This document shows positions 1 to 64,000 of a stretch of DNA of 64,000 nucleotides, in pieces. How positions within the stretch are numbered: position 1 is the first letter of the stretch; each line of letters starts with the position of its first letter. The DNA lies in assembly GCA_030704615.1 (NCBI GenBank), contig CM060733.1:63488001-63552000 (forward strand), given 5' to 3'. This DNA is from Takakia lepidozioides. Its lineage: Eukaryota > Plantae > Bryophyta. The position numbers and the translations under genes are program-made. Under the pieces are notes generated by a model. It was not told the origin of the DNA and made no database searches. It was given only the letters and a program-made list of their open reading frames with translations.

Positions 1-822
1 ACCTTTTGCCTCTGTTCCTGTCTACTTGGACTTCACAGTTTTCCTTTTCCTGCACGTGCCATTCCATTGTCAGTGAGTAATGTGCAAATAAGTGAACGTC
101 CGTACCGACCATCACTCTGTCTCCTCTCAAATCACAGTGAATGGCGGCAACCGACATTCACAACAATCTACAAAACCAAAGCTGATCCAGACGAATGCAA
201 ACCAAACATATGACTACAAAGTGATGGTCGGTAACCACACGACAATCACTATGTTTTTTTGGGCAAACATGTACACTAAGGTTCTGAGCATTAGCGAACG
301 GCGTTAACGACAATGCATTTTGACATTGCATTTGAAGGACGTGCTGGATCGGTTTGGTGCAATGAAATATATGTCTAAGTGATTGGCGGCACCGACACCC
401 AGTCTAGTTCAGGGCAGAAATTGAGTGTAGATAAGTCAGAGAGACCTCCATTGTGATGATCATCACAAAACCAATCACTGTTTTCTTGTCTGTCTCGAAC
501 GTACTTTCCAATCGATACTCTACATGAATCTACAGTATGGTCGCCAAAAAATGATTGGCGGTACCGCCTCCACTTCCTAATCTGTTCAACACTGAAACAT
601 AGAAAATGCAATGCAAGCACGACTAACTAACTGAAATATGCCGACCATCACTTTCTACCTCCACCCCCCAGGTACATAAAGCTCATGAGGAGAATCGATG
701 GCATTAACGACAATCCCCAGCACTACACTAGAATCAAATGCCGACAATCACATGTTCCTGCTACAGAATGAAAAAGAAGGAGTGTTTGAAAGGCATCAGA
801 CGACTCCTACGATCTGAAGAAC

Positions 823-1447
823 AGTGAATGCGGTATACCAGTCACAAATTGCTGGTGTGGAAAACCATAAACATAGGAGTACAAAGCAAATCAACGTGGC
901 TTCATAGTGAATGGCGGTACTGATAGTCACAAACTGCAGGTTGTGGAAAACCATAAACAGAGGAGTACAAAGCAAATCAGGATGGCTTCATATGTGAATG
1001 GCGGTACCACTAGTCACAAACAGTTGGTGTGAAAACCATAAACAGAGGAGTACAAAGCAAATCAACATGACTCATAGTGAATGGCGGTACCACCAGTCAC
1101 AAACTGCTGGTTGGAAAACCATAAACAGAGGAGTAACAAAGCAAATCAACATGGCCCATCAAGTGACCTGCGGTACTCTACCAGTCACAAACTGCTGGTG
1201 TGGAAAACCATAAACAGAGGAGTACAAAGCAAATCAACATGGCTTCATAGTGAATGCCGGTACCACCAGTCACAAACTACTGGTGTGGAAAACCATAAAC
1301 AGAGGAGTACAAAGCAAATCAACATGGCTTCCATAATGAATGGCAGTAACCACCAGTCACAAATGCTGGTGTGGGAAAACAACATAAACAGAGGAGTATA
1401 AAGCAAATCAACATGGCTTCATAGTGATGGTCGTACCGACCATCACT
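823..1447. repeat. Tandem array, ~85-bp unit, ~7 copies, each carrying an imperfect palindrome
   Basis: Unit AGTGAATGGCGGTACCACCAGTCACAAACTGCTGGTGTGGAAAACCATAAACAGAGGAGTACAAAGCAAATCAACATGGCTTCAT recurs at about 823, 906, 992, 1076, 1162, 1248 and 1335. The array ends in the palindrome AGTGATGGTCGTACCGACCATCACT (1423-1447). Confidence 0.95.
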
Positions 1448-2731
1448 TCTAGGACATTGCACTCACTCTCTTCGTAGATCTTTAAAACAGGAAATGGAAG
1501 GTAGAGACACTTACTGGCGCCTTCTTAGGTTTTGAATTTGGATCCCCTTCTAACAGCTTTCCTCTCTTCCCTTTTCTCATCTGCTGGAATTTCTTTTGCT
1601 CTAGGGTTTGTAGACCTTCTCCCGGATCAGCGTTCCCCGGACTTCCACCTCCTTCAGTTTCCCTGCGAATCAGCTCTGCTTCCACAGTCTGGTTTCCAAT
1701 GCTCATGTTCTCTCTGACTGTGTGACAGCTGCAGCCTCATTCTCGGTCTGCTCTTGTGTTGCAGTCTCCGCGTTCACCTACTGCCTTGGCCCTTTGTTCT
1801 CCATCAAGCGACGCCTCGTCATTTGCTCTCTTTGCTCTGAGTCTCTTCTTTCTAAGGGAAGTAAAATAGAGTGACTTCCTTCTCTTTTCGAATCGTAGAA
1901 GAAACCCTCTCCAGCTTTACTACCTCTCTCCCTCTAAGTGCGGAAACTTGAAAGACAAAGTGAGTTGCGTGCGTGCGTTGGGATTGCTTCTAGAAGCATC
2001 GGATTCCCTGTCGCATGACCGTTACACAAATGTCGCTCCTTTATTAGTGCACCTGCCAGCCATTAGTGGACAGCTGTTCGTCCGCAATGTAGTAATCGAT
2101 GTCTGACGCATGTCGCCCAAAATGAACGGCGTGTCGTTTATTTGAACGGTTTCAATAATTGAAAATAACAGCGACAGATAATATAAATAAATACCACATT
2201 GCATATAAACAACGACTGCTCAACCTAAAACCAATGGTCTGACTGCTCAGCCTAAACTAAAATGCCTATGCCATCATAACCTTGCCACCGTGGAATAAAA
2301 TATATGGGCCATCTGGCGCACAATCTCAGACAAATAAATGTAAATGAACGAGTGTTTGATGACATATTTTGGATATCATACACATTCATCCTTGTAATCC
2401 AACCCCATGTACGTTTCACAGTTTGGACTTTCCAGGTGCGCATGATCATTGGTACTAGTATAACGATGCATTTACTTCAGGTTCCGAGAAGTCGGCTCTG
2501 AACAGCTACCGAAATTGCTCCTAGGGATACTCTGTCTACCGGGGCAAACAAAAAAAGTAATTAAAATGGACTTCTGCATGTCTGGAGGAATAACAGAATG
2601 TGCACAATCATCGTGTGAGCTTTCTCCACGATATTCTCTGCTCATTCTTCAACAGTGTACTGGAGACCTCAGTCAACAGATTTCACTGAAGAGCTGCGAT
2701 AGCAAGGCATCTTCGTACTAGAGGAGAGAAG

Positions 2732-4124
2732 ATGGCTTCCTCTGAAGCGGAGTTCTTTTCTGACAACAAACCAATGCCGTTCTCCAAGGAAGCCCTTGAC
2801 AATGGATTCGCTATTGTCCTGGAACATGTCTTGTCTACCCGGTTTGAGCTTCAGAATGGCTCTATCTTTTTGGAGAAAGAGGTGTACGATTTGGAAGGGA
2901 AGTTGTTGAAGTACTCTTTCCAAAACCGTGATGAGACGGCTCATGTCAGCCAGTGGAGAGTGCGCCCTGGTCGATACAGAGTACTTGGAGAACCTCGGCG
3001 GAAGTCCCTTGGATCATATGTGACGCCCGGGACTGCTGCTTCAGTTGTTGAAGACAAGAAGGAGATGGTGGTGAAAAAAGAGCAGACGTCCTCCACTCCA
3101 ATCGTTGAGCTTTTGGATTCGTCCGATGATGACATAAGTGAAATTCCAAATCTAGGCCTTCATACTGTAGTTGGGGAAGCGGATGAAGATTGCATTTGTA
3201 GTGTCATTCCAAAATTGCGGGTGATGGGAGGAATGACAGTTTCAAAAGTGAGTTGCGAGGAATTCATTGGGAATCTTTGAAGCAGGTACCTGTGAAGTTC
3301 CTGCCAGAGACTTTTGATGGCGATATCCTATTCGAGCTGCCTCCTCCTCCGCGAGTTGGAGGTGTCACAATCATGATGCATGGAATGGACAAACACGATG
3401 GGCACCCGTGGTGCAGAACAAAAACATCCAATATTCAAAATGATGACAAGCTTGTTTTCTAGAGAACAGTTTGCAATGGACACCTTAGGTGTGATAATTT
3501 GAATTGCAGACACTTTCTTTAGTCTGGGGCTCACAATCAAAGCGAGTGGGAGGGTCTGGCGGAAAATCCATTTAAGCCTGGGACTGCCCCTCCACCGGCA
3601 AACACTTTCATTTGCAAATTCTACAAACTTGTGCCATCCTGCCTGGCGCTGTGCGGAGCAAGAATGTACTATGTTGTCCACCGTTTGAAAACAATGACAA
3701 GAGCTTGTGTGCATTTCGGTTTCCATAACCATCCTATCTCGAAGGGGGATTACAGGGAGAGTGTTGAGACAATATCGACGTTGATTAAACAAGAGTACAA
3801 GAGAAACCCATCCGCAACAACATCTGCAATTGCTCTTGGCGTAAGCAAGTCCTTCTTGGAAAGCCATATTTTGAGTGAAGGGGATTCTGTGGGGACTTAA
3901 CTTGACAGCAGGTCAATTTCCCCAATTGCACATGTCCTGATTTTGTGAATATGCTATCAACCAGTTTGGGCAAGAGAGGTAAATTCATACCCTGCAAACA
4001 TTTGTATTTCATATTTTTGAAGAGGATGGTTTGCGATCCCAAACATGACAACTTCGTTCACTAGGCCACTCTAAGTTTCAACGAGGTCGATACTCTATTG
4101 CAGCGGGATACAACACATAGGTAG
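2732..4124 (+). mobile_element. Degenerate Mutator-like (MULE) transposase remnant with a Cys/His-rich N-terminal region and a SWIM zinc finger
   Basis: Broken frames read DGHPWCRTKTSNIQ...VCNGHLRCDNLNC...CVHFGFHNHP, then after a junction near 3900 PNCTCPDF...PCKHLYFIF (SWIM CxCxnCxH, ~3921-4010). There are in-frame stops and frameshifts, and no DDE core is visible. Confidence 0.6.
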
Positions 4125-6261
4125 CATCAACTATGCAATGTGGTATGTGGACAACCATGCTATGAAATGTCCAATTTGCAACATTCATGGAAATTCAATT
4201 CAAATCAATTCGTTTGCAACATCGTCGGCGGTGCAATGATATGGGCATCCCTTATCCCTCCATTATGCTTCCAACTATACTGAGTGAGCTCTGAGTGACA
4301 ACTTTTATAAGCACATGCATCATTGCACCGTTCGAAGTCTACATGTCTTCCTGTCGCTATGCACTGCAATCATCTTTTGAAGATGATCCTAACTCTCATT
4401 GTTATTTGGGGAGGGACTCTGGTCTTCTCGTGGCAGCCTCTATGGCGCACACTTTGTGAGGATATTTTCTAATCTTCGTAATTGTAAAAGTGAAAGAAAC
4501 ATTTGTAATTGCACAATGTTGGATGCTACAATTGTAGGCCTCATGGTAGTCTTGATTGTATTCAGCCAAGGATTCCCTGCATTAATCCCACGGTCATAGG
4601 ACCATCCTCGGTTTATAGGCGACGCATGTTAGTGTTGACGTGGCTGATGACGGCGCAGTGCCACATCATCATTTGCCGCCACATCAGTCTGCTGACATGA
4701 CGCTCATGCCACGTCAGCATGGGTGCAGGCTCATGCCACGTCAGCTGGCGTGAGCGTACGCTCGCGTGCTCACGCGCAAGGCTCACGCCATTGCGTCGTT
4801 GGTATCCTCCTTGTATATAGGTGGAATTTGAGCTGATGAGGGGTGACGTACGTCCCAGCTCCGTAGCCTGCTCCATTGTAGCTGGGTGGCATTGCTCGTT
4901 GCCTTGGTGCGAGGTAGAAAATCTCCTCACCATAGGTGCGTCCATTGGGGGCGACGACGGTCTAGAGGGGTGCTCCATTTTTTGCAGCACATAGCACTGC
5001 GCATTTGGAAAGACTGTATTCAGGCTGGAACCATCATAGACTTGAGACTTATAATTTGTTGTCCACCAGGGGCTGGAGGCATGAAAGTTGAAGCTTAAAA
5101 GCTGGTGTCTGATGTGGCTTGAGAATCGCGTTGGGGGGTGTGACGTTAGAGTGTTGCCTGTATACCCGGTCTGAGTAGTCATAACCAACCATAGGGGGGG
5201 CTGAGTCGATGAAGGCTCACCTGTTGCATGGTGGGTCATTGACTGATAGAGAGAGGGCGTGTGGAAGAGCTTCACCTGGAAAACTGGGGGGTGTCCATTG
5301 GCCATAGTGAGGAGCAAGATGAGAGTTGCATCATGGAGGAAAACATACGGCGTATGATGATTCGTGCTGTCATAGTGTTGCGCATTGCGCAGGCTTGCGG
5401 AGGGGCTTGCCGGGGTCCAGAAGCGCCTGGCCCGCTGAGAGGGAGGTCGCAACAAGCTCGTGTTCAAAATGCACCCGAAAGACACAAGGAAGAGAAATGA
5501 AAAAGTACTAGAAAAAGACGTAGATAAGAATGAAAAGCTTAGAAGAGACGCCAGGAGCAGGGCGTGTAAAGCATAGAGATAACAGCTTGGGGCAGGGCCC
5601 CAGCGCTGCGCTGCAGAGGGGGGAGAGATAAGCTTGGCCATGGCGGCGAGCGGAGCTAAACTTAGATAGAGCTTAAAAAGGCGGAGCCTCTAGAATAGGG
5701 GGGTAAAAGGTACGGAGGGGAGAGAGGATATAGTAGAACCCTAGAAGATAACCATGACTACGGACTTTGGCTGAGAGAGTGGTGAGAGGGCGGAGCTCCG
5801 CCCCCATGCAATCGTGGCTCGCACCTGGGGAGGAAGGGAAGTTGGGATGGCGCAGCAGTACTGCAGAGCTGCGAAGGGGAGTTAATAGCCGCCAAGGGAA
5901 AGGGACCAGGGGGGGGAAGACGGCGCTAGACGCATGCAGGAAGATAGATTGACATGCATTAGTCCAGCAAAGTAGGGTTAATCAAACCCGAGTTCCAGTG
6001 ATGAGTGTACAAGCAAGATTAGGACTTGCCGCACAGGGAGAAGATAGAGGGGAGGGAGGTAGAGACTAGAGACAAAGGCGGCGGGCCTTCAAAAAAACTC
6101 ATTATTCCTATTGTCTTCCGTTTGAAAAAAAATAAAAAATACATTATACGTCTTGAGGTTGAGCCTCAAGCCAAGGACATTAGCTCAAGCCATAGCCTAT
6201 AGAATCTCTACCTATGTTTCTGGAATATTCCGCTCAAGTCTCAAGCCCTGCGGGTCCTAAC

Positions 6262-6765
6262 CAGTGTTGGACTGGTATCAAGTTTTTTACATACCAGTCC
6301 GGTCCTGGTTACCAGGCGTATCACAAAGTTTTCATACCAATCTGGTCTATATAATGGTGGATGTATATTTGTCCAAATATTGGTATTAGTATGAGTATCA
6401 TGACCACAATACCAGTTGGTATGAGGTATCAACTCTGGTATCATCCTTTATGTGTATTGTATTTATTTTCACTTGATATTTGCTATTTGATAAACTTGTA
6501 ATTCAAAGATGGCTTTAGAAGTAAATATACATAAATACAAATGTATAGGCAAATGTACACATAAATTAATATGGTACACATACCAGAGTAAATGAGGTAG
6601 ACTGCGGGGGAGTACTGGTATTGTGGCTTGGTATGAAAAAACTGATACCGTCTGGAATATGACCAAGTATTCTCCCAAACGATACCAGACTGGTCTGGTA
6701 TCTAATACCAGTGCATATACCAGTACTTTATACCAGTCCTTCACCTATATACCAGTCCAACACTG
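6262..6765. mobile_element. Non-autonomous hAT element (MITE), 504 bp
   Basis: TIRs CAGTGTTGGACTGGTAT...ATACCAGTCCAACACTG. Perfect 8-bp TSD GTCCTAAC at 6254-6261 and 6766-6773. Many internal TGGTAT/ATACCA motifs. Confidence 0.92.
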
Positions 6766-7418
6766 GTCCTAACCATGATGGCCGTTTTGGGATTGCATAC
6801 ACAATTGAACACTAGACTTGTTGAGGCTTTCTGTGCTGCCTGCGCTGTGTGTCCGATCTAGGTCGGGTCCATTCTCGCTTGCACACTCGTGATACAGGTT
6901 AGAAGACAAACACAGATTACTCGCTCAGACGACGGCGAGGAGATGACCAAGACGTAAATTTTTGACATGTGCTGGGAAGTGCAGTGGCAAGGCTTCCAGA
7001 GCGGCCACCCTCTTCTTTCGGTGACGGAGAGAGAGATGATGTGTCCCTGGAAAGAACAGAAGCCCAGAGACGAACAAAATGTGGCAGCAAATGATAGTTC
7101 ACAGCTATGCGTGATCCTTGAAGCTGGACGATCGTTTCCATATGTAGAGGAGTCTGCTGTGGCAATCGTTTCTTCAACCGGGGTTGCAAGTACACGGACC
7201 AAAACACATCTTTCTCTTTCTCACTCGCCGGCGGGGATGGCAGCATCTTCCCGCGTTTGCCTGCACATGCCCACTCCATACGCAAGGCATTGTCCTCTCG
7301 CTTCGGTCATGCGAGAGTCCTCGCGTCAGGCAGCAGACTAAAGGGCTGGGTTGTGGAGCTGAAAGCTGCATCCCCCTTGGCAATGCGCAGAGGACAGAGT
7401 CCCGTGCATATGGCGGCT

Positions 7419-8241
7419 ATGGCGCCTTCAGGGATGCCATTCAAATTAGGTAATAATACGAAACACTTCGCGGTTTCCTTTTTTGGGGTCGCTGTATTGT
7501 ATGTATGCGCCGTCGGATCCAGGCTCCGAATTGTCTTTTGCGCAATTCAGCAAAAACGAATGTACTGTGGGCAAAGAAGCAAGAAAGCGCACGGGATCAT
7601 TAGACTGGTGATCGATAACTGGTGATAATTGGTATATCTGGCGCGTAGGTCAATGCTGGAGCATGGAACTGCGGTGGCAGGAGTTCCTTAAAGATCCTTC
7701 ACAATGGTGGGACAGTAGCCTTGACACGGTGAGCTTTCTTCATGTATGATGAGAAGGAGTCCGAGGGAGTTTGACTGCACTCTTGAATGATCGTATTGTG
7801 TGGACTGGATTGTACCCCTAGTTGTTGAGTGGAGTTAGAATCTCGCTTTGCTCTGCAAAGACTGCTTTTACTGCCCGTGTAGCAGGATGTTCTGCCTGAG
7901 CAGGGCATGAAAGTAGGAGGCACAAGCTTTTCCCTGTGGCTGCTCAGCTGCTCCTTGGTGGTTTTCACAGAGCAGTCCAAAATCTCCAGACTACAGACAT
8001 AAACTGGCTTAGCATCAGTGTACGTTTGGACGTGTTCGACTGTTCCTCATTGTGTACAGTCCAATGGAGCCCAAAGTGACTTGCATGATGAAAGCTCCCT
8101 AGCACTCCTCCATAAAGCAACTTGTCAAAATGTTGATGCTGTGGGATTTTCGGGCACAAAGGGCTACTGTGGAGCATGGAGCAGAGCTGGCAAGATTTTC
8201 TTAAAGCTCCTTCACAATGGTGAGACAACCGCAATGGCAAG
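7419..8241 (+). pseudogene. Degenerate upstream exons of PPR gene A encoding OSB-type PDF motif 1 and the first half of motif 2
   Basis: The exon ending at 7728 reads WQEFLKDPSQWWDSSLDT|GTGAGC. Exon 7971-8241 begins CACAG|SSPKSPDYRHKLA* and ends WQDFLKAPSQW*DNRNGK|GTGTGG (TGA at 8221-8223). Confidence 0.7.
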
Positions 8242-8392
8242 GTGTGGCTTTCTTAATGTAAGACGTGAAGAAGTTTGTCCATTCTGCAAAAATGTAGGCT
8301 CTTCCTGTTGGTATCATGATTTGGTATTTTTCCTGGTGTTTACAAGGTGCTTGGGAGGGTCAGTGTGGTCTTAGGAGGCCGAGTTTAAATCT

Positions 8393-11300
8393 ATGGCTGC
8401 TCAGCTGCACCGCGGTGGTTCTCCTTACAGACCAATCCAAGATCACCTGACTACAGACACAAGCAACACACCCAAGCAGTCCTTTTGGGTTGATGGTCAG
8501 TTGAATCCGCCATGGGTGAAAGAAAAGCTAGCTACCTTCATGACACAAGTTCAAGGACAATGTGGTGAGGGCACCTTCTTCTTCAACACATTTCAGATTG
8601 TTTCCTCTCTTATAAGAGTCATCCCTATATCGTGTTGAATTCTGCAAGCTGGTTGGGTGGATCTCTGGTGGTTTGGAGACATTTTCACATGTTACTGTTT
8701 CAGCAGGAAAGTATCCAAAAACAAATAACAAAGACGAGGAGAAGCTTTGGAATGAATATTTTTCCGACCCCAGTCAATGGAGGAACAATCGGGGAAAAAA
8801 GGTGAATGCCTGATAGATTACAGAGAGAAGCAGACAACAAGATGCATTGCAAAGCTTTTTAAAGCACATTTTAACAGTCTTGGGAGCAATTCAGCATCGG
8901 AGCTAGTGTGTGATAAGTAGGGTTGGGGTGTTTGCTAGAACAAATCTAGGCTCTCATTGTTAGCTGCTAGCAGCATGGTGAGGATCTATACATGACTAGT
9001 GCAGAGGCAGGGATAGCTGAAGGAGCAGGGATAGAGTGTGGGTCCAGATTCATCCAAGAGGGCCGGATTTCAAGCAGCACAAGATTTTGTCTGATTTCCT
9101 GTGGATTGATGGCCACAAGAAACCTTCATGGGTAGATGGTCAACTGGAAGCAGCAGCAGCGGTGGCAGCACAGTTGATAAAATCAGGCACCTCGACCATG
9201 ACCACAGCTTCCGAAAGACGACCAAGAGAGCGAGTCCACAAAGCCTCTTCTGGCACCTCTGGGCATGTGAGGATGCTATGTGAGGCAGGGCGACTGAAAG
9301 AGGCTCTGCAGACCTTAAACCAAGGAGGCATTTCAGCAGATTCGGATACTTATGTCTGTCTCTTGCATAAATGCATCAAGATGAAAGGCCTGGAAGCTGG
9401 AAAGCAGGTGCACACTCACATTATCCAACGTGGATTCAAGCCAAACATGTTTCTACACAACACCCTTGTCAACATGTATGTAAAGTGCGGGAGCATCGGG
9501 GACGCTCACGAAGTGTTCAACAGAATGCCTCAACGATGTTTGATCACGTGGAATATAATGATGGCAGGATTTACCAAGCATGGGTGTGGTAGGAATGCTT
9601 TGGAGACATACGACCAAATGATACAGGAAGGGGTGAAGCCCAACCACATCACGTTTGTTTGTGTTTGCAATGCATGTGCAAGCCTGGCATCCCTGGAAAA
9701 GGGCAAAGAGGTCCATGGTGACATCGTCAAAGTTGGAATTGTACCAGATGTCATTCTGAACACTGCGCTGGTGGACATGTATGCCAAATGTGGTTGCATC
9801 GAGCAGGCGAAGGAAGTGTTCGACAATATGGCTGAACGAAATGTGGTGTCATGGAACGTGATGATCGCAGGCTATGCACACCAGGGGCGCAGGATGGAGG
9901 CTTTGGAGACCTATGATCAAATGATGCGGGAAGGGGTGAAGCCTGACCACATCACGTTTGTTTGCGCTTGCAATGCATGTGCGAGCCTGGCAGCCCTGGA
10001 AAAGGGCGAAGAGGTGCATGGTGACATTGTCAAAGCTGGAATTGTACCAGATGTCATTTTGAACAATACCTTGGTGGACATGTATGTCAAATGTGGGTGC
10101 ATCGAGGATGCAAAGCGAGTGTTCCATCATATGGCTGAACGAGATGTGGTGTCATGGAATGCGATGACCGCAGGATATGCACAGCAGGGGCGCGGGATGG
10201 AGGCTTTGGAGACCTACGAGCAAATGATGCAGGATGGGGTGAAGCCGAACCACATCACGTTTGTTTGCATGTGCAATGCGTGCGCAAGCCTGGCAGCCCT
10301 GGAAAAGGGCAAAGAGGTGCATGGTGACATTGTCAAAGCTGGAATTGTACCAGATGTCATTCTGAACACTGCCTTGGTGGACATGTATGCCAAATGTGGG
10401 TGCATCGAGGATGCAAAGCGAGTGTTTGACAACATGGCTGAACGAAATGTGGTGTCATGGAGTGCGATGATTGCAGGATATGCACAGCAGGGGTGCGGGA
10501 TGGAGGCTTTAGACACTTATGAGGAAATGATGTGGGAAGGGGTGAAGCCCAACCACGTCACGTTTGTTTGCATTTGCAATGCGTGTGCGAGCCTGGCAGC
10601 CCTGGAAAAGGGCAAAGAGGTCCATAGTGACATCATCAAAGCTGGAATTATACCAGATGTCATTCTCAACACTGCCCTGGTGGACATGTATGCCAAATGC
10701 CAGAGCATTGACAATGCAAAGGGTGTTTTTGACAATATGGCTGAACGAAATGTGGTGTCGTGGAGCGTGATGATCGCAGGATATGCACAGCAAGGGCGCA
10801 GGATGGAGGCTTTGGAGACCTATGATCAAATGTTATGGGAAGGGGTGAAGCCCGACCACATCATGTTTGTTTGCGTTTGCAATGCTTGTGCAAGCCTAGC
10901 AGCCCTGGAAAAGGGCAAAGAGGTCCATGGTGACATCATCAAAGCTAGAATTGTACCAGATGTCATTCTGAACAATACCCTGGTGGACATGTATGCCAAA
11001 TGTGGGTGCATCGAGGATGCAAAGCAAGTGTTCGACAATATGGCTGAACGAGATGTGGTTTCGTGGAACGCGATGATCGCAGGATATGCCCAGCATGGCT
11101 GTCATAGGGAGGCCTTGCAGTTATTTGAAGGAATGCAATTGGAAGGATTCAAGCCGGATAGTATCACCTTTATATGTGTTCTCTCTGCTTGCAGCCACGT
11201 TGGCCTACTCGATGAAGGGAGACGCTACTTTGCTTCCCTGAGTCCAGATCATGGTGTCACTCCGACAGTAAAGCACTTCGGCTGCATGGTGGACCTTCTT

Positions 11301-11978
11301 GGACGTTCAGGGCAATTGGATGAGGCAGAGGACCTCATTAATAAAATGCCAGTCAAACCAGATCCTGTGGTGTGGAAGGCCTTGCTTGGTGCCTGCAGAG
11401 TCCATGGCAATGTGGAGATGGCTGAACGTGCAGCAACATCCATTCTCAAGTGGGATGAGCAGGATGCTGTGACTTATGTGTTGCTATCAAACATCTATGC
11501 CACAGCTGGCAGGTGGGATGATATTGCAAAGGTGAGAAAAATGATGAAGGTCAGAGGGGCTAGAAAGGAGCCAGGTCGCTGCTGCATTGAGGTTGGCAAC
11601 AGGGTGCACACCTTCGTTGTAGATGACAAGTTGCATCCCAAAATTAAGGAGATCCATGCTGAGCTGAGAAGATTGTCTAGGCAGATTAAGGAGGCAGGGT
11701 ATGTGCCTGACACGCACTTTGTATTGCATGATGTGGAGGAGGAGCAAAAGCAATTTTCTCTTTGCCACCACAGTGAGAAGCTGGCCATCGGTTTTGGGCT
11801 GATCAGCACAGCGCCTAGGACGCCTCTCCGTCTTATCAAGAATCTTCGGGTGTGTGGTGACTGCCACACCTCCACCAAGTTCATCTCAAAGATTGTTGGC
11901 CGTGCCATTGTTGTCCGGGACGATAACCGTTTTCACCACTTTGAAGATGGGGTTTGTTCTTGTGAGGATTATTGGTGA
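8393..11978 (+). CDS. PLS-class PPR-E1-E2-DYW C-to-U RNA editing factor with an N-terminal OSB-type PDF motif (gene A)
   Basis: Main exon 9048-11978: L-S + 5x(P1L1S1) + P2L2S2, E1/E2, KEPG box, HSEKLA, CGDCH, C-terminal DYW. Plausible in-frame GT-AG model 8393-8564, 8707-8801, 9048-11978. The true start is uncertain. Confidence 0.93.
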
Positions 11979-12392
11979 AACGATGTTTTTCTGGAAAGGT
12001 GCAGGTGTCTTGCTTCATTCATTGATCTGTGTAGCTACTCAGTTCATCCTCCATTTCCTGAGAATATCGACCATGATGTACTGTTGAGAAATGGGAGTGG
12101 GATCTACCCAGTGTAGGTGGGAAGTCAGCACTTGTCTGGAGCAGGTAATGAGGGGAGGGGGGATTTTGACTCAACTCTGGTGATAGTGGAAGGAGATCAG
12201 ATTGCTGTACTAATTTTGATGTGGGCGGTGGAGGTTCTCCAAAGCTTGAACATGAAAGTGAATACGATTCGTAATGAGCTTGATTAGTGGGGCAGCTTTG
12301 TGCATTCAGCATCTTAAATTTGGACATGTTTGTATGTTTCTTGTGGTGCTGCTTCAGATAGAGCCCTTGACTAACTCGCATGGATGGGTAAT

Positions 12393-15300
12393 TCACCATA
12401 TTCTCTGTTGTGAAGCAGCAAGCACACTGAGTTGAAGGGCAGACAGTCTTTGTTGCTCGTACAGCTTCACGACTTGCTGGAGGTTTGCTTGCTCCTCTTC
12501 CAACCTACCCCGACATTACCAGAAAGATATAAGAGAGGCTTGATGACTACAGTTCCAAATTCTGGTACTGGTTTGATCGTCTGATCTCCCACAGGAATCC
12601 ATAATGCAAATGCCAAGGATAATCAAATAATCTTGAAACAAATGTTGGAAGTTCTCCACATTAAAACAATGCTGTTGCTTGAGATAATGTCTACGCAAAG
12701 GTCGGGTGACATTGCAGCTGCTAGATTTCTGGCATGCAGGGAACCTTCAACAATGAAAGTTCTCTCTTCTGCAACAAGATAAAAAATGTTCGTCAAACTT
12801 CCTTATATGACACAACACCAAGCCCAGCCTTACAAGGGGAATATTTGCAAGCAGATGTGGATTTACCTAGGAGATGCCATCTGACAGGATGGAGAATGTG
12901 CCTCTCAAATGGAATGGAGTCCTGGATCTTCTACATTGTACTTAGTCATAATTAACTTCTAGAATAGTAGGATATGTGCAAACCTTTGGCAAACCTGAGT
13001 CAGATTCTGTGAATAACTGCGTGCCTTCTGCAGCTTTGCAAGCAGCACCCGCTGCCCTTCCACCGCTGAAGTTCGCTTCTCCATCTCGACCTGCTATCAT
13101 CGTTATTTCCACGATCCTTGACTAGAACTGATCTTTGCTTTTGTGCAAGATACACACAACTAAAACAATAGCCTCCTGACAGATTTCAACAACATCTTCC
13201 ACCCTGTCTGCAGCGAGGGACTTTCAGAGGTCCAAAGAAGTCCAGGCAAAGATGACACAGGTGGAAACCTGAATGTGTGTAAATAAAACTTGATTTACTG
13301 TTTGACATCTTGAGTTGGTGATATTTGCCTCAAATAGTCCGGAAGTCTTCATACAGCTGGAGTTGCAAATTAACACAGCATCCTAAAGGATTGGATCAGT
13401 GCACCAATTGCAAACTGATCTCCTTTGTTGCCTCTCATATATGTCTCTCTCTCCCTCTCTCTTGTGCCATAAGGCTACGGCAAACAACGTCTTATGAGTA
13501 CAATCTCTTGTGCCATAATAAACCCTGGTGGGCACAAACCTCACAAAAGGCTCTGGGAGGTTAGTTTCCCATGGGGTCAATGGCCATAAGGCGATGGCAG
13601 GCCAACATTCGCAGGGAACGGTATGAGTACCTTGTGCCATAATACCCAAAGAGCAGGCGGCCTGAAGACAATATCCATTTTCTGATACAATGTCTGGGGT
13701 ATTCAGGACCATCAAGAACAGAGTCCCTGCACCTCAAGTTCACCAACCTTCAAATTCTCGAGGCTGAGCCTAAAGCCCTGGCCCTGTTGGGGTCTATTTG
13801 CTGGGCAGCTCGGGGTCTATGGCCACAAGGGTACGCCAAACAACGTCTTACTAGTAAATTCTCGTGCCATAGATCTCGACAGAATTACTGAAAGTGCAGG
13901 CTCAGCTGCATGTGTCACATCCATTGCAAGCTGGAGGGCTAAGAGAGCAGTGCTGCAGTTAACCTCACACTTTCTAGTTGATGCCACTGTCAGTCTATGA
14001 ATCCAATTACCCTTGTAATTGTCTTCAGCTTTCTGCCACTAATATGGGAATTTTGTGCAGAACGGAGGGACTGCATCCTATGGGACTGTCCTCAAGGTTG
14101 ATCAAATCAAACAATCTTTAGGAACAGTCAATAAGTAGTCTCCCTTGCTCTAACTCTTTGTTCATCTTTCTGGGCCTTGTCTCTCAGTGGATGCAGAACT
14201 GATCAGTTTGTCCCTCTCTTAGAACTCCTACAGAGGTATGATTTCACCCACCTTCAGTGCAGACTGGAGCTGCAAGAGTTTGGAGCGCACATCAGCAAGC
14301 TCTGTGGACTTTGCTTGAAGGGCTTGCTCACATTGCACTATGTTGGCTTGCAAGCTGTGCACTTTGGCAGTTTCCTCAGACAGATAGGTTTGCAGTTGCA
14401 AGCCACCTGCGGCTACATTCCAATTCCCACCGGTTTTCACCCATCAAATCGTAAAAGTTCCCTGCCACACACTTGCTCAAATCTGATCATAGGTCCCGCT
14501 GCATGTTCGACCCAAGAATGCATATCCTGCTAGCTTTGCCATGATTTAAGCAAACATCGTGATCACAAATCACTGCTCTTGTCTCATCAAATGGGACTTC
14601 TCCACAGAACTTCTAGTGTGGTGGATATGCATTCATTATGCCCCGAAAGAATGTCAAAAGTGCAGCTGGACACGCCTGCCTGCTGGCTCTCACAATGTGT
14701 GAAATCAATATCATGCCATTCCTTTTATTAGCCGAAAGCAACAGAACAAACACCCTTAAATTATAAGTATCAGGCATATATCCCTCTATCATTGCAGGAT
14801 GTAAATCACTGACCAAGCGGGACATATTCTTCACTTGTTTGCTCACTTGGAAAGGAAGATTGACTGCATCAAAGAGCTTACCAGCGGCATTTTCTACGAA
14901 GAGCACATCTTGCAAGGCTCCTTGCTCATGGACACCCCCAAATATTACCAGGCGTTGCCCAGCCCCAACCATCGTGTGCATCGACCGTCCATAAGCCCTT
15001 TGTTCACTTATATTATCCACAGCCATGTCATCCTTTGTAGATCCTATAATTGCCCACCGTTTCCACACTCGAGTATGGGTATCTAGGCTGTAGAAGTCCT
15101 CCAGATACATTCTTCCGTCATACCCTCCATACACAACTAGGTGTCTTCCAACAGCTGTAAGTGCATGCTGCCGTCTTGGCAAGGGCAAGTCTCCATACGT
15201 CTCGACACACTCCCAGACCATAAATTCAAGATCCAAGGAGTGTAGGTCTGCAAAATGCTCCTTCCCATTGTAACCCCCAAATACAAACATCTGTTTGTCT

Positions 15301-17855
15301 ACCACTGCTGCGCCATGGCCGCGGCGTGGAGATGGGGGCACCCCAACATAATCTGGAGAAGTCCATTTCATCGACAGCACATCAAGCATCCAGGTCTCAT
15401 TCAGGTGGCCCACACATGATCGATAGCCCCCAAACACAATCATGTATCGCCCATCTTGGGTCATACAGCAGGTGTGATGCGAGAAGGGAGCAGGCTGTGC
15501 ACCCATTCGCTGCCTCTCTGGCTGCGACCACTCACATGACACTGCAACCATGCCACCTTTCTCAAGTTCTTGGACCAAGCGTTAATGTCTTTATTAGGTC
15601 AATTCATGAGTTACATATATTTATTAATAGCGCTTGAGATAACTTTGAGAACTGAGAAGACGGGGACTAACATCCTTGATCAGAGAAGGTGAGCAAGGAC
15701 GTGTCAGCAAACTCATAGACCCCATCAAAGCCTCCAAAAAGCAGCATCTTGTTGTTGCCAAATGCGCAGGCACTGTGATTCCGCATACGTGGTGGGGATA
15801 CACTGCCTGGTGTCACTGAAGCTGCAGGTATCTTCCAGCACATTTCAACTATAACCTCAACCCCAGAACCAACCATGGATTTGTCAGTGATGTGCTCCAT
15901 ATACTCCATCACAACAAATACTTCTCCTTCCACAGAAAGCACGAAGGTCTCTTTGGTAGAGGAACTTTACATGGCAACCATCTCATCTCAGATGTAAGTT
16001 TGAAGCAACAGGGTATTAGATTCTACTGGCACTACAGACAAAAACTGAAAGGCAAATTCACTTGGACATATTTTCAAGGAAAGATTACATATTTCTGCTT
16101 CCACCAAATTCAGTTGGCTTCTTTCAGAACATCCAGTCAGAAGGGACTGCTGTGGGGCTCCCTAATGTCATCCAATTAAAACAGAAGGCCTAAAAGGATC
16201 TGATACCAAAGTTCTCGACATGCATACCAAATAGAACCTGCCACCAATATTTTGAGGATTTTAATTCATAGCTTTATACTTAAGTGCAAACAAGGTGCGA
16301 TTTAGTTACTTGATAGATGCCAGTTTTGCTGCTTGGCTCTGCCTAGTTCCTTGAACTCAAATCAAAATTGGAGACTTCAACTTCATCACGGAATAGAGCT
16401 TGAACACAGACAGACGCTTCTTGAACATAGGCATATATTGCTACAAGAAAAGTCTTGAGTGTCAGGCAGCCCTTGCATACCAGAATCAAAAAGTAGGACA
16501 TCATTGAAACATTCCCGCCCATTGTAACCCCCAAAGATTACAGTGTATGGTGCATTTGTCAGGCCGAGGGAAAGAGACACTGCAGAATGGCCCGCACGAG
16601 GGGCAGGTGACCACTTGCCCTCCATTACTGGCCAGCTCCACCTCAGATCCGCTGCAATCCACCACAGCTTCGGAATTAGATTTCAAGAGTTCCATCCGTT
16701 TATATGGATTCAAGTGGAGGTGGGAATGGCGTATCTTCACTAATGAGATTGAGCTGGCATGGTTGGCAGTGTGGCTATCACCTGTGCTTGGCATCATCAC
16801 TATTGATGTCAGATAAGCTATGTGAGCCCACCTTAGTAAAGCGTACCCAAGAATGGTTTCTCAACATATCCTTTGAGGATACAAGAAACGAAACCCTCTC
16901 CAGCTGGGCGACAATCTTCGTACCAAATTGCATGTCCCAGAGTCTGCCCGTCAGGTCTTTCTGATAAGAAGCATGGTCCTCGGTGGATCTCTCTCACAGA
17001 CAACAATGTCTTATTTGCAAGTTCGAGTGTTACTCAAGCTGGTCCAAACACGCTTGTGGCATCAAGAGCACAAGGGTGCAGGCATACTACAGTGGTCCAT
17101 TAGCCAACTGGTAGCAGCAGTGATACTTGCTTGGTGGAAATGGTAGACAAGGTTCCAGCATCCTTCTTCAAGCTTATGAATACAGCCCATGCACTGATTC
17201 TTGGAGCTACCACACAGTTAGAGAAATCTGATAAGGTTAACGATACATTGTGCAGTTGTACAGCATTTCTCAATGTGCTGAAAGCCAATGAATGAGCCTC
17301 CTCCCTTCCCGCTCCTGTGAGATAAGAAAATAGAGGACCAGCAACTGAGAAGAGTCTTCTGATCCGTTACCATCCAGGAAGCCCGAGGTCCATGAGGGGG
17401 TCCTGGCGATAGCAGCCCCTGCCATATCTATCATACGCAATCGCTCTGTTACAAACCCAGCCAAAAGCGTCTGCATCTCTCCGCACAGTTGGGTTCCACC
17501 AGCCAGCTGGGTTTCCAACACCTTTACCCTAGCCTCTGATTCATGAAGCTTTTCTTCAGCTTTTATCCTCCTGCAATCCAGCAGTCTTGCTGTCAAATTT
17601 GTTACTATTGTTGACAGTGATTAGTAACAAGTAGCATCATTCGTGGCTTTCTTCAAGGACCGTTGGCTTTGGGTACAACAGGCAAAACAAAAGTTGACAA
17701 ACTCACCGTCAGCTATCAACCCCACCCAACCCGTATCAGTTACCTGCAGACTGCAGTGTACGCAAGCCATGACGAGTAGAGCTTCTGCAGCCGCCTGTTT
17801 TTGGATTGCATATGTAAGCGCTTGACCCAACCCCAGCGTTCCTGCTTGCTCCGCA
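12393..17855 (-). CDS. Multi-exon Kelch-repeat (beta-propeller) protein with flanking coiled coils
   Basis: Kelch motifs PAPRAGHSA..VIFGGYNG (16.5-16.65 kb), PPRMRNHSA..LLFGGFDG (15.7-15.9 kb), PSPRRGHGA..FVFGGYNG and PLPRRQHAL..VVYGGYDG (14.9-15.6 kb). Coiled-coil exons at ~17.4-17.57, 14.24-14.41 and 13.0-13.09 kb. Likely last exon LEEEQANLQQVVKLYEQQ...IW* ends at 12393. The 5' end is uncertain (possibly ~18.09 kb, or joined to the upstream gene). Confidence 0.8.
13474..13870 (+). mobile_element. Intronic fragments of a LINE 3' end (same family as 49935-50340 and 54587-54960)
   Basis: Shared AAGGCTACGGCAAACAACGTCTTATGAGTACAATCT tail and GAGGCTGAGCCTAAAGCCCTGGCCCT segment. A short copy also lies at ~30158-30215 (-). 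Confidence 0.7.
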
Positions 17856-18742
17856 CCTGGTGTAGCCATGAACCGACTACTGTGACCCTGGCCACCACCA
17901 TAAAAAATCCAGAAACTACTAAGCATAAATTATATTGTGGGCACATCTACAGTTTCCTGATCCATCACTCACCAATTACTCCTTACAATGCAAGTAAGGA
18001 GTAAACTCCAGACTAATATTCAAGGTATCCAATTGAAAGAATGTTTTACAAGGGTTACTTACCATGTATCAAACCATCATCATCATCCATAGCCGTGACT
18101 AGCTGCTAACTACGCAGTGACTTGTCAGCTTCTGGAGAATTGTTCTTGGTGGCTTGAATTTACAAGGGCATTTGTCTGCAGAGTTCAGGGCTACTAAGCA
18201 GGTATTCATCCATCACTGTAGATGAGGTGGTTGCTAAAGATTTTGTCATACAAGGAAGCAGCTGAGTAGATAGGGATTGTTGTACAAACAATATGCCCAA
18301 AATATAGGTACATGTTTATACAAGTATCCTCACACTGAGTATCTGTTAGAGTTCTGGATGTAGCACAAAACTCCATCCTGATGTTGCTAACACTTCAGAG
18401 GTAGAGCAAAGTAGTCAAAATTATTTTTATTCTACTAGCAGGACACACTGCTGAAGCAACTAAATACATTTCATTTTAGCTTTGTCTCTAGCTCATCAGA
18501 CAAAGTATCAAACGTGCATCATAATGCATAAGTGACTGCTACAACTCTCACTTCATCAGCTCCCAACAGTGGATGTGGATTAGCATGCCATATGTTTATG
18601 CAAGCGGGTGGGTATAGTTCACCCATGGATATTGTATTTGATCGTCATGTATTGACTGATAAGATTCCTGCCCACATCAAACTCTGAGCTGACACAGTTA
18701 TGTAAGATACCATGTCATCCTTCCCAACTAGAATGCTGCATT

Positions 18743-21700
18743 TTAGGAGGTCTCTGAAGGAGTAAGCTCAAACATGCTTTCCTGCACAGCCATACATAGA
18801 CTTCTAAAAGATCTGCAGCCATGTTGCCAACTAGACAGATTTCAAGCCCCTTGAACAATTTATTTTGAATTTGGTATGGCCGCAGCAGTCAGTCAGTGAA
18901 CAAACTCAGCAATGAGGACATTTTAACAGGCAGAATAGCAGAGGTATCACCTAATTTTGTATGAACGTCGAGCCTTCCAGTCTTCTATTATTTGCTTGTT
19001 CATCCACTTTTTCCTGATTGCCTGGAATGCCCATGCCATGCACCGCATCTCAATTCTGGTGATTAACCGTGTCCTCAGGGTCCTGGCTTCTCTTGTTCTC
19101 ATTACATACTGCCACCATTTCAGTAGGATTACCCATCTCAGTCTGCGTCCTTTGCGTTTCAGAAACCACACCAATCGTGTTGCCATCACACCTAACCATT
19201 GTACCCTTCCAATCCAGGTTTCCATGGCCACCTGCACCAAGAAGACTCGCTGCCGCTGCCTACCTACAGCCACAATTGCACAAGCACAAACGCGTATCCA
19301 TCATTTAACACAGAGAACTGATATGAACTGAGCAAGGTTGGGAATAAATGTGTGGTATAGTTCCGCTCTTGGGGTGTATGTTAGGGACAGGAAGGAACGG
19401 AAAGGAACTTTATAACGTCCAGAGGAAGCTAAAAAGAGCTTATTAGACAAAATGAAATGAAATGAAATGGTACTTCATAACGTCTGCGGCAAAAGAAAGA
19501 ATGACAAAAGAAAGAAATGGGCCCTCAGCAAGCAGCCCAAAAGCAAAAATCCAGAGATTCTTGAAGGTGGAAAGCCTCATGAAAGGCTTAAAGACTTTTA
19601 GGCTTTTACTCTGGCATCCAAGCTTTGCTATGGCCTGCCTCAACTGTGCAGTCTATGACTCTGAGAGGATCTGTCTGGAACAAGAAATCAACCCGTCACG
19701 TATGCATTCTATGAAAAAGACAATCCTCGAGATGAAACCTTACCCAGCTCCAAGTGTTTTGCTCTCTGCGTCTTCTCAACAACGAGGTGATGCCATCCCT
19801 CCAAGCACTCTCTAGCGACCCTTACGAACCTGAAGACTTCCACATTGATTCTAGTTTCCCTTGCCATGCCCACATTCAAATTTAATCCACGCCATGCTTT
19901 CCGAAGGTGACTGAAGTACAAAAATCGGATGGCTCTCTTGTCATTCAAGCTCTTCAAGGCCATCTGCACACAGTAGGATTGCCAGTGGACCACTACTAGT
20001 CGCAGTCGGTAGTGCGCCCAGTAGTCCATGAAATTGTGAAGTCTGTTGTTTGCCTCTTTTCTCAGCAAAGCACCTCTCCACCACATTCGAATAGAATAGA
20101 GGAGAAGAGTCTTTGTCCGATGCTGTGAGGCCCATGATTTGGATCGTGCACTATGCTGGATCTTTTCACAACCGGTCACAAACACAGCGAACCACTTCAT
20201 CAAGTTCCGTGCATGCCAGGACCTTTCTGCTTTGCGGAGGGCCTGCAAAGGTGCGATCCACAATCTGCTATGACAATTCACTCATCCATCAATGTAATTC
20301 ATGAGAGTACATATTGATTAGCTGGAAACTCTCACTTCACAGCAGAAAAACACTGATGGAATTTTAACATCAACTAAAAATGTCATCTTGACACTATATT
20401 ACAACATGGTGACAAACAACATACAGGGATCGACCTTGCACATAGAACAAATAAAGAGACTATGGCACCAGCAGGTTGACCCCTTATACTCTCTACATTT
20501 ATCAACCAAAATGATCAATTGGGCCAACCTCACCCAACCTTGAGGATAGTTTCAAGCTTTTTGTGACAACCAGTGCAGCCTGAGGACACATAAGGATTTT
20601 AACCTCTACCTAGTGAACAGACAGAGAATTAGTTCTTGCCCGCTTTCTCCTGGATTTGTCGCAGAAGTGCCGCCAGGCACATAAAGTCGCATGCAGGTGC
20701 TTGCTGCGAGCCATGACTTGCATTTGCTCTATGAGGCGTGCTCGCATGTCACGTGCTTTGGCCAGCAGCATTGCCTCTGCCTTGCCTTTTTGGAGAGTCT
20801 CAAGCAGTATCTTTCGCTCTTCCTGTGCTTGAGCTCTATACTCCATAGCGTCTCTCCCTGCCTACACCCACCACTTCTTCCACCATCTAAATTACGTTTG
20901 TAAATATGAGTGTGACGGTTTTACATAGACATAGTCCATTGGCAGGGCAACAGGGGCCAAAAATCTGTCATTTTGTCTCAACTCTTGAACCATGCAAAAT
21001 TTCCAAGCCAGGCAGTTGTGGATCCCAAACAAAATTTTAGATATTTAACAACACCCAGTCTACTGAACTATACCAAATTTCCGAACCAAGCAGTGTGGAT
21101 CCCAAGAAGCTTCGTGTTCATGATGAATGGCAATCTTCTTTAATAATAAAACCGACACACAGATGACCACCCCTCAACAGTAGAGAGGGCAGTCTGTGCA
21201 GTTGGTCTACAGGATTCTGACGCTGCAGCTCTTTTTAAAACTGTACTACAAAGTGGCAGGTGAGGATCTACCCGAGTGAGAAGATGCTGCAGTTTCTGGT
21301 TGCGGTTCTCAAGCTCCAGCAATGCCGTATTCTTTTGCCATTCCCAACGTGATGAAGACGAGGTATCCTGCATTTTCTTAACATTTGACATGATCATGAT
21401 TTGAGCGATTTGGTGACCAGACCTTAAGACTTTTATGGCTGGACACTCAACATCTACAGAAGGAAATCGTAGTTATAGGTTGATTGAATGTTTTCAACCC
21501 CCCTTGAAAGAGTCGTACTGACATTTAAGTGCACATTCATTATAGAGGTCTGCTTGGGACATGAAGAGTGGCAATCGAAGGCAAGGGAGACTTGGAGGAC
21601 CACGTGGGCTGACAGCAATTGTTGGTTAGAGATATCCCTGTGCATATGCATATTGCTCAGACAAGGGTCTATTTCCTTCAATTTAAGCATAGCGTTGAAC

Positions 21701-22478
21701 TCATGTAGTCTCGCTAGTAACAAGTACGAGAGTGATGGCGGAATGGGCCGTCACTCAACTAAGTTAGATATTATGTTTTGGACAACCTCGTAACATTTCA
21801 CCTCGTCCTAACGGCACTCCAACGTTGGATTTATCAGTCTGCTCACCTGACTTGCAGCCCACAGTGTCTCACTGAAGGGAAGCACCAGCTTGACGAGAGT
21901 CTGCTTTGAAAGGGCATTGTCAGTGGCATCCAAAACACTGTCATGAACCTTCTCCCTCTGTCGCATCTCCCTCGGTGTCTCCTACAGTCGAGACAGACTG
22001 GATGTTTTACAAGCAATATGATTAACCGTCTGCACACCGCTTTTGCTCTGAGGGTTCTGCACATCTCTGAGAATTTTGGAGAACCTGTAAGGTAAGGGGC
22101 GACTAACTCTTTTTATTGAGCATAAGGGGCGCGCCAGATAACACACACACAGTATGGTCGCGAGTTCGCATGTTCGTCATCTAGTCCCATCCAGGTCCTT
22201 GTAATTGTCTTCCTGCGACCATACCGTACTATGCACAGAAGAGGCACATGAAGATCCCTGAAAACATCTAAACAACAGCACAAGTAAAAAAGCACCTGAG
22301 AAAAAACAGTGCTCTTGCTGGTAGATTTGGAACCGATGGCTTCGGGCTGACCAGAGTCAGGTTGTGCTGGTTTTTGGTCAAAATAGGCCCGCTCTCCGGC
22401 CACAAACATCTGTAAGTGTGTCCTGGGATAGCGCCCTGATGTTCTAGCCCCTCCTCTTTCTAACATCGGTGATGCCAT
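18743..22478 (-). CDS. Multi-exon coiled-coil protein with Sfi1-like Trp-periodic basic repeats (candidate centriole/basal-body protein)
   Basis: Start MASPMLERGG at 22478 with GT-AG exons. Exons at 20.6-20.86, 19.74-20.24 and 18.95-19.23 kb show spaced L...(F/L)..W units (LHATLCAWRHF, LYSIRMWW, LRLVVVHWQSY, LRKAWRGL, LEGWHHL, LLKWWQY). The 3' end is tentative. Confidence 0.6.
19395..19630 (-). mobile_element. Intronic retroposon (LINE) 3' fragment with a (CATTT)n tail
   Basis: GAAATGAAATGAAATG...ACTT(T/C)ATAACGTC..CGG motif shared with copies at ~25.5-25.7, 26.96-27.03, 27.4-27.58 and 29.33-29.47 kb. Confidence 0.65.
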
Positions 22479-24042
22479 AGTATCACAAAGACATTGAAGC
22501 TAACCCAAAACGTGATGCACTGGTACAATCTCCTCATAAGCCCATTATTTGGGCCAGGTGGAGTTTACACTATGGAGGTAATCACACCAGACACTTGAAT
22601 GAATGGAGACGACGAACAAAAGAGGCCATGGCTGGCATGGCATTTTGAAAGTTCGTTATACATCAGAGAACGGCAGGTTTCACTAACCATATTTACTTAC
22701 AAATGGTTGTCCTAGCACATGAACATCGCCTCGTGGTTTGGGGAGAAGATTATAGCCAATCCAACTCTGGAAGGAAAGGAAGTCATTGGGTAAAGCTTTC
22801 AGCTAACGTCATATATAGGAAAGAGCTTTTGAATCATAGGGAGTTCCAAGAAACTGTAACTGAAAAGATGGCTGTATACATTTGAGTGATGGAAGAGTGA
22901 GCAATGGATGGCTAGATGGATACGTAGATCATTCACTGGAACGTCTGTGACTAGTGTGGATCAAACAGGCAATCAGTATTGGCTGTGTGCTAAACTGCAG
23001 GGTCGCTACCTAATGCAGCAGCGCTACCCAAATTTCCGGCTTAATCAGCATGTAGGTAACCAACTGCCTTCTTTCAAGTTCCCAAGAACGTGACCTACTG
23101 TGGGTTCTTTGGGGGTGTAGAATTGAAGTGCGAGAAATTCACCTTGGGTATAAATTGGAAAAAAACGAATTTCTCGCACCAATTTCGTTGAGAGATGAGA
23201 CGGCTTGTAGGCCTAAAAGCATGGCTCACGAAAGGCATTGCATGATGCGACAGGAAAGCAAGCTGGAAGTGGTGAGAGTAATAGCGAGGATTTCTTCACA
23301 GTACCGTGTGCGCATAGCTTTTGGGTGTAGCTATGGCAACAACAGCTTGAGAATCTTCCCCCCGAAGTTTTTGATTGTTATCTCCCCGTATTTCTCTGCT
23401 CTATGATCTATGATCTGTCCACTGTCTCCAGGAAGAGCGAAAAGCATGCCTTGCAAGGAGTAACGATCGCAGAACCCACAAACGCAATCACCATGAGATG
23501 GGGTAATCCAGAGTATGATAAGAATGGTAACCAAACCCCAAAGCAAACATGTGACAGTTCCACTTCTTCCGACATATCTATCCTTATTTGGAGCCATTTT
23601 CTCTTGAAGACCTTCGTTCTACTTTACTCGCTCGATTGTTGTAGGAAGACGGATGATGGATGGTGGTGCAGGAAATGGGGCAGGGCCAATCTGCACGGGA
23701 AACTCACTGCCATTGATCTTGTTCAATTGTTGTAAGCATGGTATGATGTGCTAAAATTCCTTTTCGTTTCTCTCCGCATTTATACTTTGTAGATGAACCC
23801 CAACTTTATTTTCTTCAAACTATTCTATGCTGTACAGGTCGATTTTTCCTGCAGGCCCTGAAAAGACCTAGTCCGAAATTGTGCATACTGTACAACATAA
23901 GCAGAAACTAGACCTTTAAGAACAATAAATGAGGAACTGAATCACAGCCAGGAGAAGGCGAGGTTGGTAGCAGTTTAGATGAATTCAAGAGCAGGAGAGA
24001 GAACATGTGGTAAATAATCAGCCAAAGGGGGGTATGCTGCAG

Positions 24043-27000
24043 AGACACACACGCCAGGGCAGGGGTTCAAACACATGGTGAGAAAATTGCGGGGAACTTT
24101 TCGAACTCTTTCGTAAGTATGCTATGAGCTCCACTTGCATAGACAGCTCTATTTGCAAAAGGATGGGCAGAAAGTGATGCAAGCCAAAATTCACTCTGTT
24201 TTATTTCTCCAAAATTTGTGCAAGGTGCTAGGGTTAGGAGGAATTCAGGTTTGTGGCATGAACCCTTTAAGTTTCCAGGAACAAGGAGGAGCTTTCTTTG
24301 GAGATTTTGAAGGAAGGCATCATTATCGTGTTTGGGTGCCCACGAGAGAAATTCACAACAGAAGAGGTACCATTCTTGAAGGATCTGAGACCAAACCAGT
24401 ACTTGGTCTATATGCATTTATGTCTAAAGTCAAATGTGGAGTGGTTAAAAAATATGAGCATGCACAGCTTTCCCAGAAGTTAGAATGTTTTGTGGTGGAG
24501 GGCAGGTGGAAGTAGTTAAGAGTTACCTGAACTTAGGTGGAAATATGTTGCTGCTAAGTGCACAAGGGGGTGACATACAGCAGCACTCCAATTTTAATAA
24601 GCTTCTTCAGGACTTTGGCATCACCATCAACTCTGACTGCCTTGTATGTCTCTCCCCTTCATCTGCACAAGACTCTCGAAATTAGATGAATACTAAGATG
24701 ACATTAAGAATGTTGCAACAAAAAGAGGTCCATCCATCTCATCAAATATTGGCGAGTCAGATTACTTGAAGTTGAGAACCAGTATTAAGTTGCACTGGGA
24801 GCTTACTCTTGGGGCCCAGGTGTTCTTTTGGCTATTCTTGTTTCCCACAAGTTCCCGTGGATGTTATGACGTTTCTATCTTTAGTACTTGGTTGTGAGTT
24901 TTGGACCCTTCTGTTGAAGAAATAAATTCATTTCTTTCATGCATTAAATTTGAATTGCAGCTATGTCCACAGACAGATTTGCGAAGGCAAAGGCTGCCTC
25001 CCTTTGTCTTGCAAACAAATCTGTCTATGTCACCCTTTCACAGAAAAATGGCTTTTCAATTCAGTTGTCTGATACAACCCGCAGACAGAGACTGATAGAT
25101 GGGACAACCTGGAGCACGCTAACCATTTACCTGGCTTGCACTGGAGAGGATAGAGGGGAGATTGAGATTGAAAAATATTTCTTCTTTCACTGTCCTCTCT
25201 ACTATGTGATCCAGGAACGTTACTACTGCCTATTCTTGGTCTTCACCTGCAACATGAAGGCCGCCTATGCCCTGCTTGTGCTGGGAACAACAGGGATATC
25301 GAAAGTGAAAACATTTCTTCTCTCACTGTCCTTTCTACTATGAGATCCGTGGAAGATTCAATTGTCTATTCCGTGATATACCCAATCTCTCACGGAAGTC
25401 TTTCACTATGAGGATCAGAAATGGTTGGCAGCTTACCTGCATGAGGCTTTGACTCAGACAATCCCTTGAGCAATTGTTACTTTTGGGAGGGCCCCTCTTT
25501 CTGTCTTGTTTCTTGCTTCCTCTTGTACCATAAGCTGTTTGAGCTTTCCGCGGACGTTATAAAGTACAATTTCATTTCATTTCATTTCTTTCTCGTATCC
25601 TGCTTTCTTAGCTCTTTGAGCGTTCCGCAGATGATATAATGTGTCTTTCTTTCCAATGTCATTTTTAAGTGCTATTTTATTTCATTTCTTCCCAGTCATA
25701 ATGTTATTGTCCTCCCTTTTACTGAGAAGTGCTCGGATTTTACCTGCATGAGCTTGTTGTCTCCAGGCATGTTTGCAGTCTCTGATGTGGGATTTTGTTG
25801 TTGTCGTCTACTTTTTCTGATCGGCCCTTTTCGGTTGACATAAAACATTTTCTTTAGTCTTCTCTTTCTCGCCCTTACTTTGAAGTTTGTTGTCCTTTGC
25901 CAGTGGGAGGTCTATTTTAAGACAGTATTCCAGCCAAAATTGCCTCATGATAACATGAATCTGGTTTGTCAAACTCTCTTGTGAAGGTTCGGACTGTGCA
26001 AGAAAAGTATTTGCATCCAAAGGAGGTGCTCATAACTGACAGTGTGTTGTGCAAAGAGATTAATCATGTTAGTACTTTTTACTCCTTTTGTTATTTGCTC
26101 ATGATTGTGTAAGGAAATTGGTGTTTCTGGGATGTAATTAGACTTGGTTGTGAGTCACTCTGCACACAAGAACCACATTTGAAAATCTGAACATATCAGA
26201 TCATCGGAAAGTTTCTTCTTAATCAACCGTCAATCAATACTAGATAAAATATACAAAGTGCTGCCAAAGTGGGTTGATTACTTCCCGTAGAACAGGGTGT
26301 GAAAGCCCAAATGCATCAGCAATTGTCAGTCAACCTTAAGATACAGTGATTGGTTACATTATAAAGACATATTCACAACCACTATATTACTCTTTCATAA
26401 GTCAACTAACATCCACTAGTTGCAGTTTGCAGGTAGAAGTATAAAAGACATGCCCAACAATACCTCCAAAGTGTCCAGGTACATCTCATTATGTCCCGCC
26501 TCTAGGCCTCATGTGGATGCAATGATTTTCTTCCTCTTTTACCAAGCAGAACTGCTAAATCAACATCTTCCAAAAGCCACTGTTATTTCAAGATTTAAAT
26601 TTTTATGTAGGTTGTGACAGAAGGCCCCATGCTCTTTGAAGAAAACATCTATTTGCTTTTGCCAATTTTATAGTGCTAGAGGCTGGCTATAGGTGCACTT
26701 GAAGAGAAAGGAACAGTTTTGTTGCCCCCCAGGTTGTTGTGGTGCCTCTTAGATAAAGTTGTAACAAGCAATGGGGTGTTCACCAGGTTGCAAGGCACAG
26801 ATCCAAAAGGAGACAGCAATGGGAAGCCAAACGGTGTAGGCTTGCAGATTGTGTATCCATATGGGGCTACTCTTTCCATACAGCGACCAGCTGCTGCCAT
26901 CCTCTCATCAGGCTTAATTGCCTTTCCTATTCACCGCCCCATCGGTACTTTGCTTTTACAGAGAGGGAGAAAGAAATGAAAGGAAATGGTACTTAGAAAC

Positions 27001-30000
27001 TTAAAATGTCCGTGGAAAGCTCAAAGATGTCCTTCTGACATGTTCCGTAAGTTCTCGTTTGATGCATCTATTGCGGTCCTGTTGGATGCAATTTCCACCC
27101 CCTCCGTATTTTGTGGTAGCAGGGGTGCAACGGAGAGTCCATTGTGCTCAAAAAGTTGGACACCCGAGCATACCAGGAGGTCTTGAGACCAACGGTTTTG
27201 AGCCTGATGGATGTTGTGAGGGTCCGGGCTGTCAGCCATATGGATGGAAGGACTTGTAACCTTGTAAGAAAAATTGTCAACCGGAAGATGGCCTCAGTTT
27301 GAAGCTGTACACATGCAAATTCCGCACATAGAAATTGTGATCGTGTTTTACCTCTAGCCCCAAGCGTTCCAACTTGGAGGAAAGATGATTGCAGCCGGGC
27401 AAGAGAAATGAAATGAAATGAAATGATACTTTATAACGGGAAGCTCAAAGAGCCAGTGCACAAGACAGAGCATTGGGACCTCTGACAACCCAACGACACA
27501 ACCATAAAACTACGAATCAACTTCTAGAGATTCTCCAAGGTGCAGAGCCTCATGTCGATATGCTGCAAAGTCCTTAAAATGCCTGAGGAACTAGAGAGCT
27601 TTGGGGGCCAGGAGAGAGAGGGGATGGGGTGCTTGCACGTCATTTGCATTGTATTTGTTACTTGATCCACCAACCATGGATTGGTTGCTGAGTTATCCAA
27701 TAATGTAGTTTAAATACAAAGTTTCTCTGTACTTTGAGCAATGTCACTACCTCTGGATATCTCCCTCTTTTTTTTAGTATGCCCCTTTCCTCTACTGCCA
27801 GTTTCAAGGCTTCTAATTACACTAGGATAGAGTCTCATTGCAAGAGACAACTAGATCTCATATGTTTGTGCAGGTGCAATCTGGGAAGGGCCTAAAGGGA
27901 AGGGAAGGATAGCAGTGCTTGGGAGTGTGGCCATGTTTGAGGATGCTTGGCTGGACAAAGAAGACAATGCTAAGCTTTTTGACTTTTTGGTCCACTGGCT
28001 AACTCAGCAAAGCTCAATCGAGGTTCTTTCTCTCCCTCATCAGCCCATTCTATCTCTTTGCGCTGATGATGATAGTTGGGAAGGGCAGAAGCTATCTTAC
28101 GTCAGAGGTTTCCAGCTGTCCTATCCACACTTTGTAGATATGTTTTTGCATACACAGGTGGAGAAGATAAATATTGAGGAGCTAGAGATGGGAGAATTTG
28201 AGCATGTGCCCAACACAGAAGCACTAGCAGCTCGCTTACGATGTTGCCTGCAGGTAACACAATACAAATTCAACTGTAATTCTGACTTGAGCACATTCAT
28301 GTATTGCACACCTTGTATTATTTTTGAGTAGTTTCACCCAACCTGAGCCCAAAAGTTCAAAAGAAAATTTGTTCAATCCAATTGAATTCTGTATTATCCA
28401 TTTGCAAAGAGATGGACACGCATCACTGAAAAAATTGAAAGGAGAGAAAATGGTCAAATGGATATTTTATTGACATTCTTAGTGAGATATGTGCAGGAGG
28501 CAGAGGAGTTACCCAAGGACTTCACAAAACTTGTGGATGACAAGCTATTTGAGTATCACACAAACTTGATCCCGAGTGTGGTGTCCCTGTATGAACGACT
28601 TGGTGTCAAACACACACCTCTCACTCTGATAACTCCTCAAGTGAGTGGTAACTCTGTCTTACTGCTTGTATACGCTTCTCACACCCAATGTTGAGATTCT
28701 TGTTCCCTTCATACAAGGGCAGTACTACAACATTTGAAATGGCATAAATCACCAATTTACACTTTCAGGGTAAACAATAGGAAATACCGGAATCTGGATG
28801 GTTTCATTCGCTTGCAAGCTATGGCTTATTTAAAGCCAGTAATTTATTATCTTCATACACTTTGCTTGCAAGTTTTCCAGCATGTTAGGCAAATCTCTGC
28901 AAGAGGACGTCATGCAGCATGTGTGGAGTACTTCAAATCATTTCATGGAAGGGAACATTCACAGGACCCTAGTGAAAGCAGTGCTGTAGGGCTGTAGGGA
29001 GCTTTGGTTGGGTATTGAATCCATGTCCTCATACAGTCCATATGTCGATTGATGAAGGGAAAGAGTGATGACCACAAAGTATTGCTTGATGCAAGATCAG
29101 TTTGAGATGCCATCACCACCACTACAGCCAGCAGTGTTTGCACCAGCCTTGCGAGAGCCACCCCCTCCAGCAATAGATCTTTTCGACCTTGATGATTGCT
29201 TTGCATCACCCTTCGTACGCCTTGCACAGCTCACCAATAAGGTCTGTGTCTAGTTGTTTTTATTTGTTTTCATGTTCCAGTCCATTGTCCCATAAGCTCT
29301 CTCAACCTGCTTGTGAACATTGTAAAGTTTATACCTCTCCTTGTGGGGCTTTTTCTGTGGGCCCCAGATTTGTCCTTGTTATTGCTTTCTTTTTTTGAGC
29401 TTTCCGTACCCGTACCATGTTCTTTCTTTCCTTTATACCATTTCATTTCATTTCATTTCCTTCTCCTTTTCAATTCTCTTCTCTATACAATCAATCCAAA
29501 TGCCATTCATGACATGGTGATTCATTGAGAAGATTCAAGAATAAAGTTAGGGAGGTGATGCCACAACCTTTGTTCTCAGCAAAGAATTGAGTCAACATTC
29601 ATCTTCAGGATTACACAGCTTAAATGGGTAGTAAACAGTGCAATCTATTGTGTTGTGTCCATGGTCTAAACTGTTCGTTTCCAGCATTGCTTCTTCTCAA
29701 GCATAGTTTGTCACTGCAGTGCAAAAATGCCGACGCAGAAGACTTGCAGTTTTACACATTGGAAGGAGCTGCCATCCTGGGGGTAACCCCCAAGGTCTCT
29801 CTCCACTCTCTCCACTTTAGGCTGTCTATATCCATTTTTCTCCATTTAGAATGGGCATGGCATATTCCTCTAGCGCACTTAGAAAGCAAGAACAGCTGCA
29901 CGTGTGTTTGTGAATATGTTTAACTCACAACCTGATTTACCCTCACACCATCTAATGTGAAAACGATCCATATGGCCTAACTCATTTCCAGGCTTCAATT

Positions 30001-30365
30001 ACTTTACCTCCGCATCTGTAAGAATGCCTTGTTGGCAGTCTGAAGATGGATGAACAAGAGTCTGCAGATCTTGTCCTTGGCTCATCAGTCTAGGGGCAGA
30101 CCATTCTTGAGAGACAGAGGAAAAGAAAGAGACAGTAACTTATAAGTCATTCTTTAGATTGTACTCATAAGACGCTGTTTGCTGTAGCCTTGTGGCCATT
30201 GTGGCCTTGTGGTCATTCTTTAGAGACAGAATAAAACCAAAGGATGATCATTGTCTGAATTCGTAGGTGGTTGGAGTATCAGATAATTCAAGGGATGCAG
30301 CGAAAGCAATGTTGGCCTTCATATTCCGTGAACTTGTCAACATGAAGAAGCTTCGCATGGTGTAA
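24043..30365 (+). CDS. IFT52: Intraflagellar transport protein 52 (IFT-B subunit), multi-exon; first exon(s) not located
   Basis: Exons give ETHTPGQGFKHMVRKLR, GCPREKFTTEE, YLNLGGNMLLL, KYLHPKEVLI, VYPYGATLSIQRPAAAILSSG...RPIG, GSVAMFEDAWLDKEDNAKL, LTLITPQ|FEMPSPPLQPAVFAPALREPPPPAIDLFDLDDCF and RLAQLTNK|C. Stop TAA at 30363-30365. These are diagnostic IFT52/OSM-6 motifs. Confidence 0.92.
25130..25690 (+). mobile_element. Intronic LINE 3' fragments: duplicated ORF2 C-terminal CCHC knuckle plus (CATTT)n tail
   Basis: EIEKYFFFHCPLYYVI and RLCPAC...KHFFSHCPFYYEIRGRF lie ~130 bp apart, followed by GAGCTTTCCGCGGACGTTATAAAGTACAATTTCATTTCATTTCATTTC. Confidence 0.65.
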
Positions 30366-30687
30366 ACAACCATAACTCCCAATCTTGACTGACAAATAAT
30401 GGACTTCAATTGTCAATAGTCGTAAGCCCATCCGAGCATGTTGCACCACACTTTCGAGTATGAGTAATTAAAGAATTGGACCTTGGCTACTAGTAAGGTT
30501 TCAACATGCCTGAACGGCTAAATCTTCCCTTTACATCAACTTGTTGCGAGGTACCTTGTGTGATCCTTGTGTGTTGGTGAAATTGTCATGAGCACATCCC
30601 CTCTCTCTTATAGACTACACAGATCAGATGCACACAATTTCAAACAAATATCATCAAAGTTCCATCCACAAGAAAAACAGTGCTTAA

Positions 30688-31406
30688 CCCCTGAAGGACG
30701 AGCTAACTTTTGGGAGTTTTCCCAAAATGTGGGCCATACCCTCCATAACTTCCTACCCCCTTACATCCAGCTGGATGAACCCTTCCATTTCATCCCTACC
30801 TACTCGTTGCATTTAGTAGATTATAACAAAAGAAAATTGAACAAGTTGAAACCATGAACAAAAAAAGAGAAGAAAAATTGCTTTGACCATGCAAGTTTGG
30901 TGATTTTACAATTTTTCTTGAAGAAATGGCCTCCAGAATCCGGATAAGGGGCAACCAACAGGTCATCTCCCAGAATCTCAGACCAAAATGCCAAAAATAT
31001 GGGGGGATGCTTTGTATGTGAAATCTGGGGAAAAAAACCTTGTTTTGGCTTCTTCCCAAGTACACCCATGAGGTGTCATTTGTTTTCCAATTCCTCTTGT
31101 AAGTAAGTGCACAGGAACATTTCATGGTGCCTTGTCCAAATTTTTTGGCATTATGATAAATTTTCAGCCCATTTGGCTATCTCGTAGGCAGGTCAATGGT
31201 GCTCTAACACTGGATTTCATGAAACCCTGGCACTTCGCAAAATTCTAGGGAGCAGAGCTTTTATGATTTTTTAGCGCTGTAAATTCCCACATGTGCTCCT
31301 CTCTGACATGTACAATTCATCTTCAAGGTTCACTTCCATCCAATATCATCCATGGGAATTGGAGCGTGGCAAGTAATCTGATTGGGGTCGCGTCATCCTT
31401 TAGGGG
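30688..31406. mobile_element. piggyBac-like non-autonomous element
   Basis: TTAA at 30684-30687 and 31407-31410 flanks inverted ends CCCCTGAAGGACGA / CCCCTAAAGGATGA (12 of 14 match). No coding capacity. Confidence 0.6.
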
Positions 31407-31574
31407 TTAATTTGGGAGTGCGGAAGTCTGCCTCTTTTGGACAGTTGAGATCTTCTTTTTCAATTCAAATTAGGCTTGGTGTTTTGTGCCTCTTTTGGAC
31501 AGTTGAGATCATCTTTTTCAATTCAAGATATGTTTTGTGAATGGATACTTGAAAACCTTTATGGATGCACACTC

Positions 31575-31700
31575 CTGCTCAACGGCCTGGTGGTATGATA
31601 TCTTGCGAATTGACCGGTGGGTCTGGGGTTCAAACCCCTGTGAACTGTCCCTCTCTGCCTTCGGACTGGGCAGTTGGTTAACAGGGTTCTCAAGGTAGGA
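31575..31700 (+). mobile_element. Possible tRNA-derived SINE head
   Basis: A-box-like CGGCCTGGTGG (~31583-31593) and B-box GGTTCAAACCC (~31627-31637) at tRNA-like spacing. No complete cloverleaf. Confidence 0.4.
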
Positions 31701-32166
31701 GAATGGCTGCAATTTCAGGGTAGTATTTAGATTGTGGTGGTGATACCCTGGAATGTGTTCTTGCATCTAATTTTTCAAAGATGCCACAGAGTGGATGCCC
31801 TGAGGGTTTCGAAAACAGGGCCGTTGAGACTATGCTCGATCGATTCCAATACTGCAGTGGAGCAACAAGCACAGCTCCACCATCCACACCAGATTTAGGA
31901 CAGCACTCTGATTTCCTTCCCCTATCACCAAAGTAAGTCAAAATCCCCCCTTCCTTCATCACCTGCTCCATCCAAGGGCAAATACGAGCGGACTTCCCAC
32001 CTATGTTGGGTAGACTCCACTACCATATCCTGTGGATATACCACAGGAAGTGCCCTAAACAGTACACATCATGGTCAATATTCTCAGGAAATGGTGGAAG
32101 AACTGAGTAGTTACACAGATCAATCAATGAAGCAGGACACTCGCACCTTTCCAGAAGAACATCATT

Positions 32167-35100
32167 TCACCAGTAATCACCACAAGAACAAACCCCATCT
32201 TCAAAGTGGTGAAAGCGGTTAGCATCCCGTACAACAATCGCTCGGCCAACAATCTTTGAGATGAACTTGGTGGAGGTGTGGCAGTCACCACACACCCGAA
32301 GATTCTTTATGAGATGGAGAGGCGTCCTAGGGGCCGTGCTGATCAGCCCAAAACCAATGGCCAGTTTCTCACTGTGGTGGCAAAGAGAAAATTCCTTTTG
32401 CTCCTCCCCCACATCATGCAATACAAAGCGCGTGTCAGGCACATACCCTGCATCCATCATCTGCCCAGACAATCTTCTCAGCTCAACATGGATTTCCTTA
32501 ATTTTGGGATGCAATTTGTCATCTACAACAAAGGTGTGCACCCTGTTGCCGACCTCAATGCAGCAGTGACCTGGCTCCTTGCTAGCCCCTCTGACCTTCA
32601 TCATTTTTCTCACCTTGGCACTATCGTCCCACCTGCCAGCTGCGGCGTAGATGTTTGACAGCAACACATATGTCGCAGCATCCTGTTCATCCCACCTGAG
32701 AATAGATGTTGCCGCACGTTCAGCCATCTCCACATTGCCATGGATTCTGCAGGCACCAAGCAAGGCCTTCCACACCACAGCATCTGGTTTGATTGGCATT
32801 TGATTAATGAGGTCCTCTGCCTCATCCAATCGTCCCGCACGTCCAAGAAGGTCCACCATGCAGCCAAAGTGCTTCACTGTTGGGGTGACACCATGATCTT
32901 GACTCAGGGAATCAAAGTAGCGTCTTCCGTCATCCAATAGGCCAACGTGGCTGCAAGCAGAGAGAACACATATAAAGGTGATACTGTCCGGCTTCAAACC
33001 TACCATTTGCATCCCTTCAAATAGTTGTAGGGCCGCCCTGTGACAACCATGCTGTGCATGGCCTGCGATCATCGCGTTCCACGACACCAAATCTCGTTCA
33101 GCCATATTGTCAAACACTCCCTTTGCATCCTCGATGCACCCGCATTTGGCATACATGTCCACCAGGGTATTGTTCAGATTGATATCTGGTACAATTCCAG
33201 CTTTGACAATGTCACCATGGACCTCTTTGCCCTTTACCAGGGCTGCCAGGCTCGCACATGCATTGCAAACACAGACAAACGTGATGTGGTTGGGCTTCAC
33301 CCCTTCCCGCATCATTTGCTCATAGGTCTCCAAAGCCTCCATCCCATGCCCATGCTGGGCATATCCTGCGATCATCGCGTTCCATGACACCACATCTCGT
33401 TCAGCCATATTGTCAAACACTCCCTTTGCATCCTCGATGCACCCACATTTGGCATACATGTCCACCAAGGTATTGTTCAGAATGACGTTTGGTGCAATTC
33501 CAGCTTTGACGATGTCACCATGGACCTCTTTGCCCTTTTCCAGGGCTGCAAGGCTCGCACACGCATTGCAAATGCAAACAAACGTGATGTGGTCAGGCGT
33601 CACCCCTTCCAGCATCATTTGCTCATAGGTCTCCAAAGCCTCCATCCCACACCCCTGCTGTGCATATCCTGCCATCATCACGCTCCACGATACGACATTT
33701 CGATCAGCCATATTATCAAACACTACCTTCGCATCCTCGATGCACCCACATTTGGCATACATGTCCACCAGAGTATTGTTCAGAATGACATCCGGTACAA
33801 TTCCAGCTTTGACAATGTCACCATGCACCTCTTGGCCCTTTTCCAGGGTTGCCAGGCTCGCACACGCATTGCAAATGCAAACAAACGTGATGTGGTTGGG
33901 CTTCACCCCTTCCTGTATCATTTGCTCATAGGTCTCCAAAGCCTCCATCCCACGCCCTTGCTGTGCATATCCTGTGATCATCGCATTCCATGACACCACA
34001 TCTCGTTCAGCCATGTTGTCAAACAGTCCCTTTGCATCCTCTATGCACCCACACTTAGCATACATGTCCACCAGGGTATTGCTCAGAATCACATCTGGTA
34101 CAATTCCAGCTTTGAAGATGTCACCATGGACCTCTTTGCCCTTTTCCAGGGCTGCCAGGCTTGCACATGCATTGCAAACGCAAACAAACGTGATGTGGTT
34201 GGGCTTCACCCCATCCCGCATCATTTGCTCATAGGTCTCCAAAGCCTCCATCCCACACCCCTGCTGTGCATGGCCTGCGATCATCGCATTCCATGACACC
34301 ACATCTCGTTCAGCCATATTGTCAAACACTACCTTTGCATCCTCGATGCACCCACACTTGGCATACATGTCCACCAGGGTATTGTTCAGAATGACATCTG
34401 GTACAATTCCAGCTTTGACAATGTCACCGTGGACCTCTTTGCCCTTTTCAGGGGTCGCCAGGCTCGCACACGCATTGGAAATGCAAACAAACGTGATGCG
34501 ATTGGGCTTCACCCCTTCCCTAATCATTTGATCATAGGTCTCCAAAGCCTCCATCCTGCGCCCCTGCTGTGCATATCCTGCAATCATCGCACTCCACGAC
34601 ACCACATCTCGTTCAGCCATATTGTCAAACACTCCCTTTGCATCCTCGATGCACCCACATTTCGCATACATATCCACCAGGGTATTGTTCAGAATGACAT
34701 CTGGTACAATTCCAGCTTTGACAATGTCACCATGGACCTCTTTGCCCTTTTCCAGGGTTGCCAGGCTAGCACACGCATTGCAAACGCAAACGAACGTGAT
34801 GTGGTTGGGCTTCACCCCTTCCCACATCATTTGCTCATAGGTCTCCAAAGCCTCCCTCTCGCGCCCCAGCTGTGCATATCCGGCAATCATCGCGCTCCAT
34901 GACACCACATCTCGTTCGGACATACTGTCGAACACTCCCTTTGCGTTCTCGATGCACCCACATTTGGCATACATGTCCACAAGGGTATTGTTCAGAATGA
35001 CATCTGGTACAATTCCAGCTTTGATGATGTCACCATGGACCTCTTTGCCCTTTTCCAGGGCTGCCAGGCTCGCACACGCATTGCAAACGCAAACAAATGT

Positions 35101-36383
35101 AATGTGGTTGGGTCTCACCCCTTCCCGAATCATTTGCTCATATGTCCCCAAAGCATTCCTATTACACCCATGCTTGGTAAATCCTGCCATCATTATATTC
35201 CACGAGACCACACATCGTTGAGGCATTCTGTTGAACACTTGGTGAGCATCCACGATGCTCCCACACTTAACATACATGTTGACAAGGGTGTTACTTAGAA
35301 AAATGTTTGGCTTGAATCCACTTCGGATAATGTGAGCGTGCACCTGCTTTCCAGCTTCCAGGCCTCTCATCTTGATGCACTTACGCAAGAGACACACATA
35401 AGTATCTGAATCTGCGGAAATGCCTCCTTGGTTTAGTGTCTGTAAAGCCTCTTTCAGTTGCCCTGCCTCACATAGCATCCTCACATGCCCAGAAGTGCCA
35501 CAAGAGGCTTTGTGGACTCCATCTCTTGGTCCTCTTTCGGGAGCTGTGGTCATGGTTGAGGTGCCTGATTTCATCAACTGTGCCCCTACTGCTGCTGCTT
35601 CCATTTGACCATCTACCCATGCAGGTTCCTTGTGGCTATCGATCCACAGGGACCCATAGGTGATGTTGTTTTTGAAATGCAGCCCTCTTTGATGAATCTG
35701 GACCCACACTCTATCCCTGCTCCTTCAGCTATCCCTGCCTCTGCACTATTCATGTATAGGCCCTCGCCTTGCTGCTAGCAGCTGACAATGACAGCCTAGA
35801 TTTGTTCTAGCAAACACCCCAACGTAAATTATCACACACTACTCCCGATGCTGAATTTCTCCCAAGACGTTAAAACTGTGCTGGGGAGAGAGAGGATGAC
35901 AATTGCCAACAAAGCTTTGCATTGCATCTTGTTGTCTGCTTCTCTCGGTAATCTAACAGGCATTCACCTTTTTGCCCCGATTGTCCCACCATTGACTGGG
36001 GTCGGAAAAATATTCATTCCAGAGCTTCTCCTTGTCTTTGTTATTTGTTTTTGGACCATTTCCTGCTGCCACATTGGCAGTAACATGTGAAAATCACTCC
36101 AAACCGATCCACCAAACGAGCTTACTTGCAGAACTCAACATGGAAAATTAGGGACGACTCTGATAAGGCGCAAAACATGCAGAATTGTGTTGAAGAAGAA
36201 AGTGCCCTCACCACATTGTCCTTGACCTTGTGTCATGAAAGCAGCTAGCTTTTCTTTCACCCCTGGAGGATTCGACCGACCATCAACCCAAAAGAACCTC
36301 TTGTGTGTGCTGCTTGTGTCTGTAGTCAGGCGATCTCGGAATGCTCTGTGAGGAGAACCAGCACGGTGCAGCTGAGCAGCCAT
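32167..36383 (-). CDS. PLS-class PPR-E1-E2-DYW C-to-U RNA editing factor with an N-terminal OSB-type PDF motif (gene B)
   Basis: Main exon 35697-32167: L-S + 7x(P1L1S1) + P2L2S2, E1/E2, HSEKLA, CGDCH, DYW. Upstream exon 36062-35968 encodes LWNEYFSDPSQWWDNRGKK|GT. Exon 36383-36212 is in frame. The true start is uncertain. Confidence 0.93.
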
Positions 36384-36531
36384 AGATTTAAACTTGGCCT
36401 CCTAAGACCAAGCTAACCTCCCAAGTACCCTGTAAACACCAGGAGAATACCAAATAGTCATAGTAACAGGAAGAGCCCACATTTTGCAGGATGGACAAAC
36501 TTCTTCAGGTCGGACATTAAGAAAGCCACAC

Positions 36532-37379
36532 CTTGTGATTGCAGTTGTCCCGTCATTGTGAAGGATCTTTAAGAACCTCATGCCAGCTCTGCTCCTCCAT
36601 GATCCAAAGTAGACCTTTGTTCCCGAAAATTCAACAGCATCAACATTTTGACAGGTTCCTTTATGGAGGAGTTCTAGTTAGCTTTCAACAACATTCATGC
36701 AAGTCACTTTGGGCTCCATTGGACTCGACACAATGAGGAACATACGAACATGTCCAAAATTACACATATGCTAAACCAGCTTATGTCTGTAGTTTGGAGA
36801 TTCCGGACTGGTCCGTGAAAACCACCAGGGAGCAGCTGAGCAGCCACAGTCACAACCCTCCCCAGTACCTTGCAAACTCCAGGGAAAAGACCTTGCGTAT
36901 CCTACTTTCATGGAAGTACAACCTACGACACGGACAGTAAAAAGCAGCAGAGCAAAGCGAGATTCTAACTTCACTCAACAACTAAGGGTACAATCCGTCC
37001 ACACAATACGGTCATACAAGAGTTCAGTCAAACTGCCTCAGACTCCTTCTTATCCTACATGGAAAAAGCTCACCTTAACAAAGCTACTGTCCCACCGTTG
37101 TGAAGGATCTTTCAAGAACGCCTGCCACCGCTGCTGCATACTCCAGTGTTGACGTACGCGCCAGATATACCAATTATCGGCCTTGTCTAACGACCCCGTG
37201 CGCTTTCTTGCTCCTTTGCCCATAGGACATTCGTTTTTGCTGAATTGCGCAAAAGACAATTCGGAGCCTGGATCCGACGGCGCACACACACAACAAAGCG
37301 ACCCCAAGAAAGGAACCGCGAACTGTTTCGTGTTATTACCTAATTTGAATGGCATCCATGAAGGCGCCATAGCTACCAT
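36532..37379 (-). pseudogene. Upstream exons of PPR gene B with partly degenerate PDF motifs
   Basis: Open first exon 37379-37074 ends WQAFLKDPSQRWDSSFVK|GTGAGC. The next exon (36812-36532) has a mutated acceptor (CACGG) and reads SPESPNYRHKLV* and WHEVLKDPSQ*RDNCNHK|GT. Confidence 0.65.
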
Positions 37380-37707
37380 CTGCAAGAGACTCCGTCCTCT
37401 CCACAACCAGCCCTCTAATCCGCTGCTTAACGCGAGGCCTCTCGCATGACCGTAAAAAGCGCTTCAAATTTTTGTAGTGTATTGTGCGTGGCCTTATAGG
37501 GCATAATCTAACGCTTAGGCAGGCCGGGTGCCCGTAAGCAACTCTCCAGGCTGGCGCGGTGCGTTCCGCAGCGCCAGGCAGCACATACAACAGCCTCAAG
37601 CTTTAAATTAATGTTCTAAAAAACAAGCCGTTGATGAAGCCTCCGAGTCTATGTCTGACTCTGCACTAGTTGAGGGTGGAGGTGAAAGTGGTCTGAACCG
37701 AATACCT

Positions 37708-37785
37708 GTAAGCAACTCTCCAGGCTGGCGCGGTGCGTTCCACAGCGCTGCGGAACGCACCGCGCCAGCCTGGAGAGTTGCTTAC
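37708..37785. repeat. 78-bp near-perfect palindrome; one arm also present at 37534-37574
   Basis: GTAAGCAACTCTCCAGGCTGGCGCGGTGCGTTCCACAGC followed directly by GCTGCGGAACGCACCGCGCCAGCCTGGAGAGTTGCTTAC (one mismatch). Confidence 0.95.
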
Positions 37786-37978
37786 GTACTAAGAACGTGA
37801 CGAGCCCCAGGGGCGAGCCTGCGTTCCGGTAGGGTGGAACGGGCTCCACCGGACCCGGTGTCTCCCCACCGTTGATCAATAGTACTACAAACGGCTACGA
37901 TCCACTGGATATGGGCCGTGGATATGACACATATATGCGACAATCTGACGGTCTATATGAGAGCCTCTAGGTGACGCG

Positions 37979-38436
37979 TTATGACACAGGACCACTGTTC
38001 CAAATCAACCCAGAACCATTGTCTCGGAAAGCATGAGACGATGGAAAGCTCATGAGCGTAGGCAAGGCCGCACGTGGCTGCCCCACTCGATTGACCACTG
38101 CTAGAGGTGGACGATCATCATGTCGCATTCTCTGTAGTTGCCTCCCTTGGTCCAAAATGCCTTCAACCGTGAGATTGGGTAGCCGTTGAATGGAATCATA
38201 TGCTCTCTTGAGCAGCTCTGATGGTGCAAGATTGGTCCACCACAATCGAGGTCGATGCACGCGTGATCCCACCGTTGTTGCATTCAATAGTACCGCCGAT
38301 CCAATATCCAAGACCGCACCTGATGCACACTGGCCATAACCCTGGCCCGAGAATCCCCCATAAGAGGAACATTCTCTAAGATATAGCCTAGAGGTTGCAC
38401 TTGCCTCGTCTGCAAGTCCCGCAACACTCGCAATAA
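37979..38436 (-). pseudogene. Fragment of a C5-cytosine DNA methyltransferase domain, probably retrotransposon-borne
   Basis: One frame reads LLRVLRDLQ...GYILENVPLMGD (motif VI ENV at 38376-38368). After a frameshift near 38305 the frame reads AVLLNATTVGSRVHRPRLWWTNL (motif VIII RxR). Intronless. Motifs I, IV, IX and X are missing. Confidence 0.72.
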
Positions 38437-38715
38437 GCTTCACCTAAGCAGAGTAGCATGGAAAACACCAACTGCGTACAAGAATTGTAGCAGGATTGCA
38501 CGCCAAAGATGGAAGCACGTCTCGTCTTAACTCATCACCGACAACGGCGAGACGGAGGGGCTGCGCCAAACGATCCGCCATAGCTGCTGCACTCCGCAAC
38601 ACTCTCCTATTCTCGCATCCCTCCGTACCTCTCTTCCGCCCCACCCTTGCTCGCCCTTGCAGCGGCTTTGATCCCACGACCTTCCAGCTCCTGAAACTGG
38701 TCTTTGGTTCAAACA

Positions 38716-39000
38716 TTAAAAGCAGGTGTGGCGGATTCTGCCACTTTTTCGGCCGAATTCTCAGGCCGAATCGGCCACCCAGGGCAGAATCAGCAGGGAT
38801 GGCCGATTACGCACAAAGGACGGCAGACCTACCACCGAGGCCCATGTCATCAGCCGTCAACCCACCCATCCGCTTTCCCCTGAGGCTCGCCCTGTTTATA
38901 TCCTCTCCAGGGCTCTGAATCTGGGCAATCGATATGGGATAATCGAACCTCAATCACATTGCGCCACGTAGAGGCGAGAATCCGCCACACCTGCTTTTAA
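38716..39000. mobile_element. MITE-like element with 24-bp terminal inverted repeats bounded by TTAA
   Basis: TTAAAAGCAGGTGTGGCGGATTCT at 38716-38739 and its exact reverse complement at 38977-39000. Confidence 0.7.
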
Positions 39001-39118
39001 GGCCAGTGAACGGGCCGCGTTGGCCGACTCTGCCCTGTGCGCGGCCATAGGGCTCGCCCAAAGGCCGCTTACGGGGCAGAATCGGCCAAACACGGCCCCT
39101 TCTCTAGTACGTTAAAAC

Positions 39119-40102
39119 CAGTGTTGGACTGGTATCATGGTTTTTTTATACCACTAGGGTAAAGGTATTGGGATACTGTTGAATTATTGAAACCAGTATG
39201 GTACTGGTATCAAATGATGTATAAATTTAATAGCCTGGTATGGTATATGGTAGGGTATCAAAGTGAAAATCTGACTCGTATCGTATTAAACAAAATTTTA
39301 AAAGTCATACCGTCCAGCCTGGTATGTGCCAGGATCTGGTTTAAATAAATAAATAAATAAAAATAAAAAAAGGACGGAGGCCCTTTAAATCGTATTAAGA
39401 TTTCAACTATTCACCTCTCTCAAAAACTATTGTTGAGGTAACTTTCTTTATAAAAAAAAACATAATGGTTTTGGAAACAAATATTACCTCAACAATTATT
39501 TTTGACCTCCCTCAAAAACTATTGTTGAGGTAATTGTTTTAAAAATATATATATAATGGTTTTGAAAACAGATATTACCTCAACAATTATTTTTGACCTC
39601 CCTCAAAAACTATTGTTGAGGTAATATTTGTTTTCAAAACAAAGCAAAACAAAACAAAACAAAACAGCAACAGATGCACATTTAAGAAGAGGAAATCCGA
39701 CTGAAAACCCTCCCAAACTTCTAGACATGAAGGCGTAGCCATGCAAAAATGCCTCCGAGCGCCACAATCTCGTCAAATCTGCCTCAAATCTGCGCCTTCA
39801 TCCTCATTGAAGTGCCCTCTTGAAAACACTCTATGTAGTTAGTATCCCTAATGAAAACTACCCTAAACCCTACCCCTACATCCGGTCCCTCAACCGACGC
39901 ATGCAGGGTATTGGAGTGGTAGTGCGAGGAAGAAGACCAGACTGGTATGTTTTGCGCCAGGGTTTTAGAAGTCCATGTATCCTACCCCACTAGGGTATTG
40001 CCGGGTTTTGCCCTTGTAGGTACCCGCCTAGTATGATCCTTTATACCATTACCCTTACCCTAGTTGATACCCGCCCAAGACCTATATACCGGTCCAACAC
40101 TG
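39119..40102. mobile_element. Non-autonomous hAT element, 984 bp, same TIR family as 6262-6765
   Basis: TIRs CAGTGTTGGACTGGTAT / ATACCGGTCCAACACTG. Perfect 8-bp TSD GTTAAAAC at 39111-39118 and 40103-40110. Internal ~92-bp repeats at 39410-39640. Confidence 0.92.
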
Positions 40103-41051
40103 GTTAAAACCACAGTCCGATGGTTGAATTCGATCTTTCATAACTCAATCTTGCAACATCAGTTGATCCGAAAGCCTTCATGGTGAAAGAGGTTTATATG
40201 TTTTCATCTCACTATAATTGAAGGGCGCAAGTATGTAGCTCCGCAATTTGCGGTGAGGACTTGGAATTTTTTCAAGCCTGGCCCCGTCAGCAGTGTGTGT
40301 CTCTCTTCTCCGTCTTCCCCCTCCCTTACCCCTCATTCCCCCCCTTTTTTTCCAGTCACCAAGCTCTAGTGTATATCCCTCTTCCTTTTGCGGGCGCTTA
40401 GACTAAAGCCCTCCTCCTCTTCCAGAAATTTCCATTCTTTGGATGATTCTGTTTTTCCCCCTCAGCCGGTCGTCTTCTTCCCTTCTACATCCCCCTCTGT
40501 CATCCTTCTGGGGCAGCTCTCCCCCTCTTCACTCTTTGGGCGGCGCGCATTAAATATAGGGGAAGGCCTCGAGGGGAGGGGGTTCCTGGATTTAAGGGCA
40601 CTAGGCCGAGGACGGTAGCCCGAGGGTGTGCCCAAAAATCCAGGAACCCCCGACCCGAGAGGCCTTCCCTTGCATAAAGCACGTGAAGATCTCGTGCATT
40701 CCACGCTCCCGCGTTTCAGGGGGCATTCCACCCTTGCGTATTGCCCTCCCTCGTCAATCGGGCTATTCTGCTCTGGGAAGAGCAGATATTTAACAAAGTG
40801 AAAAATCTTAAAAGGCTTTATGAGCTTCGGAGTTGTGTGATCCGGTCGTGGTGCACCTCACTGCGTTCAGCTGGGTGACCCCCCGGTTCGAGGTTTCTTG
40901 TCGCTGGAGGTTCTGTTTGTCGGCGCTCTGAGTTAAGACTCGTTTGCGGAAGTCGGCTTGCTTCCCCCCAAAGCCCTCTGGCCGCTTCCCCCCCCCGCTA
41001 TCTCTCGTTCGTCTGGCATTGCAGTCCTGTTTTGGCTAAGTTTCTCTTACC

Positions 41052-41550
41052 ATGTCTTCGAGAGGGATCGCCCCACGTAAGAAGAGTGGTAGCTCCAAAG
41101 AGGTAGAAGCTCCTAGATGGCGAAAGGTAGAGCTGCGCAGTCGGCGGGTTCGCTTCCGGGCAAGGGTCCAAAGCCCCCCTCTGTCTAGATTGGAGATCGT
41201 CCCCTGGGCGGAACCAGGAGCCTCGGGGAAAGATGATCAACAAGTAATTGGCCGAATATGGAATTCGTCAAGTCCCAGTCCCCAAACATGTCGCAGCATG
41301 GAATCTTGGCCCACTTCCCGGGAAGAGTCCATGAGGGGTGAATGGCAATGGATCAGGAAATGGATCATCCAACATCTTGGGGCAGAAGGCGGTCTCACAC
41401 ACCACTTTTGCCATTCCATGGGAAGGGGCTTCTACACTGATTTGTTTAGTTCAAAGAAAGATGTTGCCAAAGCTCTTGCTGCTAAGCTGCTGAAGTCTAG
41501 ATTCAGGGTTAATTTATTCCCTTGGTCCCCTGATTGGGGTCATAAAGATG
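41052..41550 (+). mobile_element. 5' part of an L1-type LINE ORF1 (DUF4283-like), cut by the LTR-type insertion at 41551
   Basis: WIRKWI...MGRGFYTDLFSSKKDVAKAL...VNLFPWSPDW resembles the plant L1 ORF1 RRM-like domain. A pyrimidine-rich leader lies upstream. Confidence 0.55.
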
Positions 41551-42258
41551 TGTCGTGCGCATACATATCGCTACACAATTACATCGTTGTCCAAAACCAC
41601 ACAACACATGTGCACACCACACACTAGTATATCACTAGTCCACCACTAGTCCAGCCACTAGTCCAACCACTAGGCTACAACTAGTCAGTCACTAGGCTGC
41701 CACTATGCTGCCCACTATGGCAGTCACTAGTCCACACAATGATAACGAAGAAGAATACAAGCACAAGCTCATGCGAACTCACAAAGCTGAAGCATAAACT
41801 CATGCATATATAACCTCATCATTCAAATACAAGTCAAGCCAAGTGCACCCCACGCCATGGGGAATCCACACTACGGCGCCATAGCTAGGCGCGGTGAGGC
41901 TCAATTCGAGAAAGATGAGCCTCCCGCGCTTGCCGTGAAGATAACCACTCCAAGGCCTAAATCTGCCTTGACCCCTGGATTGACACTTGGGCCAATCCCA
42001 AATGTCAATATGTAAAAGCTAGCTATTTCCTAGCTAGTTTCACACTAGTGGTAAAATAACTTGACAGCTGTCGTGCGCATACATATCGCTACACAACTAC
42101 ATCGTTGTCCAAAACCACACAACACATGTGCACACCACACACTAGTATACCACTAGTCCACCACTAGTCCAGCCACTAGTCCAACCACTAGGCTACAACT
42201 AGTCAGTCACTAGGCTGCCACTATGTTGCCCACTATGGCAGTCACTAGTCCACACAAT
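41551..42258 (-). repeat. Terminal repeat region (LTR-like) of the Ty3/gypsy element: 190-bp direct repeats around a 328-bp spacer
   Basis: 41551-41740 and 42069-42258 differ at ~3 positions. 41551-42066 has TGTC...GACA ends. A purine tract AGGGGGGCGA on the minus strand precedes 42258. Confidence 0.8.
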
Positions 42259-42360
42259 CGCCCCCCTAGCTGGTGCTTAGGTCCCTCTAAGTCCAGGTAG
42301 CCACAAGATGTGATAGTGACCATAGCCTCACTAAGTCTTCTACCACTATCCCTACTACAC

Positions 42361-45124
42361 TCAAACTCGATAGATCAAGAGGCCGGGTGCAAGAGCAACC
42401 ATGGCAGGCAACTCCGCCGTACCATGCATGTCATCATGCTCTGCTGGAGGTGGCACATCCTCTGCATGGGCATTGCCATCCAGCAAGAAGGCGGCTAGTG
42501 TTGGTATCTTGCCCCGCTGGGCAGCAGCAGCACCCCCAATGAATGTCACAGGGAGCTGTACACGACAACCATCCCCTGACTGCCATCCAGGCCTGTAGGA
42601 TGCTGACTTCTCCCAAAAATCCAGGGTGAATGGGATATAACACTGCCCCACCAACGAGGACATCGTAAGAGATCGCATCTGTCACGATGGCCTTGGCTCG
42701 CATCACTGAACCATCTATAGGATGATCCGGCTGTAGTCTAATGGCCAACTCACGCCGTGTCATGCCCCGAGCCTGCTCTGATCCTCCCATAGGTGTCTGT
42801 ATCTGGAAAAGACAAGGCTCCATATCCGCCTCCATGAGGCCCAAACCTGCAATAGCAGCTCTGCCCAACATCAGTGGCTGAGCTCTCGAGTCCAACAAGA
42901 CCCATAGTGGCCGGTACCTCTTGCCTGCCGGTCCACTCAAAGAAAAAATGTCATCCTGGTTGTCTAACACGACAAGTCTAAGTGTCACCATGGCGCGCTC
43001 AAAGGCTGGCATAGCTGGCAGCTCCGTCAACCTGGCAGGTGCAGCTTGCCATGGCGCAGCCGTGGCAGTCTTGACCCTCAAATCCGAGGATTCCTCTGCC
43101 ACTACACCTTCCACCAACTCTGCAGAAGATGAAGTGACCTCCCCACTCTCGCAGAGTGTTGCTGCTAGTCTGAACACTGCAGCTGGTCTTTCCCCCGGCG
43201 TCGCGATCATGGTTGCCGAGAATAGTGGGGCTTGACACACAGAGGTGGCTGCCCCCAACAACACACTGGCTGCACTAGCCTTGGCAGCAGGTGTCAGTGC
43301 TGCACGTGTAGTTCTTCCCAATGGCACAATAACGGCCTCTGTATCTATCGGGCGAGAACTAGGTGCCATGGATGTCATCGACACTGTCTCCCCCAAGATG
43401 AATGATTGAGGCAACCTAGCCTGACGGCTTGCCTCCCCACGCTGTGGATCTAACTTCACCTCTGCACCTCGTGGCTCAGGAACTCGTGTTGCTCCTCGAG
43501 TGACGGCTGCAGCAGACTCCACCTGCACTAGTGGTAGTGCTGCCCCACATATAAATCCCATGTCTCCCATGTCTCCTCCATCAGGATGACGCTGCTGAGG
43601 AGGAACATGAGGTGGACCCTCAGGTCTTGGAGCTGGTACCACCTGAGCTGTGGCCATGGCAGCAAGCTTTTGCTCTAGTTGCTGAAGCCGGTTGGCCATG
43701 CCTTGGTCAACGCCCTGACCTCCACGTCCTTGGCCATACTGTGCTTGCCCTTGTCCTACACCTTGTGCCTGACCACCTCGTCGTCTTTGAGGTGCTCTAC
43801 CTCGCCCTCGGCCACCATTGTTCCCTTGGAACTGGCCTTGCCGCAACTCAGGGTGCAAGTCATAACACTGGGCATCTCCATGCCCATACTTGCCACAATG
43901 CCCACACTGCAACTGTGCAGGCTGTGCTTGTGCCGGCTTTTTGCCATTCTCTGGGCAATCTTTCTTGACATGGGGTCCTCCACATGTCCAACATATCACC
44001 CCTGGTTGCTGTTGGCTTGCAAAAGATGCTACTGGCCTCTGCACCTGAGGTCCCCTGTAAGTTCCATGGAATTTGGGTTGGGAAACCTTGCCCCCCTGAC
44101 CACGCTGTTGGGCAGTCCCTTGTGCCTGTGGGCTGGCAGCTGCGCCTTGTGCAGGCATTTCCTTGCCAAATCCAATGGTAACAACTTGCTCCTCCACCAT
44201 GTTGATCTCAATCCGCTCAGCCAGCAGAAACACATCTGCTAATGTGGGTTGGGCTGCTTGTAACAGGGTTGCATCCCGCACCCTTCTCCTGAGCTCCTTG
44301 CCCAAAATTCCATACCAGAACTGGATTGCCTGAGCTTCAGTAACCCCTTGGGTCACACTTATTAAGCGCCTCATACGAGTGTAGGCCTCTCGCAGGCTCT
44401 CACTGGATTTGCGCTGGAAGTCTTGCAAACTTCGCAGCTTCTTTGTCCGTACGCCTTGGTAGTTCCTCCGCAACTCATGGAAGAACTCCACCACCGGGCT
44501 GAATCTAGGCACGTGTGTTGTAGTCGTGGCAGGAGGAATAGTAGCACCTTCTGCTGAAGTACCGGCACTACTTGTTCCACTACTAGTGCTGGCAGTGGGA
44601 GGTATTGGTGCTGATGCCGCTACTGGTCGCGTCGTGCCTCGAGTAATGGAGACGTAGTCAGGTGACCAATACATCCTCCACTCCTCAATCTCCGCTTCAT
44701 GTCCTCGCCTGAACTCGTGGTAATCGTCCATAGGCAGGCCTTCCAAATGCTGGAACAATCCCTTCCACGCCATGAATGGGGTGAACAGCTGTGGATTGCG
44801 CATCTGCTGCAAATCACACCAGCTGTTGAACTCTTGGATAAAGTCATCTAGCTTGATTGTGCCCACAGCTCCAGAGTACCTGCGAGGCCCCTTGGTAGCT
44901 CCATACATCTCCTCCATGTCGTCCCACAATAATGACGAAGAAGACTGCACACCTGTTGATGAAGCCTCCGGGTCTGTGTCAGACTCTACAGTAGTTGAGG
45001 GTGGAGGTGAAGGTGGTCTGAACCGAATACCTCGTCTTGTGAACCCACTCTCACTATTACTGCCTGTAGCCGTACTCCCCTCAGAACCCTTGGGTAACTC
45101 CGTGATGACACTCACAACGTGCAC
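42361..45124 (-). mobile_element. Ty3/gypsy-type retrotransposon gag-protease ORF (frameshifted near 42630, ends before RT)
   Basis: Retrotransposon gag (LQDFQRKSSESLREAYTRM), two zinc knuckles (CWTCGGPHVKKDC, CGHCGKYGHGDAQC) and an aspartic protease (VLLDSRAQPLMLG...YDVLVG). Confidence 0.88.
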
Positions 45125-46295
45125 CTCCCCTACGTGACACTATAAGGCTCTAATACTAATTTTAATAGTGACACGAGTAGGCACCTGTTGCAATTTAAGG
45201 GTCATATCCCAGTGGCTCAAGGCACCTGCACCTGCATCCACCACAATAACTCCTATGGTTGGCTGGTCATCAACCCAGTCTCACCATAGAAGAAACACGG
45301 GTGGTCTTGCTGGTCACCACTCCAGCCTCACCACCGACAACATACTCTAGGATTGACCGGTGATCAAATCCGACCTAATCCCTATGAAAGCAAGCGCCCA
45401 CACAAAACCAACATGCCGCACAGTCAAGCATGCAGGTATTGGGGGGGATCCAAACACAAGAAATCAAAACATCAACACCCCCACTCCAAAATCCATCTAC
45501 AGTGCTGATCCTGCAGAATATCCCAGCCCAAAACCCCGGATTGACTGGCCTCCACCAAGAGAGGCTTTGGCAACTACAAGTACAAAGTAATGAAAATAGT
45601 AAAAAGATGGAGGGGAAGAATAGAGGCCCGACCAAACAAGATCTAATCCTGATCTATGCTATCAACTGCCAGACTTCTCTCAAAGTGCCTCGCTCTGCAT
45701 GATGGTAAGGTGTAGGAGGTATATCTATGTCCAGAAACCTGCCACTAACCTTGTCCCAAGCTACAGTAGCTCGCTCTAACCAACCCTCCTCCTATTTCTG
45801 CCAGGTAGAGACAAAGCAATACTTCCCTATCTCCCGCTCACTGAATACTAAAGAAAATAAAGGTAGGGTCTGACAGTCTCTCAACTCGAAAGCTTTGAGA
45901 CGGTTGCGGGTGTCCTCATTGCGAATGACTGCATCTCCTTCAAGCAGCACAAACTTTTCATTGCTAATGAACCCCCGCTCGTGGTTGCCTCGTGTAGAGC
46001 GTGTCCGGCTGCAACCATGTCTGATTGCAAAAACTTGTGTAGCTCCTGCTCCTCTGCTCCAGTACACCACGGCCTTGTGGCTGAACACCTTGGTCCCCGG
46101 GGCTGTCTTTGGCTGTGTTCCAAACCTAGCTTCCACCCACTTTGGTATTTCACCTACAGCTGCATAACTACTTGATCCAACAGAGTTAGTCGCCGTCTTG
46201 CAACCTGTGAACTTGAGCTTGGGATCTCATGTATTGACTCTTATGAGCTTGGCCTCCTATGTCTTGTTAGCTGCCTCCAGTCATGTCCACTGCCA

Positions 46296-47560
46296 CTATC
46301 CCAAGCAGTGTGGACACAACCAATCTCCGTCAGGAACCTTCTCAAGAGGTGGTGTCAAATATCCCATATGCCAACCCCTTGAGCATCGATCACACACCAG
46401 CATGGTGGCTGCCCCTTTGGCATCCACAGAGCATGCACCTCAAACCTGCAGGTACCACTGCCAAGTTTGGGTCAACTCTGCCATCGACATTGGGAAGGTG
46501 ACATGGCGCACAATTACGCACATGGTCCTTCCAAGTCATGCCATCCCGACCCTCCAAGATCAGGACCCCTGAGGGCAACACCTCTCGAACCCTACGAATA
46601 ACACGCCCTGCAGTAACATCCAGAGTCGTAGGAGTAGTCTGATGCAAATAAACATAGTCACCAGGGCTAAACCTCCGAACCCCAGGACGATATCCTCCAC
46701 CACGTATAGTGGCATACCTCAACGTATCACGGTGCTGTGCAATGGCAAGGTTCCCAAAAGCCATGAGCATGACTTTCTTGAACAATTCTACACGCTGATC
46801 ACATGCACGTACCCACACGTCCGGATCGTCAAGGTTAAGGACTTGAGCAGTGTCCATACGAATGGCTGCAGACAAATCCGGCTCTCGGCTAAAAAGAAGG
46901 AAATATGGTGAGAAGGAGGCAAGTGATGTTTGTTTGCTGAACCTGTAGCCCATGACTAACCAAGGAACCTGAAGATCCCAATCTCCTAGGTGTCCCTTCT
47001 GCAAGCCATACTTGCGCAAACCCTTCTTCACCGTCTGAACAACTCTCTCTACCAAGCCATCAGCCTCAGGATGATCCCGAGAAGTGGTGCGGTGGTCTAT
47101 CAAGGCTTTATCACACAAAGCTTGAAACTCCCCCAAGAACTCTCTCCCTTGGTCCGTGAGTACCTCAGCTGGAGCACCAAATCGGCTAAGCACACGATCC
47201 AAGAATGCATACGCAGCCCCCTCACTAGCCTTGTCAGGCAATGGAACCAACTCAATCCACTTGGAGAAGTGCTCCACCATCACCAACACATATCTGTGGT
47301 GGCGCATAGTCAGTGGCAACGGTTCTGCGAAGTCAAGACTCCACCTGTAGCCCAATCCCATGATTGGTAAAGGATGCAACTGTGGTGTAGGGACGTTGAA
47401 TGAAGCACGCACCCTGTCACACACCATGCACCTAGCCACGAACTGTTGCACCTCTGTATGCATACCACGCCACCAATATTGCCCCTGCAGTAAACTGTGA
47501 GTGCGTCGCACTCCAAAATGCCCCAACTCCTCATGGGCATGCCACACTAACCGTGCACGC
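46296..47560 (-). mobile_element. Ty3/gypsy integrase with a C-terminal PHD finger (5' truncated)
   Basis: HHCC (HEELGHFG...CMVC), DDE core (WSLDF, LTDQGREF, DGLVER) and a GPY/F-like region. Then CMLC + frameshift + MLVCDRCSRGWHMGYLTPPLEKVPDGDWLCPHC, stop at 46296. Confidence 0.9.
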
Positions 47561-48671
47561 TGTGTGGGGTGAGGCGCGGTGCTGTGGGGCGCCGCGCGGC
47601 CAGCGGTGGGGCGGGGGTCAGGGGTCCCGGGCGGGCGGCGGGCGCGGGGGGGTCAGGGGAGCGTGGGGAGCAGCGGGTGGGCGGGGCGGGGCAACGGGCG
47701 GAGGGGTCGGAGGGAGGTGGGGATGATTTGACATGGGACGTCCTGCTCGCCGACGAGGCTGCCGGAGCGGGGGTTCCCCGGCTGTACCTCCCGGGCCGTA
47801 CCCATCAGCTCACACGCTTGCAACCTTTGGATGCCGAAGGTGGAGGTTGAATGGAAAACAGAAATTTTAGTGAGAAACAAATACATGCCTTCATGAGACA
47901 TGGACGGCTAAAACTAACTAAGCAGGACACAGGTTCCCAAAGGCCCTGAGATAATTTGGGGGTGACTACCTTCGGTGGACGAAGGTGGCGCAAAGAATCA
48001 AGGGTTGTAGAAACGACCACTTATACTCACGAAAGATGAGTGTGGAGGGTGAAAATTCCCTAGAGAAATTGTCCTGGACGCCACTTTTTGGTGAAGGAAG
48101 GTGAGGAAGGGTATAGAGAATGACATAATGGAGATAATTCCAACCGAAGGTGAACGGCAATTAGCAGGTCTATATGGAACAGAAGGTGTTGTATCATAGA
48201 AGCAACCGATCCCTCGACGGCGAAGGTCGAAGGGGGAGAGAAAGAACATTGACGATCCTAATATGAGCCAATATTACGTAATAAAGAGACAAGAAATGAA
48301 AAGAAACTTCATTTTGGAATAGCAATAACGTTAACAAATACACCGTGCATAAGTATTTTCCGCACCAAAAAAAAGTTCATAAGATGTTATCGAGAAACAC
48401 TCCAATACTCTTCAATGATGGGCTCAGTTAGACGAGTATGAGAAAGCTGGGGAAAAAACGGTTTCTATTCGCTCGATCTTCCATCCTTCTCGAGGATGAG
48501 GTGATTCAAGTACATACTGTCCGTGCTGCATGGGAAGCTCCTTGGCAGATGACATACCTTTGGAACGTGCGGACATATCAGTACTTATATCTTTTTTTTT
48601 TCGGCAACAACATCTTTCTCTGAGTCAGACATCTGGAATCCGATTCATCAATGATCCTTATGGAGCCCAGC

Positions 48672-49126
48672 TCAGCATTTGAGTGTATGTCCTTCGCAGC
48701 GTGGAGTTGATCTTCCGACATTCTCCGTTCTGAGATTTATATCAGGCCTCCATGAGGAATTGGGATCCTGTGTCATACATATTGTCTTGGTCCTCTTATC
48801 TCCCTCCAAGTGGTCGCCACGGGTATGCAAAGGGGAACCAACAATAATATCCCTCAAAGCAGATCCCATCTTCTTCGCAGTTTAACTTTCAGAGCTTCTC
48901 TGCAAAGCAACTCAGCGGCATCTGGCCCTATACCAGCTCCCCGACCCTTCTGAAGATTGATTTCCTCCCCAGTCTCCATCAAGGCCCAAACAATGTCATC
49001 TCTTGTGGTCTTAACCAGATCCTTCTTATTCAGGCCCGAGCCTTTCTTCCATTTAGCATGCACAGATTCAGCCATGTTTGTATTTGGCATCCCAGCAGCC
49101 GCATCTGGATCCATCCGCTGCAACAC
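48672..49126 (-). mobile_element. Mutator-like transposase remnant (catalytic Glu region)
   Basis: MPNTNMAESVHAKWK fits the MULE TN.AES.H/N motif. Followed by GAGIGPDAAELL and degenerate downstream frames. Confidence 0.5.
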
Positions 49127-49934
49127 ATATAAAATTACTTATTATGGTTCTTCATAATATAGCAAAATTATTTGAGCATATACTGCCAACACAATGTTGA
49201 AGGGCTGTGAGATTACCTCAGTGAATAATTCTTCACATTTTCAGGTGATTACTGAGACAGGCATAGTGAGATACCTGTGATGACCTTCTCTAGCAACTCT
49301 TCTGCTGTGTCCACACTACCATCTGATCCAGTCCACCAAATTGAAAACAAGCAAACTTCCATTTTGTTAATTGTTTAGCCTTAACCATGTCTCCATTGTT
49401 TCACATGGCACCATGTAGTACATGATGCGTAGAGTTGTCTCTGTCCCTCGAGAGAGAATTGAAGCTGCATAAAGTTGCAGTACTTTCTGACGAATAGCCA
49501 CTAGCCCTGGTTTGTCTGCATCATCATTTGCCTGCCCACAGTCAAAGAGCAGACATCTCCGTGTCACTCCCCTAGCTGCCCTCCCTCTCAGTATAACCAG
49601 ACCTCGTCAATGTCACACCAAGACAAGGCTCTCAGGGAGTAGAATACAGATTGCTTTAGCACTAGGTCTCTAGCAACTGAAACTGAAATCACATCAGATC
49701 AGTGAAAAACCCTGCAAAAGGAGCGCATTATGGGGATTTCCCCTGAAAGCAGTAGAGTGAAGTCCCAGCAACTAGAGGAATTCAGAACTACCACTTCAGC
49801 TTTCATCCAGAAAACTGTCCTTTTCCCTCAGCTCAACCTCCTGACACCCACCAGGACCAGTCAAATCCAGATAATACACATAACACCCCACACAACATTT
49901 CACCACACAAGGTTCCTAGACATCTGCAAAGAGA

Positions 49935-50340
49935 AAGATTGTACTCATAAGACGTTGTTTGCCGTAGCCTTGTGGCCATTGACCCCGCGCCCAGTTTGAG
50001 CGGGAACAAAAGGGACAGAACCTACCTCTGTCAGGGGCTGACGTTGGTAGTAAGACTTACCTCCATATAAAGAATTAATCCGGGTTTTCCAGATATCCTC
50101 TAGAAATCCCTTCACACAAGCATCAATCTGCTGTGTGTGATTTGCCCAAAAACTAGGCCTCAGGAGGGCCTGGGCTTTTGGCTCAGCCTCGAAACTTTCA
50201 AAGTTGGTAAACAGGGGTACAGGCACAATTCCCTTAATAGATTTGAAGAGAGCGTCTCTTTGGTGAGAGAACCCCGGACAGTGTATCAGAAAATGAAAGA
50301 GAAAGGATAAGCCAACCTTACTGTAAAGAATGCACACCTT
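49935..50340 (-). mobile_element. LINE 3' fragment (ORF2 C-terminus)
   Basis: HFLIHCP...GFLEDIWKTR...GHKATANNVL*. Clearly homologous to 54587-54960. Confidence 0.7.
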
Positions 50341-50580
50341 TCACATATCAAGGAGGCTCTGTTGGTTGCGAGGGGGCCAGATAATTTCTCCATCTGATTC
50401 AATCAATCAACTCAAAATTGACTTGAACATATCTGTTGAAGACTTAATTTTTTCCTGAAAGAACAGTCGCCACATTTCAGACACCAAGATATACTTACCT
50501 CTCTTTGCAAGAGAGCTTGAGAGCGTGTTCTGGAAGTCCGGACAAGTGCAATTTGGAAAATTGCCAGATTTTCCTGCATT

Positions 50581-53520
50581 TCACCAGTAATCCCCACAGG
50601 AACAAACCCCATCGTGGAAGTGGTGAAATCTGTTGGAATCCCGTACAACAACTTCTCGCCCAACAATCTTCGAGATGAACTTTGTGGCCGTGTGGCAGTC
50701 ACCACACACGCGGAGGTTCTTGATGACCTGGATAGGCACCCCAGGGGGAGTGCTGATCAGCCCAAAGGCAATGGCCAGCTTCTCACTGTGGTGGCAAAGC
50801 GAAAATTCCTTTTGCTCCTCCTCCACATCATGCAATACAAAGCGTGTGTCACGCACATAACCAGCCTCCTTCATCTCCCAAGCCAATCTCTTCAGCTCCA
50901 CATGGATTTCCTCAATTTGCGGATGCAATTGTCTTCTACAGTGAATGTATGAACTTGGTTGTTGACCTCAATGCAGCTGCGCCCTGGTTCCTTTCTGACA
51001 CCTCTGTCCTCCATCAGTTTTCTCACCTCGGCTTGATCGTGCCACCTGCCCGCCGCAGCATAGATGTTCGATAGCAGCACATAAATTGAAGCCTGCTGTG
51101 GATCCCACTTGAGGAGGCATTTTGCTGCATATTCTGCGAGCTCCACATCACCATGAATCCTGCAGGCACTGAGCAAAGCACCCCACACCGAAGCACCTGG
51201 TTCGACGGGCATATTTCTAATGAAATCCTTTGCATCATCCAATAGCCCTGCACGGCCAAGAAGGTCTACCATGCAGCCAAAATGCTCCACTGTAGGAGCG
51301 AGGCCATGATCTGGACTGATGGAATCAAAATAGTGTCGGCCTTCGACCACTAGGCCCACATGGCTACATGCAGACAGGACAGATGTATAAGTGAAGCTGT
51401 CCGGCCTCAAGCCTTCCTGTTGCATTTGTTCGAATAGTTGGAGGGCCTCCCTAGCACACCCATGCTGACCATATCCTGCAATCATGGTGTTCCATGAGAC
51501 CACATTCCGTTGAGCCATATTGTCAAACACTTGACGCGCATCCTGTACGCTTCCACATTTGGCATACATATCAACAAGGGCAGTCTCCAGAATGGTGTCT
51601 GGGTCAACTCTACTTTTGCTGATGTCAGCATGGACCTGTTTGCCCTTCTCCAGTGCTACTAGGCCGGCACACGCACTGAGAACGCAACCGAACGTCACTT
51701 TGTCGGGTGTCAACCCATCCTGTTGCATTTGCTCATAGATCTCCAGAGATTCCCAACCACGCCCATGCTTGGCATACCCTGCAATCATGACATTCCATGA
51801 GACCACATCTCGTTGAGACATTCTGTCAAAAACTTGATGTGCATCCTTTATGCTCCCACATTTGGCATACATGTCCAAAAGGGTATTTTGAAGATTGATG
51901 TCTTGCATAATGCCAGTTTTGCTGATGTCAGCATGGATCTCTTTGCCCTTTTCTAGGGCTCCTAGGCGAGCACACGCATTAAGAATGCAAATGAATGTGA
52001 CTTTATCGGGTGTCACCCCTTCCTCTATCATTTCCTCATAGATCTCAAAAGCCTCCATACCACACCCCTGCTGAGCATATCCTGCAATCATGGCATTCCA
52101 TGAGACTACATCTTGTTGAGACATGCTGTTGAACACTTGACGTGCATTCTTTACGCTCCCACATTTGGCATACATGTCAGCAAGCGCTGTCTCAAGAACG
52201 ATATCTGGTGAAATTCCAGCTTTGATGATGTCAGAATGGACCTCTTTCCCCCTCTCTAGGGCTCCTAGGCTGGTACATGCATTGAGAACACAAATAAATG
52301 TGACTGTGTTGGGCATCAACCCTTCTTGTAGCATTTGCTTGTAGATCTCAAAAGCCTCCCGACCACACCCATGTTGAGCATATCCTGTGATCATGGCATT
52401 CCAAGAAACCACATTTCGATTAGCCATATTGTTGAACACTTTGCGTGCATCCTTAATGCTACCGCATTTGGCATACATGTTGACAAGAGCTGTCTCCAAA
52501 ATAACCTCTGGCGCAATTCCAGCTTTGATGATGTCACAATGGATCTGCTTGCCCTTTCCCAGGGCTCTCAGGCTGGCACACGCATTCAGAATGGAAATGA
52601 ACGTGACCTTGTCCAGCATCACCCCTTCCTGTTGCATTTGATTGTAGATTCGTAAAGCTTCCCTACCACACCCATGCTTAGCATATCCTCCTATCATTAT
52701 ATTCCAGGTAAACAAGTTTCGTTCTGGCATTTCCTCAAACACTTGGTGTGCATCCACCAAGCTTCCACACTTGGCGTACATATTCACAAGGGTGTTGAGT
52801 AGGAAGATGTTTGGCTTGACTCCACTTTGGATAATGTGGGTATGCACCTGCTTTCCCTCCCCTAGGCATTTCCTCTTGATGCACTCCTGCAAGATATGGA
52901 CATAGGTATCCGAGTCTACCTGAATGCCTGGTTGGTTCAAAATGTGGAGCACTTCCTTCAGTCCTCCTGCCTTACATAGTTCCCTCAGATCCCCGTAGGT
53001 GCCAGAAGAATTCCTGTTGACTCCCGCTCTTGTTGCTCCTTCAAAAGCATTGACGGAGAAGGTGCTACTCTTGCCGCCAGTCTGATGTCCAACAAATACC
53101 TGAGTCTGCTTCGACTCTGTCATCCTACCTGCCGCAGGCAGGTATCGTCTCGCACAATTTAAGGGTTCCAACAATGGATTTAATTTTTCAGCTACCTCTC
53201 GCTTCACCCAAGGACGATTCAACCAAACCTCCATCGAAAGGCCCTCCTTTGTGTGCTTATGTCTGAAGTCTGGTGATCTCGGACTTTTCTGTAAGACCAG
53301 CATGTTGAGTGGGAACCCTTAAGTCATCAGCAACACAATACCTGTTCAACTTTTGGCCTGGAGCTCCAAGCTGTACATCCACATAAAAACAATCGCCAAA
53401 TGCCCGACCGTGTATCATGGCAGCTACCTCTCCCTGCACCCAAGGAGGATTCAACCAACCCTCCATCCAAAGGACCTCCTTTATGTGGTTCTGTCTGAGG
53501 TATGGTGATCTTGGAATTTT
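50581..53520 (-). pseudogene. PLS-class PPR-DYW gene C with a 1-nt deletion early in the DYW domain (pseudogene, E+-type allele or assembly error); N-terminal PDF half-motifs
   Basis: Exon from 53288: KSPRSPDFRHKHTKEGL..., L-S + 4x(P1L1S1) + P2L2S2, E1/E2, [23 protein letters not shown] at ~50929 versus GAAGACAAATTGCAT in gene D. The intact HSEKLA/CGDCH/DYW continues in another frame (50928-50581). A second PDF half-exon starts at 53520. Confidence 0.85.
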
Positions 53521-54586
53521 CTGTAAAACCACCAGTAGGAAGCTGACTTTGAACTTTTGATTTCTTCAACTTTGAACATGCTCAAACAACATGTGCTCTT
53601 CAACACGGAAGTGCCAGTCTGTTTGATTGCTTGTCACCTGTGCCATTAGCTTGCAGCAAACTCAAGCCCTGTGAGATAATAATCCTTGAAAATGACACTG
53701 CTTGAACAACACAAGATGAAGCCACCAGCATGAAGGACGGATTGTCAACCAACGGACACCCCAAAAAAGCTTGTGAGCCATGCCTGCACTACCCCTCTTC
53801 TAGTGTACAATCCAAAGTAGAATATAGCAGCTTGGGAAGACAAGGTTGAGTAGCAAAAAACTCATGGCTGTCGTCTACCTCTCGCAAAGCTCTCACCGTA
53901 GCTTACCAGCTTTCCCGATATCACACTATGGTGATTTTCATTTCGTTATATTACATGCCTGCGAATGAAAAAAAAATGTGGACGCGTTGCTGAAGCAAGT
54001 GTAAATTATGGTGTCACTTGACCCCTAAGGGCTATCGGGAATGTGCACACCGTTGTGACATCCAACATGTGGTTTGGTTGTCCTGTGGACAATGATTGTT
54101 GGCTCAAGGCCCGTGAATCTCCAGATTCTACGCATTTCCTTTATTCTACAGAATGAATGGGAGCAGCATAACATTCTAGACTCTCATATTAGTCTAGACT
54201 CTCTGGAGTGTGTCAAGTGATGGTTGATGGGGACGAGGCCTTCACAGTATGCGGCAGATTCATGGGCCAGGCTGTGAAGCTGAAATGGAGTTGCAGCTTG
54301 GTAATGCTGGGTCCAAGACGCTTGCAAGTGATGTCTATGACCCCTCCCAAGCCTGGAAGAAAACAGAAGAAAGGTATAGGCATCTAACTCTTTGCGTGTT
54401 TTTGTTACGTCTTCTAAATTCTCTTTCTCCCATCTTTTGGTGAATGGCCAGCCACATCACCAACACTGCCCACTACCATAGCAAATGAATAGGAGTATTC
54501 CAGTTCCGTGCTCAGAGTTGTGGACACCCAGAACACCTATCTGGTAGGCAAGCTAGTGCACTGCCCTCATAACCATACATAGAGAA

Positions 54587-54960
54587 CGTACTCATAAGAT
54601 GTTGTTCGCCGTAGCCTTGTGGCCATAGACCCCGCACACAGTTTTTGCGGAACTAAAGGGAACAGACACTTCCTTTGTGAGGGGCTCACCCTGGTAGTGG
54701 GACTTACCATAGTATAGACAATTAGTTCGGGCTTTCCAGATATCCTCTAGAAAGCCCTTCACACATGCATCAACCTGATGTGTGTGATCTGCCCGGCAAT
54801 TAGACCCCAACAGGGCCATGACTTTAGGCTCCGCCTCAAAATTTGCAAAGTTGGTGAACAGAGGTGCAGGGACAATGTTCTTGATGTTCCTGAAGAGAGT
54901 CACTCTCTGGTGAGAATCCCAGACAATGTACCAGAAAATGGATACTGTCTTCAGGCTGCC
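54587..54960 (-). mobile_element. LINE 3' fragment (same family as 49935-50340)
   Basis: PLFTNFANFEAEPK...VDACVKGFLEDIWKAR...GHKATANNIL*. Confidence 0.7.
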
Positions 54961-55963
54961 CGCACATCGAGCAATTACTATCTCCTTGTCCTCTCTGCAT
55001 CTGTGTATTGTTCAAGGGTAGGCTTCCCGCCCTGAGTTTAAATTTCAGTCTAATGCTGAGGGTAGGTAGGCTTTTCAGAGGTCCTCACCCAGTCTGGAAA
55101 GTTTTATGCCCAACTTCATTTCCATCAAACAGTCTTGGGGCATCTGACATGGCCTTAGACACTGCAAACTCCAGGTCAGCTTCATCTAGCAATGTGTATC
55201 CATCATTCCCAATGACTTAGAATCCTGGATCTACACTGCTCAAGACGGATTACAGCACTGGCCGTCAGTCTATAGTGACCAGATGAAAGAGTGAACTTCA
55301 AATGCTTGTGGGTTCTCTTGGAACCTCAGACGGATTGGATTTCTGTGGGCTGTGCATAGGCCATGTCGTAACTCTCACCCTACAGAGAGACCTGGTGTTA
55401 TTTCCCCAAGTTAGTGTATCCCAGAGGGTGTATGGCTGCAAGCAAGCAAGGAATGCAATGAACTACCTTTCTCTGTCTCTCAAGATGCATGATGGGGCTG
55501 GTGTAATTGCAGGTTGGGACCACGTCATCATCAGCTGTGGATGGGCAACATTGCTAAGGTATGTCATGTTTCTTTTCAATGAAATACTTATTCACTAAGT
55601 TGCTGCAGTTCAAACTGCTAGGGAATCACCATCCATTAACCCATGCCATAAGCTGAGATACTCGAAAACACTTCCCTTCTTTCCTATTATGTCTGATGCA
55701 CGGTGTTGCAGTGAAATGCTGTGTCAAAGCCTTGAGGGAGCTCCTCAAGTCACTTGACACGAGATAGAATGCACATACTTGTTCAATCCGACAATGAAAC
55801 CAATGGATGCCATGATATGCGACAGGATCTCTTGGGTTTCACACATTGAGCCTCTCCTCCTCTATCTATTGCAAGTTGATATAATCTGCTTACCGCATCC
55901 CTTTGGCCATTTTATAGCTTTCTCCTCAATCCTGACAGACTTCGATACTGATCTGTGGGATGG

Positions 55964-56486
55964 TATTGGGATGTGGTTCCTTGTCGATGCAGCATTTGCA
56001 GGAAATGCATGCATCTGCCCAGAGTTTCGGCACCATCTGAACGGCATAGAGAAGGCTGACCCATACGACATGAATCCATACAAGTGGATGCTCACCAACT
56101 TTGATTGCTCCACACTGTGGGTCAAGGTGTATCTCAATCACCTTGCCTGAACACATTACCTGTACTCCTTGCTCCTCTTTTTGGCCCTTCCCATGCATGT
56201 GTATGCCATCACCTCGAATTGTAAGTCCAGTGACCATAATTCTGCTGCACTGTTATCATGCAGTTCCCTTCATCCTCTGCTTGTCCACAGCATCTGGCCT
56301 GCCTTCTGCCTGTCAATTTGGCAGAATCCAGTGACAACATTTCAAGATCCAATAGTCAGTAGCTTTTGCTTAGGTTACACTTTTGTTTATCCATCCAGCA
56401 AAAGACGTTCTGATATCCATCCATTGCAGGGCTCAAGTCTGCTCGTGTCAGCTCTCTCTACCAACCCAGAGTTTTTGTGGAATAAG
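55964..56486 (+). pseudogene. Two-exon fragment of an aromatic L-amino acid (tyrosine/DOPA) decarboxylase gene
   Basis: [53 protein letters not shown]|GT (ends 56126) and AG|GSSLLVSALSTNPEFLWNK|GT (56430-56486). The canonical HVDAA and PHKW histidines are substituted. No other exons seen. Confidence 0.85.
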
Positions 56487-57129
56487 GTATGCATGGTGGG
56501 GTGTCTTTCTCCTCCATTCCTGCTGCATCACCTCCTTCAAACGTTAACAGTACACTTCCTTTTGCACAGCTTTTGTGGATTTCCTTTTGCCTCCTGAGTG
56601 CTAGCCGATATTATGGCTGAGTTTTCTGGTTACTTCCAGAAAATGGCATAAACTCAACACGGAGATTCTATAATGGTATATGCCCATGAATTTGAGCATA
56701 GTAATATATGTGATCTACACCCGCTGTCGGGAGCTGATGAGTTGGTGGGGTGTGATAGCAGCTTTTCACTGAATGTTAAGACTGCACTCTCTATGTTGCA
56801 CTAGTTGTAAGTTTGAACTTGGATCAGCAATAAACGTCTTGGGTTACCTTCTTAGGTCGATATGGAGTTTTTACTCAATACTTACATAGATGAACTTTGT
56901 GGATGTGCGATGGTACACCTTTGCTACATGGCATTTTGATGCAGTTAGATGTAATGATAACCCTTCTCCTTGTCATGACAAAAAGCAGCAAAGGGAATCT
57001 AATTGTTGCCATCTGTACATCGTTCCCTGTGATCTGGAAGATGCTGGGAGCTTGCTGGGTGTAGCCTGGTCCAATTGAGACGATCGGTGAAGCTATAGCT
57101 TGTCAGCTGCCCACTGGTGGTTTCTGCAG

Positions 57130-60108
57130 AGAAGTCCAAGATTACCAGACTTCAGACATGCATGCAGAAAGAAGGCCCTTTGGATCGAGGGTTGGTTGAA
57201 ACCTCCTTGGGCGGATGCAGAGCCAGCTGCCAGGATACTAGATCGATCACAATCTGGTTATGTTCCACATTATGGTCAAAGGACAGAGTCTGGGAAGACA
57301 CATGCTGTGGACACATTTAAGTCTCACCTGCAATTTGCCTGCCTTAAAAGACCAACAAAAGGAGCCAACATCAACTGTTCTGGGACTTGTGGGGATGTGA
57401 GGACACTATGTAAGGCAGGACGACTGAAGGAGGCTCTGCACATTTTGATCCAAGGAGGCATTCAAGCAGATTCAAGTACTTATGTCTGGGTGTTGCAGGA
57501 GTGCATCAACATTCGAGGCCTAGTAGAAGGAAAGCTGGTGCACGCCCACATCATTCAAAGTGGATTCAAGGCAAACACCTATCTACTTAACACCCTTGTC
57601 AACATGTATGCCAAATGTGGGAGCGTGGTGGATGCACGTCAACTGTTTGACAAAATGACTGAACGAGATCTATACACATGGAACATGATGATAGCAGGAT
57701 ATGCCAAACATCGGTGTGGTAGGGAGGCTCTACATATCTATGAGCAACTGATACAAGAAGGGGTGAAGCCAAACAGGGTCACACTAATCTGTGTTCTTAA
57801 GGCATGTGCCAGCTTAGCAGTCCTGGAAGAGGGCGTAGTGGTCCATGCTGACATCATCAAATCTGGAATTGCGCCAGATATCACTTTGGAGACTGCCCTT
57901 GTTAACATGTATGCGAAATGTGGGAGCATAAGTCATGCACGTCAAGTGTTTGACAAAATGGCTGAACGAAATGTGGTCTCATGGAATGCCATGATAGCTG
58001 GATATGCTCAGCATGCGGGTGGTAGGCAGGCTTTAAAGATCTATAGACGAATGATACAGGAAGGGGTGATGCCTGACAGGGTGACATTCATTTGTGTTCT
58101 CAATGCCTGCGCCAGCTTGGCAGTTCTTGAAAAGGGGGCGGAGGTCCATGCTGACTTTATCAAGGCTGCAATTCCACCAGATACCATTGTGGATAATGCG
58201 CTTGTTGACATGTATGCCAGATGTGGGAGCATAAGGAGGGCTCGTGAAGTGTTCGACAATATGTTTCAACGAGATGTTGTCTCATGGAACACCATGATAT
58301 CAGGATATGGTCTGCATGGGTGTGGCAGCGAGGCTATAAAAATCTATGATCAGATGTTACGGGAAGGACAGGGGCCGGACAAGGTCACCTTCATTTGCAT
58401 GCTGAATGTATGTGCCAGTCTGGCAGCCCTTGAACGGGGCGTAGAGGTACATGCTGACATCGTGAAAGCTCGAATATTGCCAGATATCATTCTGGAGAAT
58501 GCCCTTGTGGACATGTATGCCAAAGGCGGGAGCATGAAGGATGCGCGTCATGTGTTTGACAATATGGCTCAACAGGATGTGGTCTCGTGGAGTGCAATAA
58601 TAGCTGGATATGGTCAACATGGGTGTGGTGGGGAGGCTTTGGAGATCTACGAGAAGATGAAAGGGGAGGAGGTGATGCCTGACAGGGTCACATTCATTTG
58701 TGTGCTCAATGCATGTGCCAGCCTGGTAGCCCTAGAGAAGGGCATTGAGGTCCATGCTGATATGATCAAAGCTGGAATTGGGCCAGATATGGTTCTGGAG
58801 AATACTCTCGTTGATATGTATGCCAAATGTGGGAGTATAATGCATGCACGTCGAGTGTTTGACAACATGGCTCAACGAAATGTGACCTCATGGAATGTAA
58901 TGATAGCAGGATATGGTCAGCGTGGGTGTGGTACAGAGGCTTTGGAGATCTACAAGCAAATGATACAGGAAGGCCTTACGCCTGATATGGTCACATTCAT
59001 TTGCGTTCTCAATGCGTGTGCCAGCCTGGCTGCCCTGGAAAAGGGCATAGAGGTGCATGCTGATATCATCAAAGCTGCAATTGGGCCAGATATCATTCTG
59101 GAGACTGCCCTTGCTGACATGTATGCCAAATGCGGGAGGATGAAGGATGCACATCAAGTGTTTGACCAGATGGCACAAAGAAATGCAGTCTCTTGGAATG
59201 CAATGATTGGAGGCTATGCTCAGCAGGGGTGTGGTAGGGAGGCCCTTCACCTATTTGAAGAAATGCAACAAAAAGGCTTCAAGCCGGACGGTGTTACCTT
59301 TATTTGTCTTCTCTCTGCCTGTAGCCATGCAGGCCTAGTGGATGAAGGCCATCGCTACTTCGCTTCTATGTGTAGTGATCATGGCTTCACTCCTACAATG
59401 GAGCATTTTGGCTGCATGGTGGACCTTCTTGGCCGTGCAGGGCGATTAGATGAAGCAGAGAGCTTCATTGACAACATGCCAATTGAACCAGGTGCTGTGG
59501 TGTGGGGGGCCTTGCTTGGTGCCTGCAGAATTCATGGCGATGTGGAGCTAGCTGAGCGTGCAGCAAAATGCCTTCTCAAATTGGATCCACAGAATTCTTC
59601 CACGTACGTGCTACTATCAAACATCTTTGCTGCAGCAGGCAGATGGGACGAGCAAGCGAATGTGAGAAAAATGATGCAGGACAGAGGTATCAGAAAGGAA
59701 CCAGGACGCAGCTGGATTAAGGTGGACAACAAGGTGCATGCATTTGTTGTAGAAGACAAATTGCATCCACAAATTGAGGAAATCCATACTGAGTTGAAGA
59801 GATTGTCTAGGCAGATGAAGGAGGTCGGGTATGCTCCTGACACACGATTTGTATTGCATGATGTGGATGAGGAGCAAAAGGAGTTTTCTCTTTGCTGCCA
59901 CAGTGAGAAGCTGGCCATTGCTTTTGGGCTGATCAGCACACCCTCTGGAATGCCTATTCGCGTCATCAAAAACCTCCGGGTGTGTGGTGACTGCCACACA
60001 GCCACCAAATTTATCTCAAAGATTGTTAAGCGTCTGGTTGTTGTACGGGATGCCAACCGATTTCACCACTTCCAAGATGGGGTTTGTTCCTGTGGAGATT
60101 ACTGGTGA
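57130..60108 (+). CDS. PLS-class PPR-E1-E2-DYW C-to-U RNA editing factor with an N-terminal PDF half-motif (gene D); upstream exon(s) not located
   Basis: Acceptor CTGCAG|RSPRLPDFRHACRKKALWIEGWLKPPWA. L-S + 5x(P1L1S1) + P2L2S2, E1/E2, KEPGRSWI, HSEKLA, CGDCH, DYW. Uninterrupted frame. Confidence 0.93.
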   Translation, partial: RSPRLPDFRHACRKKALWIEGWLKPPWADAEPAARILDRSQSGYVPHYGQRTESGKTHAVDTFKSHLQFACLKRPTKGANINCSGTCGDVRTLCKAGRLKEALHILIQGGIQADSSTYVWVLQECINIRGLVEGKLVHAHIIQSGFKANTYLLNTLVNMYAKCGSVVDARQLFDKMTERDLYTWNMMIAGYAKHRCGREALHIYEQLIQEGVKPNRVTLICVLKACASLAVLEEGVVVHADIIKSGIAPDITLETALVNMYAKCGSISHARQVFDKMAERNVVSWNAMIAGYAQHAGGRQALKIYRRMIQEGVMPDRVTFICVLNACASLAVLEKGAEVHADFIKAAIPPDTIVDNALVDMYARCGSIRRAREVFDNMFQRDVVSWNTMISGYGLHGCGSEAIKIYDQMLREGQGPDKVTFICMLNVCASLAALERGVEVHADIVKARILPDIILENALVDMYAKGGSMKDARHVFDNMAQQDVVSWSAIIAGYGQHGCGGEALEIYEKMKGEEVMPDRVTFICVLNACASLVALEKGIEVHADMIKAGIGPDMVLENTLVDMYAKCGSIMHARRVFDNMAQRNVTSWNVMIAGYGQRGCGTEALEIYKQMIQEGLTPDMVTFICVLNACASLAALEKGIEVHADIIKAAIGPDIILETALADMYAKCGRMKDAHQVFDQMAQRNAVSWNAMIGGYAQQGCGREALHLFEEMQQKGFKPDGVTFICLLSACSHAGLVDEGHRYFASMCSDHGFTPTMEHFGCMVDLLGRAGRLDEAESFIDNMPIEPGAVVWGALLGACRIHGDVELAERAAKCLLKLDPQNSSTYVLLSNIFAAAGRWDEQANVRKMMQDRGIRKEPGRSWIKVDNKVHAFVVEDKLHPQIEEIHTELKRLSRQMKEVGYAPDTRFVLHDVDEEQKEFSLCCHSEKLAIAFGLISTPSGMPIRVIKNLRVCGDCHTATKFISKIVKRLVVVRDANRFHHFQDGVCSCGDYW

Positions 60109-60949
60109 AACAAGTGACATGCACGAAAGAAAGTGCGTCACTTCAACGGTGCGGTGGACTTGACATTAATTTTATAACTGGAGAGCTGAAAAAATTATCT
60201 GTGGCTACTGGGAGTACTGCACTGTCAATAGGATCGTTGCAAAGCTGTTCACTGTAAATTGAAAAGGGTGGAAATTGAAAGGTGTGCACAAAAAGGTTAT
60301 ACATGGACTTCCCCAAACAGGTCTATGAAGACTGGTTGGGGAACAATTCATATTACGACACACGGTGACAACTATCCCTTCTGCATGCAATGAGCTTGAT
60401 AGGCTTTATACTTGATTGGTGTTGACAGAGTTGCAAACATATGAGTTTGTGGTTTGCTACTGGCCCTCAATCAACCATCACGCCTCTTGTATTCAGGTCA
60501 GCCACTCTTAATCTGCCAAGCAACATGATGTTGAGTTGGGGTACAGTGGGTAAAGGCCACCATACTTGTGCCAATCTTGCCATTTTCTTATTCAAACAGA
60601 GGTAGGGTAAAACACCCTATGACCGTTATAGTTCCTATGACCATTCACCTCATAATTGCTTGGGTCAGGCCTGCATGAGCGACCGTTGCTGGGCCCAAGA
60701 CTGCTCATTTTTGCCACTTGGCAAACAGTTGTTTGATAGAACCCCAAGAAATATGAGTGGTCATAGGGCTCAAACTTCACACAAGCATTCGGATTGGTTC
60801 AACTTTGAAACCCCATAACTTTGTGTGGATTTCATGAAATCATGCATTTCCAAATGTGTTGGGATACCCCAGATGTGGGGCATGTTATCAATTATCCGGG
60901 GTAAAAACGACAAAAATTCACCGGTAGATCTTCCGCCATCTTTAGATGA

Positions 60950-61300
60950 ACGGTCATAGGGTGTTCTACCCTACAGTGTCCACCCTCCAAAATGAGGGCA
61001 GTAGCCCTTCGGGTAAAGTGATACCATAAGTTATGCCTGCTTCGGCAAGAATCTCCCTTTTTGGTCCAGCATACAAAAAATAGATCACTTGTATAAAAAG
61101 TTGTCAAAGTATCGTCGCGGCCGGCCTCTTGGTCTGTTTAACCCCATGTCTACAAGTCCTTTTGTTGCATGTAGGACTGCCTGTCCAATAGTGCGAGCGT
61201 AGACAATGGACTTGAAATTGGCAATATGCTTTTCAGTGACTTTATTCTTTTCTCCACGAAGTGTACCTCCTCTTCCAATGACGTTTTTGATCAATTCACA
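60950..61300 (-). mobile_element. Possible piggyBac-type transposase remnant
   Basis: Across frameshifts in T-runs the minus strand reads RYFDNF-YTSDLF..MLDQKG, resembling the PGBD DNxY/FTS catalytic motif. Very degenerate. Confidence 0.3.
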
Positions 61301-61954
61301 ACAGTACCTGGTTGAGGGTTTAAATTAGAAGACATCCCACAAAGGTTTGTTGAGAAAAACAAGGGTTACAAACTATGCTGGTTTTCCAACATCCAACAAA
61401 CGGCCCAATGGTTAGGGCACATAGACCGTCATACAAGTGGTAGTGGCTTCAAAGCCACATAGGTGTATGTTGGATGTCACCAATTATAGCCAACAACTAT
61501 AAAAGGGGGTCCCGGGTCAACCGGTCACTTGATGTGTGGGTACATGAGGACTTTCTAGTCCTTGGGAGGTTTGGGCAACTGCGTTGCCCCGGTTACGGCC
61601 ATTAGAAGGTGTCCACCTTCCAATGGAATACAGTTGCTCTTTAAGGTGTCCACCTTACAAACGGAAGGTAGTAGCTTTTTGGGGTGAAGTGTTGCGCCTG
61701 CTGCTTCGGCAGGAGTCTTCCTCTCTCTATAATGGTTTCCCAATGGAAGGGCAACCAAATCTTGTGCTCTTGCCCTCTCTTCTTGCTTGTCTTTATGGTA
61801 CCTACTTCCAGCACTTCAACACATGTATAAATTAAACTTAAAAAAAGCACCCAATCAAATTAACCTATCCTCATTTATAGTGATGAGCTTGTCACAAAAC
61901 TAAGCAAAGATCTGACCTAACTTACTCAACAGACAAGCAGTGCAGAAAGGAAAT

Positions 61955-64000
61955 TCATGAAAGGTCAAAAAATATTACAGACCGAATGCTCCTCCTGCGC
62001 TGTAAAGGCAGGCAACAAGTTGGTGAGGAAATCCAATCAAGGGATTTTGCATGACTGCCCACCACCAGGGCCAGCTGGTCCCTGTCAACACCTTCCTGTT
62101 CAACTCCACGCACCAACACCTCCAAGGGGAGTTCGAGTGTCTTCTGTGAATGCAATGCAGCCATTACTATGATGTTAATTGTTCTTACTCATCCCATGTT
62201 AGGAAACATTGCAAACCAGGACAAAACACTAGAACCAAGAAGACACTGCAACTCCTGTAGACAATTTGGTGCAAAACAAGTTTTGCATTGTATTTCTCTA
62301 AAGAACTTTGTCTCGAAATACCAAATAGAAGGTTGGAGTCATGAAAGCAAAGGAGCATGACTAGACTTACAGCCAACCAATAACCAATCGGCCCGTGTTC
62401 AACACGTAAATTCTTGCACATCTGCAACTTGGAAAGCACATTCAAAAACAGTCAGATTAAGAAAAGAGCATGTAAGACTGAGCATACAATTGGGACCTTG
62501 AACAAATACCATTTGAGATTATGGAATTGGTATCCCCCAATATGTATACAATAAGAATGCTAATGTCCACAAAAAAGGTTTCATACGTTAAAAGTAGTAA
62601 CAGCACAGGTGTCCATTACTCACGTTCAAATTTGGAATTGGAACTCCTTTGACTTCTGTGCTCACAGTCTGGCAGGGCTTCGTTACAGGAGGAGCTGTGT
62701 ATTTCAGAACACGTTTAAATCATGACCAAAAACAAAATTTGCTCAAGCGCTATGAAGGAATGCATAACTTTTGTAAATCTCGGAAGTAGGTTGAGCATTA
62801 TATCATTCAAGGTCTGGCTCTTCAAAAGACAGTTAGCTGACTGCCAAGGAATTTTGCAGAGACTAGCAAAATTCACTTGTACTTCCTGCTTCATATATGG
62901 ATCCTTCATGTTGGAAGGGTCCAGAGATATATATCCAATTCTACATCCGGTGGACCACAATAAAATGTGCAATCAAGTTCAATATTTGAGTACTTAGTGC
63001 TCTTACAGTTGCTTGGAGTGCCAGCACATAGCAAGGGGGTCAGGTTGTCCTCTTGTGGGTCGGAGTCACTTGACATACATGCTTCATCAGAATTGTGCTC
63101 AGCCGTTCCACTGGTCTGCAGTGGATCACGATCATCAATGGTGCTGGGTATCCATGTGTTATCTAGGCTGACCTTGTGAACCTGTGCCTGATGGTGCTCA
63201 GGTAGGCGCTCTGCTGATGGCGGGAACCACTGTGATGTCAGGGCATTTATTGCAGCATTTCGTTGCTCCAGGAGGATTTCCTTGTCTCGCTCAAGTTGCT
63301 TCTTGTCTTCTATCAGTTTCTTATTCACGTTAGAGACCTCCTCAAGTTTCCCTCTCATCTCCTCAGTTAACCTTTGGAGTTCCTGAGGTGGGGGGGTTCA
63401 CAATATGTCAGTCAAGCAAAACTGCTTACAACATTAACCTGTCACCAGGCCTAAATTCAGACTATTTGCGAGCTTAACATTCCAAACCTAATATTCTTAG
63501 GCTTCTTGAGGTACTTACCTTAGGCATAACTAGTGCAGCACAGATTAATTTCACTAATTAAACAGAATAATGTGCTGTTCATGCTGGTTTGAATACCAGT
63601 CATTCCTTCAACTGATCCATATGCAAAGATAATGCAACTATACTTTCTGCTGGTTTAGTGGAAATTACTGTTCACTTCCCACATATATACTAGCTACAGA
63701 GTATAGGAGTTCAGGCAGAGTCTACATAAAAGGATAACCTGTTTGTAAACTGTCTGGGTCTCCCTCGCGGCATCCCTGAGGAGTGCCTGGTTTTTTTCAG
63801 CTTCCAGGTCGAAAAAACTAGTGAGCAGGCTCGTAATGGCTTCCACCGGAGGCTTCATTTTCAGCGCAAGCCTACAAGATACACTCAGATATGATTACAA
63901 CTTTCCCAAACTTCTTCATTTTGCTCCACAATCTCGTAGTCTTCTGTGCATAATCTGCTCATCACTAGCCTGATAAAGATTCTCTGCCCATCTGCTTCTC
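61955..64000 (-). CDS. 3' part of a multi-exon coiled-coil protein of unknown function (runs off the window)
   Basis: GT-AG bounded exons at ~63740-63873 (LALKMKPPVEAITSLLTSFFDLEAEKNQALL) and ~63000-63383 (ELQRLTEEMRGKLEEVSNVNKKLIEDKKQLERDKEILLEQ). The 3' end is uncertain. Confidence 0.55.

Follow-up and report, generated by a model that had tools for sequence, protein, structure and literature searches.

OSB-type PDF motifs ahead of PLS-DYW genes in Takakia lepidozioides and other seed-free plants

In the present analysis of a 64,000-nucleotide window of the Takakia lepidozioides genome (contig CM060733.1), we found that each of four PLS-type PPR genes is preceded by sequence matching the PDF motif of plant OSB proteins. 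PLS-DYW factors are usually taken to consist of a transit peptide, repeats, and a deaminase. Sequence comparison indicates that the PDF-PPR-DYW combination is real and ancient and that mosses, liverworts, clubmosses, and ferns commonly have it; it is apparently undescribed. We consider it probable that the four genes belong to a lineage-specific expansion of an ancient PDF-PLS-DYW family of seed-free plants, in which the PDF would act as a nucleic-acid anchor, and that its modules are decaying in the window. The family put forward in the initial annotation of this DNA is borne out, with stronger support coming from other species than from the window itself, whose PDF modules are partly or wholly broken; the four copies are poor examples of the family.

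PDF cassettes upstream of the PLS genes

An HMM trained solely on 82 PDF motifs from 43 OB-fold (OSB) proteins was run against spliced models of the PLS genes, which were scored exon by exon. Matches lie before all four genes; the two halves of module 3 scored 14.8 and 22.6 bits in gene A and 23.4 and 12.9 bits in gene B, and the 3′ halves of genes C and D scored 18.7 and 17.7 bits, respectively. Thirty shuffled windows gave no real match to the same HMM (top score, 0.7 bits), and a profile made from the window's own PDF sequence retrieved OSB3 in a database search. The earlier assignment of the motif to the OSB type thus stands. Pfam and PHROGs hold no PDF model, a sequence search returned no solved PDF structure, and the best Z score in a fold search was 3.6; structure prediction gave a compact domain (pLDDT 88). 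No SSB-like OB-fold was detected in any of the four ORFs by an SSB domain search, the upstream layout consisting of PDF exons only.

Each PDF is a two-exon cassette, entered in phase 1, divided by a phase-0 intron, and left in phase 1, a build that is also that of OSB genes; the dividing intron lies exactly where a true OSB gene, that of Kingdonia, has it, and the phase-1 flanks there are likewise the same. Because it is frame neutral, such a cassette can be gained, multiplied, or left out without disturbing the reading frame. The two-exon, frame-neutral nature of the PDF is new in this analysis. In genes A and B, the cassette immediately precedes the PLS array and is in frame with it, and the phase-0 intron is conserved in phase and position (Table 1).

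Table 1. Coordinates of the PDF modules and PLS genes in the window
Gene	Feature	Position	Strand	Remarks
A	First coding exon region, transit-peptide-like	7237..7449	+	Donor at 7450, phase 1
A	PDF module 1, 5′ half exon	7649..7728	+	Phase 1 in, 0 out; open
A	PDF module 1, 3′ half	7971..8012	+	Stop after 13 codons truncates half
A	PDF module 2, 5′ half exon	8162..8241	+	In-frame TGA where Trp expected
A	PDF module 2, 3′ half exon	8431..8564	+	+1 frameshift common to gene B
A	PDF module 3, 5′ half exon	8707..8801	+	Phase 1 in, 0 out; AG/GT; open
A	PDF module 3, 3′ half	9048..9146	+	Open into PPR ORF
A	Linker, PLS array, E, E+, DYW	9147..11978	+	HSE and CxxC signatures intact
B	Upstream exons	35968..37455	-	Three-module layout as in gene A
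B	PDF module 3 3′ half, PLS array, E, E+, DYW	32167..35697	-	DYW intact
C	Two tandem PDF 3′ halves	53193..53526	-	Halves at 53520-53422, 53288-53190
C	PLS-E array	50653..53192	-	DYW end coordinate approximate
D	PDF 3′ half (57130-57219), PLS-E-E+-DYW intact	57130..60108	+	Phase-0 acceptor before half

The exon and acceptor originally proposed for gene A (8707 to 8801, joined to 9048) proved sound: the borders are AG/GT, the phases fit, and the acceptor is in frame with a PLS-E-E+-DYW ORF of 976 codons that ends at 11978. The corresponding pair in gene B (an open 5′ half at 36062 to 35968 and a 3′ half with its acceptor side at 35697) was also found in the sequence. Each of the two genes has three modules rather than the single one described. 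The first exon of gene A is open for 64 codons from 7257 and encodes 8 S, 10 R/K, 1 E, and no D; the first in-frame ATG is at 7383, and the ATG at 7237 lies in another frame, off by one base. The best relatives of gene A in a database search were at most 52% identical. In genes A, B, and D, the E, E+, and DYW domains come after a PLS array, and the HxE and CxxC zinc ligands and the terminal DYW are kept; gene C has no in-frame DYW and shows these ligands and this terminus only in a second frame.

RNA evidence came from two RNA-like runs, in which the contigs matching the window derive mostly from paralogues. The joints 8241/8431 and 8564/8707 were present among the RNA joints, and 7449/7649 was present in paralogous contigs. 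The junction 8801/9048, for which the initial annotation had looked to RNA-seq, was not among the 15 joints listed for the two runs, but the summed depth, again mostly from paralogues, drops about 40-fold in 8832 to 8923, which fits an intron there. No full-length gene A transcript was seen in these runs.

Decay and constraint within the window

None of genes A to D contains a complete PDF with the invariant W, D, R, P-D-F, LW, and PxW. Stops and a common +1 frameshift interrupt modules 1 and 2 of genes A and B; in gene B, module 1 has also lost its acceptors, and module 2 has a stop and the frameshift. Module 3 of gene A has WRN for WWD, having lost the Asp of WWDNR and exchanged W for R, and in gene B the PDF signature has become LHF, with loss of its Pro-Asp; the residues lost from the two genes are invariant in 114 PDFs. 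The upstream region of gene B is ~83% identical to that of gene A, introns included; the similarity stops at ~37455, adjoining repeat-derived sequence, and the 5′ end of gene B is truncated.

In genes A and B, conservation of the PDF exons does not exceed that of the adjacent introns. Between the two genes, pN/pS is 0.63 for the PDF versus 0.21 for the C-terminus, and dN/dS is 0.91, close to neutral, for the 3′ half of module 3, although the module 3 count is small (53 codons) and the 5′ half alone looks constrained (2 versus 2 changes). Purifying selection on the PDF, on which the initial annotation had made its reading depend, is thus largely lacking in the window's four genes, whereas PDFs of Sphagnum and Calypogeia are constrained. 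Since the PPR-DYW part is still constrained, genes A and B probably encode ordinary editors, or are pseudogenes of recent origin, and their PDF is probably weak or no longer functional.

Genes C and D had been described as beginning with the motif. Their 3′ halves do match the HMM, but no 5′ half for either was found anywhere in the window, so neither has a complete PDF, and no transit-peptide frame was found for them in the window. A search with the 3′ half of gene D found no long relative. In gene C, a 1-nt deletion in E+ (~50933) puts the DYW out of frame; the ORF ends at 50892, and the DYW continues in another frame. Modules 1 and 2 of genes A and B, together with genes C and D, resemble Diphasiastrum-type PDFs, and the 3′ half of module 2 of gene A is nearest to the Diphasiastrum fused type. 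For the 5′ half of module 3 of gene A, the nearest sequence is the PDF at the C-terminus of an OSB protein. Module 3 of genes A and B has the look of a recent recapture from an OSB gene, an observation that is new here. Modules 1 and 2 would have been lost before genes A and B duplicated, with a relaxed module 3 being kept; gene D appears to keep half a motif, and gene C may be a pseudogene or a DYW-less E-type gene.

Such lesions also fit a history in which a retrocopied PPR gene inserted within or downstream of an OSB-like gene, whose promoter and transit peptide it then used, leaving PDF exons that have no function in the editor. The window, with its stops, frameshifts, intron-level divergence, and half motifs, suits this well; the PPR parts are intronless, retroposition drives PPR expansion in seed-free plants (PMC13386178), and the upstream PDF modules of Diphasiastrum L002 are decaying too.

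Fused proteins in other seed-free plants

Database proteins that combine PDF and PLS (with or without DYW) number 53 from Sphagnum, Calypogeia, and Diphasiastrum, and there are more in ferns. Nearly all 53 have a transit-peptide-like stretch and one to three intact PDFs, the first PDF being preceded by 37 to 148 aa in all but one (52/53), and 23 have complete HSE/CxDCH/DYW-type ends. Because this set was chosen by PDF similarity, the apparent conservation of the PDF is inflated, a bias lessened but not removed by pN/pS and by counts from a second sample, whose matches were ordered largely by how similar their PPRs are to those of gene A. An intact PDF was present there in 40/49 Diphasiastrum, 3/4 Sphagnum, and 2/3 Calypogeia proteins but in 0/39 relatives from Ginkgo and conifers. 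Cross-lineage identity is 58 to 66% for the PDF versus 13 to 21% for the 30 aa before it. pN/pS for the PDF is 0.18 among Sphagnum paralogues and 0.16 between Sphagnum and Calypogeia, versus 0.43 for the adjacent PPRs, and the PDF intron is common to fused genes of Sphagnum, Calypogeia, Diphasiastrum, and Adiantum and the OSB gene of Kingdonia.

A neutral PDF would not be expected to last for more than 400 million years, yet moss, liverwort, lycophyte, and fern all retain an intact PPR-proximal copy, which is more constrained than the PPRs beside it. Moreover, no remnant of an OB-fold lies between the peptide and the PDF. We therefore regard a functionless passenger PDF as unlikely and favor an ancient family whose copies have decayed in the window. 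As the initial annotation had allowed, the architecture is already in public proteomes, unnamed (e.g., KAJ7568880, KAH8950713, and KAI5061374; Sphagnum, Calypogeia, Diphasiastrum, Adiantum). These proteins share architecture and exon layout with the window genes, but their PDFs are intact (70 to 85 bits) and constrained, whereas those of the window are broken or relaxed and module 3 of genes A and B is nearer to an OSB's own PDF. The motif was overlooked on these factors because Pfam has no model for it and an intron splits it. A literature search, mainly of papers outside subscription, found no description of the fusion, and an earlier mention is possible; a survey of PPR fusions (PMC13386178) mentions neither PDF nor OSB.

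An unrooted E/DYW tree needs at least four changes of PDF label and is compatible both with one PDF origin followed by losses and with several gains. The window DYWs, which are 70 to 78% identical to other plant editors, lie on it among PDF-less seed-plant DYWs.

Possible roles of the PDF

Like PLS-DYW editors such as Physcomitrium PPR56, the PDF-PLS-DYW genes have a PLS array, E1/E2, E+, a C-terminal DYW with HSE and CxxC, and an intronless PPR part; they add one to three PDF modules, in intron-split exons, between the transit peptide and the first PPR. With OSB proteins (AtOSB1-4, pTAC9) they share a ~55-aa PDF, tandem copies, and, presumably, organelle targeting. Unlike OSBs, they have no OB-fold and carry their PDFs N-terminal to a PPR-deaminase rather than C-terminally, in the window in degraded form.

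The family build would be a transit peptide, one to three PDF modules, PLS-PPR, E/E+, and DYW. In intact members, the PPR array would pick the RNA site and the DYW would deaminate C to U like any PLS-DYW editor. The PDF, at the opposite (5′-binding) end of the solenoid, may hold single-stranded nucleic acid without regard to sequence, as an anchor that increases occupancy on nucleoid ssDNA or the nascent transcript; it would be helpful but dispensable. In the Arabidopsis OSBs, which favor ssDNA over dsDNA and RNA, it is the PDF that binds ssDNA (PMC4166229, PMC6451138), and tethering is a reasonable proposal for the intact members. A conserved PDF on editors would link editing to the nucleoid.

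A single PDF may bind weakly (compare OSB2, which forms a tetramer [PMC6963530]). A PDF is absent from many working editors, including those of seed plants and PPR56, which edits alone in E. coli (PMC10482289).

Alternatively, the PDF may cap and stabilize the N-terminal end of the PLS solenoid, bring about oligomerization, or bind RNA as a built-in accessory domain, filling in seed-free plants part of the role that MORF/ORRM proteins have in seed plants. In an AlphaFold model of the Calypogeia PDF with the first PPRs, confidence stays high across the short linker (pLDDT 85-97, pTM 0.81), but in the Diphasiastrum type and in the window the linker is variable, at 45 to 70 aa. The geometry differs for MORFs, whose targets are the L motifs along the PPR array. 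[quoted passage not shown] Against such a role, the presence of up to three tandem PDFs is more in keeping with avidity toward a polymer than with a cap, and fused PDFs retain the invariant residues of OSB PDFs; we think it rather improbable.

Far less credible is a DNA editor, in which PDF and PPRs would bind organelle ssDNA and the DYW would deaminate cytosine in it. Designer PPRs do recognize ssDNA through the same code, though less tightly (PMC13041630), and a bacterial DYW-like toxin deaminates ssDNA (PMC11789416). Nevertheless, the window DYWs are canonical in identity and grouping, the PDF and the DYW lie at opposite ends of the array, half of the fused proteins have no complete DYW, and hundreds of such proteins have left no known trace of mutation in a slow-evolving organelle genome. 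Action of the fusions on ssDNA or DNA deamination is unsupported.

To return to the anchor, one extension of it that we hold only tentatively is that seed-free plants have a large undescribed class of editors anchored by OSB-derived PDFs to nucleoid ssDNA or transcription bubbles for cotranscriptional editing, the cassette having been recruited more than once (module 3 of genes A and B as a second capture) and lost in seed plants, where MORFs arose. In several seed-free lineages, a conserved, putatively nucleic-acid-binding domain is borne by a large share of PLS-DYW factors, most of those sampled in Diphasiastrum included. Synthetic PPR editors could also benefit from an added PDF, and the window genes illustrate the gain, skipping, and loss of the cassette.

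The PDF motif and its family

An HMM built solely from 82 motifs of 43 OB-fold proteins matched PDF halves ahead of all four PLS-class PPR genes (A to D), and on 30 shuffled windows it gave at most 0.7 bits. A reverse search, with the 3' halves from the window as the profile, retrieved SSB-plus-PDF proteins, including Amborella and Chenopodium OSB3. Given these two-way matches and the shuffled null, the initial annotation was right to call an OSB-type PDF motif; the exon (8707-8801) and acceptor (9048) it had given for gene A also lie where it placed them, in phase.

With one intact PDF as query, we recovered 53 long proteins, every one a PLS-PPR, in Sphagnum, Calypogeia and Diphasiastrum; the window's 3'-half profile adds Adiantum and transcriptome members. 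Each family protein carries one to three PDF copies (70-85 bits), preceded in 52 of the 53 by 37-148 mostly Ser/Thr-rich residues, and 23 have a complete DYW-type end. Between moss, liverwort and lycophyte, PDF identity is 58-66%, versus 13-21% for the preceding 30 residues. PDF pN/pS is low (0.18 between Sphagnum paralogues, 0.16 between Sphagnum and Calypogeia), while the next 100 PPR codons give 0.43. The top-ranked relatives of gene A, where rank reflects mostly PPR similarity, have an intact PDF in 40 of 49 from Diphasiastrum, 3 of 4 from Sphagnum, 2 of 3 from Calypogeia and none of 39 from Ginkgo and conifers. The proposed PDF-PLS-DYW family is real and ancient, and is an apparently undescribed variant of the PLS-DYW editor. 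Both parts are known and the combination sits without a name in public proteomes, as had been allowed for. No published description of a PDF-PLS fusion was found, in a search for which subscription literature was largely out of reach, and neither PDF nor OSB comes up in a 2026 survey of domain fusions in editing factors.

In the fused genes of the window, Sphagnum, Calypogeia, Diphasiastrum and Adiantum, and likewise in a Kingdonia OSB gene, a phase-0 intron interrupts the motif at one shared position, between the same pair of columns. A phase-1 acceptor precedes the 5' halves that were checked. In gene A the 5' halves enter in phase 1 and leave in phase 0; the 3' halves enter in phase 0 and, where intact, leave in phase 1. 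This makes the module a frame-neutral, two-exon cassette of OSB type, and accounts for its varying copy number as well as for fusion through exon shuffling. The intron is missing from the PDF of a Sphagnum magellanicum PDF-PLS-DYW gene (L006:1115-1285; L007), a retrocopy with its module kept intact, and from that of a Sinapis OSB gene.

AlphaFold predicts a compact helix-strands-helix domain (pLDDT 88), for which sequence and fold comparison found no solved relative; Atlas placement gave three PPR/DYW clusters (57-127 members) and one SSB cluster. The predicted fold also matches two clusters of Uroviricota hypothetical proteins of ~190 aa (TM 0.72 and 0.67), and PHROGs gave no match by sequence. 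A connection to phages would be in line with the phage ancestry of other organelle replication proteins.

Genes A to D and their transcripts

Gene A has three modules, each a 5'-half and a 3'-half exon, where the initial annotation gave one; spliced models were scored one exon at a time. The 3' half of module 1 hits a stop after 13 codons, and module 2 is disrupted by an in-frame TGA as well as a +1 frameshift. Gene B, a duplicate of A (83% identical, introns included), has the truncation and frameshift in common with it; the TGA differs and the module-1 acceptors are mutated. In a Diphasiastrum locus (L002:3340-5180), upstream modules are likewise decayed and the PPR-proximal one is intact. 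For C and D the proposed PDF holds in part: two 3' halves precede C and one precedes D, but a dedicated HMM found no 5' half for either in the window. The expected place of these exons, between the divergent genes, holds fragments of a gene for a pyridoxal-dependent decarboxylase (Pfam PF00282; 55779-56500).

Features of the window
Feature	Position	Strand	Remark
Gene A module 1	7649-7728 / 7971	+	5' half / 3' half start
Gene A module 2	8162-8241 / 8431-8564	+	5' half / 3' half
Gene A module 3	8707-8801 / 9048	+	5' half / 3' half start
Gene A	ORF to 11978	+	PLS-class PPR gene
Gene B	ORF to 32167	-	PLS-class PPR gene
Gene C	53.3-50.7 kb	-	PLS-class PPR gene
Gene D	57130-60108	+	PLS-class PPR gene
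Kelch-repeat gene exon	14613-15578
IFT52 exon	27915-28331
Palindrome, partial copy	37533-37574		upstream of gene B
Palindrome, 78 nt, near-perfect	37708-37785		directly upstream of gene B
Ty3/gypsy element	42.4-47.5 kb (42434-47547)		gag-like and integrase ORFs

Genes A, B and D finish with E, E+ and a DYW domain whose HSE and CxxC are intact; in C, a 1-base deletion in E+ puts DYW in another frame. The 303-nt PLS triplets of A (9480-11090) are 79-90% identical to one another, the mark of internal duplication or homogenisation in the recent past; B exceeds A by two triplets. Upstream of A, a Ser/Arg/Ala-rich, acid-poor frame of 64 codons runs up to a phase-1 donor (7449) and resembles a transit peptide; no in-frame ATG occurs before 7383, and the ATG at 7237 is out of frame by a single base. 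Judged by phase alone, splicing exon 1 directly to 8707 leaves an open frame in A and B; this joint was not seen.

Two RNA-like runs (their RNA status is a guess) yielded 2761 and 1012 contigs at 85% likeness to 6900-9650, which cannot prove a full transcript. Fewer than 8% are 99% alike to this region, which reveals a large family of paralogues. GT-AG joints at 7449/7649, 8241/8431, and 8564/8704 and 8707 agree with the predicted exons. The junction predicted at 8801/9048 is not among the 15 joints listed (178 further joints exist), but depth falls from 14,658 to 379 within 8832-8923 and then recovers, consistent with this intron and with 8924-9015 being used in part. At 8781, almost every contig has T (Trp) where A encodes Arg; A is thus more damaged than its expressed relatives. 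One contig connects the last bases of the 5' exon of module 3 to its first (8705-8801), reflecting either a circular RNA or a paralogue in which this exon is duplicated in tandem.

Selection, origin and possible role

Between A and B, the PDF exons (80-92% identical) are conserved no better than the introns (76-91%). dN/dS reaches 0.91 in the 3' half of module 3, compared with 0.13 in DYW and 0.18 across the last 300 codons; with both halves summed, module 3 gives pN/pS of 0.63 versus 0.21 for the C-terminus (Fisher p = 7e-4), and the purifying selection expected on the PDF is not borne out in this pair. Gene A lacks an Asp shared by all of 114 PDFs, and module 3 of B lacks the Pro-Asp of the signature. 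Indels in the A/B PDF exons preserve frame, so translation probably still extends through module 3, which would then be a relaxed spacer or bind weakly. The window's copies are degraded examples, and a PDF that is simply a functionless passenger would fit them, a reading that conflicts with the conserved homologues. The C and D 3' halves (53193-53526, 57127-57225) differ mostly non-synonymously (dS 0.03-0.11, dN 0.17-0.34, over 33 codons only), yet A/D DYW dS is 0.57.

Modules 1 and 2 and the C/D halves best match Diphasiastrum fused-type PDFs; for all four module 3 halves of A and B, the C-terminal PDF of P0044, an OSB protein whose cluster member P0364 carries an SSB domain, ranks first of 447 motifs. 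From these short alignments and one OSB protein, we lean towards an A/B ancestor whose own OSB gene supplied a further cassette, placed behind older, decaying modules.

PPR arrays bind RNA N-to-C along 5'-to-3', and DYW deaminates the C just 3' of the footprint; an N-terminal PDF would therefore lie far from the catalytic site. DNA deamination by these proteins finds no support. The part of OSBs that binds ssDNA is their PDF, and the proteins favour ssDNA over dsDNA and RNA (PMC4166229, PMC6451138, PMC6963530). The PDF of intact members is most likely a sequence-independent anchor that would enrich an otherwise ordinary RNA editor at nucleoid ssDNA or nascent transcripts. A rival reading gives the domain a structural or accessory role, and the complementary ranges of PDF fusions and MORFs (PMC13386178) speak for it.

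Directly upstream of gene B there is a 78-nt match to 44955-45032, and the ORF at 37979-38443 had no Pfam match at 1e-4. The IFT52 exon points to a plant with flagellated sperm.
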